From Myxococcota bacterium (GTDB lineage Bacteria; Myxococcota_A; UBA9160; PR03): 64,000 nt of DNA. Both the position numbers and the translations under genes were made by a program. Of the stretch, positions 1 through 64,000 are shown piece after piece (position 1 is the stretch's first letter; each line of letters begins with the position of its first letter). The notes under the pieces were generated by a model. That model did not search any database. It was given only the letters and a program-made list of their open reading frames with translations, and was not told the DNA's origin. The stretch is taken from the NCBI GenBank assembly GCA_041611735.1, contig JBFIML010000012.1, forward strand, positions 15,433 through 79,432. The letters run 5' to 3'.

Positions 1-2
1 TG

Positions 3-932
3 CTCACCGCGAGCCTGGGCATCGCGGTGTATCCGGGAGACGGCACGACTCCCGAGACCCTCATGCGCAGCGCCAATGCGGCCATGCACCACGCCAAGAG
101 CGTTCGGAACGCCTACCGCTTCTTCAGTGAGGCCATGAATGAGAGTGCTTTGCGCAATCTCCGCCTCGAGAATGCGCTGCGGGGCGCCGCCATTCGGGGC
201 GAGCTCCTGCTCCTCTACCAGCCCCAGCTCGAAACCCGCACGGATCGCCTGATCAGCGCCGAAGCGCTGGTCCGCTGGCGCTCGCCCGAGTTCGGCCTGG
301 TCAGCCCGGGCGAGTTCATCCCGTTGGCGGAGCAGACGGGTCTCATCGAGCCGATCGGCGAGTGGGTGCTCGAGGCCGCCTGCGCCCAGCTGCGCGCCTG
401 GCGCGCCGCGGGCCTCGCGCCGCTCCGGGTGGCCGCCAACGTCTCGAGTCATCAGGTGCGCAGGCCGCAGCTCGTGGACACGGTGGCACGGCTGCTGCAG
501 CAGTACGCGGTGGATCCGAGCTGCCTCGAGCTCGAGATCACGGAAAGCGCCCTGCTCGCCGACGAGCCGGTGGTGATAAAGACGCTCCAGGGCCTCAAGG
601 CGTTGGGCGTACGCCTCGCCCTGGACGACTTCGGCACCGGCTTCTCCTCGCTGAGCCACCTGGTGCGCTTCCCGATCGACGCGGTCAAGATCGACCGCTT
701 GTTCGTGAGCGACATCGACTCGGGCGGCCAGGGGGTCGGCATCGTGGCCGCGGTCCTGGCCATGGCCCGGAGGCTCGAGCTCACGGTCACGGCGGAAGGG
801 GTCGAGACCGCAGAGCAGGCCGCGTACCTGCGCCGCGAGGGCTGCGACTTCCTGCAGGGCTACCTGCTGGGCCGGCCCGAGGAGCCCGCCGCCCTGGCGG
901 AGCGGCTGCGGAAGACGTCGTCCGGGACCTGA
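3..932 (+). CDS. GGDEF-EAL c-di-GMP signalling protein, C-terminal part (5' end lies outside the window)
   Basis: The frame is open from the window edge (..LTASLGIAVYPGDG.., RSANAAMHHAK = end of a GGDEF domain). A complete EAL domain follows: LLYQPQ, SAEALVRW, ELEITES, DDFGTGFSSLSHL, KIDRLF, AEGVETAEQ, QGYLLGRP. Confidence 0.9.
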   Translation, partial: LTASLGIAVYPGDGTTPETLMRSANAAMHHAKSVRNAYRFFSEAMNESALRNLRLENALRGAAIRGELLLLYQPQLETRTDRLISAEALVRWRSPEFGLVSPGEFIPLAEQTGLIEPIGEWVLEAACAQLRAWRAAGLAPLRVAANVSSHQVRRPQLVDTVARLLQQYAVDPSCLELEITESALLADEPVVIKTLQGLKALGVRLALDDFGTGFSSLSHLVRFPIDAVKIDRLFVSDIDSGGQGVGIVAAVLAMARRLELTVTAEGVETAEQAAYLRREGCDFLQGYLLGRPEEPAALAERLRKTSSGT

Positions 933-941
933 CCCGCACCC

Positions 942-1292
942 CTACCAGCGGGAGCCGGACCGCAGCGGGTCGCGCCCGAAGAACTCGAGCGGCTCGTCCA
1001 AGGTGAGGTGGTCCGGGACGATCACGTAGTCGCCGCGCAGGGCGGGCTGGATCAGGGTGCGCCCGATCTCCCGATCGCCACCGGTCAGCGCCCAGGCGGC
1101 CACGCCCGTGGTCCCTCCGAGCAGCGCATACACCACCTTGACGGGTCCGTACACCAGGTTCAGCACGGCACACGTGGTTCCGAGAGCGAATTCGGTGACG
1201 GCCCAGCGCTCCTGGGCCTGGGCCGACGACGGCGTCGCCACGGCCAGCAAGACCGCCACGAGCGCAATCCCGAGCGAGCGAGCGATTCGCAT
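942..1292 (-). CDS. hypothetical exported protein (116 aa)
   Basis: Starts at ATG 1292. N-terminus MRIARSLGIALVAVLLAVATPSSAQA looks like a signal peptide. GC3 is high. No family recognised. Confidence 0.6.
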   Translation of the reverse strand: MRIARSLGIALVAVLLAVATPSSAQAQERWAVTEFALGTTCAVLNLVYGPVKVVYALLGGTTGVAAWALTGGDREIGRTLIQPALRGDYVIVPDHLTLDEPLEFFGRDPLRSGSRW

Positions 1293-1341
1293 GCCTAGAT
1301 TCTAGCGCGGCGCCCAGGGCGGCGCGCGGACCGCGAGCAGC

Positions 1342-1418
1342 TGGTGACCCAGGCAGGATTCGAACCTGCGACCTCTTGCTCCGGAGGCAAGCGCTCTATC
1401 CAACTGAGCTACTGGGCC
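1342..1418 (-). tRNA. tRNA-Arg (anticodon CCG)
   Basis: A 77-nt cloverleaf read on the minus strand. Acceptor GGCCCAG/CTGGGTC (one G-U), D arm GCTC-AGTTGGATA-GAGC, anticodon arm CTTGC-CTCCGGA-GCAAG, T arm GCAGG-TTCGAAT-CCTGC, encoded ACCA end. Confidence 0.9.
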
Positions 1419-1470
1419 CAGCGGGCCAGCGAGCCGTGCAGGCGCGCCCGAAGTACGCGCCGAGAAGCGA

Positions 1471-1546
1471 TGGTGGGACCTACTGGGCTCGAACCAGTGA
1501 CCTCCGCGGTGTGAACACGGCGCTCTCCCAACTGAGCTAAGGTCCC
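1471..1546 (-). tRNA. tRNA-Val (anticodon CAC)
   Basis: A 76-nt cloverleaf read on the minus strand. Acceptor GGGACCT/AGGTCCC, D arm GCTC-AGTTGGGA-GAGC, anticodon arm CCGTG-TTCACAC-CGCGG, T arm ACTGG-TTCGAGC-CCAGT, encoded ACCA end. Confidence 0.9.
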
Positions 1547-1606
1547 AATCTCCCGATCATTCCTAGTCGAGCGGGCCCGGCTTGGCAAGCCCGGGTCACT
1601 GCCTCG

Positions 1607-3363
<1,757 letters not shown>

Positions 3364-3380
3364 ACCGCCTCCCGCGGCGC

Positions 3381-4421
3381 TCAGGGAACGAAGGGCGCCT
3401 CGAGCAGCCCCTCGGTCTCCGGCCAACCGCGCATCCGGTTCATGCACTGGACCGCCTGCCCCCCGGCTCCCTTCACCAGGTTGTCGAGGGCCGAGAGCAG
3501 GATCACGGTGCCGGTGCGCCCGTCCGCCCAGGCGCCCACGTCGCAGAAGTTGCTGCCCCGCACGCCGGCCAGGCTCGGCGTCTCGCCCACCGGCAGCACC
3601 CGTACGAAGGGCTCATCGGCATAGGCCCCCTCCAGCACGGCCCGCGCCCGCTCGCCGGAGAGGGGACGTCGCGGTCTGGCGTATACCGCACACACGATGC
3701 CTCGGATGGTCGGGATCAGGTGCGGCGTGAAGACCACTCGCACCGCCTCGCCGGCCACCGTCCCGGCCTGCTCCTCGATCTCCGGAACGTGGCGGTGGAC
3801 GCCTCCCACCTTGTAGGCCCGGCAGTTCTCGTCGAGCTCGGCGAAGAGATAGTCCTCCTCGGTCCTTCGACCGGCGCCGGACACCCCGGACTTCGCGTCG
3901 ATCACGATCGACCCGGGCTCGAGGCAGCCCTCGCGCAGGAAGGGCAGCAGCGGAAGCAGGGCCGCCGTCGGGTAGCAGCCCGGCGCCGCCACCAGCTCCG
4001 CGTGGGCCAGGGCTTCCCGGTGCCACTCGGGCAGCCCGTAGACGGCGCTCCCCAGCAGCTCCGGAGCCCCGTGCTCCCCGTACCAGGCGGCGTAGTTCTC
4101 GGCGCTCCGCAGCCGGAAGTCCGCCGAGAGGTCGATGACCACGAGCCCCGCCTTGCGCAGGTCGCGCACCATGGGGGCGGACGCGGCATGGGGCAGGGCC
4201 GTGAACGCCAGCTCCGCCCGACCCGCCAGGGCCGCGGGATCGGCGGCTTCGAAGCAGAGGGGAAGCAGCCCACGCAGGGCCGGGAAGGCGTCGCCCACCG
4301 GGCGCCCGGCGCGCCGCTCCGAGGTCACCGCCACCAGCTCCGCCCGCGGGTGACGCAGCAGGATGCGGAGCAGCTCGAGACCCGTGTAGCCGCTGGCCCC
4401 GACCACGGCCACGCGCATCAC
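3381..4421 (-). CDS. argC: N-acetyl-gamma-glutamyl-phosphate reductase
   Basis: N-terminus MMRVAVVGASGYTGLELLRILLRHP. Contains ..GCYPTAALLPL.. with the catalytic Cys. 346 aa, SD GAGGAGGGA upstream. Confidence 0.93.
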   Translation of the reverse strand: MMRVAVVGASGYTGLELLRILLRHPRAELVAVTSERRAGRPVGDAFPALRGLLPLCFEAADPAALAGRAELAFTALPHAASAPMVRDLRKAGLVVIDLSADFRLRSAENYAAWYGEHGAPELLGSAVYGLPEWHREALAHAELVAAPGCYPTAALLPLLPFLREGCLEPGSIVIDAKSGVSGAGRRTEEDYLFAELDENCRAYKVGGVHRHVPEIEEQAGTVAGEAVRVVFTPHLIPTIRGIVCAVYARPRRPLSGERARAVLEGAYADEPFVRVLPVGETPSLAGVRGSNFCDVGAWADGRTGTVILLSALDNLVKGAGGQAVQCMNRMRGWPETEGLLEAPFVP

Positions 4422-4481
4422 ATCCCTCCTCGGCTCCTCAGCTCGCGGACCCTCGTTTCGCCCAAACCCGGCTTCCCGCCG

Positions 4482-4518
4482 CCGAAAACGGCGACGGGAG
4501 GCCGCCCGGCCTCCCGTC
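4482..4518 (-). terminator. intrinsic terminator-like hairpin after rpsI
   Basis: An 11-12 bp perfect GC-rich stem, GACGGGAGGCC-loop(4)-GGCCTCCCGTC (4493-4518). On the minus strand it is followed by GCCGTTTTCGG (T-tract 4488-4485). It starts 32 nt after the rpsI stop. Confidence 0.55.
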
Positions 4519-4549
4519 GTCCCGATCTGGACGGCCGAGCGCCGGCCTC

Positions 4550-4951
4550 CTAGCGCTTCGAGAACTGGAAGCGCGCCCGCGCGCCGCGCTGTCCGTACTT
4601 CTTGCGCTCCTTCTTGCGCGCATCCCGGGTCAGGAAGCCACCGCGCTTGAGCACCGGGCGCAGGCCCGGATCGAGCTTCTCGAGCGCCCGTGAGATGCCG
4701 TGCCGCAGGGCGCCCGCCTGGCCCGAGGGCCCTCCGCCGCGCACGCTCGCCGACACGTCGTAGCGGGTCACCGCATTGGCCTGGTCGAGCGGCTGCTTGA
4801 CCAGGATGCGCAGCACCTCCCGCCCGAAGTACTCGTCCAGGGGCCGGCCGTTCACCAGCAGGTTCCCGGCCCCGAGCTGCATGCGGACCCGGGCGACGGA
4901 GGTCTTGCGCCGGCCGGTCGCGATGGCGGCAGTGGATACGCTCTCAGCCAA
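4550..4951 (-). CDS. rpsI: 30S ribosomal protein S9
   Basis: Contains ..[14 protein letters not shown].. and ends ..[21 protein letters not shown] start at 4951 with a GGAGGA SD 8 nt upstream. Overlaps the rplM stop by 8 nt. Confidence 0.93.
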
Positions 4952-5396
4952 CGTGCAATTCCTCCGGCTTCTGCGCCGCGTGCGGATGCTCCGGACCGGC
5001 GTAGACCTTGAGCTTGCGCTGGAGCTTGCGGCCCAGGCTGTTCTTGGGCAGCATGCCCTTCACCGCGCGCTCGATCACGCGCTCCGGACGCGCCCCCTCC
5101 AGCACCGCCTCCGCCGTCTCGGTGCGCAGCCCGCCCATGTAGCCCGAGTGATGGTAGTAGATCTTGCGCTCCCGCTTGCGTCCCGTGAGGCGCACCTTCT
5201 CGGCATTCACGACGATGACGAAGTCGCCGACATCGGCGTGGGGCGTGAAGGCCGCGCGATGCTTGCCGCGCAGCAGCGACGCCACGCGCGTGGCCAGGCG
5301 CCCGAGCACCTGGTCGGCCGCGTCCACCACGTGCCAGTGGGGCGACACGTCACCCGGGCGGGCGCTACGAGTGACGCGGGGCGGACGGGCAGCCAT
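4944..5396 (-). CDS. rplM: 50S ribosomal protein L13
   Basis: ORF 4944..5840 trimmed to ATG 5396. Motifs [27 protein letters not shown].. and ..[11 protein letters not shown].. 150 aa. Confidence 0.93.
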
Positions 5397-5446
5397 GGGG
5401 TCGCTCCCTGGGATCCGAGTACGGGTAGCCGAGGGGGGTCCCGGCG

Positions 5447-6226
5447 TCAAGAGCCCCGACGCCGCAAGTCCGCGCCCGGTGGGCGGAATCCGTACTCGAC
5501 GCGCACCAGGGTGAGGCCCCGGGCGGGGGCGGTGGGCCCGGCTCGGCGCCGGTCCCGAGCCGCCAGCAGCTCCGCCATCGAGTCGGCAGCCCGGCGGCCG
5601 CGGCCCACCTCCAGCAGGGTCCCTGCCAGGGTGCGCACCATGTGGCGCAGGAAGCCGCTTCCCTCCACCTCCAGCTGGAGCGCCCCGGCGCCACGACCGC
5701 GCAGCTCGAGCCGGGTGAGGGTGCGACGCGTGGTGAGCACGCTCGAACCCGAGGCCTGGAAGCTCGCGAAGTCGTGTTCGCCCACGAGCGCCGCGGCCGC
5801 CTCCCGCATGGCGTCGAGATCCAGAGCGGCCCGCACCCACACGGAGCGACGCGCCCGCAGCGGCGAGGGCGCCCGCCCGTTCCAGATCATGTATCGGTAG
5901 AGCTTGGAGCGCGCGTCCCGCCGGGCGTGGAAGCTGCCGGGAGCGCGGGCGAGGCGTACCACCGCCACGTCCCGGGGCAGCACGGCATTCAGGGCCCGCG
6001 CCAGCGCCGCCGGGACCACGCGCGTCTCCAACTGCACGTTCGCCACCTGCCCTTCCGCGTGCACGCCCGCGTCGGTGCGGCCGGCTCCCATCACGGCGGC
6101 CCGGCGCCCCGTCACGCGGGTGATGGCGGCCTCGAGCGCTCCCTGCACCGTGCGCCGCCCGGCCTGGGCCTGCCAGCCCGCGAAGTCCGTGCCGTCGTAC
6201 TCGAGGAGCAGCCGGTAGTTCGCCAT
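5447..6226 (-). CDS. truA: tRNA pseudouridine(38-40) synthase
   Basis: ORF 5447..6967 trimmed to ATG 6226. Motifs [19 protein letters not shown] and [11 protein letters not shown] (catalytic Asp). 259 aa. Confidence 0.93.
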
Positions 6227-6233
6227 CCCGCCG

Positions 6234-7232
6234 CTAGCCGGCGCGGAGACGCGCCTCGGCCAGGCGCACCGCATTTGCAGCGGCGAGGCGCAGGGTGTCG
6301 GCAGCGAGCCACAGCAGGATCCCGCCCGCGCAGCTCGGGTCGCGCCGCACGCGACCCACCTGCACCACGTCGCGCCCCGTAGTGCCCCGCGTGGTGGGGC
6401 CGGAACCCTCCTCCCACAGGCGCACGCCCTCGGCGTCGCGCAGCACGGCCCGCGCGGCCTCGACCGCCGCCGGGCGCTCGATCTCCAGGGCCAGGGAGCC
6501 GCCGTCGCCGCAGAAGGTCGGCACCTGCACCGCCGTCGCCGCCACGGCGACCTTCCCGCCGAGCACGCGCCGCACCGCCGCCGCGAGCGCCGCCTCCGCG
6601 CGCGTGGCGCCGTCCGGCTCGGGCTCGCCGAGGCCCGACATGCAGTCGAAGGCCACCGGGTGGCCGAACACCTGGGGCGCGGGGGGATCCTGCTGGTTGA
6701 AGAGGGCGATGCTCTCGCTCGAGAGCGCCTCGATCCCCCGGCGGCCGCTACCCGAGGCGGCCTCGAGGGCGGTCCCCACCACGCGCCGCAGCCCGAACTC
6801 CCGCTGCAGGGGCGCGAGGGCGAGGATCCAGGCCAGGGCGGGTCCGGCGGGAGTGGACACCAGGGGTTGCGCCAGCGCCTCCCGGGGCGCGTGCGCTCCG
6901 GCCACCAGCAGCGGGACCCCCGCCTGTCCGGCCAGCCCGCCGGAGAGGTCCACGGTCGCCCCCGCACCGCGCAGGGCGGCCGGGGCCAGATCCAGGCAGA
7001 CCGCCGGGGGCGCGCACAGGAAGATCCAGTCCAGGCGGTCCGGATCCGGGAGCTCGCCCGCGACCGGGTACGGCTCGCCGCGGAAGTCGATGGCGTCGCC
7101 GGCCGAGCGCGGCCCGGCCACCAGCACCAGCTCGCGTACCGGAAAGCGCCGTTCCTCGAGCACCGAGAGCACCTCGCTCCCGAGCGCGCCCGTGGCCCCC
7201 ACCACCGCCACCCGCCAGCCGGCGCCGCTCAC
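6234..7232 (-). CDS. usg: USG-1 family protein (aspartate-semialdehyde dehydrogenase paralogue lacking the catalytic Cys and His)
   Basis: GTG 7232 overlaps the leuB TGA (GTGA). N-terminus [32 protein letters not shown]. The position of the Asd NPNC(S/T)T motif reads STPAGPA. The position of VPVxxGH reads [10 protein letters not shown]. It lies directly upstream of truA, as E. coli usg does. Confidence 0.7.
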
Positions 7233-8314
7233 GGGGAGGCCCCGAGACGCGCCAGCACGAGATCCGCCATGGCCCGACAGCCGACGCTGGGGCGCTCCTC
7301 GCCGGGCAGCAGCAGGTCCGCCGTGCGGTGGCCCTGGCTCAGCACGCCCTCCACGGCATCGCGCACCCCCCGCGCCGCCTCGGGGGCGTCCAGCGAGTGC
7401 TCCAGCAGCATGGCCGCGGAGAGGATCGCCGCCAGCGGATTGGCGCGGTCGCGCCCGGCGATGTCGGGCGCGGAGCCGTGCACGGGCTCGTAGAGGCCGA
7501 GGCCGCCCTCCCCGAGGCTCGCGGACGGGAGCATTCCCAGGGAGCCCGTGATCATGGCGGCCTCGTCGGAGAGGATGTCCCCGAACAGGTTCCCGGTCAG
7601 GAGCACGTCGAAACGCCGCGGCTCGCGCACCAGCAGCATCGCGCAGGAGTCCACCAGCTGGTGGGTCAGGGTCACGTCCGGGTGTTCCCGGGCCACCTCC
7701 TCCACCACCGTGACCCAGAGCTGAGAGACTTCGAGCACGTTGGCCTTGTGCACGTGGGTCACGTGCCGCCGGCGCCGTCGGGCCGCCTCGAAGGCCACCC
7801 GCGCGATGCGGGCGATCTCGAACTCGTCGTAGACCATGGTGTTGCGCGCCACGCGCCGGCCGTCCTCCCGGCCGATGCCGCGCGGCTCGCCGAAATAGAT
7901 CCCGCCGGTGAGCTCGCGGACCACCAGCAGGTCGATGCCCGCTACCACCTCCGGGCGCAGGGTCGAGGCGCCCGCCAGGGGTGCAAAGACGGTGGCCGGC
8001 CGCAGGTTTGCGAACAATCCGAGCTCCTTGCGGATGCCCAGCAGCCCCTTCTCGGGGCGCTGCTCCACGGGCAGCGCGTCCCAGCGTGGCCCCCCGACGG
8101 CACCCAACAGGACCGCTCGACTCTTGCGCGCCCGTTCCAGGACCGCGTCGGCCAGCGGCGTCCCATGGCGGTCGATGGAGGCGCCCCCGATCTCGGCCTC
8201 CTCGAAGTCGAGGGCGATCCCGTGGCGCTCCGCCACCGCCTCCAGGACGCGGCGCGCCTGACGGGTCACCTCGGGGCCGATGCCGTCCCCGGGCAGCACC
8301 AGGATGCGGGCCAC
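7229..8314 (-). CDS. leuB: 3-isopropylmalate dehydrogenase
   Basis: N-terminus [16 protein letters not shown] at GTG 8314, 2 nt after the leuA stop. The ORF-track start at 8362 is an alternative. Motifs ..[12 protein letters not shown].. and ..GSAPDIAG.. Confidence 0.92.
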
Positions 8315-8316
8315 CC

Positions 8317-9869
<1,553 letters not shown>

Positions 9870-9873
<4 letters not shown>

Positions 9874-10697
9874 GGCGTGATTTCCTGGCTGGGCTCCTCG
9901 TACAGGGGCGGCTGGGGCTCCTCGAGCGGGCGGCCCACGACGCGTCGCCACCCCCACTCCACCGGCCCCGTGGCCAGGTAGGCCACCGCCAGCAGGAAGA
10001 GCGAGACGCTCGGCTCCTGCACGATCACCACCAGCGCCAGCACCACCAGCACGAGCGTGCGGAAGGAGTGGCGCAGATCGATCTCCTTGAAGCTGCGGTA
10101 GGGGATCGAGCTCACCATCAGGAGTCCGAGGGTAGCGATGCCGCCGGCCACCAGCGACTCGGGCACGGAGACCTCCAGGCCGTGTTCGCGCAGGAACGAC
10201 ACGAACCACTGGGTCGCCGCGACCGTGCCGGCCGCGGCCGGGCTGGGGAGCCCTTCGAAACGCCCGGGAAAGCGCGAAGCGGAGACGTTGAAGCGGGCCA
10301 GACGCAACGCCGTGGCCACGGCGTAGACGAAAGCCATCACCCAGCCCGTACGGCCCAACACCTCGAGGTTGCCGGCGTGAAAGGCGAGCATGGCCGGCGC
10401 CACGCCGAAAGAGATCACGTCCGCCAGCGAGTCGTACTCGGCCCCGAAGCGGCTCGTGCTGCGAGCCAGCCGGGCCACGCGCCCGTCCAGCACGTCGCAG
10501 ATTCCGGCCAGCACGATCCCGAGTGCGGCGCGGTCGAAGTTGCCGGCCGCAGCCTGCACCAACGAGAAGAAGCCGAACAGGAGGTTACCGGTGGTGAACA
10601 GGTGCGGGAGCAGATAGAGGCCCCCGCGGCCTTCCTGGCGGCGCCGGCGGCGGCGCCGGCGGCGGCTCGCCTCCCCGTTGCTCTCGGAGGTCGTCAC
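9870..10697 (-). CDS. pssA: CDP-diacylglycerol--serine O-phosphatidyltransferase
   Basis: GTG 10697 overlaps the psd TGA. Perfect CDP-alcohol phosphatidyltransferase motif DGRVARLARSTSRFGAEYDSLAD (DGx2ARx8Gx3Dx3D). Multiple TM helices. Confidence 0.9.
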
Positions 10698-11377
10698 GAC
10701 GTTCCCTCGAGGCGACCCACCACGCTGCTGCCGCCCCGCACTCGCTGCCCGCGAACGGCGCTCACGGTGCCCCCGGGAGGGAGCACCACGTCCGTGCGCG
10801 AACCGAAGCGGATCAGGCCGTAGCGAGCCCCCCGCGCCACCCATTCCCCGACCTTCGGATGGCAGACGATGCGACGCGCGACCAGCCCGACGGTCTGGAC
10901 CACCCGCACGCGCTCCCCCCGCTCGGTTTCGAGCACGAGCGTGGTGCGCACGTTGTCCGCCTCGGCGCGCCGGTCGAAGGCTGGCCGATAACGCCGCCCC
11001 GCGTGCTCCACGGCCACGACCCGCCCCGCCACCGGCGCCCGGTTCACGTGCACGTCGAAGATGGAGAGGAAGATCCCGACGCGCGGGTGCTTGCGCCCCC
11101 GCTCGTCCTCCACCTCGCCCACCTCGATCACCCGTCCGTCGGCGGGCGCCACCACGCTGCGTTCGTCGCCGGGGATCGTCCGCTCCGGGTTGCGGAAGAA
11201 GCCGAGCACCGCCAAGGCGAGCCCGGCCAGGGTGATCGCGAGCGCCGGCGCGCCGAACCAGGCGAACCCGCCCGCCGCCAGGGCGGGCAGGGCCGCGAAC
11301 CCGAAGGCGTCCGGCACGATCCGCGCCGTGGGGCGCTCCGCGAAGGACGGCTCTCGGACGCTGGGCCGGGTCGCCAT
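10694..11377 (-). CDS. psd: phosphatidylserine decarboxylase proenzyme (short, Asd-type)
   Basis: ATG 11377. Motif ..IFDVHVNRAPVAGRV.. and self-cleavage motif FGSRTD near the C-terminus. 227 aa. Confidence 0.9.
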   Translation of the reverse strand: MATRPSVREPSFAERPTARIVPDAFGFAALPALAAGGFAWFGAPALAITLAGLALAVLGFFRNPERTIPGDERSVVAPADGRVIEVGEVEDERGRKHPRVGIFLSIFDVHVNRAPVAGRVVAVEHAGRRYRPAFDRRAEADNVRTTLVLETERGERVRVVQTVGLVARRIVCHPKVGEWVARGARYGLIRFGSRTDVVLPPGGTVSAVRGQRVRGGSSVVGRLEGTS

Positions 11378-11378
11378 G

Positions 11379-12401
<1,023 letters not shown>

Positions 12402-12406
12402 GCCGC

Positions 12407-12883
12407 TCACAATCCTCGCATCACGGCCAGCGGGCCGGTGCGCACCAGGTCGCGCAGGCCCAACGGCTCGAGCATCCGGGTGATGGCGCCGATCTTCTCC
12501 TGACCACCCGTGACTTCGATCACGAAGGACTTCGGGCTCACGTCGACGATCTTGCCGCGGAAGATCTCCACGACCCGCAGCACCTCCGCGCGCTGCTCAG
12601 GCGTCGGAGCCACCTTGAGCATGGCCAGCTCGCGCGCCACGAAGGGCTTGTCCAGGAAGTCGGTCACGCGGATCACGTCGATCAGCTTGTGCAGCTGCTT
12701 GGTGATCTGCTCGATGGTTTCGTCGTCGCCGTGCGTGACCAGCGTCATGTGGGAGATGGTCGGATCGATGGTGGGCGCCACGTTCAAGCTGTCGATGTTG
12801 TAGCCGCGCCCGCTGAACATGCCGGCCACCCGGGACAGGACCCCGAACTCGTTGCGCACCAGCACGGAGATCGTGTGACGCAC
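12407..12883 (-). CDS. ilvN: acetolactate synthase small (regulatory) subunit
   Basis: ORF 12407..13084 trimmed to GTG 12883, with a GGAGAG SD in the 16-nt gap after ilvB. ACT domain [33 protein letters not shown]. 158 aa. Confidence 0.92.
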
Positions 12884-12899
12884 GTCCCGGCTCTCCGGC

Positions 12900-14603
12900 T
12901 CAGTCCGGATCCCGGAGCAGCATCTTTGCGGAAGGCGAGCCGGCGGCGACCATCGGGTAGCAGTTCTCCGTCTCCCGCACGACGCAGTCCACCAGCACCG
13001 GCCCCGGATGGGCGAGCGCCTTCTCGAGGGTCGGCTCCACTTCCTCCGGGCGGCTCGCGCGCAGCCCGAGGGCCCCGAAGGCATCGGCCAGCTTGACCCA
13101 GTCCGGCGCCACGTGCAGGTCGCTGGCGGAAACGCGGTTCTCGTAGAGCAGGTGCTGCCACTGGCGCACCATGCCGAGGTAGCGGTTGTTGATGATCAGG
13201 ACCTTGACCGGGAGACGCTCCTCCACCGCCACCGCGAGCTCCTGGATGGTCATGAGCAGGGAGCCGTCGCCAGCCACGCACAGCACCAACTCGTCCGGGC
13301 ACGCCACCTGGGCGCCGATCGCCGAGGGCAGGCCGAATCCCATGGTTCCGAGCCCGCCGGAGCTCACCCAGTGGTTGGGACGCTGGCAGTGGTAGTACTG
13401 CGCCGCCCACATCTGGTGCTGCCCCACGTCGGTCGTGACGATGGCCTGGCCGTTCGTCATGCGGTAGGCCTTGTCGATCACGAACTGCGGCAACAAGGGC
13501 CCGTCCGCTGGCTGCGTGTAATCGATCGGATGCTCGCCGTCCCAGTCTGCGATCTGCTGCCACCAGGGCGCGATCTGCTCGTGGTAGGCGCCGTAGTCCT
13601 CTTCCTCGCCCAGCAGCTTGAGCAGCTTCTGGAGACAGTTGCGAACGTCGCCCACGATCGGGATGTCGACGTGCACCGTCTTGCGGATCGTGGTGGGGTC
13701 GATGTCGATGTGGATCTTGCGCGAGTGCCGGCTGAACTCGTCGAGCTTCCCCGTGACCCGGTCGTCGAAACGGGCTCCGATCGCGATGAGCACGTCGGCC
13801 CGGTCCACGGCGAGGTTCGCCCGGTAGGTACCGTGCATGCCGAGCATGCCGAGCGAGGCCGGGTGGTTGCCGGGAATCCCGCCGATGCCCATCAACGTGT
13901 AGGTGGTGGGGATGCGGAGCACCTCCACGAGGCGCCGCAGCTCCTCCGCAGCATGGGAGAGGATCACGCCCCCGCCGAAGTACACCACCGGCCGCTCGGC
14001 CTGGAGGATCATGGCGAGGGCCTTCTTGATCTGCCCCCAGTGCCCCTCCACGCAGGGCTGGTAGTGCTCGAGGCGGATCTCCCGCGGATACTGGAACTCG
14101 CACTCCTGGGCACTCACGTCCTTCGGGATGTCCACGAGCACCGGGCCCGGCCGCCCGCTGGTGGCCAGGTAGAAGGCTTCCTTGATGGTGGGCGCGAGCC
14201 GCCGCACGTCCTTGACCAGGTAGTTGTGCTTCGTGACCGGCCGCGTGAGGCCCACGTTGTCGGCCTCCTGGAACGCGTCGCTGCCGATGGCCAAGGTGGG
14301 AACCTGGCCGGAGAAGACCACGACCGGGATCGAGTCCGAGTGGGCGGTGGCGATCCCGGTGATCGCGTTGGTGAGCGCCGGGCCGGAGGTGACCAGGGCG
14401 ACGCCCGGGCGCCCGCTCGCTCGCGCGTAGCCGTCGGCCATGTGCACGGCGCCCTGCTCGTGGCGGGCGAGCACGTGCCGGAAGCCCAGGCGCTGGATGG
14501 CGTCGTAGATGTGCAGGACCGCGCCGCCCGGGTGTCCGAACATCACGTCCACACCCTCTTCGCGCAGGGCATGGAGCAGGATCTCCGCGCCTTTCAACCT
14601 CAC
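12900..14603 (-). CDS. ilvB: acetolactate synthase large subunit
   Basis: GTG 14603. Motifs ..[19 protein letters not shown].., ThDP motif ..[14 protein letters not shown].., and [12 protein letters not shown]. 567 aa. Confidence 0.95.
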
Positions 14604-14641
14604 GCGTGGTCACTCCGTCCGGGGCCCGGCGCGCGACCGCG

Positions 14642-14860
14642 CTAGCGGTAGCGGCTCAGGATGGCCTGGATGCGATCCTTGCCCGCGAGCTTGGTCTTCT
14701 GGATCTCCTTGCGGCGAAGCTCCTCCTCGGGCGTGAGGAAGCGCTGGCGGAGCAGCGCCTCCAGTCGCCCCTCCAGCTCGCGATGTTCCTCCCACAGCAG
14801 CCGGAGCTCCTCGTCCTCCGGCAGCAGTCGCTCGATCAGCTCCCGGTCGCGCGGATCCAT
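14642..14860 (-). CDS. DUF465 (YdcH-like) small coiled-coil protein
   Basis: 72 aa. Sequence MDPRDRELIERLLPEDEELRLLWEEHRELEGRLE..LTPEEELRRKEIQKTKLAGKDRI matches the typical DUF465 pattern (..H..L...I......L.KK.KL..KD.I). Confidence 0.8.
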   Translation of the reverse strand: MDPRDRELIERLLPEDEELRLLWEEHRELEGRLEALLRQRFLTPEEELRRKEIQKTKLAGKDRIQAILSRYR

Positions 14861-14957
14861 CGCGCGGTGGGTCGTCCCTCCTCCGCCGGGTCCTGGTCGG
14901 GACCCGTCCCCGGCTCGCGGGGCGCCATTCGATACGCGCCTGGCCGGTTAAGTCCTC

Positions 14958-14986
14958 AGATTACGGGCTCTTCCGGGGTGTGTCAA
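14958..14986 (-). promoter_or_regulatory. sigma70-like promoter upstream of DUF465-ilv operon (TTGACA-N17-TAATCT)
   Basis: Minus strand reads TTGACA (14986-14981), a 17-nt spacer, then TAATCT (14963-14958). It begins 12 nt after the tsaB stop and lies about 95 nt upstream of the DUF465 ATG. Confidence 0.5.
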
Positions 14987-14997
14987 AACGACAGGGC

Positions 14998-15687
14998 TCA
15001 TGCCGCACCCCCACGGCGCACCTCGGCCTCGGCGCGCCGCAGGTAGTGCGGCACCAGCTCCGCGGCGGGCCGAGCCTCGCCGCGTGCTAGACCGCGCAGA
15101 CCGATCCGACCCACGGCCACGGCTCGCTCTGTCCCCCCGGGCGGATCCAGGACCCGCGCCTCCCCAACGGCCGCCGCCACCCGCTCCGCGGCCTCGCCCA
15201 CCAGGACGCACCCGGCAGGCAGGCGCCCGGCGAGGTCCTCGGGAGCGAACAGCCCCGGGGCCACCAGCGCCTCGCTCGCTCCCCCCCGCAGGCGGAAGAC
15301 CGCCCCGTACACCTCACCCCGCTGGGCGTCCAGCACGGCCGCCACCACCGCTTCCGGGGGGGCCACCGCCCAGGCCAGGGCCTCCAGGGTCGGGACCGCC
15401 ACCACCGGCAGCGGCGGTTCGAAGGCGAGGCCCTTTACCGTGGCGAGACCCACCCGCAGGCCGGTGAACGAGCCCGGGCCGATGGAGACCGCCAGGGCGC
15501 CGAGCCCCTCCAGGGGGACGGCGGCGCGCGCCAACACCTCCAGGATGGCCGGAAGCAGGGTCTCGGAGACCGGTCGCTCGGGAGCCAGCGCGGTCGCGGC
15601 CAGCAGCTCACCGCCCCGCAGCACCGCCACGCCGGCCACCCGGGTGGCGCTCTCCACCGCGAGCAGGGCGGCGGACGCCGCCGGCAC
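14998..15687 (-). CDS. tsaB: tRNA threonylcarbamoyladenosine biosynthesis protein TsaB (YeaZ)
   Basis: Motifs ..LLAVESATRVAGVAVL.. and ..SIGPGSFTGLRVGLATVKGLA.. The start is uncertain. GTG 15687 avoids overlap with rseP. The ORF-track TTG 15720 would overlap rseP by 28 nt. Confidence 0.8.
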   Translation of the reverse strand: MPAASAALLAVESATRVAGVAVLRGGELLAATALAPERPVSETLLPAILEVLARAAVPLEGLGALAVSIGPGSFTGLRVGLATVKGLAFEPPLPVVAVPTLEALAWAVAPPEAVVAAVLDAQRGEVYGAVFRLRGGASEALVAPGLFAPEDLAGRLPAGCVLVGEAAERVAAAVGEARVLDPPGGTERAVAVGRIGLRGLARGEARPAAELVPHYLRRAEAEVRRGGAA

Positions 15688-15692
15688 CCGAG

Positions 15693-17363
15693 CTAGAGCC
15701 CCGAGCTCTGGCGCACCCAATCCACGAGCCGCGTCCAGTGACGGGACAGATCGTTCCAGAAGGCGAGACCCATCAGGAGGAGCAGCACGGTCAAACCCAG
15801 CTGCTGGGCGATCTCCCGGGTCCGGACCGAGACCGGCGAGCGCTTCACGCCCTCGATCACGAGCAGGAGCGCCTGGCCGCCGTCCAGCACGGGGATCGGG
15901 AGCAGGTTCAAGATGCCGAGATTGATGCTGATCAGGATCAGCGTGCTGAGGTACGCCTCCCAGCCCCGCTGCAGCGAGCGGTGGGCGATCTCGGCGATCC
16001 CGATCGGCCCGGCCAGCTGCTTGCGCGAGACCTCACCGGTCACGAGCTTGTGCAGCCCCACCATGAACGTGCGCATCACGTCGCCGGTCATGGCGACGGC
16101 GCGGGGCAGTGCCACCAGGGGATTCGCGGCCCGATCGATCTGGCTCGCTCCCGGCAGGGCGGCGGTCTCCGCCGTGATCCCGATCAGGTAGCGCTCCTCG
16201 GGGATGCCGAGTCCGGTGTCCGCCTCCGCCAGCTCGGGGCGGATCGCCACGTCGTGGCGCTCGCCGGAACGCGCGTAGACCAGGCGGAGCGACCGGCCGC
16301 GGCTCGAGCGCACCATCTCGGCGAAGGAGGCGAAGCTGCCCACGGGCGCGCCATCGACCGCCACGATCAGGTCGCCGGGCCGCAGCCCCGCGCGCTCCGC
16401 CGGCGAGCCCGGGGTGATGGCGGCGATGAGCACCGTGGCGGGCACGACCCCGAGGGCCTGGGTCGAGCCCCGGGCCGGCACGGAGAGCGCGTGGCGCTCG
16501 GGTTCCGGGGAGCCCCGCTCCACCTCGAGCTCGAGGCGTCCCGTGCGGGCCTCGGCGTAGCGGGTGGCGAAGGCGTTCCAGTCGGCGATCGGCTCCCCCT
16601 CGATGGCCGTCACCCGGTCTCCGGAGCGCAGCCCCGCCCGCGCGGCCTCCGTGTCCGCGTCGGGCACGCCGAGCACGGCCGGCGGACGGGCGTGGTCGAG
16701 ACCGACCCAGCCCACCTCGCCCACGCCGCCGAAGGCGTCCAGGCCGCTGCGTGCCTGCACCGGGAGCGCCACCTGGAAGACCTGGCCGGCCCGGTCCACC
16801 CGAAGCGTCAGGGTGCCGCCCGGGCTCCGCCGCACCGCGTCCTCCAGACCCTCCCACCATTCCACGGCCGTGCCGTCCACGGCCAGCACGCGGTCCCCGG
16901 GCTGCAGGCTCGCCTCCGCGGCCGGCGAGGCCGGCTCGACGCCGCCGATCACCGGCGCCGGACGCGGCATCCCGATCGAGAGAACCGCGGCGAAGACGAC
17001 CACCGGGAGCAGCAGGTTCATGACGGGGCCGGCGAACACGATGGCCAGCCGCTGCCAGACCGGCTTGGCGTTGAAGGCGCGGTTCGCGTCCGTCTGCTGC
17101 GCGGCCTGGGCCTCCTCGTCGGGGTTCTCCCCGAGCATCTTCACGAAGCCCCCCAGCGGGAACCAGGCCACCACGTACTCGGTCTCGCCCCAGCGGCGCG
17201 CGAGCCGCCAGCGCCCGAATCCGATCGGCGGGCCGAAGCCCAGCGAGAACTTGAGCACGCGCACGCCGAACAGCTTCGCCACCAGGAAGTGGCCGAGCTC
17301 GTGCACGAAGATGAGCACGCCCAACATGGCGACCAGGGCGAACAGGAACGAGAGTGCGGTCAT
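15693..17363 (-). CDS. rseP: RIP metalloprotease RseP (site-2 protease, M50)
   Basis: ATG 17363 (ATGA overlap with the dxr stop). HELGHFLVAKLFG zinc motif, PDZ-like repeats, C-terminal NLLPIPVLDGG. 556 aa. Confidence 0.93.
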   Translation of the reverse strand: MTALSFLFALVAMLGVLIFVHELGHFLVAKLFGVRVLKFSLGFGPPIGFGRWRLARRWGETEYVVAWFPLGGFVKMLGENPDEEAQAAQQTDANRAFNAKPVWQRLAIVFAGPVMNLLLPVVVFAAVLSIGMPRPAPVIGGVEPASPAAEASLQPGDRVLAVDGTAVEWWEGLEDAVRRSPGGTLTLRVDRAGQVFQVALPVQARSGLDAFGGVGEVGWVGLDHARPPAVLGVPDADTEAARAGLRSGDRVTAIEGEPIADWNAFATRYAEARTGRLELEVERGSPEPERHALSVPARGSTQALGVVPATVLIAAITPGSPAERAGLRPGDLIVAVDGAPVGSFASFAEMVRSSRGRSLRLVYARSGERHDVAIRPELAEADTGLGIPEERYLIGITAETAALPGASQIDRAANPLVALPRAVAMTGDVMRTFMVGLHKLVTGEVSRKQLAGPIGIAEIAHRSLQRGWEAYLSTLILISINLGILNLLPIPVLDGGQALLLVIEGVKRSPVSVRTREIAQQLGLTVLLLLMGLAFWNDLSRHWTRLVDWVRQSSGL

Positions 17364-18532
17364 GCGGAGCCTCCGGGGGCGAGCACGTCACGGGCATGCG
17401 CGCGGGCCCAGGCGTCCACGGCCCGCACGTCCTCGAGATCCCGCAGCGGCGCATGCGCCGAACGGGCCAGATGGGCCTCGAGCACGCGGCCGGCGGTGGC
17501 TGCGATGGCCGGAAACGGTACCGCGCGCTCCAGGAAGGCGGCCACCGCCACCTCGTTGGCGGCGTTCAACACGCAAGGCGCCGCCTCGTCCCCCGCCAGC
17601 GCCGCGTAGGCCAGGTCCAGGGCGGGGAACCGCTTGCGGTCGGGCGCCTCGAAGTCGAGCCGCCCGAGCGCGGCCAGATCGAGACGCGGAAGCTCGAGGG
17701 GCAGGCGCTCGGGATGGGAGAGCGCCAGGGCGATGGGAATACGCATGTCCGGCAGGCCGAGCTGCGCCAGCACGGATCCATCCGCGAGCTCGACCAGGGA
17801 ATGCACGATCGACTGGGGATGCACGACCACATCGACCCGCTCCGGAGGCACGTCGAACAGCCAGCGCGCCTCGATCACCTCGAGCCCCTTGTTCATGAGG
17901 CTGGCCGAGTCGATGGTGATCTTGGGCCCCATGTCCCAGTTCGGATGGGCGAGCGCCTCGTCCAGCGTCGCCCGGACGATGCGCTCTGCGGGCCAGGTGC
18001 GGAACGGTCCGCCCGAGGCGGTCAGGACCAGCCGCGCCACGTCTTCCTTGCGCTGGCCCACCAGCACCTGGAAGAGCGCACTGTGCTCGCTGTCCACCGG
18101 GAGCAGGCGCGCGCCCCGCTCCCGCGCCTCGCGCATCACCAGCGCGCCCGCCATGACCAGGACTTCCTTGTTGGCCAGGGCCAGATCGCGACCGGCGCGC
18201 AGGGCGGCCAGCGCCGGCGGGAGGCCCACCGCCCCCACCAGCGCCGCCACCACCAGGTCGGCCTCGTGGGTAGCCACCGCCTCGAGGCCCTCGGGGCCGT
18301 GAAGCACCGGGGGTGCCTCGGCGCCCAGGTGCGCCCGCAGCGCGGCGGCGGATTCCGCATCGGCCACCGAGACCAGGGCGGGGCGATGACGACGCACCTG
18401 GGTGGCCAGCTTCTCGACACTGCGTCCTGCCGCCAGGGCGGTGACGCGAAATCGCTCCGGGAAGGCTCCCGCCACCGCCAGGCACTGCTCGCCCACGCTG
18501 CCCGTGCTCCCGAGCACTGCCAGCCGTTTCAC
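17360..18532 (-). CDS. dxr: 1-deoxy-D-xylulose 5-phosphate reductoisomerase
   Basis: ORF 17360..18646 trimmed to GTG 18532 (GTGA overlap with the uppS stop). Motifs VKRLAVLGSTGSVGEQ, LANKE, DSEHSALFQ, NKGLEVIEA. 390 aa. Confidence 0.93.
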   Translation of the reverse strand: MKRLAVLGSTGSVGEQCLAVAGAFPERFRVTALAAGRSVEKLATQVRRHRPALVSVADAESAAALRAHLGAEAPPVLHGPEGLEAVATHEADLVVAALVGAVGLPPALAALRAGRDLALANKEVLVMAGALVMREARERGARLLPVDSEHSALFQVLVGQRKEDVARLVLTASGGPFRTWPAERIVRATLDEALAHPNWDMGPKITIDSASLMNKGLEVIEARWLFDVPPERVDVVVHPQSIVHSLVELADGSVLAQLGLPDMRIPIALALSHPERLPLELPRLDLAALGRLDFEAPDRKRFPALDLAYAALAGDEAAPCVLNAANEVAVAAFLERAVPFPAIAATAGRVLEAHLARSAHAPLRDLEDVRAVDAWARAHARDVLAPGGSA

Positions 18533-19287
18533 GGCGTCTCCGGCGGCCCGCGTCGTACCTGGGCGCTGGTCAGGCCATAGCGCCGCTCTCGATCCTGGTA
18601 GAGGAGCAGGGCCTCCACGAGATGCTTCTTGCGGAACTCGGGCCACATGACGGGCACCACATGCAGCTCGGTGTAGGCGATCTGCCAGAGCAGGAAGTTG
18701 GAGATCCGCTGCTCGGCTCCGGTCCGGATCAACAGGTCCGGGTCGGGCAGATCCGGTGCGTAGAGGTACTGGGCGAAGGTCTTCTCGTCCAGGTGGTCGA
18801 CGTCGACCTTGCCGAGCTCGTAGTCGCGCAGGAGCCGGCGTGCGGCATCGATGATCTCGGCACGTCCGCCGTAGGAGAGCCCGAAGACGAGCTGCATCTC
18901 CGTGTTGGCCCGGCTGCGCTCCACCGCGCGCTCCAGTCGGGAACGCACCGATTCGGGCAGCCGTTCCAGCCGGCCGATGGCCCGGACCCGCACGCCGTTG
19001 CGCATCACCTCCTCGAGCTCGCTCTCCAGGTAGTGGTCGAGCAGACCCATGAGCTCGTCCACCTCGACCCGCGGCCGGTTCCAGTTCTCGGTGGAGAAGG
19101 CGTAGAGGGTCAGGATCGGGACGCCGAGCTCGTGGCCTGCGCGCACCACGGCGCGTACGGACTCGATGCCGGCCCGGTGGCCTTCCAGCCGCGAGAGCCC
19201 TCGTCGTTCCGCCCAGCGCCCGTTGCCGTCCATGATGATGGCCACGTGACGCGGTAGCGCGTCGGGTCGGATCCGCCGCTCGTGCAT
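18529..19287 (-). CDS. uppS: undecaprenyl (isoprenyl) diphosphate synthase
   Basis: ORF trimmed to ATG 19287, 1 nt after the frr stop. Motifs HVAIIMDGNGRWA, FSTENWNRP, IRTGAEQRISNFLLWQ. 252 aa. Confidence 0.93.
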   Translation of the reverse strand: MHERRIRPDALPRHVAIIMDGNGRWAERRGLSRLEGHRAGIESVRAVVRAGHELGVPILTLYAFSTENWNRPRVEVDELMGLLDHYLESELEEVMRNGVRVRAIGRLERLPESVRSRLERAVERSRANTEMQLVFGLSYGGRAEIIDAARRLLRDYELGKVDVDHLDEKTFAQYLYAPDLPDPDLLIRTGAEQRISNFLLWQIAYTELHVVPVMWPEFRKKHLVEALLLYQDRERRYGLTSAQVRRGPPETP

Positions 19288-19288
19288 C

Positions 19289-19858
19289 TCAGACCTGGAG
19301 CACTTCCTGTTCCTTCTGGTCGGCCAGACCATCGATCTTCTTCACGTATTCGTCGGTGAGCTCCTGGACCTTCTTCTCGACCCGGTGGCGCTCGTCGCTG
19401 GGGACCGACCCCCCCCCTTCCAGCTTCTTGACCTCGGCCACGGCTTCGCGGCGCGCCTCCCGCACCCCGAGCTTGTGATCCTCGGCGACCTTGCGCACGT
19501 GCTTCACCAGTTCCTTGCGGCGCTCCTCGGTGAGGGGCGGAATCGGGATCCGCACGACCTTGCCGTCGTTGGAGGGGGTCAGGCCCAGGTCGGAGCTCTG
19601 CACCGCCTTCTCGATCGCCTGGAGCGCGCCCTTGTCGTAGGGGGAGATCACGATCAGCCGGGGGTCCGGCGTGGTCAGGTTGGCCAGCTGGTTGAGCGGC
19701 GTCGGCGTCCCGTAGTAGTCGATCTGGATGCCGTCGAGCAGCGCCGAGTTGGCCCGTCCGGTCCGCACCTTGCGGAGGTCGTTGCGCAGGTGCTGGACCG
19801 ACTTTTCCATCCCTGCCTGCGCCGCTTCCAGCACCTTGCGCACGTCCTGCTCGGCCAT
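19289..19858 (-). CDS. frr: ribosome recycling factor
   Basis: 189 aa, full-length RRF pattern (..LRNDLRKVRTGRANSALLD..ISPYDK..). Confidence 0.95.
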   Translation of the reverse strand: MAEQDVRKVLEAAQAGMEKSVQHLRNDLRKVRTGRANSALLDGIQIDYYGTPTPLNQLANLTTPDPRLIVISPYDKGALQAIEKAVQSSDLGLTPSNDGKVVRIPIPPLTEERRKELVKHVRKVAEDHKLGVREARREAVAEVKKLEGGGSVPSDERHRVEKKVQELTDEYVKKIDGLADQKEQEVLQV

Positions 19859-19868
19859 GGTTCCTCCG

Positions 19869-20582
19869 TCACTCCGCCACGAGCGTGCCGATCTTCTCGC
19901 CGCACACCACCTTGCGGATGTTGCCGGGGACCGTCATGTCGAACACGACGATCGGCAGGCGGTTCTCCCGGCACAGCGCGATCGCGGTCTGGTCCATGAA
20001 GCGCAGGTTGCGCTGAATGCTCTCGTCGTAGGTCAGGCGGTCGAAGCGGGTGGCGGCGGGATGGGTCTCGGGATCGGCGTCGTAGACCCCGTCCACCCGC
20101 GTCGCCTTCAGGATCGCGTCGGCGTGGATCTCGGCCGCGCGCAGGGCGGCCGCCGTGTCGGTGGTGAAGTAGGGATTGCCGGTTCCGGCGGCGAAGATCA
20201 CGATGCGGCCCTTCTCCAGGTGCCGCTCCGCACGCCTGCGGATGTAGGGTTCGGCCACCTCCTTGATCTCAAGGGCCGAGAGCACCCGGGTCGGCAGACC
20301 CGCCTCCTCGAGGGCATCCTGGAGCGCGAGGGCGTTGATCACGCTCGCCATCATGCCCATGTAATCGGCGCTGGCCCGGTCCATGCCCTCGGCGGCGGCG
20401 GTCATGCCGCGGATCACGTTGCCGCCTCCGATCACGATGGCGACCTCGATGCCGAGCGCCTGCACGTCCCGGACCTCCTCGGCAACGCCCCGGATCACGC
20501 CCGGGTTGATGCCGAAGCCGCGGTCGCCGGCCAGGCGCTCGCCCGAGAGCTTGAGCACGACGCGCCGGTAGGCCGCCTTCAC
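19869..20582 (-). CDS. pyrH: UMP kinase
   Basis: ORF 19869..21389 trimmed to GTG 20582 (GTGA overlap with the tsf stop). Motifs [38 protein letters not shown]. 237 aa. Confidence 0.93.
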
Positions 20583-21454
20583 GTCGCACCGCCTTCGCCC
20601 AGGCGGAAGCGCACGTAGCCGGCGACGCTGAGCGGACTCCCGAGCCGCTTCGATTCTGCCTCGAGCACCTCTCCGACCCGGCGGTCCGGGTCCTTGATGA
20701 AGGGCTGCTCGAGCACACAGACCTCCGAGAAGAACTTCTGGATGCGGCCCTCCACGATGCGGTCCAGCACCTGGGCGGGCTTCCCGCTCTGCTCCGCCTG
20801 CTTGCGGAACACCTCCCGCTCCTGGGCGACCACGTCTTCCGGAACCCCGGCGCGATCCACGGCGATCGGTGACGGGTCGGCCGCCGCCACGTGCATGGCG
20901 AGGTCCTTGGCCACCGCGTCCACCGCCTCGCCGGTCGCCGGGGTGCTGAGCGCCACCAGCACGGCGAGCTTGCCGCCTGCGTGGACGTAGCCGCCCACTC
21001 GACCCGGCGGGTCCACCGCCAGGCGCGCCACGCGCTTCGCGACGATGTTCTCCCCGATGCGCCCGACGACGGCCTGGATGCGCTCGCGAACCGTCTCCCC
21101 GTCCACGGAGGCGTCCTGCAGCGCCTCTGGCGTCTGGAGCGCCGGATCCGCCGCCACGAGCTTCGCCAGGGTGCTGGCCAGCTCCTGGAAGTCCGGCGTC
21201 TTGGCCACGAAATCGGTCTCGCAACCGAGCTCCACCAGGGCGCCGGCTTCCCCGGCCAGGGCCATCCCGATCGCCCCCTCGGTGGTCTCGCGTCCCTCCC
21301 GCTTGACCGCCCGGGCCAGGCCCCGCTCCCGCAGGAGCTGCACGGCGCGCTCCAGGTCGCCCTGGGCGTCGGCCAGGGCGCGCTTGCACTCCATCATGCC
21401 GACGCCGGTGCGCTCCCGCAGGGCCTTCACCGCGCGTGCCGAGATCTCGGCCAT
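20579..21454 (-). CDS. tsf: translation elongation factor Ts
   Basis: ORF trimmed to ATG 21454 ([13 protein letters not shown]). N-terminus [27 protein letters not shown]. 291 aa. Confidence 0.93.
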
Positions 21455-21470
21455 GCTCCCTCCCCCGGCG

Positions 21471-22583
21471 TCAGCTGCCGCCGCCCGGATCCCCGTCCGG
21501 CCGGACCTCGCCCGGGTCGGCCTTGGCCTCGCCCGGACCCGCCTTGACCTTGCCCGGACCGGCCTTGGCCTCGCCCGGGCCGGCCTTGACCTCGGCCGGA
21601 GCGGCCTTGGCCTTGGCCTCGGCCCCGGGCTCCTCACCGGAACGCGGCCCCCGGCGCCCGCCCGCCGAGCGCCCAGCGCCCCCGGCCCCGCGGCCGCGCC
21701 GCGGTGGCTGCTTGATCTCCACCACCACACGCCCGCTGGCAGGCGCTGCGGCGGCGGCCTCGCGCCCGGTCGCCTCCTGGGCGACCTGGGCCTGGATGCG
21801 CTCCTCGCAGAGCACGGCCCCCTCGAGGCAGGCGTCCGCCACCCGTGCGCTGTAGAGCTGGATGGCGCGGATCGCGTCGTCGTTGCCCGGAATCACGTAG
21901 TCGATGCCCAGCGGATCGCAGTTCGAGTCGACCACGGCGACGATCGGGATGACGAGGCGCCGGGCCTCCTGGATCGCGATGTGCTCGCGGCTCACGTCGA
22001 TCACGAATAGGGCGTCCGGGAGCCTCGTCATCTCGCGGATGCCGTCGAATGCCTTGCTGTAACGGTCCACCTCGCGGCTCAGGCGAGACCGCTCCTTCTT
22101 GGAGAGATCCTTGAGCTTCTCCTCGTCTTCGAGCACTTCCAGCAGGCTCTTGAAGCGCTCGATGGACTTCTTCACGGTGCGGAAGTTGGTCAGCATCCCG
22201 CCCAGCCAGCGGTTGTTCACGTAGAACTGCTCGGCCCGCTCCGCTTCGAGCTGCATCGACGGCGCGGCCTGCCGCTTGGTGCCAACGAAGAGCACCTTGC
22301 CGCCGGCCGCCACGGTCTCACGCACGAAGTCGAGGGCGGCGCGCAGACGCACCAGCGTCTGGTCCAGATCCACGATGTGGATGCCATTACGCTCCCCGAA
22401 CAGGAACGGCTTCATGCGCGGGTTCCAGCGTCGGGTCTGGTGCCCGAAGTGGACGCCCGCCTCCAACAGCTCGCGCACCGTGGGCGGGCCGACGGGCCGC
22501 TCGGCGGCGGCCTCGGCGCCCGCTGCGGGCGGCGGCGTGGGGGGGGTGGAGACGGACGGATCGGGAGGGGTCGTCTCGACCAT
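21471..22583 (-). CDS. rpsB: 30S ribosomal protein S2 with Pro-rich N-terminal and repeat-containing C-terminal extensions
   Basis: ATG 22583 preceded by AAGGAG 6 nt upstream. The core motif LLEAGVHFGHQTRRWNPRMKPF begins about 38 aa in. C-terminal tail is ..KAKAAPAEVKAGPGEAKAGPGKVKAGPGEAKADPGEV.. 370 aa. Confidence 0.88.
   Translation of the reverse strand: MVETTPPDPSVSTPPTPPPAAGAEAAAERPVGPPTVRELLEAGVHFGHQTRRWNPRMKPFLFGERNGIHIVDLDQTLVRLRAALDFVRETVAAGGKVLFVGTKRQAAPSMQLEAERAEQFYVNNRWLGGMLTNFRTVKKSIERFKSLLEVLEDEEKLKDLSKKERSRLSREVDRYSKAFDGIREMTRLPDALFVIDVSREHIAIQEARRLVIPIVAVVDSNCDPLGIDYVIPGNDDAIRAIQLYSARVADACLEGAVLCEERIQAQVAQEATGREAAAAAPASGRVVVEIKQPPRRGRGAGGAGRSAGGRRGPRSGEEPGAEAKAKAAPAEVKAGPGEAKAGPGKVKAGPGEAKADPGEVRPDGDPGGGS
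21510..21614 (-). repeat. five tandem 21-nt (7-aa, [E/K][A/V]KAGPG) in-frame repeats in the rpsB 3' end
   Basis: Plus strand shows reiterated ccggccttg[g/a]cc[t/]..gcccgg units with 21-nt period. These translate to KAKAAPA/EVKAGPG/EAKAGPG/KVKAGPG/EAKADPG. Confidence 0.8.
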
Positions 22584-22752
22584 GCACTTCTCCTTCGCGG
22601 TTGACCTCCGCTCCGGCCGTGGCTCCCGGAAACCCGCCGCACCAGCCAGCGGGCACCGCCCCGGGCGGTCCGGAACGTGTGGAATGGCGAGGAGATAGCA
22701 GAGTCGCGAGGGAAACTCTAGGGATTCGGAGCACCCCGCGGGCCCGGCGGCC

Positions 22753-23949
22753 TCACGTGGTGTACTCGGCGTTGATGCGAACGTAGGCGGGGGAGAGGTC
22801 GCAGGTCCACAGGGTCGCCTGCCCCCGACCCACGCCCAGGTGGGCGTGCACCTCGACGGCTTCACGGCGCAGCTTCGCAGCGGCTCGCCGGCGCGCGGCG
22901 GGCCCGGCGGGGACGCCTGCCCGGTAGACGGACACCCCGCCGAGGCGCACCTCCGCCCGGCGCAGGTCCAGGACCAGCCTCCCGGCACCGATGGTCTGCA
23001 GGATGCGGCCCCAGTTGGGGTCGGCTCCGTGGACCGCCGTCTTCACCAGCAGCGAGTTGGCCACGCGGCGGGCCGCCTGCTCCGCCTCCCCCGCATCGCG
23101 CGCGCCCGTGACCCGAACCGTCACCAGCTTGGTAGCCCCCTCCCCGTCCCGGGCGATGGCCCGGGCGAGCCCGGCGCACAGGCGACCCAGGGCCCCGGCG
23201 AAGGCCCGGGCCTCCGGGCTCGTGGCGCCGCGCAGAGGCCGGTTGCCGGCCCGACCGCTCGCCAGCAGCAGCAGCGTGTCGCTGGTGGAAGTCTCCCCGT
23301 CCACCGTGACCCGGTTGAAGGTCGCCTCGCACGCCTCGCGCAGCAGGCGCCGCAGGGTCGGGGCCGCCACTGCGGCGTCCGTGAGCACGAAGGCGAGCAT
23401 CGTGGCCATGTCCGGCTCGATCATGCCCGCCCCCTTGGCGCAACCGGCCAGCGTCGCCACACGACGGCCGAGGCGCACGCGGGTCGACGCCCACTTGGGC
23501 TGGGTGTCCGTGGTCAGGATGGCCTCGGCCGCCCGGGGCAGACCGTCCGGGGCCAGCGCCGCCACGGCCCGGGGGATGCCGAGCCGCAGGCGCGGCATGG
23601 GAAGCGGCTGACCGATCACCCCCGTCGAAGCGACCAGCACTTCCCGTTCCGGGCAGCCCAGGGCGCGCGCCACCCAGGCGCTCATCTGCCGGGCGTCGCG
23701 CTGGCCGCGGGCGCCCGTGGCCACGTTCGAGACGCCGCTGTTCACCACCACCGCCCGGGCCCGGCCCGCGCGCACGCGCTCTCGCGACAGCGCCACGGGA
23801 GCCCCCACCACCGTGGAGCGCGTGAACACGCCGGCCGCGGCGGCGGGGGCGTCGCTCACGAGCAGGGCCAGATCGAGGCCCCGGCGCTTGATGCCGCAGC
23901 GTACCCCGCTCGCCCGGAAGCCCGGCACGACGGGCGGCCGTCGCGCCAT
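22753..23949 (-). CDS. argJ: bifunctional glutamate N-acetyltransferase / amino-acid acetyltransferase
   Basis: 398 aa. Motif ..GMIEPDMATMLAFVLTDA.. contains the autoproteolytic Thr. C-terminus ..YVRINAEYTT. Confidence 0.93.
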   Translation of the reverse strand: MARRPPVVPGFRASGVRCGIKRRGLDLALLVSDAPAAAAGVFTRSTVVGAPVALSRERVRAGRARAVVVNSGVSNVATGARGQRDARQMSAWVARALGCPEREVLVASTGVIGQPLPMPRLRLGIPRAVAALAPDGLPRAAEAILTTDTQPKWASTRVRLGRRVATLAGCAKGAGMIEPDMATMLAFVLTDAAVAAPTLRRLLREACEATFNRVTVDGETSTSDTLLLLASGRAGNRPLRGATSPEARAFAGALGRLCAGLARAIARDGEGATKLVTVRVTGARDAGEAEQAARRVANSLLVKTAVHGADPNWGRILQTIGAGRLVLDLRRAEVRLGGVSVYRAGVPAGPAARRRAAAKLRREAVEVHAHLGVGRGQATLWTCDLSPAYVRINAEYTT

Positions 23950-23956
23950 GGAGCGC

Positions 23957-26758
<2,802 letters not shown>

Positions 26759-26851
26759 GGGGAAGCGCGGTTCTCCCGCTCGGGGGGCGAGCCTGCAAGG
26801 AAGGTAGGAGACGCCCCGACGGCGGGCAAACGGCCCGGGGAGCCCGGACCC

Positions 26852-27883
26852 CTACTCGAACACGTAGTCCAGGGGATCCACGGCCTTGCTGCGAACCTCC
26901 ACCGCATAGTGCAGGTGGGGCCCCGTGCTGCGCCCGCTGCTCCCGACGCTTCCGATGCGCTCCCCGCGCTCCACTTCCTGGCCCTTGCGAACCAGGATCT
27001 CGGCCAGGTGGCCGTAGGTGGTGCGGATGCCCCAGCCGTGGTCGATCTGCACGGAGCGGCCCAGGGCGCCCTTGCGCCCCACGAAGTGGACCTTGCCCCG
27101 GCCGGGCGCCACCACCGCAGTGCCGAACGGGCTCGCGATGTCCAGGCCCGCGTGGAACTGGGGCCGGCCCGTGAAGGGCGAGACGCGGCGCCCGAAGCGC
27201 GAGGTGAGCCAGCCCTCGGTGGGCCAGATGGAAGGGGTTGCCGCCAGCTGGCGGCTCTTGCCCTCGACCTGCGCCAGCAGCGCCCTCATGGACTCCTCTC
27301 GCACCAGGGAGGCTTCCGCCAGGGTGCGCGCCCGCTGGCGCAGGTGAGCGAGCACCGTGGCCTCGGAGCTCGGGAACGCAACGAGGGAGGCGCCGGCCGG
27401 CGCGGGGTGGAGGACCGCGCCCGGGGCGGGCGGGAGGCGCGCGGGCGAGGTGCGCGCGGATGGCTCCTCGGCGGCCTCGTCCTCGCCCCCGCCTCCCAAG
27501 GCGGGGGCGTCCTCCTCGCCGTGGGTGTGCTCGGTGGCGTGGGGCAGGTTCGCGATCACGCGTACCTTGCGCTCGAACTCCTGGAGCGCCGCGAGACGCT
27601 GCTCCAGGGCGTTCACCTGGTCGGCGAAGCGAGCCACCTGCTCGCCCTGGGCCCGGGTCTCCAGGCGCAGCCGCTCCACGTCCACGGCATCGATCCGCAG
27701 TCGGGCCCAGTCCACCAGTCCCACCAGCAGCAGACACGCCAGGAGGGCGCCGAAGGCGGCCAGGTGCTGGAGGCTCGTCCGCCCCACGTGGAAGCGGCGG
27801 ACCCGCGACACTCCGTCGGGAACGACGATGATGGTGTAGCGTTCGCGCTTGCGGTCGGTCCGTCCCGGGGCCCTCGGACTCAT
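26852..27883 (-). CDS. membrane-anchored M23 (LytM-type) peptidase with coiled-coil
   Basis: ORF trimmed to ATG 27883 (ATGA overlap with the FHA gene stop). N-terminal TM helix (HLAAFGALLACLLLVGLV), coiled-coil region, and LytM motifs HAGLDIA and STGPHLHY. Confidence 0.88.
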   Translation of the reverse strand: MSPRAPGRTDRKRERYTIIVVPDGVSRVRRFHVGRTSLQHLAAFGALLACLLLVGLVDWARLRIDAVDVERLRLETRAQGEQVARFADQVNALEQRLAALQEFERKVRVIANLPHATEHTHGEEDAPALGGGGEDEAAEEPSARTSPARLPPAPGAVLHPAPAGASLVAFPSSEATVLAHLRQRARTLAEASLVREESMRALLAQVEGKSRQLAATPSIWPTEGWLTSRFGRRVSPFTGRPQFHAGLDIASPFGTAVVAPGRGKVHFVGRKGALGRSVQIDHGWGIRTTYGHLAEILVRKGQEVERGERIGSVGSSGRSTGPHLHYAVEVRSKAVDPLDYVFE

Positions 27884-28242
27884 GCTCCGACCCCGCCCCT
27901 TCCCGGCAGGCGCAGGCGCAGCCGCAGCGTGCCGATCTGCACCTCGTCGCCGTCGCCGAGCGCTGCGCGCTGGCAGGGACGCCCGTTGTGAAGCGTGCCG
28001 TTGGTGCTGCCCAGGTCCTGGACGAAGAAGCCCTGCTCGTCGAAGCCGATTGCCACGTGGGCGCGCGAGACGGTGGGATCCGCCAGCATCACGTCCGCCC
28101 CCCGACCCCGCCCGATCACGACCCACTCGCGATCGACGGGCACCTCCAGCCCCGCGTAGAAGCCACTCGCCACCACGATCGAGGCCCCCCCAGGAACGAG
28201 CTGGCTGGAGGTGCGGCGTTCGGCGAGCGCAGTTCCGGTCAT
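27880..28242 (-). CDS. FHA domain-containing protein
   Basis: 120 aa. Sequence ..VIGRGRGADVMLADPTVSRAHVAI..FVQDLGSTNGTLHNG.. carries the canonical FHA G-R..S-x-x-H..N-G residues. Confidence 0.88.
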   Translation of the reverse strand: MTGTALAERRTSSQLVPGGASIVVASGFYAGLEVPVDREWVVIGRGRGADVMLADPTVSRAHVAIGFDEQGFFVQDLGSTNGTLHNGRPCQRAALGDGDEVQIGTLRLRLRLPGRGGVGA

Positions 28243-28349
28243 GCTCGTCGTCCCTTCGGACGCCCGGGAGCGTGAGCGCCCTCACGGGCCCTGCCCGGGC
28301 CCCCCCTGGCTCATCGGAGCCGAAACCCGCCGGCTTGATCGCGTCGGCC

Positions 28350-30083
28350 TCAGCGGGGCGGGGGCGGAGGCGGGCGGGCGCGGCGCGGGGTGCGCCGGCT
28401 GCGCAGCAGCTCCCGGGCGTGGCGGCGGGTGGCCTCGCTCACCGCCTCACCTCCGGCCATCCTGGCGATCTCCTCCACCCGCCCACTCTCCCCGAGGGGA
28501 AGCACCGAGGTCCGGGTGCGCCCGGCTCCCATCTCCTTCTCCACCCGCAGGTGGGTGTCGGCGAAGGCGGCGATCTGCGGCAGGTGGGTGATGCAGAGGA
28601 CCTGATGTTCCCGGGCCAGCTCCGCGAGCACCCGCCCCACCCGGTCCGCGGCACGACCGGCGATGCCAGCGTCCACCTCGTCGAACACGAGCACCATGCC
28701 CGTCTCGCTGCGGCGCAGGGCGTTCTTGAGGGCCAGGAAGAGGCGCGAGAGCTCCCCGCCCGACGCGACCCGCTGGAGTGGGCGCGGCGGCTCCCCGGGG
28801 TTGGCGGCGAAGCGGAACTCGACGAGCTCTGCTCCGGATGCGGCGCACGGCATCTCGTCCAGCACGGGCGCCGGCTCGAGCGCCACCGAGAGACGCGCGC
28901 GGGGCATGGCGAGGCCCGCCAGGGCGTCCTCGAGACTGCCCTCGAGACGCCGCGCCGCCGCGGCTCGGCCCCGGGAGAGCCCCTGCGCGGCCTGCACCAG
29001 CTCCTCCCGGAGCGGGCCCTCGCGCTGCTCGAGCTCGCGCACCCGTTCGTCGTGACCCTGGAGCCCGACCTGCTCGCGCGCCAGCTCGTCCCTTGCGCGC
29101 AGCACCGCGTCCTCGGTGCCCCCGTACTTGCGACGCAGGCGCTCGAGCTGCCGCAGCCGCTCCTCCACCTGGGCCAGGCGCTCCGGGTCCGCCTCGATGC
29201 CGGAGGCGTAGCGCTCGAGCTCGGCCGCCACGTCCACCAGCTCCGCATGGGCCGCGCGCAGGCGGGCGGCCAGCTCCTGGCCGCCGGCGTCGAGGCGCGC
29301 GATTTCCTCCGCGCGCCGGGCCGCCTCGGCCACCAGGTCCGCAGCGGCCGCGGCGTCCTCCAGGGCCGGATCGCCCACCAGGCGCCCGGCCCCGGCCAGC
29401 GCCTCGCCACGCAGGCGCTCGGCGTGCACGCGGCGGGCGTGCTCGGCCTCGAGCGCCGCCCACTGGCCGGGCACGAGCTGCGCCTCGTCGATCTCGCGCA
29501 GCTGGAAGGTCAGGAAGTCTGCGCGCCGGGCTCGCTCCTCCGCCTCCGCCACCAGCCGCCGCCGCTCCTCCCGCACCGCCCGGAGCGTCGTCCACGCCTG
29601 CTCCACGGCGCGCCGCTCCGCCTCCAGACCGCCGAAGGCATCCAGCAGGCGCGCGTGGCTGCCGGCCCGGCGCAGGGCCTGGGACTCGTGCTGGCTGCTG
29701 ATCTCGAGCCGCCCCGCGAACAGCTCCGTCAGGCTGGCGGCGGGCACCAGGCGCCCCCCCACCTGGGCGCGGCTGCGCCCGCCGCGGCCCACGCTGCGCG
29801 CCACCACCAGGCTGTGGTCCTCGGGAGCGAGACCCCGTTCGGCGAGCTCCGCCACCAGCTCCGGCAACCGCTCGGTCCGGAAGACCGCCTCCACGCGCGC
29901 CTCCTCCGCCCCTTCGCGCACCACTTCGCTCGAGGCCCGCCCTCCGGCCAGCAGGGCCAGCGCACCGAGCACCAGGGACTTGCCCGCGCCGGTCTCGCCG
30001 GTCAGCACGTTGAGCCCGGGCCCGAACTCGATCTCCGCGCGCTCCACCACCGCCAGGTCGGCGATGCGCAGCGTCTCGATCAC
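28350..30083 (-). CDS. recN: DNA repair protein RecN
   Basis: GTG 30083 (GTGA overlap with the nadK stop). Walker A GETGAGKS, long coiled coil, signature SGGELSRL, Walker B VLVFDEVDAG. 577 aa. Confidence 0.95.
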   Translation of the reverse strand: MIETLRIADLAVVERAEIEFGPGLNVLTGETGAGKSLVLGALALLAGGRASSEVVREGAEEARVEAVFRTERLPELVAELAERGLAPEDHSLVVARSVGRGGRSRAQVGGRLVPAASLTELFAGRLEISSQHESQALRRAGSHARLLDAFGGLEAERRAVEQAWTTLRAVREERRRLVAEAEERARRADFLTFQLREIDEAQLVPGQWAALEAEHARRVHAERLRGEALAGAGRLVGDPALEDAAAAADLVAEAARRAEEIARLDAGGQELAARLRAAHAELVDVAAELERYASGIEADPERLAQVEERLRQLERLRRKYGGTEDAVLRARDELAREQVGLQGHDERVRELEQREGPLREELVQAAQGLSRGRAAAARRLEGSLEDALAGLAMPRARLSVALEPAPVLDEMPCAASGAELVEFRFAANPGEPPRPLQRVASGGELSRLFLALKNALRRSETGMVLVFDEVDAGIAGRAADRVGRVLAELAREHQVLCITHLPQIAAFADTHLRVEKEMGAGRTRTSVLPLGESGRVEEIARMAGGEAVSEATRRHARELLRSRRTPRRARPPPPPPR

Positions 30084-30937
30084 CGCTCCCCCCAGCGCAG
30101 CTTCGTCCGCAGCACCTGGAAGCGGTTGCGCTCGGGAGACACGACCAGGTGGACCGGGTGCTGGGCGCGTCGCACGCGCACCACGTCCCCGGGCTGGAGC
30201 AGGTCTCCCTCCTGCCCGTCCACCGTGAGCTGCACCTCGCCGCCCCGCGGCTGCACGCGGATCTCGATCTCCACCGAAGCGGGCAGCACGAGCGGACGCT
30301 GGGTCAGGGTGTGGGGACAGATGGGCGTCAGCACCAGCGCCCCCACGCCGGGCACCAGGATCGGCCCGCCCGCCGAGAGCGAGTACGCCGTGGAGCCGGT
30401 CGGCGTTGCGACGATCAGCCCGTCGGCATGGTAGGTGGTGACCTCGACCCCGTCGGCCCGCGTCTCCACGTCGATGATGCGCGCCAGGGCGCTCTTGGTG
30501 ACGACCGCGTCGTTGAGCGCCAGGCGTACCCGGTGCTCCCGCCCGCCGCGCTCCAGGTGCACTGCCAGCCGCATGCGCTCCTCCACGTGCATGCGCCCGG
30601 CGAGGAAGCGCTCGAGGGCGCCTTGCGCCTCGTCGAGTCCCACCTCCGAGAGGAAGCCCAGGGTGCCGAGGTTCACGGCCAGGATCGGGACGGGATGGGT
30701 TCCGGTCTTGCGCGCAACGTCGAGCAGGGTGCCGTCACCCCCCAGCACCACCAGCAGGTCCACGGCGCTGGCCAGCCGCTCCCGGTCCTCACCCGGCCGC
30801 CGCAGGGGCTCCGCCGCCTCGTGGTCGAGCCGGACCTGGAGGCCGCGTTCCACGAGCCACTTCTCCAGCTCGCGCAGCACGCCGGCCGCCTGCGGCTGAC
30901 CGGGCTTCAGACACACCCCCACGCTGCCAATCGTCAC
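30080..30937 (-). CDS. nadK: NAD kinase
   Basis: 285 aa, GTG start. Motifs VVLGGDGTLL and ..ATPTGSTAYSLSAGGPI.. Confidence 0.93.
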   Translation of the reverse strand: MTIGSVGVCLKPGQPQAAGVLRELEKWLVERGLQVRLDHEAAEPLRRPGEDRERLASAVDLLVVLGGDGTLLDVARKTGTHPVPILAVNLGTLGFLSEVGLDEAQGALERFLAGRMHVEERMRLAVHLERGGREHRVRLALNDAVVTKSALARIIDVETRADGVEVTTYHADGLIVATPTGSTAYSLSAGGPILVPGVGALVLTPICPHTLTQRPLVLPASVEIEIRVQPRGGEVQLTVDGQEGDLLQPGDVVRVRRAQHPVHLVVSPERNRFQVLRTKLRWGER

Positions 30938-30976
30938 GGGCGGCCTCGACGGTTCGCATCACGCTAGCATCGGGCC

Positions 30977-32362
30977 GTGCCTGCCGACGAGCCCCTGGAC
31001 CTGTTCGAACGCGAGCGACCACGCGCTCGCGCACTGCAGGCGCCGCTCGCCGACCGCATGCGGCCGCGTTCGCTCGAGGACGTGCTCGGCCAGGCACACC
31101 TGGTGGGTCCCGGCGCCCCCCTGCGCACCCTGGTGGAATCGGGGAGCCTGCCCTCGCTCGTCCTCTGGGGGCCTCCCGGCTCGGGCAAGACCACGCTCGC
31201 CCGCCTGCTGGCGGCCGGGCCCGGCCAGGGCTCCGGGCCGCCGCGCGTGCGCTTCGTGCCCCTCTCGGCGGTCCTGGCCGGCGTCAAGGACGTGCGCGCG
31301 GTGGTGGAGCGCGCCGCCCGGGAGCAGGCGGCCGGCGTTCGGACGGTGCTCTTCCTCGACGAGATCCACCGCTTCCATCGCGGCCAGCAGGACGCCCTGC
31401 TGCCGCACGTGGAGCACGGCACCGTGACGCTGATCGGCGCCACCACGGAGAACCCCTGCTTCGAACTGGCGCCGCCCCTCCTCTCGCGCTGCCGCGTCTT
31501 CGTGCTGCGTCGGCTGGATGCCGAGACCCTGGCCGCCCTGGTGCGGCGGGCCGCCACCGACGCCGAGCGCGGGCTCGGGGCGAGCGGCGTGCGGCTCGAC
31601 GAGGAGGCGGTCGCCGCCCTGGTGGACGCCGCGGACGGAGACGCGCGCCGCGCCCTGGGCCTGTTGGAGAGCGCCGTCTCCCTCTGGCAGCGTGGGCCGC
31701 GCGACGTCCCGCTGGCAGCCGCCCTGGTAGGCGAGGCGTCCGGCCAGCGCGTGCTGGTCCACGACCGGGACCGCGAGGAGCACTACAACGTGATCTCCGC
31801 CCTGATCAAAAGCCTGCGGGCCAGCGACCCGGACGCCGGGCTCTACTGGCTCGCCCGCCTGCTCGAGGCGGGCGAGGACCCCTGCTTCGTGGCGCGGCGC
31901 CTCGTGGTGTTCGCCGCCGAGGACGTGGGCAACGCCGAGCCCCAGGCCCTCTCCCTGGCCACCGCCGCCCACCTGGCCGCCGAGCGCATCGGCATGCCCG
32001 AGGCGCGCATCCCCCTGGCCCAGGCCGTGGCCTTCCTGGCGTGCGCCCCCAAGAGCAACGCCGCCTACGCCGGACTCGAACGCGCCCGGCGCGACGTGCG
32101 GGATCGCGGCTCCTTGCCGGTCCCCCTGCACCTGCGCAACGCCCCCACCCCGCTCCTTCGTGAGCTCGGCTACGGCCGCGGCTATCGCGATCCCCACCAC
32201 GAGCCGGGCGGGTTCGTGGCGGACCCGAACCTTCCGCCGGAGCTCGGCACGCCGCACTACTACGAGCCGGGAGAGGCCGGGGCCGAGCGTTCGATCCGCG
32301 AGCGGCTCTCCGCCTGGCGCGCCCGTCGAGCGGCGCCAGGGGAGGATCCGGAGCGCTCCTAG
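30977..32362 (+). CDS. rarA: replication-associated recombination protein A (AAA+ ATPase)
   Basis: GTG 30977. Walker A GPPGSGKTTLARLLA, Walker B LFLDEIHRF, C-terminal MgsA domain (..HYNVISALIKSLRASDPDAGLYWLARLL..). 461 aa. Confidence 0.93.
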   Translation: MPADEPLDLFERERPRARALQAPLADRMRPRSLEDVLGQAHLVGPGAPLRTLVESGSLPSLVLWGPPGSGKTTLARLLAAGPGQGSGPPRVRFVPLSAVLAGVKDVRAVVERAAREQAAGVRTVLFLDEIHRFHRGQQDALLPHVEHGTVTLIGATTENPCFELAPPLLSRCRVFVLRRLDAETLAALVRRAATDAERGLGASGVRLDEEAVAALVDAADGDARRALGLLESAVSLWQRGPRDVPLAAALVGEASGQRVLVHDRDREEHYNVISALIKSLRASDPDAGLYWLARLLEAGEDPCFVARRLVVFAAEDVGNAEPQALSLATAAHLAAERIGMPEARIPLAQAVAFLACAPKSNAAYAGLERARRDVRDRGSLPVPLHLRNAPTPLLRELGYGRGYRDPHHEPGGFVADPNLPPELGTPHYYEPGEAGAERSIRERLSAWRARRAAPGEDPERS

Positions 32363-32517
32363 AGCGCCGTCCCGGGAACCCCGGCCGAGCCGGTGCGTGG
32401 CTTCGCCCCGAGATCGAGGCGCGAGATCGCAGCCATCGCCGTGGCTACCGCGAGCCGCAACGCACGGATCGGGTCGAAGGCGCGGGCCCGGCGACCGGGG
32501 GGTTCGTGAGATGGCCT

Positions 32518-33450
32518 CTAGTCGTCGCCGGTGCGGATGCGCGCGGCCGCCACGCGGTTGCGGCCATCCTGCTTGGCGCGATAGAGCGCCTCGTCGGCGG
32601 CCTCGAGCAGGGTCTCCGGCGAATCGATGCCGGGACCGAGGGACGCGACGCCGATGCTCACCGTGGCCTGCACGGTGTCGCCGCGCGGCGTCGGGAACTC
32701 GCTCTCCTCGGTCACCATGCGCACGCGCTCGGCGGCGGCCAGGGCTCCCTTGCGGTCCGTGTGCGGGAGGAGCACGAAGAACTCCTCGCCGCCCCAGCGC
32801 GCAGCCACGTCGGTGGCGCGCAGCGTGCGGCGCACGACCTCGCCGAAGCCACGCAGGATGGTGTCCCCTGCCCGGTGGCCGTGGCAGTCGTTCACGCGCT
32901 TGAACTGGTCGAGGTCTGCCATCCAGGCGGAGAGCGGCATGCGGTAGCGGCAGGAACGCACCAGCTCGAGGGGCATCACCTCGGTCAGATAGCGGCGCGT
33001 GCGCAGCCCCGTCAGGGGATCGGTCATGGAGAGCTGCTCCAGCTCGCTGTTGCGTTCGCGCAGCCGCTGCTGGAGCTGCTTGATCCGAAGGTGCAGATCC
33101 AGGCGGGCGAGCAGCTCCGGCGCGTGATAGGGCTTCGCGATCACGTCGCTCGCCCCATCACGGAGCAGGCGTGCGGTGCGCTCGGGATCCTCGTTGGCGG
33201 TCACGAACAGGAAGGGCACCTCCGGCCGCCCTTGGCGCCCGCCCTTGGCCCGCAACAGCTTCTCGCCGTCGATTCCCGGGAGGTGCAGGTCGCACAGCAC
33301 CACGTCCACCGGCTCGGAGAGCAGGATGCGCAGGCCGCCCAGGCCGTCCTCCGCCTCGAGGACGCGCTCGAAGCGGCCGGACCCTTCCAGCGCCTCCTTC
33401 AGGGCACGGCGCTGGAGGGTCGAGTCCTCGATCACCAGGATGGTGGTCAT
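32518..33450 (-). CDS. response regulator-diguanylate cyclase (REC + GGDEF, I-site present)
   Basis: ORF trimmed to ATG 33450 (SD GGAGGGG 4 nt upstream; alternative ATG 33486). REC domain MTTILVIEDS..DVVLCDLHLPGIDG. GGDEF domain with RATD I-site 5 aa before WGGEEFFVLL. Confidence 0.9.
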   Translation of the reverse strand: MTTILVIEDSTLQRRALKEALEGSGRFERVLEAEDGLGGLRILLSEPVDVVLCDLHLPGIDGEKLLRAKGGRQGRPEVPFLFVTANEDPERTARLLRDGASDVIAKPYHAPELLARLDLHLRIKQLQQRLRERNSELEQLSMTDPLTGLRTRRYLTEVMPLELVRSCRYRMPLSAWMADLDQFKRVNDCHGHRAGDTILRGFGEVVRRTLRATDVAARWGGEEFFVLLPHTDRKGALAAAERVRMVTEESEFPTPRGDTVQATVSIGVASLGPGIDSPETLLEAADEALYRAKQDGRNRVAAARIRTGDD

Positions 33451-33734
33451 GCGCCCCTCCGGCCCGACGGGATCTCGCCGGGTCATCGGCTGAACCCGGG
33501 AGAAACCTGTGGGGAACCGTGGAGAGGAGGGCGAGGGAGGCCTCCCCGGAGGGGCGCGGGTTCGGATGACACGCAGCCCGGCGATGGGCCACTGCTCCAA
33601 CAGAGGGGAGAGGAGCGGCCATGAAGCGGGCCATGGAGCGGGGTCGGCGGGCGCTGCGGTGCGGCTTCGGGCTCTACCGGGAGCTGGCCCGCTCGGCCCT
33701 GCGGCTGCTCCCGGGCCGGGCGTAGGGCTGCGCC

Positions 33735-34082
33735 TCAGCCCCGCGCCGCCAGGTCCGGCTGCGTCGCCTCGCTGGGAGCCAGGGGACCCGCGCGGGGCTC
33801 CTCCTGGTAGCGGGCGGCCCGGGCCGGCGTCCCGGCCTCCGCCTCCTCCTCGCGGGACGCCCCGAGCAGGCGCGCCTCGTTCAGCTTGACCCAGGTGCGG
33901 GCTGCGAGGGTGAGAGCGAAGAGCAGGCACACGGCGCCGCCCAGCAGGAAGTCCCGGGGCGTGAGGCTCAGGAGGGTCGGGCTGTAGACCGTGGACATCC
34001 AGATCGCCTTCTGGGCGACGCCCACCATGACGCTGGTCCAGCCCAGCAGGATGAGCAGGTCGATCAGCGGGAGGATCGGCAC
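33735..34082 (-). CDS. hypothetical small membrane protein (3 predicted TM helices)
   Basis: 115 aa. Sequence MPILPLIDLLILLGWTSVMVGVAQKAIW..LLGGAVCLLFALTLAA.. with a charged C-terminal tail. No family recognised. Confidence 0.6.
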   Translation of the reverse strand: MPILPLIDLLILLGWTSVMVGVAQKAIWMSTVYSPTLLSLTPRDFLLGGAVCLLFALTLAARTWVKLNEARLLGASREEEAEAGTPARAARYQEEPRAGPLAPSEATQPDLAARG

Positions 34083-34147
34083 GTCACCTTCCCCTCCTGT
34101 CCAGGGATACCCATCCTAGGCTGCGGCGCGACCCCGGGTCAACGGCC

Positions 34148-36343
34148 CTAGCCCCGGCGGCTGATCAGGATGAGAGGCGTCTCGGTCTCCCGGGCCATGG
34201 TGAGGGGCAGCGTTCCAAAGGAGCGCCGACGCCGGCCGCGCCGCTGAACCCCCATCACCACGAGGTCGCTCGCCGCGGCGTGCCCCACCAGCACCGCCGC
34301 CGGGTCGTCGGCTTCCTCCACGACCACCTCGTAGGGACCGTTCGCCTCGTCCCGGGCCAAGGCGATCACCTCGCGCTCCGCGCGACGCCGCTCCTCGGCG
34401 CTGGCCGCAGGCGACACGATGCGCAGGAAGGTCACCTTGGCCTCGCCGATGCGGGAGAGGCTGGCGAACAGCCGCGCGCGCAGGTGGCTGTGATCGCGGC
34501 GTCCGCCGAGGGGCACGAGGATCTGCTGCACCTGGGCGATCCGCCAGCGCCGAGGCGCGCGCAGGATCACCACGTCGGCCGTCACGCTCCCGATCAGCTC
34601 CTCCACCCGGCGCTCGACGCCCGGGGCCGTGAGGCGCGAGAGCCCGAGCAGCAGCGTCTCGCAGCGGTGGATCCGGGCCACGCGGGCGATCTCCGCCCAG
34701 GGATCCCGGGCCACCGTGAACAGGGTCTCGGGCGCCAGCTCGTCCACCAGGCTCGCGTGCAGGGACTCGCCCAGGATCGCCTGGGCGTCGCGCAAGGCCG
34801 GGTCGTCCTCGCCGGGGGCCTGCTCGGGCGTCTGCACCACCGAGAGCAGCAGGATGCGCCCGACCTCGGGCGTCCGCAGCGTGCCCGCCACGTCCACCAG
34901 GCTGGCGGCGCTGGCGGGATTGGCGATGGGAACCAGCACCAGGGGGCTGCGTCCGCGGAGTCGGGCCAGGTGGGGGTCGCGGGCCTCGGCGCTCGCGTCC
35001 GCCAGGCGCGCTCCAGGAGCGAGCAGCGTCAGGTACACGGCGGCGCCGACCCCGAGCCACACCGCCACGAGCCCTCCTGCCGCGGCCACGGCGAAGCCCT
35101 GGAAGAGCGCCAGCCCCAGGCACAGGGCGGCCCCCAGCAGGGGCAGCACCGGAAGCCGCAGGTCCCCGGAGCGGCGTCGCGCCAGGATCGTGGCCCAGTG
35201 CGCCATGGCGAACGAGATCAGGAAGATCAGGCTCGACGCCGCGCCGGCAGCGGCCACGTCGCCCACCACGAGGATCACGGCCGCTACGCCCGCGGCGGTC
35301 GCCGCCACCGCCAGCGCCGGCGTCCCGCTCGCGCCACGCATGCGGCCCAGCGCAAGCGGCAGCGTGCGGTCGCGCGCCATGGCGAAGGCCACCCGCGACG
35401 CTCCCAGGAGATTCGCCTGCAGGGCCGAGAGCATCGAGAGCAGGCCGGCCAGGATCACCAGCCAGTAGCCGCCGGAGCCCAGGAAGTGCTCGGCAGCCTC
35501 GGCCACCAGGCCCTCGGGGTTCGCGGCGGCCAGGCCCGCGATGCGTTCCTCGCCGGGAACGCCCACCGTCGCGATCACGAAGAGCAGCGGCAGGTAGATG
35601 GCGAGCGCGATGCCGAGGGAGAGGAACATGGAACGCGGCAGGTTGCGCAGGGGATCGCGAACCTCGCCACCCACGGCAGCGATCAGGTCGAAGCCCTGCA
35701 GGGCAATGAAGGTGTATCCCATGGCCTGCACGATCCCAGCCAGGCCGGCGGTGGCGAAGGGGTCGAGGCGGGCCAGCGACTCCGTCGCCGGTTCGCGCGC
35801 CAGGGCGAAGGCCCCGCCGACGATCAGCACCGCGAACACGATGACCTTGCCCACCGTTGCCACGCGCCCGCCCCCGCTGGCCTTGCGCACCAGCGCCAGG
35901 GTGTAGAAGCCCGTGGCAGCGAGCGCCCCCAGCAGGCGCACGCTGCGCTCTCCCAGCCAGCCCGCCTCGGAGCCCATCCCGCGCAGCAGGCGCGCGAGCC
36001 CCTCCCCGGCGAACGCCGCGAACCCGAGGGCATAGAGCACCGCGGCCATGATCGAGGCGAACCAGACCACCCAGCCCACCGTGAAGGCGACCTCCACCGA
36101 GAGCACCTTCTTGGCATAGGTGTAGGTGCCGCCGGACTCGGGGAAGCGCCGCGCCAGATCCGCGAAGCTCGCCGCCGTGATCGCTGCGATCATCCCGTTG
36201 GCCAGGAAGGCGACCATGGCAGCGGGCCCGGTGGTGGCAAAGGCGACGCCCGCCAGCGCGAGGATGCCGCCCCCCACGATGGCTCCGACGCCCACGGTGG
36301 TGGCGCCCACGAGCCCGAGGTGGCGTCCCGAAGCGGGGCTCAT
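34148..36343 (-). CDS. APC-family amino-acid permease fused to two C-terminal universal stress protein (USP) domains
   Basis: 731 aa. The N-terminal ~440 aa carry about 12 TM helices (..GATTVGVGAIVGGGILALAG..). The C-terminal ~280 aa carry two USP-like repeats (..LVLVPIANP.., ..ILVPLGGRRDHS.., ..DLVVMGVQRRG..). Confidence 0.85.
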   Translation of the reverse strand: MSPASGRHLGLVGATTVGVGAIVGGGILALAGVAFATTGPAAMVAFLANGMIAAITAASFADLARRFPESGGTYTYAKKVLSVEVAFTVGWVVWFASIMAAVLYALGFAAFAGEGLARLLRGMGSEAGWLGERSVRLLGALAATGFYTLALVRKASGGGRVATVGKVIVFAVLIVGGAFALAREPATESLARLDPFATAGLAGIVQAMGYTFIALQGFDLIAAVGGEVRDPLRNLPRSMFLSLGIALAIYLPLLFVIATVGVPGEERIAGLAAANPEGLVAEAAEHFLGSGGYWLVILAGLLSMLSALQANLLGASRVAFAMARDRTLPLALGRMRGASGTPALAVAATAAGVAAVILVVGDVAAAGAASSLIFLISFAMAHWATILARRRSGDLRLPVLPLLGAALCLGLALFQGFAVAAAGGLVAVWLGVGAAVYLTLLAPGARLADASAEARDPHLARLRGRSPLVLVPIANPASAASLVDVAGTLRTPEVGRILLLSVVQTPEQAPGEDDPALRDAQAILGESLHASLVDELAPETLFTVARDPWAEIARVARIHRCETLLLGLSRLTAPGVERRVEELIGSVTADVVILRAPRRWRIAQVQQILVPLGGRRDHSHLRARLFASLSRIGEAKVTFLRIVSPAASAEERRRAEREVIALARDEANGPYEVVVEEADDPAAVLVGHAAASDLVVMGVQRRGRRRRSFGTLPLTMARETETPLILISRRG

Positions 36344-36470
36344 GGGTGCCGGTGCCTCCGCCGGCGCCGCCTGGTCGGGAGGGCGCCCCGCGTCGGGGGG
36401 CGAAGCTTAGCGCGAGCAGAAGCCACGCCAGCCGGGCCGCGGCGGCCCCGCATCCCGAGCCGTGGAAGGG

Positions 36471-37610
36471 TCACGGCCGGAAGGCCTGGATCGCCGCGAT
36501 CACCTCCCCCTGCTCGCTCTCGCCGAGGTCGGCGTACAGGGGCAGCCGCAGGAGACATTCCCCCGCGCGTTCGCTCACCGGGCAATCGCCGGCGCGGCCG
36601 CCGAAGCGCCTTCCCATGGCCGACAGGTGGAGCGGCTGATAGTGGAACACGGCCAGGATGCCCCGGGCGCCCAGATGCTCGATGAGCCGCTGGCGCACCC
36701 CGACCGACGGCAGCATCAGATGGAACAGGTGGGCGGGATGCTCGCAGTGGGGCGGCACCACGGGGAGACCGACCCCGTGCTCGCCGGCCCAGTCCGCGAG
36801 CTGCGTCCCATAGCGGTCCCAGGCCGCGGCGCGGGCGGCCTGGATCTCGTCGCGCCGCTCGAGCTGCGCATGCAGGAAGGCGGCCAGGATCTCCGCCGGC
36901 AGATAGCTCGAGCCCAGGTCCCTCCACGTGTACTTGTCCACCTTGCCCAGCAGGAAGCGGCTGCGATCCGTGCCCTTCTCGCGCACGATCTCCGCCCGCT
37001 CGATCCAGTCGGCCCGATTGATCAGGACGGCGCCCCCCTCGCCGCACGTGAAGTTCTTGGTCTCGTGGAAGCTCTGGGCCGCGAGACAACCCAGGCTCCC
37101 GAGCCAGCGCTCCTTGTAGCGCCCGAACAGACCGTGGGCATTGTCCTCCACCACCGGGACGCCGGCCTCCTGCGCGATCTCCAGGATGGCGTCCATCTCG
37201 CAGGCAACGCCCCCGTAGTGCAGGGCCACGATGCAACGCGTGCGCTCCGTGAGCTTCTCGCGCAACAGCCGCTCGTCGAGGTTCAGCGTGTCGGGTCGCA
37301 CGTCCACGAAGACGGGCCGGGCCCCGCGCAGCGCGAAGGCGTTGGCCGTGGTCACGAACGCGTACGAGGGCACCACGAACTCGTCCCCGGGCTGGAGATC
37401 CACCAGCAGCGCGCACATCTCCAAAGCGTGGGTTCCCGACGTGGTGAGCAACACCCGCTCGACCCCGAGCAGCGACTCGAGCAGCTTCGAGCAGCGCCGT
37501 GTGAACTTCCCGTCTCCCGACAGGTGCCCGGACTCGATGGCCTCCGTCACCCGCGCGATCTCGTCGCCCATCAGCGCGGGCCGGCTGAACGGAATTCGAT
37601 ACTTCCTCAC
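36471..37610 (-). CDS. wecE: dTDP-4-amino-4,6-dideoxygalactose transaminase-like (DegT/WecE family, PLP)
   Basis: ORF 36471..38210 trimmed to GTG 37610 (GTGA overlap with the upstream stop). Colinear with E. coli WecE as remembered: IPFSRP.., GDGKFTRRC, VPSYAFVTTANAF, SFHETKN (PLP Lys), REKGTDRSRF, VDKYTWRDLGSSY, FHYQPLH, LLRLPLY. 379 aa. Confidence 0.88.
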   Translation of the reverse strand: MRKYRIPFSRPALMGDEIARVTEAIESGHLSGDGKFTRRCSKLLESLLGVERVLLTTSGTHALEMCALLVDLQPGDEFVVPSYAFVTTANAFALRGARPVFVDVRPDTLNLDERLLREKLTERTRCIVALHYGGVACEMDAILEIAQEAGVPVVEDNAHGLFGRYKERWLGSLGCLAAQSFHETKNFTCGEGGAVLINRADWIERAEIVREKGTDRSRFLLGKVDKYTWRDLGSSYLPAEILAAFLHAQLERRDEIQAARAAAWDRYGTQLADWAGEHGVGLPVVPPHCEHPAHLFHLMLPSVGVRQRLIEHLGARGILAVFHYQPLHLSAMGRRFGGRAGDCPVSERAGECLLRLPLYADLGESEQGEVIAAIQAFRP

Positions 37611-38352
37611 GCTGCCTCGCCCGCATCCCCGGCCGACCAGCGGTGGTACCACAGCTCCACCGCCGTGGTCAGGAAGCCGCATCGCCCGTAGAGCCGGGCC
37701 GCCCTCACGTTGCGTCCCTGGGTCACCACCTGGGCCTCCCGGCAGCCCCGCCCTGCGAGCCAGGTCAAGGCACCGCGCAGGAGCTGCTCTCCCCAGCCTT
37801 CCCCGCGCCGGTCGGGCGCCACCGCGAAGAGCTCCACGGCCCCGATGCCGTCGTCCGCGACCTTGCACGCCAAGTAGCCGGCGGCCTTCCCCGTGGACCG
37901 CGCCACCAGCACCGCGTCCGTGCTGCCAGCAAGGCTTCGCTCGATCCACGTCTCGTAGAGGGCCGCGCAACGCTCGTCGCCGAAGTTCCCGTCGTGGTAG
38001 AAGCGCGTGTCGACGTGACTCACCCGTGCGATCTCGCGCAGGGTCGGAAGATCCTCGGGGCGGCCCGGCTCGATGCCCGACGGAAGTTCTCCCGCAACGC
38101 CCGGGATCCCACAGACCCGGGTGATGCGCACGTCCACCAAACGGAACCCGCCCTGCTCGGCGACCCGCACGCTCTCGGCGTCCTCCGCATCCGCCAGGTA
38201 GTAGACGCACTCGCCGCCCACGGCGCGGGCCCAGTCCTCGACCCCTCGAGGGTCCCCGCCGCGAGGCGCTTCGCGCACACCCGCGCGATCCGCTGTCCGA
38301 AGAACCGGGAATCCCACGGCAGCAGCCGACCGGGCGGGTCCGGCGTCGTCAC
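37607..38352 (-). CDS. wecD: dTDP-fucosamine N-acetyltransferase WecD/RffC-like (GNAT), interrupted by an apparent 1-nt frameshift near 38242-38245
   Basis: The N-terminal 37 codons (GTG 38352, GTGA overlap with the GT2 stop) read VTTPDPPGRLLPWDSRFFGQRIARV.. (WecD W-D/E-x-x-FFG motif) in the frame of ORF 38020..39498. The rest (..VEDWARAVGGECVYYLADAEDAESVRVAEQGGFRLVDVRI..GNAT core..) is in the frame of ORF 37607..38467. Adding one G to the GGGG run restores a ~248-aa protein. Confidence 0.7.
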
Positions 38353-39305
38353 CGATCGGAGCCCCGCCCCGTTTGCGCGCGGGTTGCGTAGCTGGGACGC
38401 CCCATGCTGCGCAGGTGCATGCGGGCCAGATACTCGCCCAGGATCCCCAGGGAGAAGAGCTGGGCACCGGAGAAGATGGCGATGATCGAGGCCAGGAAGG
38501 AGAAGCCCGGCACGCTGGCCCCCTCGATGACGTAGCGGCCGACCACGTACCCCAGCATCACCACCCCGAGCAGCGTGGAACCGAAGCCCACCAGGCTGGC
38601 GAGCTGTAGCGGGAAGACGCTGAAACCGGTCATCATGTTCAGCGCGTGGACGATGAGCTTGGTGACCGTGTAGTTCGATTGCCCCGACGCGCGCGGATCG
38701 TGTCGCACCTGGACTGCGGCAAAGCGCATGCTTCCCCAGGTGAGCAGCACGTCGATGTTCACGTACGGACTGGCATAGTCCGCGAAGGCCTCGCGAAGAT
38801 CGCTGCGGAAGGCCCGGAACGCACTCACCTGGCTGGCCGTCTCGGCCCCCATGGCTCCCTGGAGCACGAGCTTCGTGATGCGCGAGGCGACGCCCCTCCA
38901 CAGGCCGTGCCGCTGCCGGCCCGGGGTCCCATAGACCACGTCGAAGCCTTCCTCGAGCTTCGCGACCAGGCGGGGAATCTCCTCCGGCGGGTGCTGGAGA
39001 TCGTCGTCCATGGTGACGATTACCGGATGGCTGGCGGCGCGGATGCCACACAGGAGGGCATTGTGCTGGCCGTAGTTGCGGAGCATGCGGATCCCGTGCA
39101 GCCACGCATGCCTCTCCGCCAGCGCCTCGATGACGTGCCAGGTCCCATCCCCCGGGCTGTCGTCGTCCACCAGGATCACCTCGAACTCGGAGCTGGCGGA
39201 TTGCAGCACCGGTTCCAGGCGTTCGATCAGCTTCGGCAGGATCGCGCTGCTTTGGTAGACGGGGATCACGACACTGAGCGGACGACGCGCGGGTGTCGGG
39301 CTCAT
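38349..39305 (-). CDS. GT2 polyprenyl-phosphate glycosyltransferase (ArnC/GtrB/DPM1-like)
   Basis: ORF 38349..40304 trimmed to ATG 39305. Motifs LSVVIPVYQS.., EVILVDDDSPDG-like, NYGQHNALLCG, TMDDDLQHPPEEI. Two C-terminal TM helices (..FSVFPLQLASLVGF.., ..FLASIIAIFSGAQLFSLGILGEYL..). 318 aa. Confidence 0.85.
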   Translation of the reverse strand: MSPTPARRPLSVVIPVYQSSAILPKLIERLEPVLQSASSEFEVILVDDDSPGDGTWHVIEALAERHAWLHGIRMLRNYGQHNALLCGIRAASHPVIVTMDDDLQHPPEEIPRLVAKLEEGFDVVYGTPGRQRHGLWRGVASRITKLVLQGAMGAETASQVSAFRAFRSDLREAFADYASPYVNIDVLLTWGSMRFAAVQVRHDPRASGQSNYTVTKLIVHALNMMTGFSVFPLQLASLVGFGSTLLGVVMLGYVVGRYVIEGASVPGFSFLASIIAIFSGAQLFSLGILGEYLARMHLRSMGRPSYATRAQTGRGSDR

Positions 39306-39322
39306 CGCGGCGCTCGAGTATA

Positions 39323-40174
39323 TCACGGGCGGCACGGAGCTGAGCTTGCGACCCGCGCCACGGCCAGGCAACTCGATCCGAGCGGCAGGCGAAGACCGCG
39401 CGCAATCGCCCGGGTCTCGATTCCCAGCAACCGGTCGAGCAGGCCGGCGGCCGGGCCCGCTGGCCTGCGATGCTCGCGGGTCTCCCATTTCCGGGCATCG
39501 ACGCCGCGCCGGCCCAGACGCGTCGGCACGGTCCGGAACAGGAGGATCGGAACGGGCAGCGGCACGAAGAAGTGGGTCTGGTACTCGATCTCGAAGCCGG
39601 CCGCCCGCAGCGCCCGGGACAAGCCCCGCCCCGAGTAGCGCCGGTAGTGGCCCGCGTAGTCGTCCTCGCTCGACCACAGCCAGAGGTAGGCCGGAGCCGT
39701 CAGGTACAGCCGCGCTCCAGGCGCCATGCGCGCCCCGGTGCTTCGCAGGAATGCGACGTCGTCCGCCAGATGCTCGACGACGTCGAACAGGCCGACCGCA
39801 GAAAGGGTGCGCGGCCGGACTCCCGCATCCTCCAAGGTGGAGCACACCACGTGGGAGAGCCCACGGGCTCGCGCGTTCGCGGCGCCCTGAGGACCGGGCT
39901 CCACCAGCACGGTCTCGAAGCCGGCCCGCTCCAGGGCGAGGGCCACCACCCCATTTCCGCCTCCCACGTCGAAGATCGGCCCGGACGGGGGGAAGCGACG
40001 CACCGCCGCGACGATGCAGGCGTTGCGGTGCGCGAACCAGAAGGAGTCCCCCTCCAGCGCCAGCTTGCCCACGTTGCCGTCCTCGGGATAGGACAGCGGC
40101 GAGCGCCGCGGGGAAACCCAGACGCCGTCCTCCCGGCGCTCGAGGGCCGGTCCGATGCGGTCGAGTTCCAGCAG
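39323..40174 (-). CDS. class I SAM-dependent methyltransferase (start codon unresolved)
   Basis: Motifs ..EGDSFWFAHRNACI.. and SAM motif I IFDVGGGNGVVAL, then ..LFDVVEHL.. There is no in-frame ATG/GTG/TTG between GTG 40072 and the RND stop. However, codons 40073-40210 have coding-like GC3. CTG codons lie at 40174, 40171 and 40210, the last overlapping the RND TGA as CTGA. Confidence 0.7.
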   Translation of the reverse strand: MLELDRIGPALERREDGVWVSPRRSPLSYPEDGNVGKLALEGDSFWFAHRNACIVAAVRRFPPSGPIFDVGGGNGVVALALERAGFETVLVEPGPQGAANARARGLSHVVCSTLEDAGVRPRTLSAVGLFDVVEHLADDVAFLRSTGARMAPGARLYLTAPAYLWLWSSEDDYAGHYRRYSGRGLSRALRAAGFEIEYQTHFFVPLPVPILLFRTVPTRLGRRGVDARKWETREHRRPAGPAAGLLDRLLGIETRAIARGLRLPLGSSCLAVARVASSAPCRP

Positions 40175-40206
40175 CTGGCTCCCCCTGCGTCGTGCCCCGG
40201 CCGGTC

Positions 40207-43200
40207 TCAGCGGCCGCCACGCGCGTGGACTTCCGCTTCCAGCCCCGGGCGTCCTCGCTCCCCGAACAGGCGGCGCAAGCGGCGTTTCGCCGCGTCGGCG
40301 GCATCGTCGAAGAGCAGGTAGAACACGGGCACCACCACCAGGGTCAGCAGCATCGAGGAGAACATGCCCGCCGCGGTCGCCACCGCCATGGGGGCCCGCG
40401 ACTCGGCGCCGGGACCGAGCCCCACGGCCGCCGGCAGCACCCCGAAGATCATCGAGGTGGCGGTCATCAGGACCGGCCTCATGCGAACCGGCGCTGCCGT
40501 GCGCATCGCCTCCAGCTTGCCCATGCCTTGCGCTCGCAGTTGATTGGCGTAGTCGACCAGCAGGATCGAGTTCTTGGTCACCAGACCGAACAGGAGCAGG
40601 ATCCCGATCAGGCTGAACAGGTTGATGGTCATGCCGGCGCGGAAGAAGCTCATCACCCACAGCCCGCCCAGCGCCCCCACCATGGCCAGCGGGAGCGCCA
40701 GCATCACCGTGAGTGGATGCACCAGGCTCTCGAACTGCGCCGCCAGCACCATGTAGATCACCAGGATGCCCAGGGCGAGGGCGAGCCCGAACTGGCGCAC
40801 CCCCTCCTGCATCGCCTCCGCCTGCCCCGAGAGCTCGAGGGTCGCGCCCCGGGGCAGGACGTCCCGCGCCACCTCCTGGGCATCGGCCACCGCCTCGCCG
40901 AGGCTGCGGCCCGCGAGGTTGGCGGCGATCCCGACCGAACGCTGGCGGTTGGTGCGCGTGATCGCCGAGGGCGCCGCCCCGGTCTCGATGTGGATCAGAT
41001 TGCGCAGCTCCACAACCTCGCCGTCGCGGCCACGCACGTAGAGCCGCCCGATCGACTCGGGTTCGGCGCGATCGGCGGCGTCCAGGCGCATGCGGATGTC
41101 GTAGCGCCGGCCGGCCTCCTTGAAGACGCCCACGTCCATGCCCCCGATCATGATCTGCACCGCCTCCGCCACGCTGCGGGCGTCCACGCCGAGGGCGGCG
41201 GCCTTGTCGCGATCGGGCACCACCCGCACCTCGGGGAGGCCCAGCTTGAGGCTCGAGTTCACGTCCACGAAGCCACCCAGCGCCTCGAGCCGCCGGATCA
41301 CCCGGGCCGCCAGGGCGTCCAGCTCGGCGAGCGGCAGGTGGCCCCGCAACTCCACCTCGAAGGCGCCCGAGCGCCCGCCCGTGGAGATCATCTCGCTCGG
41401 GTTGAAGATGCGGATCTCCCGCCCCGGAACCTGTTGGAGCTCCCTGCGCGCCTCGCGGATGATCTCCATCACGCTTCGGCGCCGCTCCTCCCGCGGCATC
41501 AGATTCCCGAACAGCATGCCCTTGTTGGATGAGGCGGTCCGGGATGCCGAGTCCCCGCCGCCGCCGGACCCCGCTGCGGAGAAGAGCCCCACGATCTCGG
41601 GCTGATCCAGCATCCAGCTTTCGTCCCGCTTCAGGTAGTCGAGGGTGGCCTCCAGGGAGGTGCCGGGCGCAGCCTCGATGCGGGCGAAGAAGATGCCTTC
41701 GTCAGCCGGCGGGAAGAACTCGGTGCGGAGCTGCGAGGCGAGCGCCACGGCGCCCAGCAGGGAAAGCAGCGCGATGGCGACCGTGGCCGCGCGATGCTCG
41801 AGCGTCCAGTGCAGGAGCGTGCGGTAGCGTTGCTCCAGCCAGCCAAAGGCCTGCTCGAGCCGGTGATAGATGCTGCCGTGGGCCCGCTCGGAGGGAGGTG
41901 GCATGCGGGCCGCCAGCATGGGCGTCAAGGTCAACGCCACGAACAGCGAGATCAGCACCGCCCCCGCCACCGTAAGGCCGAAATCGCGCAGGAAGCTCCC
42001 CACCAGGCCCTGGACGAACACCACCGGCACGAAGACCGCGGCCACCGAGAGGGTGGCGGCCGTGGCGGCGAAGGCGATCTCGCGCGTGCCCTTGCTGGCG
42101 GCCTCCCGGGCGGTTTCGCCCAGCTCGCGGTGACGCTCGATGTTCTCCAGCACCACGATCGCGTCGTCGATCACCACGCCCACCGCCAGCGCCATGCCGA
42201 GCAGGGTCATCGTATTCAGCGTGAAGCCGGCCACGTACACCAGCCCGAAGGTGGTGACGAGCGACACCGGGATGGCCGCTCCCACGATCAGCGTCGGCCG
42301 TGTGCGCCGCAGGAAGACGAAGACCGTGAAGACCGCCAGCAACGCCCCGAAGGCCAGGGCGAACTCGGTCTCCGCCACGGCCTCCCGCACCCCGCGCGAG
42401 AAGTCGATGAAGCCGTCGGCGTCGTGGATGCGCAGGCCTGCGGGCAGCACGGCTTCGATCTGCGGCAACCGGCGGCGCACCTCGTCCACGATGGCCACCG
42501 TGTTGCCACCGCTCTGCTTGGTGATCCCGATGCCCAGGGACGGCTCGCCCCGATAGCGGGCGTAGACCAGCGGGTCCTCGGCGCCGTCTTCCACCCGGGC
42601 CACGTCCCGCAGCCGGACCGGCGCCCCCTCCTGCCAGGCGACCACCAGACCCTCGAGCTCCGAGACGCTCCGGAACTCGGCGTCGGTCTTGACCGCGTAC
42701 TCGACCCGGCCGCTCTCCACGCGCCCCCCGGGCACCTCCACGTGTTCGCGGCGCAGGGCCGCCAGCACGTCGCTCGCGGCGAGACCCCGCGCGCGCATGG
42801 CGTCCCCGTCCAGCCAGATGCGGATGTTGCGGTCGCGGCGTCCGAACATGGCCACGCCCGCCACGCCCGGGATCGTCTCGATCAGGGGAGCCACCTGCCG
42901 GCGCACGTACTCGCTCGCCTTCACCAGCGGCAGCTCGAGCTGGAAGGGAATCCACAGCACCGGCGAGTCGTTCGGGTTGTAGCTGGAGACCACCGGCGGA
43001 TCGAGCTGGACGGGGAGCTGGCGGCGCACCACGGCCACCTTGTCGCGCACCTCCTGGGCGACCACGTCCAGGTCGCTGCCCAGCTGGAACTCGACGACGA
43101 CCTGGGAGACGCCCCGTGCCGAGGTGGAGCGGATCGAGCGGACGCCGGCGATGGTGTTGAGCTGTTCCTCGAGGACGTCGGTCACGTCCTCCTCGATGCC

Positions 43201-43371
43201 TTCCGGGGTGGCGCCCTCCAGCGTCGCCGTGACCGTCAGCACCGGAAACTCCATGTTCGGGAACTGGTCCACGCCGAGGCGCGTGTAGCCGAGCACGCCG
43301 AAGACCAGGAGTGCGAGCGTCATCATCCAGGTGAGGATGGGACGCCGGATGGAGACGTCCGAGAGGGTCAC
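40207..43371 (-). CDS. RND efflux transporter, inner-membrane permease (AcrB/HAE1 family)
   Basis: 1054 aa. N-terminus MTLSDVSIRRPILTWMMTLALLVFG.. with the 12-TM / two large periplasmic loop organisation. GTG 43371 overlaps the MFP stop. Confidence 0.93.
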   Translation of the reverse strand: MTLSDVSIRRPILTWMMTLALLVFGVLGYTRLGVDQFPNMEFPVLTVTATLEGATPEGIEEDVTDVLEEQLNTIAGVRSIRSTSARGVSQVVVEFQLGSDLDVVAQEVRDKVAVVRRQLPVQLDPPVVSSYNPNDSPVLWIPFQLELPLVKASEYVRRQVAPLIETIPGVAGVAMFGRRDRNIRIWLDGDAMRARGLAASDVLAALRREHVEVPGGRVESGRVEYAVKTDAEFRSVSELEGLVVAWQEGAPVRLRDVARVEDGAEDPLVYARYRGEPSLGIGITKQSGGNTVAIVDEVRRRLPQIEAVLPAGLRIHDADGFIDFSRGVREAVAETEFALAFGALLAVFTVFVFLRRTRPTLIVGAAIPVSLVTTFGLVYVAGFTLNTMTLLGMALAVGVVIDDAIVVLENIERHRELGETAREAASKGTREIAFAATAATLSVAAVFVPVVFVQGLVGSFLRDFGLTVAGAVLISLFVALTLTPMLAARMPPPSERAHGSIYHRLEQAFGWLEQRYRTLLHWTLEHRAATVAIALLSLLGAVALASQLRTEFFPPADEGIFFARIEAAPGTSLEATLDYLKRDESWMLDQPEIVGLFSAAGSGGGGDSASRTASSNKGMLFGNLMPREERRRSVMEIIREARRELQQVPGREIRIFNPSEMISTGGRSGAFEVELRGHLPLAELDALAARVIRRLEALGGFVDVNSSLKLGLPEVRVVPDRDKAAALGVDARSVAEAVQIMIGGMDVGVFKEAGRRYDIRMRLDAADRAEPESIGRLYVRGRDGEVVELRNLIHIETGAAPSAITRTNRQRSVGIAANLAGRSLGEAVADAQEVARDVLPRGATLELSGQAEAMQEGVRQFGLALALGILVIYMVLAAQFESLVHPLTVMLALPLAMVGALGGLWVMSFFRAGMTINLFSLIGILLLFGLVTKNSILLVDYANQLRAQGMGKLEAMRTAAPVRMRPVLMTATSMIFGVLPAAVGLGPGAESRAPMAVATAAGMFSSMLLTLVVVPVFYLLFDDAADAAKRRLRRLFGERGRPGLEAEVHARGGR

Positions 43372-44540
43372 GGGCTCGCCGGTCCTTCGGGGGCCCCGGC
43401 GCGGCTCACCGCCTCGCCGGCCGCGCCCGACGCGGGGGGCTGCTCGAGCAGGCGCCCCGCGGCGTCGCGCAGCGAGACCGGCGAGCCGTCCACGAGCTGG
43501 TCGTGGCCGCGCACCACCACCACGTCGCCCACCGCGAGGCCCTCGCTGACCTCGACCAGGCCCTCCCGGAAGACGCCGAGCCGCAACACGCGGCGCTCGG
43601 CGCGGGAATCGTCCGCCAGCCGAAAGGCCACCGACCCGTCGGCGCGTTGCAGCACCGCCTCCTCGGGGACCATCGCCACGCCCTGGCGCAGCGAGATGCC
43701 GAGGTCGACCCGTGCGAAGAGGCCGGGCCGCAGGCGCCCGTCGGCATTGGGCAGCAGGGCCTTCACTCGCAGCGTGCGCGTGGCGGGATCGATGGTCGGA
43801 GAGACGACGGTGACCTCGGCGCGGAACACCTGATCCGGAAAGGGCGACACGCGCACGTCCACCGGGGCACCTCGGGCGACCCGGCTCGAGTCCCGCTCGG
43901 CCAGGTGGAACTCCACCTCGATCGGATCGAGGGCGACCAGGTCGAAGAGCTTCGCGCCGAGCGTGACGAACTCGCCCTCGCTGACCCAGCGGCGGGAGAC
44001 GAGACCGGCAAAGGGCGCCGCCACGCTGGAGTCGCGCAGCGAGCGCCCGGCGATCCCCAGCTGCGCCACGGCCGCGTCGCGGCGTGAGCGCGCCAGGCGC
44101 AGCTGCGTCTCGGCCGCGTCCAGCCGGGCGTCCGAAGCCACCCCCTCCTGGTGGAGCTTGCGCATGCGGGCCAGCTCCCGCTCGCTCTCTCCGAAGCTGG
44201 CCCGCGCCTCCGCCAGCCGCGCCCGGGCGTCCGCCAGCTCGAGCTGCCGCTTCTCGGGGTCGATCTCCATCACGACCTGACCCGCGGCGACGGCATCTCC
44301 TTCGCCGTGCACCACCCGCGTCACCTGCCCCGCCAGCTGGGCCGCGACCGTCGCCGCGTCCCGGGCGCGCAGCTCGCCGGTGGCCTCGATGCGCTCCTCG
44401 AGGCGGTGGGCCTCGACCCGCTGCACCAGCACCGGGGGCGCCACGAACGCCGAGGACCCGGTCTCGCCGCCACAGGCGACGAGGCCGCGCGCCGCCAGGG
44501 CGAGCACGGCGAGCCGGACGGCGCGCCTCCCCGCCCTCAT
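43368..44540 (-). CDS. RND efflux periplasmic adaptor (MFP/HlyD family) lipoprotein
   Basis: ORF trimmed to ATG 44540 (ATGA overlap with the TetR stop). Lipobox ..ARGLVACGG. Coiled-coil hairpin, barrel-sandwich motifs (..APFAGLVSRRWVSEGEFV..). 390 aa. Confidence 0.9.
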   Translation of the reverse strand: MRAGRRAVRLAVLALAARGLVACGGETGSSAFVAPPVLVQRVEAHRLEERIEATGELRARDAATVAAQLAGQVTRVVHGEGDAVAAGQVVMEIDPEKRQLELADARARLAEARASFGESERELARMRKLHQEGVASDARLDAAETQLRLARSRRDAAVAQLGIAGRSLRDSSVAAPFAGLVSRRWVSEGEFVTLGAKLFDLVALDPIEVEFHLAERDSSRVARGAPVDVRVSPFPDQVFRAEVTVVSPTIDPATRTLRVKALLPNADGRLRPGLFARVDLGISLRQGVAMVPEEAVLQRADGSVAFRLADDSRAERRVLRLGVFREGLVEVSEGLAVGDVVVVRGHDQLVDGSPVSLRDAAGRLLEQPPASGAAGEAVSRAGAPEGPASP

Positions 44541-45160
44541 CGGCGGACCCCCGACGTCTCTACGGCCTGGCGCACGAAGCTGCGCAGCAGCGCATCGACG
44601 CCTGCCTCGAGCAGCTCCGGGGCCCACTCGAGGTCGGTGCGGGTGGTGCGGAGCAGGATGAAGCCGTGGAGGAATGCCCAGAAGGCCTGACGGGCCACCG
44701 TGCGGTCCGCAGACAGACGGCCCTGGGCGGCGAGCCGGTCCCACGGATGCTCGAGCAGGGCGCGGGCCTTCTCCGCCGAAGGCGGTCGAGCGCACGACGG
44801 CGCACGGGGCGCCGCCAGGAGGGCGTAGTGCGTGGGATGGCGCAGCCCGAAGCGGGCGAAGACCCGGCACATGGCCCGCACGTTCTCCACCGGGTCGTCG
44901 CCCAGCCGGATCCGTTGCAGACCCGCCACGAGGCCCCGGCAGCGCTCCTCCAGCAGGGCGTCCAGGAGACGCTGCTTGTCCCCGAAGTAGTGGTACAGGG
45001 TCGGCGCCCTGACGCCGCAACGCTCCGCCAGGCGGCGCATGGAGAAGCGCTCGCCCCCGTCCTCCACGAGCAGCGCCTCGCTGGCGTCCAGGATGGTGCG
45101 CCGGGCCTCGGCGCGGCGCTTGGGTCGGCGTCGCCGGGCGGCGGGCAACAGGTTGGCCAT
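44537..45160 (-). CDS. TetR/AcrR family transcriptional regulator
   Basis: 207 aa. N-terminal HTH: RRTILDASEALLVEDGGERFSMRRLAERCGVRAPTLYHYFGDKQRLL. Confidence 0.92.
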   Translation of the reverse strand: MANLLPAARRRRPKRRAEARRTILDASEALLVEDGGERFSMRRLAERCGVRAPTLYHYFGDKQRLLDALLEERCRGLVAGLQRIRLGDDPVENVRAMCRVFARFGLRHPTHYALLAAPRAPSCARPPSAEKARALLEHPWDRLAAQGRLSADRTVARQAFWAFLHGFILLRTTRTDLEWAPELLEAGVDALLRSFVRQAVETSGVRR

Positions 45161-45187
45161 GGGGAGTCTCGTCCGGAAGGATCTCGA

Positions 45188-45202
45188 TGTATAACGCCGT
45201 TA
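45188..45202 (-). promoter_or_regulatory. candidate TetR operator / -10 region (palindrome TAACG-C-CGTTA overlapping TATACA)
   Basis: A perfect 11-bp palindrome at 45192-45202, 32 nt upstream of the TetR ATG. On the minus strand it abuts a TATACA -10-like hexamer (45193-45188). It is an AT-rich island in GC-rich DNA. Confidence 0.4.
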
Positions 45203-45646
45203 GAGGTGGCGCAGCGTACGGGAAGCAAGCGGTCGCGGTCAAGCGGGGCGGGGAACGCCGCGCGGTGAGGAAAGAGTTTTCCCTTCGAGGAACGAGGCTT
45301 CCCCCTGGACCCCCGGGCCATCCTCCCCGCCTCCGCTCAACCCCCTGATTCTCTGAGAGTCGACGCCTGGCGCGGAGTTGGTATCCGAATTGCGTATCTT
45401 CGCGTGCGTCTCGAGGGGAAGGAGTGCCCGTGCGCCGAGCCCTGCTCGTCGCGGTCGCTGCTCGCGGTCTCTGCGTGGCCAGGTCCGCCCGGGCCGTCCA
45501 GGTCGATCCGAGCCGATTCCGAGCCAGCCGGGACCCCCTTCCACTGCACCGGCTCCAACCAGCTCCAGGGTGATTCCGATGCTGGCGAGGGCAGCGGCAT
45601 CACGTCCAATGCCATTAGAACGCCGCCGCAATCAACTCCACGAGGA

Positions 45647-47017
45647 GTGCGTGCGCGGGGTGCCCCCACGCCTACGCTTGGCGAAGCCCTGCGAACCTGG
45701 AGCCGCGTGGCCCTCCAGAGCTTCGGCGGGCCCGCCGGGCAGATCGCGGTCATGCACCGGATCCTCGTGGAGGAGAAGCGCTGGGTGAGCGAGGAGCGCT
45801 TCCTGCATGCGCTCTCCTACTGCATGCTGCTCCCGGGCCCGGAGGCGCAGCAGCTCGCCACCTACCTCGGATGGCTCCTCCATCGCACGCGCGGCGGGCT
45901 CGCGGCCGGAATCCTCTTCGTCCTGCCCGGCTTCGTGACGATCCTCGCCCTGAGCCTCCTCTATGCCGCCTACGGCGACCTTCCCCTGGTCGAGGGAATC
46001 TTCTTCGGGATCAAGCCCGCAGTGCTGGCCCTGGTGCTCGAGGCGCTGCTCCGCATCGGGCGGCGCGCTTTCGGACATGGGGCACAGGTGGGGATCGCCG
46101 CCGCCGCGTTCGTGGCCATCTTCTTCCTGGCGGTCCCCTTTCCGTGGATCGTCCTCGCGGCGGGGCTGGTGGGGCTGGTGGGCGCACACGCGCTGCCGGA
46201 GGCCTTCCGCGGCCCCCGGCCCCAGGCACCGGCGGTCGCGAACCCCGTGGTGGATGCCGTGCTCGATCGGCAGACACCGGATCACACGCGCCCGACGCTG
46301 CGCCGGACCCTCGGCGTCGCGTCGGTCTGCCTCGCGCTCTGGTGGGTGCCCGTCGCGACGCTCGCGATCACCCGAGGCGCCGACGACGTCTTCACCCGCA
46401 TCGGCGTCTTCTTCAGCAAGCTCGCCGTCGTGACCTTCGGCGGCGCCTACGCCGTCCTGGCCTACATGGCCCAGCAGGCCGTCGAGACCTACGGCTGGCT
46501 GGAGCCGGGGGAGATGCTGGACGGCCTCGGCATGGCGGAAACCACGCCCGGACCGCTCATCCAGGTGGTCCAGTTCGTGGGCTTCCTGGGCGCCTACCGC
46601 AGCCCCGGGGAGCTCGAGCCGTGGCTCGCGGGCACGCTGGCCGCCGTCCTCACCACCTGGGTGACCTTCGTGCCGTGCTTCCTCTGGATCTTCCTGGGGG
46701 CCCCCTACGTGGAGCGGCTGCGCGAGAGCCGTGCCCTGCGCGGCGCCCTCGCCGGGATCACGGCAGCCGTGGTGGGGGTCGTACTGAATCTCGCGGTCTG
46801 GTTCTCGCTGCACACGCTGTTCGGGAGCGTGGTCGAGCACCGCCTCGGCCCTCTCCTCCTCCAGGTGCCGGTGTGGGCCACCCTCGACGCCGCCGCGGCC
46901 GCAATCGCCCTGGGCGCCGCCGTCGCGACGCTCCGGCTCCACGTGGGGATGCTCCCCCTGATCGGCGGCTGTGGGGGCCTCGGCGTGCTCTGGCGCCTCT
47001 TCGGCCCGGGGTCGTGA
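45647..47017 (+). CDS. chrA: chromate ion transporter (CHR family, two-domain ChrA)
   Basis: Motifs ..LGEALRTWSRVALQSFGGPAGQIAVMHRILVEEKRWVSEERFLHALSYCMLLPGPEAQQLATYLGW.., and a second CHR repeat ..VVTFGGAYAVLAYM..GMAETTPGPL.. The start is uncertain. GTG 45647 is chosen. The ORF-track start at 45404 adds 81 low-GC3 codons unlike any ChrA N-terminus. Confidence 0.85.
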   Translation: MRARGAPTPTLGEALRTWSRVALQSFGGPAGQIAVMHRILVEEKRWVSEERFLHALSYCMLLPGPEAQQLATYLGWLLHRTRGGLAAGILFVLPGFVTILALSLLYAAYGDLPLVEGIFFGIKPAVLALVLEALLRIGRRAFGHGAQVGIAAAAFVAIFFLAVPFPWIVLAAGLVGLVGAHALPEAFRGPRPQAPAVANPVVDAVLDRQTPDHTRPTLRRTLGVASVCLALWWVPVATLAITRGADDVFTRIGVFFSKLAVVTFGGAYAVLAYMAQQAVETYGWLEPGEMLDGLGMAETTPGPLIQVVQFVGFLGAYRSPGELEPWLAGTLAAVLTTWVTFVPCFLWIFLGAPYVERLRESRALRGALAGITAAVVGVVLNLAVWFSLHTLFGSVVEHRLGPLLLQVPVWATLDAAAAAIALGAAVATLRLHVGMLPLIGGCGGLGVLWRLFGPGS

Positions 47018-47029
47018 CGGCCCGGCCTG

Positions 47030-47353
47030 CTAGCGTCGGAACAGGTCCGCGACCGCCCGCATGACTCCGCCGCTCTGCTCGCTCCCGGCCTTCAGGATCG
47101 TTTCCAGCTCGCCGGCATCCAGCCAGATGCCCTGGCAGTTGAAGCAGGTGTCGATCTCCACCTCACCCCGGTGGATCGTCTGCAGGTCCATCCCGCACTT
47201 CGGGCACTTCATCCAGTGCAGCCGCTTCAGCTCCTCGCGCTCGCGGGACTCGGTCTCCTGCTGCTGCTTGAGCGCAAGCTTCCGCTTCTTCTCCACCTCC
47301 TCCCGGGCGAAGTACTCGTCCTCGGGCTTCGACGGTCGGTCGGTGCGCGACAT
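47030..47353 (-). CDS. TFIIB-type zinc-ribbon domain protein
   Basis: 107 aa. A charged N-terminal helix, then CPKCGMDL..IDTCFNCQGIWLDAGEL (the CxxC..CxxC-GxWLD pattern of zf-TFIIB family proteins). Confidence 0.8.
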   Translation of the reverse strand: MSRTDRPSKPEDEYFAREEVEKKRKLALKQQQETESREREELKRLHWMKCPKCGMDLQTIHRGEVEIDTCFNCQGIWLDAGELETILKAGSEQSGGVMRAVADLFRR

Positions 47354-47392
47354 GCTTCCCTCCCTTCTCGGGCCTCGGCCTCCGCGCTTCCC

Positions 47393-48154
47393 TCATCCAT
47401 CCCCTGGGGAAGGGTCGCGCGGTGCCTCGCTGGAGAGCGCTTCTACCACGCCGGCGAAGTCGGTCAATGCCTGATCCGCGACGGGGTCGAGCGCATACAC
47501 CCCGCGCTCCACGCGCTGGAACCAGCCATAGACGTCGCGCTGCAGGATGCGCGGAGCACGCTCCACCCCCGTCTCCCGCTTCACGGCGCCGGCACGGAGC
47601 GGGCCGCGGTCCCGGAGCAGCACCGCGCAGCGGAGCGCGTCCTGCCGGTACGCGGTCACGCGGGGCCGACTTCCCGTGCCGCCCAGGTTGGGATCTCCCA
47701 GCCGCTTCGCGAACTCGCCTAGCAGGCGCTTGCGTCGCACGCGGTCCACGCGCGGCCGGTACGGCCCGGGGTCCAGGTGGACTTCGGCGTGCGCCGCCCG
47801 CCGACGGGGAAAGTGCACCGAGATGAGACCCAGGCCGAGCAGGCGGCAGAGGCGCAGGACCCCCCAGTAGCGGCGCGCCAGCAGCTCGGCGGCTGCCCGG
47901 GGCTCCGGGTGCCGCACGCCCAGGTAGACGCGCTCGGTCAGCCGCTTGCGGTCCACGGCCTGGAGCAGGAGCTCCAGCGAGAGTCGCCGCTTGAGCTCGA
48001 CGACGACCGGCTCCTCGTCGCCGCGACGGGCGACCAGGTCGCAGTTCTCGAGCTCCGCCTTCACCTCGAAGCCGCGGGCCTCCAGCAGCGCCTTCACGGG
48101 CGCGTAGAGATCGGATTCCGGACCCGAGGCGCGCTTCGCCCTGCGCTCTGCCAC
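47393..48154 (-). CDS. DUF2161/COG5482-like protein: PD-(D/E)xK nuclease-like N-terminal core plus C-terminal winged-helix-like region
   Basis: ORF 47393..49990 trimmed to GTG 48154 (or 48157). Sequence ..ESDLYAPVKALLEARGFEVKAELENCDLVARRGDEEPVVVELKRRLSLELLLQAVDR.. shows the D..(E)LK nuclease-fold pattern. C-terminus ..VTAYRQDALRCAVLLRDRGPLRAGAVKRETGV..GVYAL. The family name is from memory. Confidence 0.6.
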   Translation of the reverse strand: MAERRAKRASGPESDLYAPVKALLEARGFEVKAELENCDLVARRGDEEPVVVELKRRLSLELLLQAVDRKRLTERVYLGVRHPEPRAAAELLARRYWGVLRLCRLLGLGLISVHFPRRRAAHAEVHLDPGPYRPRVDRVRRKRLLGEFAKRLGDPNLGGTGSRPRVTAYRQDALRCAVLLRDRGPLRAGAVKRETGVERAPRILQRDVYGWFQRVERGVYALDPVADQALTDFAGVVEALSSEAPRDPSPGDG

Positions 48155-48247
48155 CACCCCCCCTGCGGCCGGCCGGAGCCTGACCGAGTCTACCGGAGGG
48201 GTCCCGCGCCGAAAGCTCTGCCCCACGGGCTTCGTTATGCTGGGCGC

Positions 48248-48643
48248 GTGGGGTTGCCCCGTCGCCTCGCGTGGTCGGTGCTCGTCCTGGCCCTGCTCGG
48301 GACGAACCTCTCCCCCTGTCCCGAGGCTCCCGTGCGAGCGCCCGCCCCAGGGTCCCACGCCCACGCGGGCCCGGCTTCCCCCGTCCACGGCGAGAGCCGG
48401 GAAGCGCTGCCCTCCCATCCACCCGGTTGCCAGGAAGCGCGAACGGTCGCCCTGGGCGCGCCCTGCCCGTGCGGCTGCGAGGACCGCGAGCCGGCTTCTC
48501 CCGCCGGGCCGCTCGGCGACGCCTTGCTGGCCTCCCTGCCGGGACTCGAGCTGCAGCCCCCGGCACGACCGCAGCGGGCCGAGCTCACGGACGTCCGGGA
48601 CGCCCCCCTCCGGCACGACGACCCCGTGCCACGGGCGGCCTGA
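48248..48643 (+). CDS. small exported Cys/His-rich protein (CPCGC motif), putative metal-binding
   Basis: The 3' part of ORF 47777..48643, from GTG 48248 (or TTG 48254). Signal-like GLPRRLAWSVLVLALLG, then SHAHAG..VHG..SHPPGC..GAPCPCGCEDRE..ALLASLPGLELQPPARP. GC3 is high. It is divergent from 47393..48154. No SD is evident. Confidence 0.45.
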   Translation: MGLPRRLAWSVLVLALLGTNLSPCPEAPVRAPAPGSHAHAGPASPVHGESREALPSHPPGCQEARTVALGAPCPCGCEDREPASPAGPLGDALLASLPGLELQPPARPQRAELTDVRDAPLRHDDPVPRAA

Positions 48644-48760
48644 CCCTTCCGCGTTGCACCGGGCCGTCCGGTCCGACCACCGGCACGCCTGGCTTCCCAT
48701 GGCTCGAACCCGCGCGCACGGGCCCGCTCCGACGAGGTGCGTGGCCTGGAGGCAACACAC

Positions 48761-49765
48761 GTGTCGTCGGCTCGCTTCGCCGCCGCCCTGGCAGCGGCGC
48801 TGTTCGGGATCGCCTCCACTTCCGGGCCTGCAGCTGCCTGCTCGGTCTGCCTGGCCGGCGATCCCCTCTTCTCGAAGCACGGAACCAGCGCCCAGCAGGA
48901 GGGCGAGGTGTCCATCTACCTGCAGGCCCAGGGCTGGCGCAAGGACAGCGGGCTCCTGCCCCACGCACCCGAAGGCGAGGAGCACGAAGAAGAGCACGAG
49001 CACGAGGAGGGGCACGAGCGCAATCGCAGCCAACGGCTCGATCTCTTCCTCTCCTGGACGCCCCTGGCCCGGGTAACCCTGAGCCTCGACATCCCGTATG
49101 CCTTCAACGCGATCGAGGAGATCGAAGCGGGAGCGAGACAGACCAACCGGCTGCATGGGCTCGGCGACGTGGCGCTGCTGGGGAGCTTCGTCCTGTGGCG
49201 CAACCGCGATGTGCTGCCCTCCTTCTGGATCGAGGGACGCACCTTCCTCAAGGCCCCGACGGGCCGCAGCACGCGCCGGGAAGCGGGCTTCGTGGACCCC
49301 CACCTCCAGACGGGCACCGGCTCCTGGGACTTCGGCCTCGGCCTGGCGGCGGTGCACCGACGCGCCTGGGGATCGCTCTACACCAGCGTCTTCTACCGGG
49401 AGAACACCGAAGGAGACTTCGGAGACGTGGACTACGAGTTCGGCGACGTCCTGCTCGCGAACGCGGCCCTGGAGCTTCCGGTGGGCCACGCGCTCCGGCG
49501 GCCGGCCCTCGACTGGCTCACGGTGGGCGCCGAGCTCAACTACCGCTGGTCGGGCTTCGACCGGCTGGAGGGCCAGCGCTACGCACACAGCGGGGGCTCG
49601 ATCCTGTACGCGACGCCCGCCCTGCGCTTCCGACTCCCGTTCTCCCTGCGCGAGCGGCCGGCATCCCTGCGCCTGGCGCTCCAGCTCCCACTCACCCAGT
49701 CGTGGCTGAACGGCAGCCAGGACGAGAAGGAGGTCTGGACCGTGGGCCTCCTCCTCCCCTTCTGA
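48761..49765 (+). CDS. outer-membrane beta-barrel protein with N-terminal CxxC and His/Glu-rich segment (MetA-pathway/transporter-like barrel)
   Basis: GTG 48761 with GGAGG 8 nt upstream (ORF-track GTG 48737 is an alternative). Signal peptide SSARFAAALAAALFGIASTSGPAAA, then CSVCLAGDP. His/Glu-rich stretch EGEEHEEEHEHEEGHE. Alternating beta-strand pattern with GLGDVALL and TGTGSWDFGLG motifs. C-terminal ..VGLLLPF (terminal Phe). Confidence 0.7.
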   Translation: MSSARFAAALAAALFGIASTSGPAAACSVCLAGDPLFSKHGTSAQQEGEVSIYLQAQGWRKDSGLLPHAPEGEEHEEEHEHEEGHERNRSQRLDLFLSWTPLARVTLSLDIPYAFNAIEEIEAGARQTNRLHGLGDVALLGSFVLWRNRDVLPSFWIEGRTFLKAPTGRSTRREAGFVDPHLQTGTGSWDFGLGLAAVHRRAWGSLYTSVFYRENTEGDFGDVDYEFGDVLLANAALELPVGHALRRPALDWLTVGAELNYRWSGFDRLEGQRYAHSGGSILYATPALRFRLPFSLRERPASLRLALQLPLTQSWLNGSQDEKEVWTVGLLLPF

Positions 49766-49766
49766 C

Positions 49767-50276
49767 GTGTTGCGTCTGCTGGCGAGCGCCCTGCTGATCC
49801 TCGCTGCGGAGGCCGCGGCCCAGCCGCTCCAGCTCGAGAGCCTCGACGGCGAGCCCGTGACGCTCGGACTGCGCGAGGCCGAGAAGGCCCTGGTCGTCCA
49901 CTTCTGGGCCACCTGGTGCCCGGAGTGCGTCGAGGAGCTTCCCGTGCTGGCCGCGGCCCTCCACCGCTGCGCCGCAGGCCCGGTGCGCATCGTGACGGTG
50001 AACGTGGGCGAGAGTCGGGATGCGATCGTCCGCTACCTGGAGCGCCAGGGCCTCCAGCTCCCGGTCCTGCGCGACCCGCGCGGCCGGGTCTGGCGCAGCC
50101 TCGGCGGCCTGGGGCTGCCCACCAACCTGGCCTGGACGCCCGCGGAGCGGCGCATCGACGTGGGCCCGCGCGACGCCCCCGCCTGGGACGAGGCCTTCAC
50201 GGGGCTGGGCTGTCCGCCGCGGGACGCGGACGCTGCCGGCAGGCCGCCCGCGACCCCCCCCGAACGGGTCCCCTAG
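49767..50276 (+). CDS. periplasmic TlpA/ResA-like thiol:disulfide oxidoreductase (thioredoxin fold)
   Basis: GTG 49767, 1 nt after the barrel stop. Signal peptide MLRLLASALLILAAEAAA. Active site VVHFWATWCPECVEELP. Downstream ..LGLPTNLAW.. carries the cis-Pro. 169 aa. Confidence 0.85.
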   Translation: MLRLLASALLILAAEAAAQPLQLESLDGEPVTLGLREAEKALVVHFWATWCPECVEELPVLAAALHRCAAGPVRIVTVNVGESRDAIVRYLERQGLQLPVLRDPRGRVWRSLGGLGLPTNLAWTPAERRIDVGPRDAPAWDEAFTGLGCPPRDADAAGRPPATPPERVP

Positions 50277-52714
50277 CCGCGCTTCCCGTAATCGCAGACG
50301 CCGGTCGGGAAGATCCCCTCGAGGCGGGCGCGCTGGGCCGGGCTGGGCACCCAACCACCGTAGACACCCCGCTGGATGGCGAGCCAGACCGGCTGGAGAG
50401 GGCACTTGAACACGCCGCCCGCGATCGAGCCGCCGGCCACCATGCGGGAGGTCTGGTGGAGCGGGAAGCGTTCCGTGCAGGGCCCCGGAGGCTTCGGGTC
50501 CAGGACACCGTTCCAGACGCCGTCGCCCGCGGCGATCTCCTCGCCGGTGGTGGTGAAGCAGCGGTCCACGGCGCCGGGTGGCTTGTTCCCGGCCACGCCG
50601 CGGCCGGGGTTCGCCCGCAGGTTCGCCATCCACTCGTCGATCACCTCGAAGGCTTCGGGAGTCTGGTCGAACCGGCGCTCGGGCCGGGCGTCGGTGAACC
50701 AGATCACCTGGTTGTCGTGATGGCCCTGCCCGTCCAGGAGGCGCTGTCGGGTGGCGAAGGACTGGTGGCTGTGGTGCATGTCGAGCTCGTCCTCGAGGTA
50801 GTGGCGCCAGTCGATCACGGGGATGTCGATGCGGCCGTGGAAGACGTGGCCGGAGTCGTGGGCGGCCCGGATCGCCAACGGATCCCCCTCCCTGCGTGGG
50901 GCGGGCGTCACGCCCCCGTCCGGGCTCAGGTTCATGTTGCGCGAGCTCCACGGGTCGAAGTTCGCGGCGTCGTTGCCCACGAAGGGAAAGCCCTCCCGGA
51001 CCTGCTCCCGACTCGGCTTCCAGCTCCCCACGTTCGCGTTCAGGTGCAGGAATTCTTCGGGCGTGATCTGCCCGTTCCGCAGGGCCTGGAGACCGTACTG
51101 GACTCCCACGTTGTCCCAGGGCACCCGCGCGAAGCCGGACTCGTCGAGTCCGTAGACGTTGACGAGATCGCCCCAATGGGTCCACTCCACCCCCTCGACG
51201 CCCTGGGCCAGCTTGTCGAGGTCGGAGACGTTCGTGTACGTCGGGTTCAGGATCAACGGGGAGAGTCCGAACCACGCCCGGCGGCACTCCGTGAGCGCCG
51301 GCGTCGACGACGTGCGGTCCGGGACCGGCAGTCCGAGGCCGGCGTAGATCACGTACAGGATGGTCCATTGCAACGTCTCGCCGCTACTCAGGTTCGCCGG
51401 CGCCCGGGAGGCATGGAGGCCCTGGATGAGGCTTCGGTTCTCGATGTGGAGCCACTTCGGGTTGTCGGTGTCGATCACGTCGAAGTAGTGCTCGAGGAGC
51501 TCGCAGTCCCCCACGTGGATCGTCTGGGTGACCATGTCCGAATAGGAGTACTGGGGGATGGCGGCGTCGAGCAGTCCCGGGTGGTTCTGGGCGTAGACGT
51601 ACTGCTGGATGGCCCCGCCGGAGCCGCCCACGCCCACCGTGTAGAGCGGCACCCCGTGCGTCTCCACGAAGTGCTCCTTCAGCATCAGGGCCGTCTCGCC
51701 GCCGAGCTGGAGGTTGTAGTGGGTATTCGTACGCAAGCCGGTCGAGTTGAGCACCGCGTAGCCGAGCCGCAGCAGCTCGTCGGGCAACATGGCACTGGTG
51801 CTGGGAGTGCCCTGGGTGCGACCGATCGCGACGCCTCCCTGGAGGCTGAAGACGAGACGTCCGTTCCAGAGCGAGTCGTCGGGCTGGTCCGGGTCCGTCT
51901 CGGCGGTGGGCGCGAGCATCGCGACGCTATAGAGGAAGCGGTTGCTCGTCCCACGCTCCCAGCGCACGATGTAGGGCACGGTCCGTCCGTCCAGGGTGGT
52001 GGTCGTCGCCACGTCGCCGGGCAGCGGCTGGCTCGGGTCGGCCAGCGCCTTCCACACCCCCGTGGTGCTGCGGTAGCGGTATTCGATGCGCTCGGACACG
52101 CCGCAGTTCTTGCTCCAGCCGAGGATCTCGGCCTCGGCGGTCGGGTAGCCCCTTCCGTCCCGCGGGTAGTTGCCGCTCGAGTCCTCCCGCGCCACCGGGA
52201 TCCCGATCCCGTCCTGGTTGTCGATGATCGGCTGGCCCAGGCCCGCACGGGCGGTGGTGCAGACGAAGGGCTGCTGCTGGGGACCCGAGAAGATCGGTCC
52301 GCTCGCCGGATGGTTGACGAGCGTGGCCCGGGCCGCGTTGCCCCGGCCGTTGCGGTCGGGAGCCACGCGCAGGACGTTCTCACCGAGGGCCAGCCCCTGC
52401 ACGAGCCCCACCAGGGCGCGCCTGCCGGCCTCGGGCTCGAACGCCGCCGTGACGTCCTGCTGGCCGAGCAGGACGCGAACCGCGTTCAGCTGCTGCGCGT
52501 TCGGAACCCGCACGCGCACCAGCACATCGCCCCCGCTCACCTGGTGGGGGGCGCTCGAGAGGGTCTCGATCGAGAACCCCCCGCCGGGCTTCGGGCCCGG
52601 CGTCACAGCCCGCGGGTTCGCGGGGGCCGGCACGGCAGCAAGGGCCGCCACCACGAGGCCGAGGCCGGACCAGAGAGAACGGGACGACCGGAACCAGGAG
52701 GACCGGGACTTCAT
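50273..52714 (-). CDS. secreted DUF6351-like protein (Ig-like N-domain + tannase/feruloyl-esterase-like alpha/beta-hydrolase region)
   Basis: ORF trimmed to ATG 52714. Signal peptide MKSRSSWFRSSRSLWSGLGLVVAALAAVPAPA. Sequence ..VSGGDVLVRVRVP..VGLVQGLALGENVLRV.., nucleophile-elbow-like GVGGSGGAIQQ, C-terminal Cys pairs (..FKCPLQP..GVCDYGK). 813 aa. The family name is from memory. Confidence 0.65.
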   Translation of the reverse strand: MKSRSSWFRSSRSLWSGLGLVVAALAAVPAPANPRAVTPGPKPGGGFSIETLSSAPHQVSGGDVLVRVRVPNAQQLNAVRVLLGQQDVTAAFEPEAGRRALVGLVQGLALGENVLRVAPDRNGRGNAARATLVNHPASGPIFSGPQQQPFVCTTARAGLGQPIIDNQDGIGIPVAREDSSGNYPRDGRGYPTAEAEILGWSKNCGVSERIEYRYRSTTGVWKALADPSQPLPGDVATTTTLDGRTVPYIVRWERGTSNRFLYSVAMLAPTAETDPDQPDDSLWNGRLVFSLQGGVAIGRTQGTPSTSAMLPDELLRLGYAVLNSTGLRTNTHYNLQLGGETALMLKEHFVETHGVPLYTVGVGGSGGAIQQYVYAQNHPGLLDAAIPQYSYSDMVTQTIHVGDCELLEHYFDVIDTDNPKWLHIENRSLIQGLHASRAPANLSSGETLQWTILYVIYAGLGLPVPDRTSSTPALTECRRAWFGLSPLILNPTYTNVSDLDKLAQGVEGVEWTHWGDLVNVYGLDESGFARVPWDNVGVQYGLQALRNGQITPEEFLHLNANVGSWKPSREQVREGFPFVGNDAANFDPWSSRNMNLSPDGGVTPAPRREGDPLAIRAAHDSGHVFHGRIDIPVIDWRHYLEDELDMHHSHQSFATRQRLLDGQGHHDNQVIWFTDARPERRFDQTPEAFEVIDEWMANLRANPGRGVAGNKPPGAVDRCFTTTGEEIAAGDGVWNGVLDPKPPGPCTERFPLHQTSRMVAGGSIAGGVFKCPLQPVWLAIQRGVYGGWVPSPAQRARLEGIFPTGVCDYGKRG

Positions 52715-52900
52715 GGGGGGTCTCCGCTGCGGGGTCCCAGGAGCCGGGAGCTGCCCGGCTTCTCCACCCGCGACGAGCCCGATCCTACCACCGCAGCCGG
52801 CCGGAGCCGAAGCCTCCGATGGAGAGGGGCGGCAGCGCGTCCCCGCCTCGCGTGTGCCAGCCAGGCCCAAGGCCCGACCGCAGCCGCCAGGACCCTTGAC

Positions 52901-53917
52901 TCACCAGCGATTGCGGGCCTCTTCGGCCCAGCCGAGCAGTCCGTCGACGGCGAGCGTCATGCCGTCCTCCAGCTCCAGTCGCCCCTCCCAGCGTCCGAAG
53001 CACTGGTGCACCTGCGTCGACAAGAGGCCCAGCCTCGTCCGAGCGTGGCGGTCGTGGTGCGGGGTCAGCGTTACGTCGATCCGCCTGGAGTCGGGCGTCC
53101 GCACCCGCCAGGGACCCAGCGGCGCGTCCCAGTCGTACTCCCAGATCAGCTCCTCCGAGATCTTGTGGAGCCGGCCGTCGATGCACAGGGCGTTCTCGGT
53201 GAAGCCGGTGCCCTGGGTCCACTTGCCACCCAGCTGGAGACCGATCGTGTGCCCGTCGCTCGAGCCGGATGCCGATCCCCAGTTCCAGCGCGTGGCATAG
53301 GGCCAGATCCCGCGACCGAAGTCCAGCGTGCCGTAGGCTCCGCTGTGCGGTCCCAGGCGATGGACACTCTGCCCGATGCGGAGCGTGCCTGCCGCGGGTC
53401 GCGTATTCTGCTTCGAGGTGTACTGGAACCGCCGCGGGCTCCAGGGAATCACCACGCCCAGGGATTCGTGGCCGGCGGGCCGCTGGACGAAGAGGTCGAC
53501 CTCGATCGCGCCGTGACGCCGATGGGAGGCTCGCGCCGAAAGCCCGGTGCCCTCCGGGTGCTCCGCGATGTGCAGCAGCAGGTCCCGACTCGTGTAGCGC
53601 GTCTCGCCCACGTCGGCGCGGTCCGCCAGGCGGAACCCCCGCGCGAAGGGGACCCGGGCGACGCGCTCGATCTCGACCCCGGAAGCCCGCTCGAGCACCC
53701 ACAGGGCCGCCACACCCAGGTAGTCCACATCCGCATAGGTCAGGGCAACCACCAGATCGTCGCTGGTCACGCACCAGTAGTCCCAGCGCTTCTTGCGGCC
53801 CGGGGCGCCGCGCAGGTTGGCCCGGTGCAGGGGCACGCGCGACCAGCCCCGGGCACGAGGGTTCAGCCGGCCGCGCGCGTCGCACAGCTCGACCGGCTCG
53901 GTGATCTCGGGCTCCAT
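52901..53917 (-). CDS. DUF2804 family protein
   Basis: Motifs ..RKKRWDYWCVTSDDLVVALTYADVDYLG.., ..RWNWGSASG.., C-terminal ..GWAEEARNRW. Start is ATG 53917 (alternatives ATG 53944, TTG 53980). No signal peptide seen. Confidence 0.75.
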   Translation of the reverse strand: MEPEITEPVELCDARGRLNPRARGWSRVPLHRANLRGAPGRKKRWDYWCVTSDDLVVALTYADVDYLGVAALWVLERASGVEIERVARVPFARGFRLADRADVGETRYTSRDLLLHIAEHPEGTGLSARASHRRHGAIEVDLFVQRPAGHESLGVVIPWSPRRFQYTSKQNTRPAAGTLRIGQSVHRLGPHSGAYGTLDFGRGIWPYATRWNWGSASGSSDGHTIGLQLGGKWTQGTGFTENALCIDGRLHKISEELIWEYDWDAPLGPWRVRTPDSRRIDVTLTPHHDRHARTRLGLLSTQVHQCFGRWEGRLELEDGMTLAVDGLLGWAEEARNRW

Positions 53918-54004
53918 GGGTCCGACCGGAGCGGCCCGGGGCATCGGGCCAGCATGCCCGCCGCCGCACGGACTCCGCAAGCGGGCCTCGTCCCGACCGG
54001 GACG

Positions 54005-56230
54005 CTAGGGCGAGCGGCGCCCCGCGGAGTCCACGAAGATGGGCGAGGACCAGGCGCGCGCCTGGTCCGGGCCCAGGCAGTCGTCGCCCGTGCCGGCCCG
54101 GCACGGGCGCACGCGCACGCAGGCGCCCGCAGCGTCGCGTTCGCAGCGCAGGCCGTCGCCGTTCACGTGGGGGGTGGGCTCCTGGAGTGCGCGCGCGTAG
54201 TACAGCGTGTCGCGCCCGGCCCCGGGATGGTCCGGGTCCTCGAACTCGAAGACGCAGCCCGGGGCGCCGGCCGGGCAGTCGTGCACCCGCCAGGGGTCCT
54301 CGATCAGGCTGGCCACGTCCTCCCCGACCTCGACCCGCGGCCGGATGCGCACGACTTCGATCCGGGTGATCGGGTGTCGCTCGTCGCTCGGGTGGTAGCA
54401 CTCGTTCTTGCAGAGCAGCACCAGCCGCTCCGCGCCGAGCCCCCGCTCCGCGTGCTCCGGGCAGCCTGGTCGCTGGCGGAACGAACCGACGGCCCGTACG
54501 CGGAAGCGGGGCACTTCGGCCATGCGCACCTCCCCACCCATGGGGACCGGTGCCTGGCTTCCGGGCGCATTCAGCAGATCGAACCAGAGCAGGATGCGCG
54601 GGCCGGACGTCCCATACACCTCCTTGCGCAGGAGCCCCTCCCAGACCGCGTCGCGCGAGCGTCCGCTCGCGTGCACGGCCACGAGCCCTCCCGTGTAGTA
54701 GAAGCTCGCCGAACGCTCGACGTCGCCGCCGGGCAGGAGCAGCAGCTTCGCCGGGTCCATGGGCCGCGACGCGGCGGCGGGCTGGCCCCGGTCCGGGCCG
54801 AAGCGCTCCCGTGCCCGGGCGGCGCCGACCCCCCAGGCGTCGGTCATGCCGTCGGGCGTGAACTCCTTGTAACCGCTGGCGGGCCGCGCATAGTGGGTAT
54901 CGCTGGAGGCGATCATCCCGAAGCGGAAGCCCGCCTTGCCCGCGCGCGCAGCCAGGGCGTACTGGGTGCTGCCCCCCGGCCGGTAGTCGAAGGCCGGCTG
55001 GAAGCAGTCGACGCACTGCCCGGCCTCGAGCCAGTCCTCGGCGGTCTGACCCGGCACGCTGAAGCGCTCCGCTCGCCCGGCCGCCAGGTAGTGGGCCCGG
55101 GCGGTCTCCGCGCGCAGCTCGCACTCGGCTTCGGCCTGGCCCTCGGCCGTGCAGCGCTGGTGGATGATCTCGCCGGCGCGCCAGCAGCCCGGGACGAAGC
55201 CGTCGCGGGGCGCCGGGCAGCTCGGCCGGCCCTCCACGTCGTTGGCGACGTGACGCCAGGGGCGATACTCCTCGGAGTTCCCGTGACCCGAGTAGACCTC
55301 CACCAGCGTCTGCCGGCTCGGGTCGTGGTTGCCCTCGGCGAGCTGCTTGTCCCAGGTGACGCCGGGCGGCGTCGTGTTGCCCCAGGCGTTCCCGTGCGGG
55401 ATCACCAGCGCATCGAAGCCCCAGTCGGCGAGCTTCGCGAAGAGCTCGCGCGGGGTTGCCGCGGCCTCGGCGCAGTCCGGCGGGAGCTCCCGCACCGGCA
55501 CATCCCCCGGGCAGACCGGCATGCCGGCCAGGGCCCGCCGCTGGGCGCCGAAGTCGAAATACTGCTTGCGGTTGCCGAAGTCGATCAGGCTCATGGCGAG
55601 CACGCCGCCGCGCGCTCCCCCGGCCCGCATGGCGTCGAAGGCCACCCCGGCTGCCGAGATCGGCCGGGTCGGGAGCCGGTCCTCGGCCGTCTCGCGGAAG
55701 ATCACGTTCTTGTGGCCGTAGTGGATCTCGGGCCGCGTGCCCATCTGGGTCCACTCCCAGCCGCTGAAGGCCACCAGGTCCGGGTCCGCGGCATGGCCCG
55801 CCACCGCGTTGCATTGGCGGACGGCGGCCTTGGTCTCGCTCCATAGCGCCGACGTCAGGCTCTCGGCGTGGTCGTTCAGCGAGAAGAAGTCGAGCGCTGA
55901 GCAGAAGCGCGCAAAGTCGCAGGCGTCGGCGGGGGGATGCGCACCCTCCCCTTGCATGAGCGGCAGGCTGTGCAGGAAGGCATCGATCGAATAGGTAGTG
56001 TGCACGTGCAGGTCGCCGAACAGGATCTGACGCCCGCGGGGCTCCTGGCCGACTGCGCCGGCCCCCTCGCGCTGGGCGCGCTCGTGCTGGGCGACGACCG
56101 CCGCGGGGCGTGGCGCGTCCGCCAGGGCTCCGGGCGCCTGCGGCTCTCCGAAAGCGCCGAACCAGATCGCGGCCACGTAGCCGAGCGCAGCGATGAGCAG
56201 CGCGCTCAGGACCAGGATGGCGCTACGCAT
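54005..56230 (-). CDS. DUF3604 family protein, paralogue A (PHP-like metal-dependent hydrolase fold; N-terminal membrane anchor; Cys-rich)
   Basis: ORF 54005..57262 trimmed to ATG 56230 (TGATG junction with paralogue B). N-terminus MRSAILVLSALLIAALGYVAAIWFG. Motifs ILFGDLHVHTTYSIDAF, ..LNDHAE.., ..VIPHGNAWG.., ..SGHGNSEEY.., ..IASSDTHYARPASGYKE.., ..EVYGTSGPRILLWFD.. 741 aa. Confidence 0.8.
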   Translation of the reverse strand: MRSAILVLSALLIAALGYVAAIWFGAFGEPQAPGALADAPRPAAVVAQHERAQREGAGAVGQEPRGRQILFGDLHVHTTYSIDAFLHSLPLMQGEGAHPPADACDFARFCSALDFFSLNDHAESLTSALWSETKAAVRQCNAVAGHAADPDLVAFSGWEWTQMGTRPEIHYGHKNVIFRETAEDRLPTRPISAAGVAFDAMRAGGARGGVLAMSLIDFGNRKQYFDFGAQRRALAGMPVCPGDVPVRELPPDCAEAAATPRELFAKLADWGFDALVIPHGNAWGNTTPPGVTWDKQLAEGNHDPSRQTLVEVYSGHGNSEEYRPWRHVANDVEGRPSCPAPRDGFVPGCWRAGEIIHQRCTAEGQAEAECELRAETARAHYLAAGRAERFSVPGQTAEDWLEAGQCVDCFQPAFDYRPGGSTQYALAARAGKAGFRFGMIASSDTHYARPASGYKEFTPDGMTDAWGVGAARARERFGPDRGQPAAASRPMDPAKLLLLPGGDVERSASFYYTGGLVAVHASGRSRDAVWEGLLRKEVYGTSGPRILLWFDLLNAPGSQAPVPMGGEVRMAEVPRFRVRAVGSFRQRPGCPEHAERGLGAERLVLLCKNECYHPSDERHPITRIEVVRIRPRVEVGEDVASLIEDPWRVHDCPAGAPGCVFEFEDPDHPGAGRDTLYYARALQEPTPHVNGDGLRCERDAAGACVRVRPCRAGTGDDCLGPDQARAWSSPIFVDSAGRRSP

Positions 56231-58482
56231 CAGGGCTCCCGGGGGGCCTGGTCCAGGAAGATCGGCGACGACCAGGCGCGTTCGGAGACGGGCGCCAGGC
56301 AGTCGTCCTCGAAGGGCGTGCGGTAGTCGCCATGACAGGGCTCGGTGCGCACGGCGCGGCCCTCTGCGTCGAACGTGACGCGCAGCTGGGCGCCGTTCAC
56401 CGCCGGCGTCGCCTCCTGGATCGCGCGTGCGTAGTAGAGCGCGTCGCGCCCGAGGGTCGGGTACCCGGGATCCTCGAAGCGCACCACACAGCCGGAGGGA
56501 TCCGGGGCGCACTCGAAGCGCTTCCAGGGATCCTCGATCAGGGCGTCCACCTCCTCGCCGGCCTCCGTCTGGGGGCGGATGCGGATCACCTCGATGGCGA
56601 CGATGGCCAGGCGGCGATCGCCGGGGTGATAGCACTCGCCCCGGCACAGGCGCTCCAGGCGAGCGGGCGCCAGGCCGTTCACGCTCTCCGGGGGGCAGCC
56701 CGGCTTCTGCTCCAGGGAGCCCGCGGCCCGCACCTCGAAGCGCGGCACCTCCCCGAATTCGAGCTCGCTGCCCATGGGCGCCGGCCCCTCCGGAGTGTTC
56801 AGGAGATCGAACCAGAGCAGGATGCGCGGGCCGCTGGTCCCGTACACCTCGCGGCGCCGCAGCGCCTGCCAGATCGCCGCGCGGCTGCGACCCTCGCTGT
56901 GCAGCGCCACGAGGCCCCCCGTATAGAAGAAGCTCGCCACCCGCTCGGTGTCCCGGTCCGTGAGGCCCGGACGGATCTCGACCTGCTGGGGCACGCGAAG
57001 ATCCGCTTCCGACTTCTGGCGCACGAGACCCTCGTAGAAGGCCGAGCGCACACCGGTAGCGTCGGTCATCTCGCGCCGTGCGTACTGCTTGTAACCCGTG
57101 CCGGGCCGCGCCTTGTGATTGTCGCTCGAGGCCAGGAAGCCGAAGCGGAAGCGCAGGGGGTCGCCGTCGGCGTCGGGCTCCGCCGGGTTGGCCAGCGCCA
57201 TGGCGTACTGGACGCTCTCCTTGGGCCGCAGGCTGAAGGCGGGCTTGAAGCAACCGCGGCACTGGCCGCAGTCGAGCCAGTCCGCCGCGCGGGTGTCGGG
57301 AAATACCCGGTGCGGCGACACGTTGGCTGCCAGGGCCAGCCGCCTTGCCTCCCGGACGCGGGCCTGGCAGTCGGCCTCCGGCAGGTCCCCGCAGCGCTCA
57401 CCCATGATCTCGCCGGCGCGCCAGCAGCAGGGCAGGAAGTCGGGGGTCGGCTCCGGGCAGATCGGCTCGCCGTTCGCGCCCCACTCGACCTCGCGCCAGG
57501 GGCGGTACTCCTCCGAGTTGCCGTGGCCCGACATGATCTCGATCAGCGTCTGGCGCTCGGGGTCGTGCAGGGTGCGGGTGAGCTGCTTCTCGAAGGAGGT
57601 GCCGGGCGGCGTGTAGACGCCCCAGGCAGTGCCGTGGGGAATCACCAGGGCCTCGTAGCCCCACTGGTCGAGCTTCTCGAACAGGAGATCGGGCGTGGGG
57701 GCCGCCTCCAGGCAGTCTGCCGGCAGGGAACGCGTGTCCACGCCCCGGGCGCAGCGCGGCGTCTCCGCCAGCGTCTCGATCAGCCACAGGAAGTCCGCGT
57801 ACTCGCGCCAGCCGAGGGGGTCCAGCCAGCGCAGCCCCCCGACCGCACCGAAGCCGGAGACGAGCCCGCCCTCCCCTTCCACCGAGCCGATCGGTCGCGC
57901 CGGGAGCTCGTCCTCGCCGGTGCCTGCAAAGATCACGTTCTTGTGGCCGTAGTGGGTCTCGGGGCTCAAACCCACTTGGGTCCACTCGAAGCCCGCAAAG
58001 GCGACCAGGTCGGGATTCTCCGGGTCCCCCGCCCGCGCGTTGCACTGACGTACGCTCTCCTTCTCCGCCGCCCAGTGCGCCGGGGTCAGGTTCTCGGCGT
58101 GATCGGTGAGGGCATAGAAGTCGAGTGCGGAGCAGTAGCGGGCGAAATCGCAGGCGTCCGCCGGCGGGTGGGCACCCTCGCCGTTCACCAGCGGCAGCGA
58201 GTACAGGAAGGCGTCGAAGGACCAGGTGGTGTGGACGTGGAGATCGCCGAACAGGATCGTCTTTGCCGCGGGCACGGACGGCGAGCGGGACGCGAGCGCC
58301 TGGCGCGCGCCCGCCTGGGCGGCGGCGGCCGCCGCCAGGGCGGCCTCCGGACGGCGCTGGCCCTCGATCTGCCCCGCCGTCCGGTCCCCGCCGCACCCCA
58401 GGCCGAGGGCAACGAGCAGCCAGGCGCCCGAGCGGGTCGCGAGCATCCCCGGGAGCTTGCCAGAGCTGCCCGGGGCCGGCAC
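56230..58482 (-). CDS. DUF3604 family protein, paralogue B (lipoprotein signal; Cys-rich)
   Basis: GTG 58482 (or ATG 58446). Lipobox ..AWLLVALGLGCGG. The same motif series as paralogue A (ILFGDLHVHTTWSFDAF, LTDHAE, VIPHGTAWG, SGHGNSEEY, LASSDNHKARPGTGYKQ, EVYGTSGPRILLWFD). Roughly 55-60% identical to A by eye. 750 aa. Confidence 0.8.
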   Translation of the reverse strand: MPAPGSSGKLPGMLATRSGAWLLVALGLGCGGDRTAGQIEGQRRPEAALAAAAAAQAGARQALASRSPSVPAAKTILFGDLHVHTTWSFDAFLYSLPLVNGEGAHPPADACDFARYCSALDFYALTDHAENLTPAHWAAEKESVRQCNARAGDPENPDLVAFAGFEWTQVGLSPETHYGHKNVIFAGTGEDELPARPIGSVEGEGGLVSGFGAVGGLRWLDPLGWREYADFLWLIETLAETPRCARGVDTRSLPADCLEAAPTPDLLFEKLDQWGYEALVIPHGTAWGVYTPPGTSFEKQLTRTLHDPERQTLIEIMSGHGNSEEYRPWREVEWGANGEPICPEPTPDFLPCCWRAGEIMGERCGDLPEADCQARVREARRLALAANVSPHRVFPDTRAADWLDCGQCRGCFKPAFSLRPKESVQYAMALANPAEPDADGDPLRFRFGFLASSDNHKARPGTGYKQYARREMTDATGVRSAFYEGLVRQKSEADLRVPQQVEIRPGLTDRDTERVASFFYTGGLVALHSEGRSRAAIWQALRRREVYGTSGPRILLWFDLLNTPEGPAPMGSELEFGEVPRFEVRAAGSLEQKPGCPPESVNGLAPARLERLCRGECYHPGDRRLAIVAIEVIRIRPQTEAGEEVDALIEDPWKRFECAPDPSGCVVRFEDPGYPTLGRDALYYARAIQEATPAVNGAQLRVTFDAEGRAVRTEPCHGDYRTPFEDDCLAPVSERAWSSPIFLDQAPREP

Positions 58483-58556
58483 GGAGGCAGCTGCGCTTCA
58501 TCCAGCGCCCCGGCGTTCGGGTTCGGGATCCAGGCGGCTGGGCTACGCTCCCGGTG

Positions 58557-59081
58557 ATGCGGGGCTTCGGGCTCTCCCTCCTCTCGCTGTGCATCGCCGG
58601 TCTGGCGGGGGCGGAATCGCTCGCGCCCGGCTCCCGGGCTCCTGCCTTCTCCCTGCCGGGCTCGGACGGGCGCACCCACACCCTCGCCGAGCACCTCTCG
58701 AAGCGAGGGGTCGTGCTGGCCTGGTTCCCCAAGGCCTTCACCCCCGGCTGAACCGAGGAGCTGAAGGCGCTGCGTGACAGCGCCGAGCAGATCGCCGCCT
58801 TCGACGTCGCCGTCTTCATGGTGAGCCTGGACGATCCCGAAAGAAACCGCGAGTTCGCCGAGGCGTTGGGAGCGCAGCACGTGGTTCTCTCGGACCCGTC
58901 CGGTGAGACGGCCAAGGCCTACGGCGTCACCGCCCTGGGTGGCCTGTACGCGCGACGCTGGACCTTCTACATCGACGCGGCGGGCGTGATCCGCGAGATC
59001 GACAAGCAGGTCGATGTGAAGACCGCGGGCCAGGACATCGCCCGCACCCTCCACAGGTTGGCCTTCCCGAAGGCTGAGTAG
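58557..59081 (+). CDS. exported Bcp/AhpC-TSA-type peroxiredoxin with in-frame TGA (58749-58751) at the peroxidatic Cys position: predicted selenocysteine-containing peroxiredoxin
   Basis: ATG 58557. ORFs 58125..58751 and 58818..59081 share one frame with no stop in between. The joined product is MRGFGLSLLSLCIAGLAGA|ESLAPGSRAPAFSLPGSDGRTHTLAEHLSKRGVVLAWFPKAFTPG-U-TEELKALRDSAEQIAAFDVAVFMVSLDDPERNREFAEALGAQHVVLSDPSGETAKAYGV..RRWTFYIDAAGVI.. It is colinear with Bcp (..YPKAMTPGCT..). Confidence 0.8.
58761..58790 (+). promoter_or_regulatory. SECIS-like stem-loop downstream of the in-frame UGA
   Basis: CUG-AA-GGCGCUG-CGUGA-CAGCGCC-GAG-CAG. A 7-bp perfect upper stem (58766-72 / 58778-84), a 5-nt apical loop containing GU, and a 3-bp lower stem. 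The stem starts 14 nt (9 nt with the lower stem) after the UGA. Confidence 0.6.
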
Positions 59082-59177
59082 GCGGGCGGCCGCCAAGCTC
59101 CGGCAGCGATGGCCGGCCGCGCCCAGGCCACGAAGCAGCCGCGGGCCCGGAGCCGAGCGACCCGCGGATCCCCGCCG

Positions 59178-60758
<1,581 letters not shown>

Positions 60759-60825
60759 GAAAGCTCCAGAGCACCAGTGTAGTCGTCGATGGACGGTTGG
60801 GCCACCGCGGAGTACGCGGCAGCGC

Positions 60826-62310
60826 TCAAACGCTCGCTGTGGATTCCACGCGTTCCGACAGCACCTCGAGCCAGCGGTGGACCTGGGTGAAGACCAGGAA
60901 CTCCTGGTGCACCCGGCGTTGCGCGTTCTGGCCGAGCTCCGCGCGCCCGGGGACGTCCTCCAGCAGCCGATCGAGGGCATGGGAGATCTGCTCGGCGTCC
61001 TCCGGATCCTCGATCAGACGGCCGTCGACGCCGTCGCGGAGCTGCTGGCGGATGCCGCACGCACGGCTTCCCAGCACGGCGGCTTGCTTCCACATCGCCT
61101 CGGTGACCGTGAGGCCGAAGCCCTCGCGCAGGGAGTTCTGGACCACCACGCTCGAGCAGCGCTGGAGCGCGTTGACCATCAGCTCGTTGTTCTTTCGGGA
61201 GGTCATGGGCAGGGAGACGATCGCGACGTCCTGCTGGAGCGGAAGGGCGAGGCGCCGGTAGGCCTCGATCAGGCTCCCGAGCACCTCCTGGGCCTCGGGG
61301 TCGTCGGCGACCGCATCGGGATCGGGGCCAGCCAGGACCAGCCGGACCAGCTGCAGCCGGCGTCGGTGGCGCTCCGACACCCCCGGGCCAGCGGCAGCCG
61401 ACCGCTGCTTGAGGTGCACGAAGGCCTCGAGCAGGGGCTGGAACCCCTTCAGGCGGTCCCAGCGGGAGACCTGGGTCACGATGGGCCGGAACACCACCCC
61501 GATCCCGCCCCCCGCATCGGCCGGCCAGAACTTCCCGTCCGGTCCGAGCCGCTTCGCGGTGTCCGGAAACGGCTGCGGCACCACGGGATGGTGCTCGACG
61601 GCGAGCCGGGAATTGCAGAGGATCCCGGTCAGTTTCTGCGCCGTGAGATCCCGGTTCTTGAAGCTCAGCGGGTCGATGGCCGGGTGGATGATCCCCGACC
61701 GGCCCGCCAGGAAGTCGGGTATGTACTCCGGCGCCGAGAAGATGCCGTAGTCGGCGACCTCCGCGTAACCGCGGAGGAAGTCCCAGGCGGCCCGGGTCTG
61801 GGGAAGGTCCTCGTCCGAGCCGATGTGACAGCGGAACACGAACGGCAGGCCCAGCTCCCGCTTCAGCAGCGCGCCCATGCCGAGGGGCTGGGGGTCGTGG
61901 ATGACGAGCACGTCTTCGGGTCGCAGTCGGCTCTCCAGGATCTCGGCGTTCTCGCGGCTCACCACCTCGTAGACGGCGCGGTCCTCGGCCGTCAGGTTCG
62001 GATCCCCGAAACCGTGGATCAGGTTGTGGAGCCTCTTCGTCAGGACGAAGAACTTCGGCTGGGAGGCCCCGATCACGACCCATTCCACGTCCACCCCGAC
62101 CTCTCTCAGCAGCGTGACGAGCTTCGGCATCATCTCGGCCACGCCCCCGCCCCGAGCCGTGGAGTTCACCATCCAGACCTTGCGGCCCTCGAGACGCAAC
62201 GCGAGCACCGCGGCTTCGGCGCGAAGCGAGCGGACCGCTTCGGTCAGGTGGACGACAGCGGCGTACTGCTCGAGACCCACCTCCTCGCGAATCTCGACGA
62301 TCTCGACCAT
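60826..62310 (-). CDS. treT: GT4 trehalose synthase (TreT-like, NDP-glucose:glucose glucosyltransferase)
   Basis: ATG 62310 (SD GAGGG 7 nt upstream; ORF-track ATG 62361 is an alternative). [50 protein letters not shown] matches the TreT N-terminal signature as remembered. C-terminal GT-B motif ..[17 protein letters not shown].. Confidence 0.7.
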
Positions 62311-62530
62311 TTGCGTGCCCTCCCCGGGACCGGGCCACGTTCCCGCGGAATTCTTCGGCATTTCTCCGGGGGGGCTTGAAGCATGCGCATCCGCTGCTGC
62401 GCGCGGGAGCCGCTTCGCTTCGAGATGCCGCTTGGCATGCGAGGCTCCGGCAACGTCCGGTGGCGGGGCGGACGGGACCAGCTGGAACGCGCCGGGTAGC
62501 GTGGGGTGGGGGGCGAGGGGGCGGGCCGTG

Positions 62531-63478
62531 CTAGGCGCCCATCGACCGCCTGGCGGCCGCGACGTCGAGGGTCACCTTCGTCTCCCGCTCGGAGACCTCC
62601 CACAGGGTCTCGATCGCCCGCGACAGGCCGATGCGCCGAAGGATCGGTCGGCGAACGGGCGGGCCGTTGTTCACGAATCGCGGGGCGTAGAACTCGCCGC
62701 CGCGCGCCCCGGGATCGGTCGCAGCCCGCAGCTGCGGAAGCGCACCAGCGGCGGGCGTCATCCCGGTCAGCCCGGCCAGCCCATGGAAGAAGCGCTGGGT
62801 CAAGCCTCCTCCGGTCTCGGTGACGCTTCGGGACTGGAGGTCCGTATCGGAGAGCCCGGGATGCGCGACGAGGCTCGACGCGGCGACGTCTGCCGCCTCG
62901 AAGCGCCGCTGCAAGCCGATCCCGAAGTGGAAGTTCGCGAGTTTCGACTGGCCGTAGGCCTTCCACGCGCCGTAGGTGCCTTCGAGATGGGGGTTCTTCG
63001 GATCGATGGCGCGACCCATGTGGTGCGCTGTGCTCGTGACGCTCACGACCCGTGCGGCGTCCGCGCGCAGCAGCGCGGGCAGGAGATGGGCGGTGAGAGC
63101 GAAGTGGCCCAGGTGGTTGACCCCGAGCTGCATCTCGAACCCGTCCACGGTGCGCCGTTCGGGGATGGCCATCAGACCTGCGTTGTTCACCAGGATGTCG
63201 ACCCGGTCGTGTGCCGAGAGGATGCGATCGGCCGCCTGGCGAACGGAGGCGAGCGATCCGAGGTCGAGCGGCACGACCTCGAGAGCGGCGCCGGGATGCG
63301 TCGCGTGAATGCTCTTCTCGGCAGCCACTGCCTTCTCCTGGTCCCTCGCAGCCATCACGACGTGAGCGCCGGCTCCGGCCAGGGCCCGGGCGGTCTCCAG
63401 CCCCAGCCCCCCGTTGGCCCCCGTCACGACGGCGGTCCGTCCGTCGAGGTGGGGAATGTCACTCGTGCTCCAGGACAT
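62531..63478 (-). CDS. short-chain dehydrogenase/reductase (SDR)
   Basis: 315 aa. Motifs TAVVTGANGGLGLETARAL (TGxxxGxG), NNAG, and ..SSTAHH.. with YGQSK (YxxxK). Confidence 0.9.
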   Translation of the reverse strand: MSWSTSDIPHLDGRTAVVTGANGGLGLETARALAGAGAHVVMAARDQEKAVAAEKSIHATHPGAALEVVPLDLGSLASVRQAADRILSAHDRVDILVNNAGLMAIPERRTVDGFEMQLGVNHLGHFALTAHLLPALLRADAARVVSVTSTAHHMGRAIDPKNPHLEGTYGAWKAYGQSKLANFHFGIGLQRRFEAADVAASSLVAHPGLSDTDLQSRSVTETGGGLTQRFFHGLAGLTGMTPAAGALPQLRAATDPGARGGEFYAPRFVNNGPPVRRPILRRIGLSRAIETLWEVSERETKVTLDVAAARRSMGA

Positions 63479-64000
63479 GGGGCCCCTCCCTTGTCTCGGG
63501 GCGCGGCGGCCAGGAGCTCGCCGCGACGCCGATTCCTGCGCGCCCTCCGCCCTCGCGCGCCGCGAGGCGTTCGAGCAGGGTGACAGCGTAGCCGTCCCTC
63601 TGGCAGAGGTCCGGTGCTCGACCCACGCTCATGCGCCCTTGGTACGAGCTTCCTCGTGCAGCTCCGGCTGCGCGGCTGGGGCGAGCCGATCGGGCGGAAG
63701 CGCCGACCGGCCCGAGCCGGATGCCGGGATCCGCGGGTGGAGTGCCGATCGCGTAGCCCCCCCCAGGGGGCCGCCCCTGCTCGGGATCCGCGCCGGTTCC
63801 GGGTCCAGCAGCCCGCGCACCGGCTCCACCTCGCCGCAGACCCCGGCAGCTTGGATGCGACGCGCGGCGAGGTCAGGGTGGCGCGCGCGGGCGGACGCCT
63901 GCTGAACCCTTCGCGTAGACTTCTCGCACGTCGTCTCCCAGCCTCCGCGCCGTGCAGAAACGAGGACCTCTCGTGCGCAAGGAACGCTTGACCCCTCGTG

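Follow-up and report, generated by a model that had tools for sequence, protein, structure and literature searches.

We think it probable that the seven genes described here form two separately conserved modules placed one after the other on the strand that holds most of the genes, an efflux operon and an Arn-like aminosugar cassette that in this genome appears to carry two lesions. The first module would be an ordinary TetR-autoregulated MFP-RND (HAE1-type) efflux operon with its own putative promoter and operator upstream of tetR. The second appears, judged by sequence, to belong to a conserved, widespread and uncharacterised cassette that combines a GT2 glycosyltransferase, an acyltransferase (AcT) and an aminotransferase (AT), with or without a methyltransferase (MT). 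The host is an uncultured bacterium, and the closest relatives of both the GT2 and the pump appear to reside in Myxococcota MAGs. Within the 64-kb stretch of DNA that was analysed (the window) the relevant features are:

45192..45242, minus strand: candidate promoter and operator of the pump operon, read from the sequence, with a putative function
44537..45160, minus strand: TetR-family regulator, 207 aa, TetR_N and TetR_C_33 domains (Pfam)
43368..44540, minus strand: RND periplasmic adaptor (MFP), 390 aa, ATGA overlap onto the tetR stop (TIGR01730)
40207..43371, minus strand: HAE1-type RND permease, 1054 aa, GTGA overlap onto the MFP stop (ACR_tran)
39323..40174, minus strand: class I SAM methyltransferase (MT; Methyltransf_23), up to 283 aa (Pfam)
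38349..39305, minus strand: ArnC-like polyprenyl-phosphate GT2, 318 aa, motif DDDLQH, two C-terminal TM helices (Pfam, NCBIfam, PDB match)
37607..38352, minus strand: WecD-like two-domain N-acetyltransferase of the GNAT type (AcT), split over two frames (composite alignment to 2FS5)
38241..38244, minus strand: frameshift site of the wecD-like gene, GGGG within CTCGAGGGGTCGAGG (frame joining and homolog lengths)
36471..37610, minus strand: WecE-type PLP aminotransferase (AT) for dTDP-4-keto-6-deoxyhexose, 379 aa, GTGA overlap onto the AcT stop (NF008687, TIGR02379)

The positions of the seven coding regions, all on the minus strand between 36471 and 45160, agree with a GC3 phase plot and with Pfam and NCBIfam assignments. 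The preliminary description had them running without a break and joined by four 4-nt overlaps. The order of families stands, but the wecD-like gene is frameshifted and the MT gene has no canonical start; similarly, the overlaps at 44537-40 (ATGA), 43368-71 (GTGA) and 37607-10 (GTGA) are real, whereas the GTGA at 38349-52 starts just a 110-codon frame. The gap between the RND and MT genes, formerly put at 33 nt or less, is 32 nt, and the 17-nt gap between the MT and GT2 genes is real, although an in-frame GTG at 39326, used as the GT2 start in one gene call (P0361), would instead give a GTGA overlap with the MT stop. As had been noted before, no terminator-like hairpin is found at the junctions, where folding energies are no different from those of shuffled sequence, and no Rfam element was found either. 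The minus strand holds 48 of the 54 genes of the window, and 21 of its 44 same-strand neighbour pairs, unrelated pairs included, are separated by 35 nt or less. With such a strand bias, and with same-strand gaps this short in about half of the cases, a head-to-tail run of seven closely spaced genes is the default of this genome, and its orientation and spacing say little about a coupling of pump and sugar genes.

The adaptor of the pump scores 264 bits against TIGR01730 (cutoff 94.9), and the permease matches ACR_tran over its full length with 921 bits. Upstream of tetR a putative promoter is made up of TTGACC (45237-45242), an 18-nt spacer and TACGCT (45213-45218), followed at 45192-45202 by the palindrome TAACGGCGTTA, which occurs only once in the window; the motifs TAACGNCGTTA or GAACGNCGTTC are also present upstream of tetR in two pump orthologs (L099 and L097). 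Permease orthologs share 75-78% identity, and the orthologous operons begin with the same TetR_C_33 regulator and keep the ATGA and GTGA overlaps on either side of the adaptor gene. In three of them (76-78% identity) the TetR, MFP and RND genes stand as a unit of their own, and the genes that come next are unrelated or convergent. In its genes, its overlapping stop and start codons, the operator-like palindrome at the promoter and its conservation as a unit in orthologs, the module resembles the TetR-regulated RND operons of the AcrR-AcrAB type. It differs from these in that the regulator gene points the same way as the pump genes and opens the operon, and in that no outer-membrane factor is nearby (none among the Pfam-scanned gene calls of the window).

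Are pump and cassette then functionally coupled, as had been proposed? The proposal holds that one TetR-controlled operon of seven genes couples efflux with periplasmic decoration of the envelope, in a combined stress response that would parallel the arn-mediated resistance to polymyxin. It is consistent with the common strand, the short gaps and the lack of a detected terminator, and also with the RND/MT junction being real, since nine independent metagenome assemblies show it either identical or with a single mismatch at most. As the 32-nt gap holds no detectable terminator, co-transcription is possible in the organism and read-through from the pump promoter into the cassette may occur. In addition, a different, non-orthologous MFP-RND pair adjoins the GT-C-like neighbour of the cassette in one Myxococcota clade (L011, L014-L016), divergent from the cassette, which would be compatible with a non-random association of cassette and RND pumps within Myxococcota, and in Dickeya an RND pump and an Arn system are each reported to give protection against zeamines (PMC10632790). 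However, synteny of the sugar genes with the pump, whose absence in relatives had been named beforehand as speaking against the coupling, is absent in both directions. The three pump orthologs are followed by genes other than the cassette, and the TetR-MFP-RND pump of the window is never found beside the GT2 relatives (59-71% identity), the closest cassette relatives (66-71% identity) included. Against the proposal stand also the default character of the gene arrangement, the aberrant start of the first sugar gene, the frameshifted state of the wecD-like gene, and the lack of a GT-C, flippase or deacylase in the 64 kb. In Pfam scans of the 48 largest of the 54 gene calls (the other six have 72-237 aa), RmlA/B, a GT-C, a flippase and an outer-membrane factor had no match, in agreement with the preliminary description. 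The analogy with polymyxin resistance finds no support: no deacylase was noticed in passing among the recurrent neighbours of the cassette, so that the sugar would be expected to keep its N-acyl group, and no cationic sugar is predicted. A single coupled operon is thus decidedly unlikely, and the adjacency of pump and cassette appears, from these comparisons, to be specific to the lineage of the window and not a conserved design.

The enzymes of the cassette bear out the families first assigned to them. The AT exceeds the cutoffs of the NCBI WecE equivalog NF008687 (518 bits, cutoff 375) and of TIGR02379 (477 bits, cutoff 435) and scores 391 bits against solved E. coli WecE (PDB 4PIW) as compared to 155 bits against ArnB; its GTG start at 37610 is supported by the model alignment, which begins at residue 5. 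The GT2 has ArnC as its best PDB match and is colinear with the solved structure over residues 8-309, a stretch that includes both the DxD motif and the TM pair at the C-terminus, and ArnC residues D48, N77, D100/D102/Q104, R137, R205 and S210 (catalytic residues taken from bioRxiv 10.1101/2025.01.29.634835) align to identical residues. With its frame corrected, the AcT can be aligned to E. coli WecD (2FS5) from one end to the other, residues 11-238 of the query pairing with 21-235 of the chain, and it matches NF008212 over positions 10-231 with 89 bits, below the cutoff of 219.

The order GT2, AcT, AT on one strand recurs across 83 related loci. More than 8000 GT2 homologs were scored, the best 120 of which share 64-71% identity with the GT2; its relatives at 59-71% identity come from at least ten phyla, and in these lineages the three genes lie within tens of nucleotides of each other, and in many cases the stop codon of one overlaps the start of the next. 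Of the 56 loci whose flanks are complete, 40 contain the AT, 40 the AcT, 24 an MT and only four any RND gene. In some loci a formyltransferase replaces the GNAT while GT2 and AT stay, and at least one of AT, AcT and formyltransferase is present in 52 of the 56. A polytopic GT-C-like ORF (seven or more TM, 380-900 aa) is found near the GT2 in 39 of the 56 (about 70%). Such ORFs cluster directly upstream of the GT2 (22 within 1 kb, 11 of them overlapping or abutting), and two of nine tested pass the Pfam PMT_2 cutoff. RmlA and RmlB, both above NCBIfam equivalog cutoffs, lie directly upstream of the cassette in two loci (L052 and L069). No flippase was found to be recurrent with the cassette among the related loci. 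The linkage of GT2, AcT and AT across phyla, the upstream RmlA and RmlB and the common GT-C-like neighbours make an Arn-like pathway to a polyprenyl-phosphate-linked N-acyl-4-amino-4,6-dideoxyhexose plausible. The preliminary description recognised no described pathway for an undecaprenyl phosphate (Und-P)-linked Fuc4NAc-type donor, and a full-text literature search likewise found no described Und-P-Fuc4NAc or Und-P-Qui4NAc donor.

Donor sugar and lipid acceptor of the GT2 are here predicted from gene linkage and homology, and the enzyme might instead ignore the WecE/WecD-like product and make Und-P-Glc, Und-P-GlcNAc or Und-P-Ara4FN, so that the linkage would reflect a shared glycan locus only. 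GT2 homologs carry the name ArnC in JGI annotation, UDP and dTDP donors are indistinguishable from sequence, and an adjacent AT is missing in 16 of the 56 full-flank loci, as is an adjacent AcT in 16, even if all three of AT, AcT and formyltransferase are missing in just four. This alternative is nevertheless unlikely, as it is at odds with the tight and often overlapping linkage of the three genes in at least ten phyla and with the exchange of a formyltransferase into the acyltransferase slot while GT2 and AT are retained. Moreover, the GT2 scores 179 bits against the ArnC equivalog, far under the cutoff of 529, and the window contains no gene of the ArnA, ArnD or ArnT type.

In the Arn-like pathway that we favour, RmlA and RmlB, presumably encoded elsewhere in the genome, would supply dTDP-4-keto-6-deoxy-D-glucose, which the WecE-type transaminase, as its family assignment suggests, would convert to a dTDP-4-amino-4,6-dideoxyhexose of unspecified stereochemistry. 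The WecD-like GNAT would N-acetylate this product, a formyltransferase occupying its slot in some relatives, and the ArnC-like GT2 would then load the N-acylated sugar onto undecaprenyl phosphate on the inner side of the membrane. Once this product has been flipped, its sugar would be passed to an envelope acceptor by a GT-C-fold enzyme, candidates for which lie beside the cassette in most relatives and not in the window. The variable MT of the cassette probably modifies the sugar.

This scheme shares with the enterobacterial Arn system (PmrHFIJKLM; ArnB, ArnA, ArnC, ArnD, ArnE/F, ArnT) the transamination and N-acylation of a 4-keto sugar nucleotide, its transfer to Und-P by an ArnC-type GT2 and the subsequent GT-C step, and in some variants also the formyltransferase. 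It differs in that the transaminase is WecE-type (dTDP-6-deoxyhexose) and not ArnB, in that the acyltransferase is a GNAT and not the ArnA formyltransferase, and in that ArnA decarboxylase, ArnD deformylase and ArnE/F are missing with the cassette, and ArnT from the window. With the Fuc4NAc branch of ECA synthesis (E. coli RmlA/B, WecE, WecD, WecF) it has in common an AT above the WecE cutoff, the two-domain architecture of WecD and, in two relatives, adjacent RmlA/B. In ECA synthesis, however, cytoplasmic WecF uses dTDP-Fuc4NAc directly on Und-PP-linked lipid II, whereas the partner in the cassette is a GT2 of the Und-P monophosphate type; WecF, WecA and WecG are not found near the cassette and the AcT stays below the WecD cutoff. 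The joint coding of a Pren-P GT2 and a GT-C, the latter as GT-C-like neighbour in the majority of full-flank relatives, recalls three-component periplasmic glycosylation (GtrA/B/C, FlmF2/NaxD/FlmK, LgmA/B/C, PpgS/Rv3779 and the pentofuranose systems, PMC11127046). Different from these, the proposed donor is a 4-acylamido-4,6-dideoxyhexose that has nucleotide-sugar tailoring genes of its own, a conserved small flippase or deacetylase is not seen with the cassette, and the window holds the GT2 arm only.

Two lesions appear to affect the local cassette: the wecD-like gene is shifted in frame by 1 nt, and the MT gene has lost its canonical start. The N-terminal segment of the AcT starts at GTG 38352 and runs for 110 codons to a stop at 38020-22, and the GNAT domain lies in a separate frame (ORF 37607-38467, ending at TGA 37607-37609). 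The two halves give a full WecD-like protein just across a 1-nt frameshift at GGGG 38241-38244, where one added G restores a single ORF as long as in relatives, the intact ones having 240-255 aa. As to the MT, position 40174, formerly taken as an ordinary start, is a CTG, and no ATG, GTG or TTG occurs from the RND stop to GTG 40072. Conserved residues, among them the N-terminal G.W...SYP..GN motif of the homolog alignment, sit 5' of this GTG, so that only the CTG at 40174 suits the N-terminus; it is this CTG with which the Met of one close homolog (L058) aligns.

It is highly improbable that these lesions arose as errors in sequencing or assembly and that the organism itself has intact genes. 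The frameshift does lie in a G homopolymer within a region of 72% GC, but its site is identical in 10 independently assembled runs, 113 contigs carry the call of the truncated 223-aa AcT product, which comes in three allelic forms, no intact near-identical allele is present in the database searched, and a CTG in place of ATG is a substitution and so no error of the homopolymer kind. A possible, if doubtful, alternative is that the local cassette is fully functional, with the MT initiating at CTG and the AcT produced either through -1 slippage on G_GGG or in the form of an active GNAT shortened at its N-terminus (from GTG 38317, 38278 or 38221). The Shine-Dalgarno-like GGGGGAG (40179-40185) stands 4-7 nt ahead of both candidate CTG codons (40174 and 40171), the GC3 coding signal continues through both lesion regions, in the MT to about 40200, and a GGG codon after G would permit -1 re-pairing of the tRNA. 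Moreover, one relative (L013) carries a 174-aa GNAT-only version, and GT2 and AT are intact in at least 77 contigs. On the other hand, CTG is a poor initiation codon in bacteria, and neither a stimulatory element nor a classic slippery heptamer is found at the frameshift. The 119 listed non-self AcT homologs (≤59% identity) all have 230-272 aa, nearly all covering at least 92% of the composite with its N-terminal domain, and MT and AcT have the lowest per-residue codon-usage scores of the block.

We suggest that the locus is of interest for its cassette and not for the junction of this cassette with the pump. In the organism at hand the output of the cassette is probably reduced or altered. 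The cassette is also present in Chloroflexota, and lipid A therefore need not be its target.

The window has a GC content of 72%, and its codon-position GC plot shows seven successive coding regions on the minus strand between 36471 and 45160. Pfam and NCBIfam searches and comparison with solved structures agree on the families of their products and bear out the assignments made in the preliminary description. The seven genes are:

44537-45160, minus strand: TetR, regulator with the Pfam domains TetR_N and TetR_C_33
43368-44540, minus strand: MFP, RND adaptor (TIGR01730, 264 bits against a cutoff of 95)
40207-43371, minus strand: RND, permease (ACR_tran, 921 bits, full length)
stop at 39323, minus strand: MT, methyltransferase (Methyltransf_23)
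38349-39305, minus strand: GT2, glycosyltransferase (top NCBIfam match ArnC, 179 bits against a cutoff of 529)
stop at 37607, minus strand: AcT, acetyltransferase-like GNAT protein (top match WecD)
36471-37610, minus strand: AT, DegT-family aminotransferase (WecE equivalog cutoff passed, 518 against 375 bits)

TetR, MFP and RND are encoded as one set; the genes scanned in the window include no outer-membrane factor of the OEP family. Against solved structures AT scores 391 bits with E. coli WecE (4PIW) and 155 bits with ArnB, and it passes the cutoffs both of NF008687, the galacto (Fuc4N) model to which the 518 bits refer, and of TIGR02379, which is described as gluco (Qui4N). Downstream of AT, at a distance of 127 nt and on the same minus strand, lies the gene for a 731-aa APC-family amino-acid permease fused to one or more universal stress protein (Usp) domains (34148-36343), which is present in all Logan assemblies of the locus.

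Residues 8-309 of GT2 are colinear with residues 8-311 of ArnC (163 bits; 121 bits with GtrB), and this colinearity includes the juxtamembrane region and the two C-terminal transmembrane helices, two hydrophobic segments being predicted in GT2. The metal/catalytic motif DxDLQx of polyprenyl-phosphate GT2s is present as DDDLQH, which pairs with 100-DADLQN-105 of ArnC, and the form DDDLQ[HNT] is found in all 83 GT2 relatives. The nucleotide- and Und-P-binding residues of ArnC are D48, N77, R128, R137, R205 and S210 (bioRxiv 10.1101/2025.01.29.634835). D48, N77, D100, D102, Q104, R137, R205 and S210 are all identical in the aligned GT2, R128 falls in a gapped part of the alignment with R130 and R132 near, and E19 is replaced by Ser. 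GT2 nevertheless scores below the cutoff of the ArnC equivalog (NF007986), as does its relative from the myxococcotal locus L011 (183 bits), and ArnA, ArnB, ArnD and ArnT are all absent from the window, the transaminase beside GT2 being of the WecE type. Comparison of the nucleotide-contact residues of ArnC gave no decisive difference between a UDP and a dTDP donor. The environmental genes "pmrF2/pmrF3", which have been assayed (PMC9927302), were considered as characterised members of the GT2 family and discarded as non-members at 30% identity to GT2.

The GT2 family is very large and unusually conserved. More than 8000 matches were scored, the best 120 of which are 64-71% identical, and identity across phyla is 59-71%. 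The family occurs in Myxococcota, Planctomycetota, Chloroflexota, Acidobacteriota and Verrucomicrobiota and also in Cyanobacteria, Gemmatimonadota, Abditibacteriota, Omnitrophota and Proteobacteria. The order GT2, AcT, AT on one strand recurs among 83 related loci, often with overlapping stop and start codons, and the neighbours of GT2 were counted in those 56 loci that extend at least 3 kb upstream and at least 4 kb downstream of it.

Neighbours of GT2 in 56 related loci
AT: 40/56
AcT: 40/56
At least one of AT, AcT and formyltransferase: 52/56
MT (three unrelated methyltransferase families, variable in position): 24/56
Polytopic protein (at least 7 TM, 380-900 aa): 39/56
Any RND: 4/56

The polytopic reading frames, which are GT-C-like, crowd directly upstream of GT2, 22 of them within 1 kb and 11 more overlapping or abutting it. 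Two of the nine tested (in L082 and L054) pass the Pfam cutoff of the GT-C family PMT_2; the others gave one weak PMT_2 match and otherwise no match or TPR only. Two loci with the methyltransferase family of the window have RmlA and RmlB genes, both scoring above the respective equivalog cutoffs, immediately upstream of their cassette; these are L052 from a Verrucomicrobiaceae MAG (334-2384, ahead of MT/GT2) and L069 from a Gemmatimonadaceae MAG (6761-8724). A two-domain formyltransferase (Formyl_trans_N and Formyl_trans_C) takes the place of AcT in L045 (5604-6539), L062, L088, L089 and L059; counted by position, a formyltransferase replaces the GNAT protein in 4 of the 83 loci (L045 and L062, for instance), and in L045 a small methyltransferase of another kind comes after it. 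UXS/ArnA-C-like dehydrogenases were also considered as a recurrent partner, and their cluster (c9) proved to be a mixture of SDR proteins, true RmlB among them, and therefore gives no support for an Ara4N route. Planctomycetota and several other lineages carry, a few kb away from the cassette, a further GT2 that is soluble and about 250-260 aa long (L012 9199-9981, L013 9172-9921, L020, L024, L026 and L082); it is 73-78% identical between phyla. The window also contains, at 50273-58446, poorly characterised genes for a DUF6351 tannase-like protein, a DUF2804 protein and a tandem pair of DUF3604 paralogs of 741 and 738 aa; in the relative L101, too, DUF3604 is encoded near the cassette.

But does this cassette form one operon with the pump, as the preliminary description proposed? 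The arrangement in the window carries little information on this point. As many as 48 of the 54 gene calls lie on the minus strand and 21 of 44 same-strand neighbour pairs are separated by 35 nt or less, unrelated pairs such as secA/argJ and rseP/tsaB included, so that a shared strand and the 32-nt gap between RND and MT are both usual here. Orthologs of the RND protein at 75-78% identity are numerous. In the three inspected loci (L097-L099) the set of TetR (with TetR_C_33), MFP and RND is kept, compact and with stop and start codons that overlap or lie close together, and what lies downstream varies (convergent nitrile-hydratase genes, SurE after 390 nt or a convergent unknown gene); sugar genes follow the pump in none of the three. 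The closest cassette relatives (L094, L095, L096, L100 and L101; 66-71% identity) contain MT-GT2-AcT-AT, GT2-AcT-AT or AT-AcT-GT2 and no pump near by, and the pump-cassette junction occurs in 0 of 88 cassette relatives. The sugar genes are thus not syntenic with the pump in relatives, an observation that the preliminary description had itself named as refuting its proposal, and a conserved operon of pump and sugar genes is not supported. The pump itself is an ordinary TetR-MFP-RND efflux operon, and the distribution of the genes is best explained by two autonomous modules that would lie side by side in the lineage of the window, their junction most likely being incidental. Were the junction a designed operon, it would represent a new way to couple efflux and envelope remodelling; the comparative evidence speaks against this.

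Another RND adjacency exists in one Myxococcota clade (L011, L014, L015 and L016). There, a gene string divergent from the cassette (1771-9854 in L011) encodes a GT-C-like polytopic protein (657 aa and without a Pfam match in L011), sometimes an FGE-sulfatase-like protein, and then MFP and RND, the latter being about 24% identical to the RND of the window and of a different subfamily. Two independent RND adjacencies among about six Myxococcota lineages are mildly suggestive of a link to RND, though far from proof, and the probability estimated for the two together (P ~0.04) is a rough figure computed from an assumed RND density. The bolder idea, that MFP-RND transporters have been tied to the pathway time and again in Myxococcota, we consider improbable.

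Three of the overlaps reported in the block, ATGA (44537-40), GTGA (43368-71) and GTGA (37607-10), and the 17-nt gap between MT and GT2 are confirmed in the sequence. A GTG at 39326, in frame with GT2, would create a further GTGA overlap with the MT stop and is used by the gene call P0361, which has the longer GT2 start; the rare ATA codon in this extension argues for ATG 39305 as the likelier start. Scans and folding detected no terminator, promoter consensus or unusual RNA structure at four junctions, nor did an Rfam scan of the whole window place an element there, and since such scans are of low power at 72% GC the empty junctions are not evidence for an operon. The sequence TGATATACT (39317-39326, minus strand) in the MT/GT2 gap looks like an extended -10 box, placed 12 nt ahead of the start codon ATG of GT2, and is the sole match to TGNTATAMT in the 64 kb, where 0.04 are expected for this pattern set post hoc. 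As an internal promoter it is a mere lead, because the pattern was defined after the sighting and the match overlaps the possible GTG start at 39326. Ahead of the pump, TTGACC, an 18-nt spacer and TACGCT, followed by the palindrome TAACGGCGTTA at 45192-45202, make a plausible candidate for the promoter of the pump operon. The palindrome occurs once in the window and is found again ahead of tetR at orthologous loci; in the window, L099 and L097 an operator-like palindrome, TAACGNCGTTA or GAACGNCGTTC, is conserved in the stretch from the putative -10 box to the start of tetR. Two non-coding gaps are long for a compact genome, 45161-45706 (546 nt), which separates the divergent tetR and chromate-transporter genes, and 48158-48760 (603 nt); neither has an Rfam match.

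Two of the sugar genes carry lesions. The start of AcT had been described as a 4-nt overlap at 38349-52, and GTG 38352 does overlap the GT2 stop, but its frame is short: it encodes LLPWDSRFFGQRIARV..., the conserved WecD N-terminus, and ends at a stop after 110 codons (38020-22), the GNAT domain being in a different frame (ORF 37607-38467). Fusion of the two frames at the GGGG run 38241-38244 yields a 248-aa composite whose residues 11-238 align with residues 21-235 of the E. coli WecD chain 2FS5 and in which the spacing of the WD and CVY motifs is exactly that of intact relatives; one added G would give back a single reading frame. As it stands, AcT is not a single intact ORF with N-terminal and GNAT domains, and the composite (89 bits), like the intact relative from L011 (95 bits), stays below the WecD equivalog cutoff of 219. 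The frameshift is no assembly artefact, since the lesion sequence is identical across 10 independently assembled runs and a search of 5.8 billion proteins returned no intact near-identical allele. Three allelic forms of the truncated 223-aa product are called, on 113 contigs in all, and the more distant homologs, all those listed, have 230-272 aa and nearly all span 92% or more of the composite. Programmed -1 frameshifting at G_GGG is unlikely given that neither a canonical slippery heptamer nor a stimulatory structure is present. MT lacks a canonical start codon, ATG, GTG and TTG all being absent between the RND stop and GTG 40072. An N-terminal block, G.W......SYP..GN....FWF.HRN, is conserved among the nearest MT homologs (45-52% identity); its copy in the window sits upstream of this GTG, and the initiator Met of the MT from L058 pairs with CTG at 40174 in the alignment. 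MT would thus either initiate at CTG or have lost its start; GGGGGAG is found 4-7 nt ahead of two CTG codons.

Pfam scans of the 48 largest of the 54 gene calls uphold the reported absence of rmlAB, GT-C and flippase genes from the 64-kb window, which has neither a GT-C-fold transferase to accompany GT2 nor a small GtrA- or EmrE-type flippase. A 115-aa ORF at 33735-34082 shows two hydrophobic segments only and no Pfam match, and no small 4-TM cluster recurs among the cassette relatives. The gene for undecaprenyl-diphosphate synthase, uppS (18529-19245), is located 19 kb from the block in the housekeeping cluster rpsB-tsf-...-uppS-dxr-rseP and is not part of the sugar cassette. Two lesions together with the lack of GT-C, flippase and rmlAB genes within 64 kb suggest that the sugar module of the window may be impaired, or else it may work with the help of genes located elsewhere, with MT initiated at CTG and with an AcT that is truncated or derived by slippage.

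We classify the cassette among the Arn-like, three-component periplasmic glycosylation systems. In the pathway that we propose from its gene families, a 4-keto sugar nucleotide would be transaminated by the WecE-type AT, as in Arn chemistry, and N-acylation would then draw the transamination equilibrium forward. The ArnC-type GT2 would move the N-acyl sugar to undecaprenyl phosphate, and after flipping a GT-C enzyme acting outside the cytoplasm would pass the sugar to the final acceptor. The likeness to the Arn pathway would extend over transamination, N-acylation, Und-P transfer and GT-C use. Different from the Arn pathway however, which uses UDP-arabinose, the cassette would use a dTDP-6-deoxyhexose, as suggested by the WecE type of AT and the RmlA/B linkage. 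No recurrent deacylase is seen beside the cassette and the sugar therefore probably remains N-acylated, which weakens the analogy with polymyxin resistance drawn in the preliminary description. Moreover, the cassette is also common in Chloroflexota, which speaks against lipid A as its universal target. We tentatively suggest, with slightly less than even confidence, that the MT/GT2/WecD-like/WecE-like cassette and its GT-C-like neighbours constitute an undescribed three-component pathway found over many phyla, with a polyprenyl-phosphate N-acyl-4-amino-4,6-dideoxyhexose as donor and an envelope acceptor beyond lipid A alone; the N-acyl group would then be acetyl or formyl and the sugar sometimes methylated.

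The known lipid-linked donors carry Glc, GlcNAc, GalNAc, Ara4FN, GalA, Man and pentofuranoses. In agreement with the preliminary description, no account of an Und-P-linked Fuc4NAc or Qui4NAc donor was found in the open-access full-text literature, PMC11127046 included, an absence that is no proof. Of the earlier interpretation the identity of the module stands, as the families hold, whereas the coupling to the pump falls with the non-synteny in relatives. The significance of the locus hence lies in a widespread uncharacterised cassette and a likely misannotation rather than in the pump-cassette junction. In the GT2 family, linkage to WecE- and WecD-type enzymes is almost universal and linkage to GT-C proteins is frequent, yet the JGI names returned for cassette proteins are ArnC and WecD (rffC). 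The cassette GT2s are likely misannotated as ArnC, and this label, borne by many of them, misleads in environmental resistome surveys, where it suggests aminoarabinose and polymyxin resistance. Were the true sugar and acceptor identified, the list of lipid-linked donors would grow by a new one and many annotations would be corrected.

Follow-up and report, generated by a model that had tools for sequence, protein, structure and literature searches.

An in-frame UGA followed by a conserved hairpin points to an exported selenocysteine peroxiredoxin of PrxQ/BCP type in a Myxococcota bacterium

The described system closest to the gene reported here is the selenocysteine (Sec) peroxiredoxin TxxU family (COG1225/PF00578), COG1225 being the COG of Bcp. 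The 2005 survey of the Sargasso Sea counted 43 COG1225 genes among "known" selenoproteins (PMC1088965), and an analysis of bacterial genomes in 2006 reported 12 Sec-peroxiredoxins, three of them in the myxobacterium Anaeromyxobacter dehalogenans (PMC1794560). A 2026 review places "Peroxiredoxin (Prx), PF00578, TxxU" among the experimentally supported families and gives the active-site motif as PxxxTxxU (PMC13188914); the experimentally supported case is PrxU (PMC13188914, its ref. 83). Signal peptides and Cys-free mature proteins are not mentioned in these surveys (PMC1088965, PMC1794560, PMC13188914), and no relevant report of an exported or periplasmic Sec-peroxiredoxin was retrieved from the literature.

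The gene considered here lies in a 64-kb window, the whole stretch of Myxococcota DNA that was analyzed, and gene calling renders it as two products of 64 aa and 87 aa. The corresponding ORFs, 58125..58751 and 58818..59081, are in one frame, and the 66 nt that separate them (TEELKALRDSAEQIAAFDVAVF, 22 codons) are free of stops. Translation of 58557-59081 on the plus strand meets a single internal stop, the TGA at 58749-58751, beyond which 109 more codons would be translated. GC3 in this frame is 0.92 up to the TGA and 0.90 beyond it, in a genome of 72% GC. A preliminary description of this DNA had proposed that the two ORFs share a frame across a stop-free gap of 66 nt and that the ORF track splits a single gene; the first point is borne out by translation, and the second by the single frame, the lone TGA and an AhpC-TSA domain that spans it. 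Very probably, to judge from the comparisons set out below, a single functional gene occupies the locus and encodes an exported peroxiredoxin of PrxQ/BCP type that contains selenocysteine. Its features are as follows.

58557..59081, plus strand: complete predicted selenoprotein gene, 174 codons and TAG counted from ATG 58557, for a putative exported PrxQ/BCP-type peroxiredoxin.
58554, plus strand: alternative start, GTG.
58557..58613, plus strand: predicted Sec-type signal peptide, residues 1-19, MRGFGLSLLSLCIAGLAGA before ES, recognized by sequence features, with probable cleavage after A-G-A.
58728..58751, plus strand: active-site motif P58-K-A-F-T62-P-G-U65 (PxxxTxxU); P58, T62 and G64 are invariant, and column 65 is Cys in the Cys forms.
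58749..58751, plus strand: UGA codon of residue 65, the peroxidatic position, probably read as selenocysteine; TGA in 55 and TGC in 25 of 80 orthologues, and the same in six SRA assemblies.
58766..58784, plus strand: putative bacterial SECIS (bSECIS) core hairpin, with a 7-bp stem and a 5-nt apical loop, from covariation, a covariance model and MFE.
58956..58958, plus strand: codon of the conserved catalytic Arg, R134, in R-W-T; R134, W135 and T136 are invariant in alignment A1, and R134 aligns with the conserved Arg of 3drn.
59079..59081, plus strand: true stop codon, TAG; the orthologues end at the same place.

When Cys is put in place of the TGA, the protein matches Pfam AhpC-TSA (PF00578) from residue 25 to 147, a span that includes the TGA (E=2.7e-29; 102.1 bits, cut-off 26), and Redoxin over residues 24-155. 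A large protein collection holds 1141 relatives, the best of them full-length proteins of ~175 residues named "peroxiredoxin Q/BCP", and identity with full-length orthologues is 47-64%. Among the matches listed, the TGA column is the peroxidatic Cys in ~120 full-length homologues, and in the homologue alignment it sits inside an invariant block, AWFPKAFT-x-G-C-T. The residues that a peroxiredoxin active site requires (PxxxTxxC/U and a catalytic Arg) are present as P58, T62, U65 and R134. The TGA had been placed at the peroxidatic position of Bcp/AhpC-TSA proteins in the preliminary description, and this is where it falls, in a T-x-x-C column that is Cys in the homologues and within a domain that continues across it. 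One could suppose instead that there are two separate small proteins, namely a secreted peptide of 64 residues and a C-terminal fragment of 87 residues initiated at ATG 58818, as automatic gene calling has it. Yet neither piece would make up a whole thioredoxin fold, the Pfam match is unbroken from residue 25 to 147, the 22 intervening codons are conserved as protein in all orthologues, and ATG 58818 is an internal residue of the full-length homologues, all of which makes a pair of small proteins highly improbable.

Scanning one genome per GTDB species yielded a set of 80 orthologous loci, in which the codon at the Sec position is TGA in 55 (46 found by motif search and nine more by covariance model) and TGC in the other 25. 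The TGA is carried by Myxococcota and "delta" MAGs, by Acidobacteriota/Vicinamibacteria, by Gammaproteobacteria (Pseudohongiella, Azotimanducaceae) and by a few Planctomycetota, and the nearest peroxiredoxin relatives place the window near Myxococcota. In all 80 orthologues the frame stays open for at least 80 codons past the Sec or Cys codon, and in the TGA forms the protein sequence is conserved there. Comparison with the Cys orthologues had been suggested as a check on the first reading, and it showed that the downstream frame is conserved in the TGA forms, with no real termination at the codon. These patterns bear directly on the possibility that the gene is a pseudogene, i.e. an ordinary Cys peroxiredoxin that has suffered a TGC-to-TGA nonsense mutation and whose downstream frame has not yet decayed. 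Such a mutation is a single-base change, Cys forms are present in close relatives (L010, L014, L016 and L019), and gene callers do split the gene into products of 64 aa and 87 aa. However, the same TGA is found in 55 of 80 species belonging to several phyla, the downstream frames are intact with the catalytic Arg, Trp and Thr conserved and a GC3 of 0.90 maintained past the TGA, and only the TGA forms have a covarying hairpin; on these grounds decay of a Cys enzyme is a very unlikely account of the locus.

A sequencing or assembly error at 58749-58751 was likewise considered, for which there is nothing specific to cite beyond the generic possibility of a wrong base. Against it, the whole gene occurs without any difference from the window in six independently assembled SRA runs, and the TGA itself, which had been singled out for such a check, is the same in all six. 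The 87-aa C-terminal ORF is listed by index in 64 blocks of the collection, and the TGA is common to orthologues. The chance of an error at this codon is in our estimation vanishingly small. Searched for as exact matches, the C-terminal ORF and the ribosome recycling factor were both seen on Logan contigs from runs SRR292573xx-5xx.

Downstream of the TGA, a hairpin is formed by stem arms at 58766-58772 (GGCGCUG) and 58778-58784 (CAGCGCC) around the loop CGUGA at 58773-58777, with a weak CUG/CAG-type extension beyond the stem. From the TGA it is 14 nt to the stem and 21 nt to the loop; the hairpin is thus, by sequence and by fold, where the preliminary description had put it, 14 nt past the codon. 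A 45-nt fold has an energy of -16.1 kcal/mol (z=-2.24, with 3 of 200 shuffles equally good), which is a moderate result, and a 71-nt fold is unremarkable (z=-0.04), the measure being uninformative at 72% GC. Because single-sequence folding is only moderate, the case for a hairpin that is not due to chance is a comparative one. In 47 Sec-form sequences, 93% of the cells of the 7-bp helix are paired and compensatory changes occur at five of the seven pairs. Covariation scores 0.36; column shuffling brings it to 0.12, with none of 500 shuffles attaining the observed value, and displacing the 3' arm by 1-3 columns leaves at most 0.11. At the closing pair of the loop, 22 sequences have G:C and 20 have C:G, a switch that changes the peptide from D to E and uses a synonymous Leu codon. 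Stem variants such as CGUUC/GAACG and CACUG/CAGUG are also seen, and four Vicinamibacterales keep the stem with a loop of 8 nt. The hairpin overlaps a conserved peptide (ALRDSA or SLRESG), and part of the conservation is at the protein level. This overlap is addressed by the contrast between Sec and Cys forms, in which a mean of 6.8 and 4.1 of the seven pairs are formed, respectively. The Arg codon in the loop is CGU, CGG or AGG in Sec forms, giving G[U/G] at loop positions 2-3 and a loop that reads CG[U/G]GA, whereas in Cys forms with the same Arg the codon is mostly CGC and the stem is absent.

Trained on 42 Sec forms that did not include the window, a covariance model gave 63.9 bits at the window site (E=1.2e-17), its sole significant match in the 64 kb; held-out Sec forms scored 30-58 bits and Cys forms 7-33 bits. 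A covariance-model search for a SECIS had been among the proposed checks, and the site was thus matched by a model made independently of it. Published constraints for a bSECIS are a loop of 3-9 nt, a stem of 4-16 bp, a G within the first two loop positions, a spacing of 16-37 nt and an MFE of at most -7.5 kcal/mol (PMC13188914, Fig. 2). The hairpin here agrees with all four of these (loop and stem size taken together), with a 5-nt loop on a 7-bp stem, G and then U at loop positions 2 and 3, a spacing of 21 nt and -16.1 kcal/mol, and its geometry is as expected for a bacterial SECIS, which had been claimed for it from the start. Rfam, for which no usable bacterial SECIS model exists, returned only tRNAs and chance eukaryotic matches in the whole window at gathering thresholds and in 58500-59150 at permissive ones, an outcome that carries no weight for or against a SECIS. 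The conservation of the hairpin in Sec forms suggests that it acts as a bacterial SECIS. The central proposal of the preliminary description, a secreted Bcp/PrxQ-type peroxiredoxin with a Sec UGA and a SECIS, accordingly draws support from the TGA in 55 of 80 orthologues, the hairpin that covaries in the TGA forms only, the independent covariance model and the published bSECIS constraints.

It is conceivable that the UGA is recoded to something other than Sec, whether by near-cognate insertion of Cys or Trp, by a Cys-charged tRNA(Sec)-like tRNA acting on the same hairpin, or through genome-wide reassignment. Sec recoding is known to have natural variants, and one public gene call, homologue P0003, shows W at the TGA column. 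The W of P0003 is a translation-table artefact, its DNA reading TGA and then the same hairpin. TGA is also the stop of 20 of the 32 Pfam-supported genes in the window, which indicates the standard code without genome-wide reassignment. Also opposed to non-Sec recoding are the G[U/G] of the loop and the spacing from UGA to loop, which are those of SelB-dependent bSECIS elements (PMC13188914), and we regard recoding to another amino acid as improbable. Counted against the Sec reading is the result that ARAGORN, Pfam and Rfam found none of selA, selB, selD and tRNA-Sec within the 64-kb window. ARAGORN reports two tRNAs there, neither of them tRNA-Sec, and Pfam scans of ~38 ORF segments of the window show housekeeping and transport genes only. 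A scan of the window for further in-frame stops flanked by coding signal gave only antisense and adjacent-gene artefacts. Recurrence of the TGA among species, the six identical assemblies and the standard code together make a pseudogene, an error and a reassigned code all very unlikely.

Read as a Sec-peroxiredoxin, the gene fits the published description of the TxxU family feature by feature. It has the AhpC/TSA fold, T-x-x-U (here T62-P-G-U65) and a predicted bSECIS directly downstream, Cys homologues are widespread, and the family occurs in deltaproteobacteria/myxobacteria. On sequence evidence it is a member of this established family, at the level of the published description. PrxU of Eubacterium acidaminophilum is similarly a peroxiredoxin with Sec at the peroxidatic position, but it is of a different Prx subfamily, the window protein scoring 34.2 bits with the PrxU model (NF040737) against a cut-off of 270, and the support for the window protein is computational. 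Cut-offs were also not reached with the Prx-SUH model (NF045827, 24.7 bits against 298) or the SelL-related model (NF040769, 28.8 bits against 120). The best NCBIfam model is Bcp (NF006960, thioredoxin-dependent thiol peroxidase) at 73.4 bits, under its equivalog cut-off of 140. Like the window protein, the Prx-like thiol:disulfide oxidoreductases (UxxC), Prx-SUH (CxxU) and AhpC/TSA-like proteins (UxxS) are thioredoxin-fold selenoproteins matching PF00578-type models, but they differ in redox motif, that of the window protein being TxxU followed by T-E-E. E. coli-type Bcp has a resolving Cys at +5 (atypical 2-Cys mechanism) that the window protein lacks. Identities as PrxU, Prx-SUH, a UxxC Prx-like protein and E. 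coli-type Bcp were rejected, given model scores under the cut-offs and the TxxU motif. The nearest solved structures are those of Cys-type BCP/PrxQ and AhpE peroxiredoxins (E=7.6e-18 to 8e-12). Bcp1 of S. solfataricus (3drn), AhpE of M. tuberculosis (1xvw/4x0x) and BCP of A. pernix (2cx3) have PxxxTxxC and the catalytic Arg in common with the window protein and use Cys where it would use Sec. These structural relatives are cytoplasmic, and AhpE is a 1-Cys enzyme, as the window protein must be.

Export of the window protein is predicted from the sequence, in which a basic n-region precedes a hydrophobic run of 17 residues and an AxA-like site. A comparable N-terminus is present in 53 of the 56 Sec-form sequences (55 orthologues and the window) and also in Cys forms, and export, which had been put forward for this one protein, is on these features a trait common to the whole family in both its forms. 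Lipoprotein attachment via C12 was rejected, L-S-L-C being no lipobox and the Cys not being conserved among homologues. The mature window protein has zero Cys, and in U65-T-E-E-L-K there is L at +4 and K at +5. Every member of the Myxococcota branch is without Cys in the mature protein, and the sister branch (Acidobacteriota/Gammaproteobacteria/Planctomycetota) has Cys at +4 (UTxEC). The protein had been called a 1-Cys type without a resolving Cys at +5; this stands, and it extends to a Cys-free mature protein in the whole Myxococcota branch. Since the mature protein has no Cys, an internal resolving step is impossible and an external reductant is required.

Three differences from known Sec-peroxiredoxins had been listed in the preliminary description, of which export and the missing resolving Cys are upheld, both being shared by the whole Myxococcota branch, and the third, pairing with DUF3604, is not conserved. 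The divergent geometry itself is real, with the peroxiredoxin start at 58554/58557 on the plus strand and the DUF3604 start at 58482 on the minus strand. Divergently upstream, on the minus strand, lie two DUF3604 paralogues followed by DUF2804 and DUF6351; on the downstream side, convergent with the gene, are PEP carboxykinase, then a TreT-like glycosyltransferase and a short-chain dehydrogenase. Searches by tblastn with both DUF3604 copies, DUF2804, DUF6351, PckA, TreT and the TlpA-like protein gave zero matches within 3 kb at the 80 orthologous loci (DUF3604, 0/80), where the peroxiredoxin, as positive control, matched 80/80. All-against-all clustering of the neighboring ORFs showed no family common to more than 13 loci. 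A functional pair of DUF3604 and peroxiredoxin was rejected because there is no synteny across the 80 loci, and the pairing is incidental. Around the gene, neither a sigma-70-like promoter nor an intrinsic terminator was detected. Elsewhere the window carries pyrG, rpsI, ilvBC, rseP, uppS, frr, tsf, rpsB, secA, recN, nadK, an AcrB-type pump and chrA, and ~8 kb from the peroxiredoxin gene, at 49710-50273, it encodes an exported WCPEC thioredoxin-like protein.

A mechanism may be proposed from these patterns. The UGA at 58749-58751 would not be read as a stop, with the hairpin at 58766-58784 and its loop CGUGA serving as the SECIS, as its conservation suggests. By the same comparative argument, the SECIS would recruit SelB with Sec-tRNA(Sec), selenocysteine would be inserted as residue 65 and translation would continue. 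The N-terminal signal peptide would direct the product to the Sec translocon, with cleavage near A19/E20 predicted from the sequence. In the cell envelope, by homology, the U65 selenolate in the site formed by P58, T62, U65 and R134 would reduce H2O2 or organic hydroperoxides and be converted to a selenenic acid. Recycling would probably depend on a thiol supplied from outside the protein, as happens in 1-Cys peroxiredoxins. A periplasmic thioredoxin-like protein may be the most plausible donor, and the WCPEC protein at 49710-50273 is a speculative candidate. It is possible, though we consider it rather doubtful, that the Myxococcota branch represents an undescribed mechanistic class, a Cys-free "1-Sec" peroxiredoxin exported by the Sec translocon whose selenenic acid is recycled by a dedicated envelope reductant, or which acts as a sacrificial or relay oxidant sensor. 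If this were true, the clade that this branch forms with its UTxEC sister, about two thirds of whose species representatives use Sec (55 of 80, from Acidobacteriota, Myxococcota and some Gammaproteobacteria), would be among the most widespread overlooked extracytoplasmic selenoenzymes, its genes split in public calls or their TGA mistranslated as W.

Additions to published accounts are modest. They are that the clade is apparently exported, that its Myxococcota branch is Cys-free, and that Sec is the majority state across species, being found in 55 of 80 species representatives, mostly of soil/sediment phyla (Acidobacteriota, Myxococcota). The window gene and its orthologues leave the current understanding of Sec recoding unchanged. 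For annotation, orthologues in at least 55 species need the same correction, the gene being split in calls and, in one public record, given a Trp. The Sec and Cys forms, with a near-identical peptide and a different hairpin, make a clean natural data set for bSECIS requirements. For the biology of these organisms, the gene would add an extracytoplasmic, Cys-free selenoenzyme to the antioxidant repertoire of Myxococcota-like bacteria, and it implies that envelope peroxide defense in Myxococcota-like bacteria, many Acidobacteriota and Gammaproteobacteria may be dependent on selenium.

The selenocysteine peroxiredoxin gene (window 58557-59081, + strand) was recovered in independent assemblies, the Logan contigs L081-L086 from runs SRR29257357-SRR29257491, each of which departed from the window sequence at exactly one site across about 1.4-1.5 kb. 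That site lay beyond the limits of the peroxiredoxin gene in every case, and in all of these contigs the gene was called as two products, of 64 and 87 amino acids. A different rendering of the orthologous TGA was found in the homologous protein P0003 (L087:530-1075), where the JGI gene call gives Trp (…FTPGWTQEL…). The L087 DNA has TGA at the codon called W, followed by the same hairpin (GGCGCUG-CGUGA-CAGCGCU), and therefore certain family members listed publicly as "full-length" proteins have their selenocysteine codon masked by a W.

The hairpin itself is not uniform in size among the orthologues with TGA at the catalytic codon (Sec forms). Those from Vicinamibacterales at loci L030, L032, L036, and L056 retained the 7-bp stem, about 17-40 nt past the TGA, with the 3′ arm displaced by one codon, so that the loop is 8 nt rather than 5 nt, e.g. 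CGUGAGCA. This is natural variation in bacterial SECIS loop size inside a single family. The sole other match in the window to the covariance model built from Sec-form hairpins, at 17703-17735 (+), scored 7 bits with an E of about 2 and was taken as chance. The hairpin there is GC-rich, its loop measures 9 nt, and no TGA context lies upstream.

Genes on the 5′ side of the peroxiredoxin are as follows.

49710-50273, + strand: ORF for an exported-looking, TlpA/ResA-like protein of thioredoxin/AhpC-TSA fold with a W-C-P-E-C motif
50273-58482, − strand: cluster of four functionally uncharacterized genes, comprising
50273-52900, − strand: DUF6351, tannase-like
52901-54004, − strand: DUF2804
54005-~56200 and 56230-58482, − strand: DUF3604 paralogues, two in tandem

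The minus-strand cluster showed no association with the peroxiredoxin in other genomes. It is conceivable, as a speculation, that the W-C-P-E-C protein is an envelope reductant for the Cys-free Sec-peroxiredoxin.

In the neighbour-joining tree, orthologues with TGC at the catalytic codon (Cys forms) predominated among the Planctomycetota members of the non-Myxococcota branch, and the Acidobacteriota and Gammaproteobacteria members of that branch were almost all Sec forms. Within the Myxococcota branch, the Cys forms L010, L014, L016, and L019 made up a single clade inside 22 Sec forms, the window included, and this nested position suggests that Sec was converted to Cys within the Myxococcota branch.
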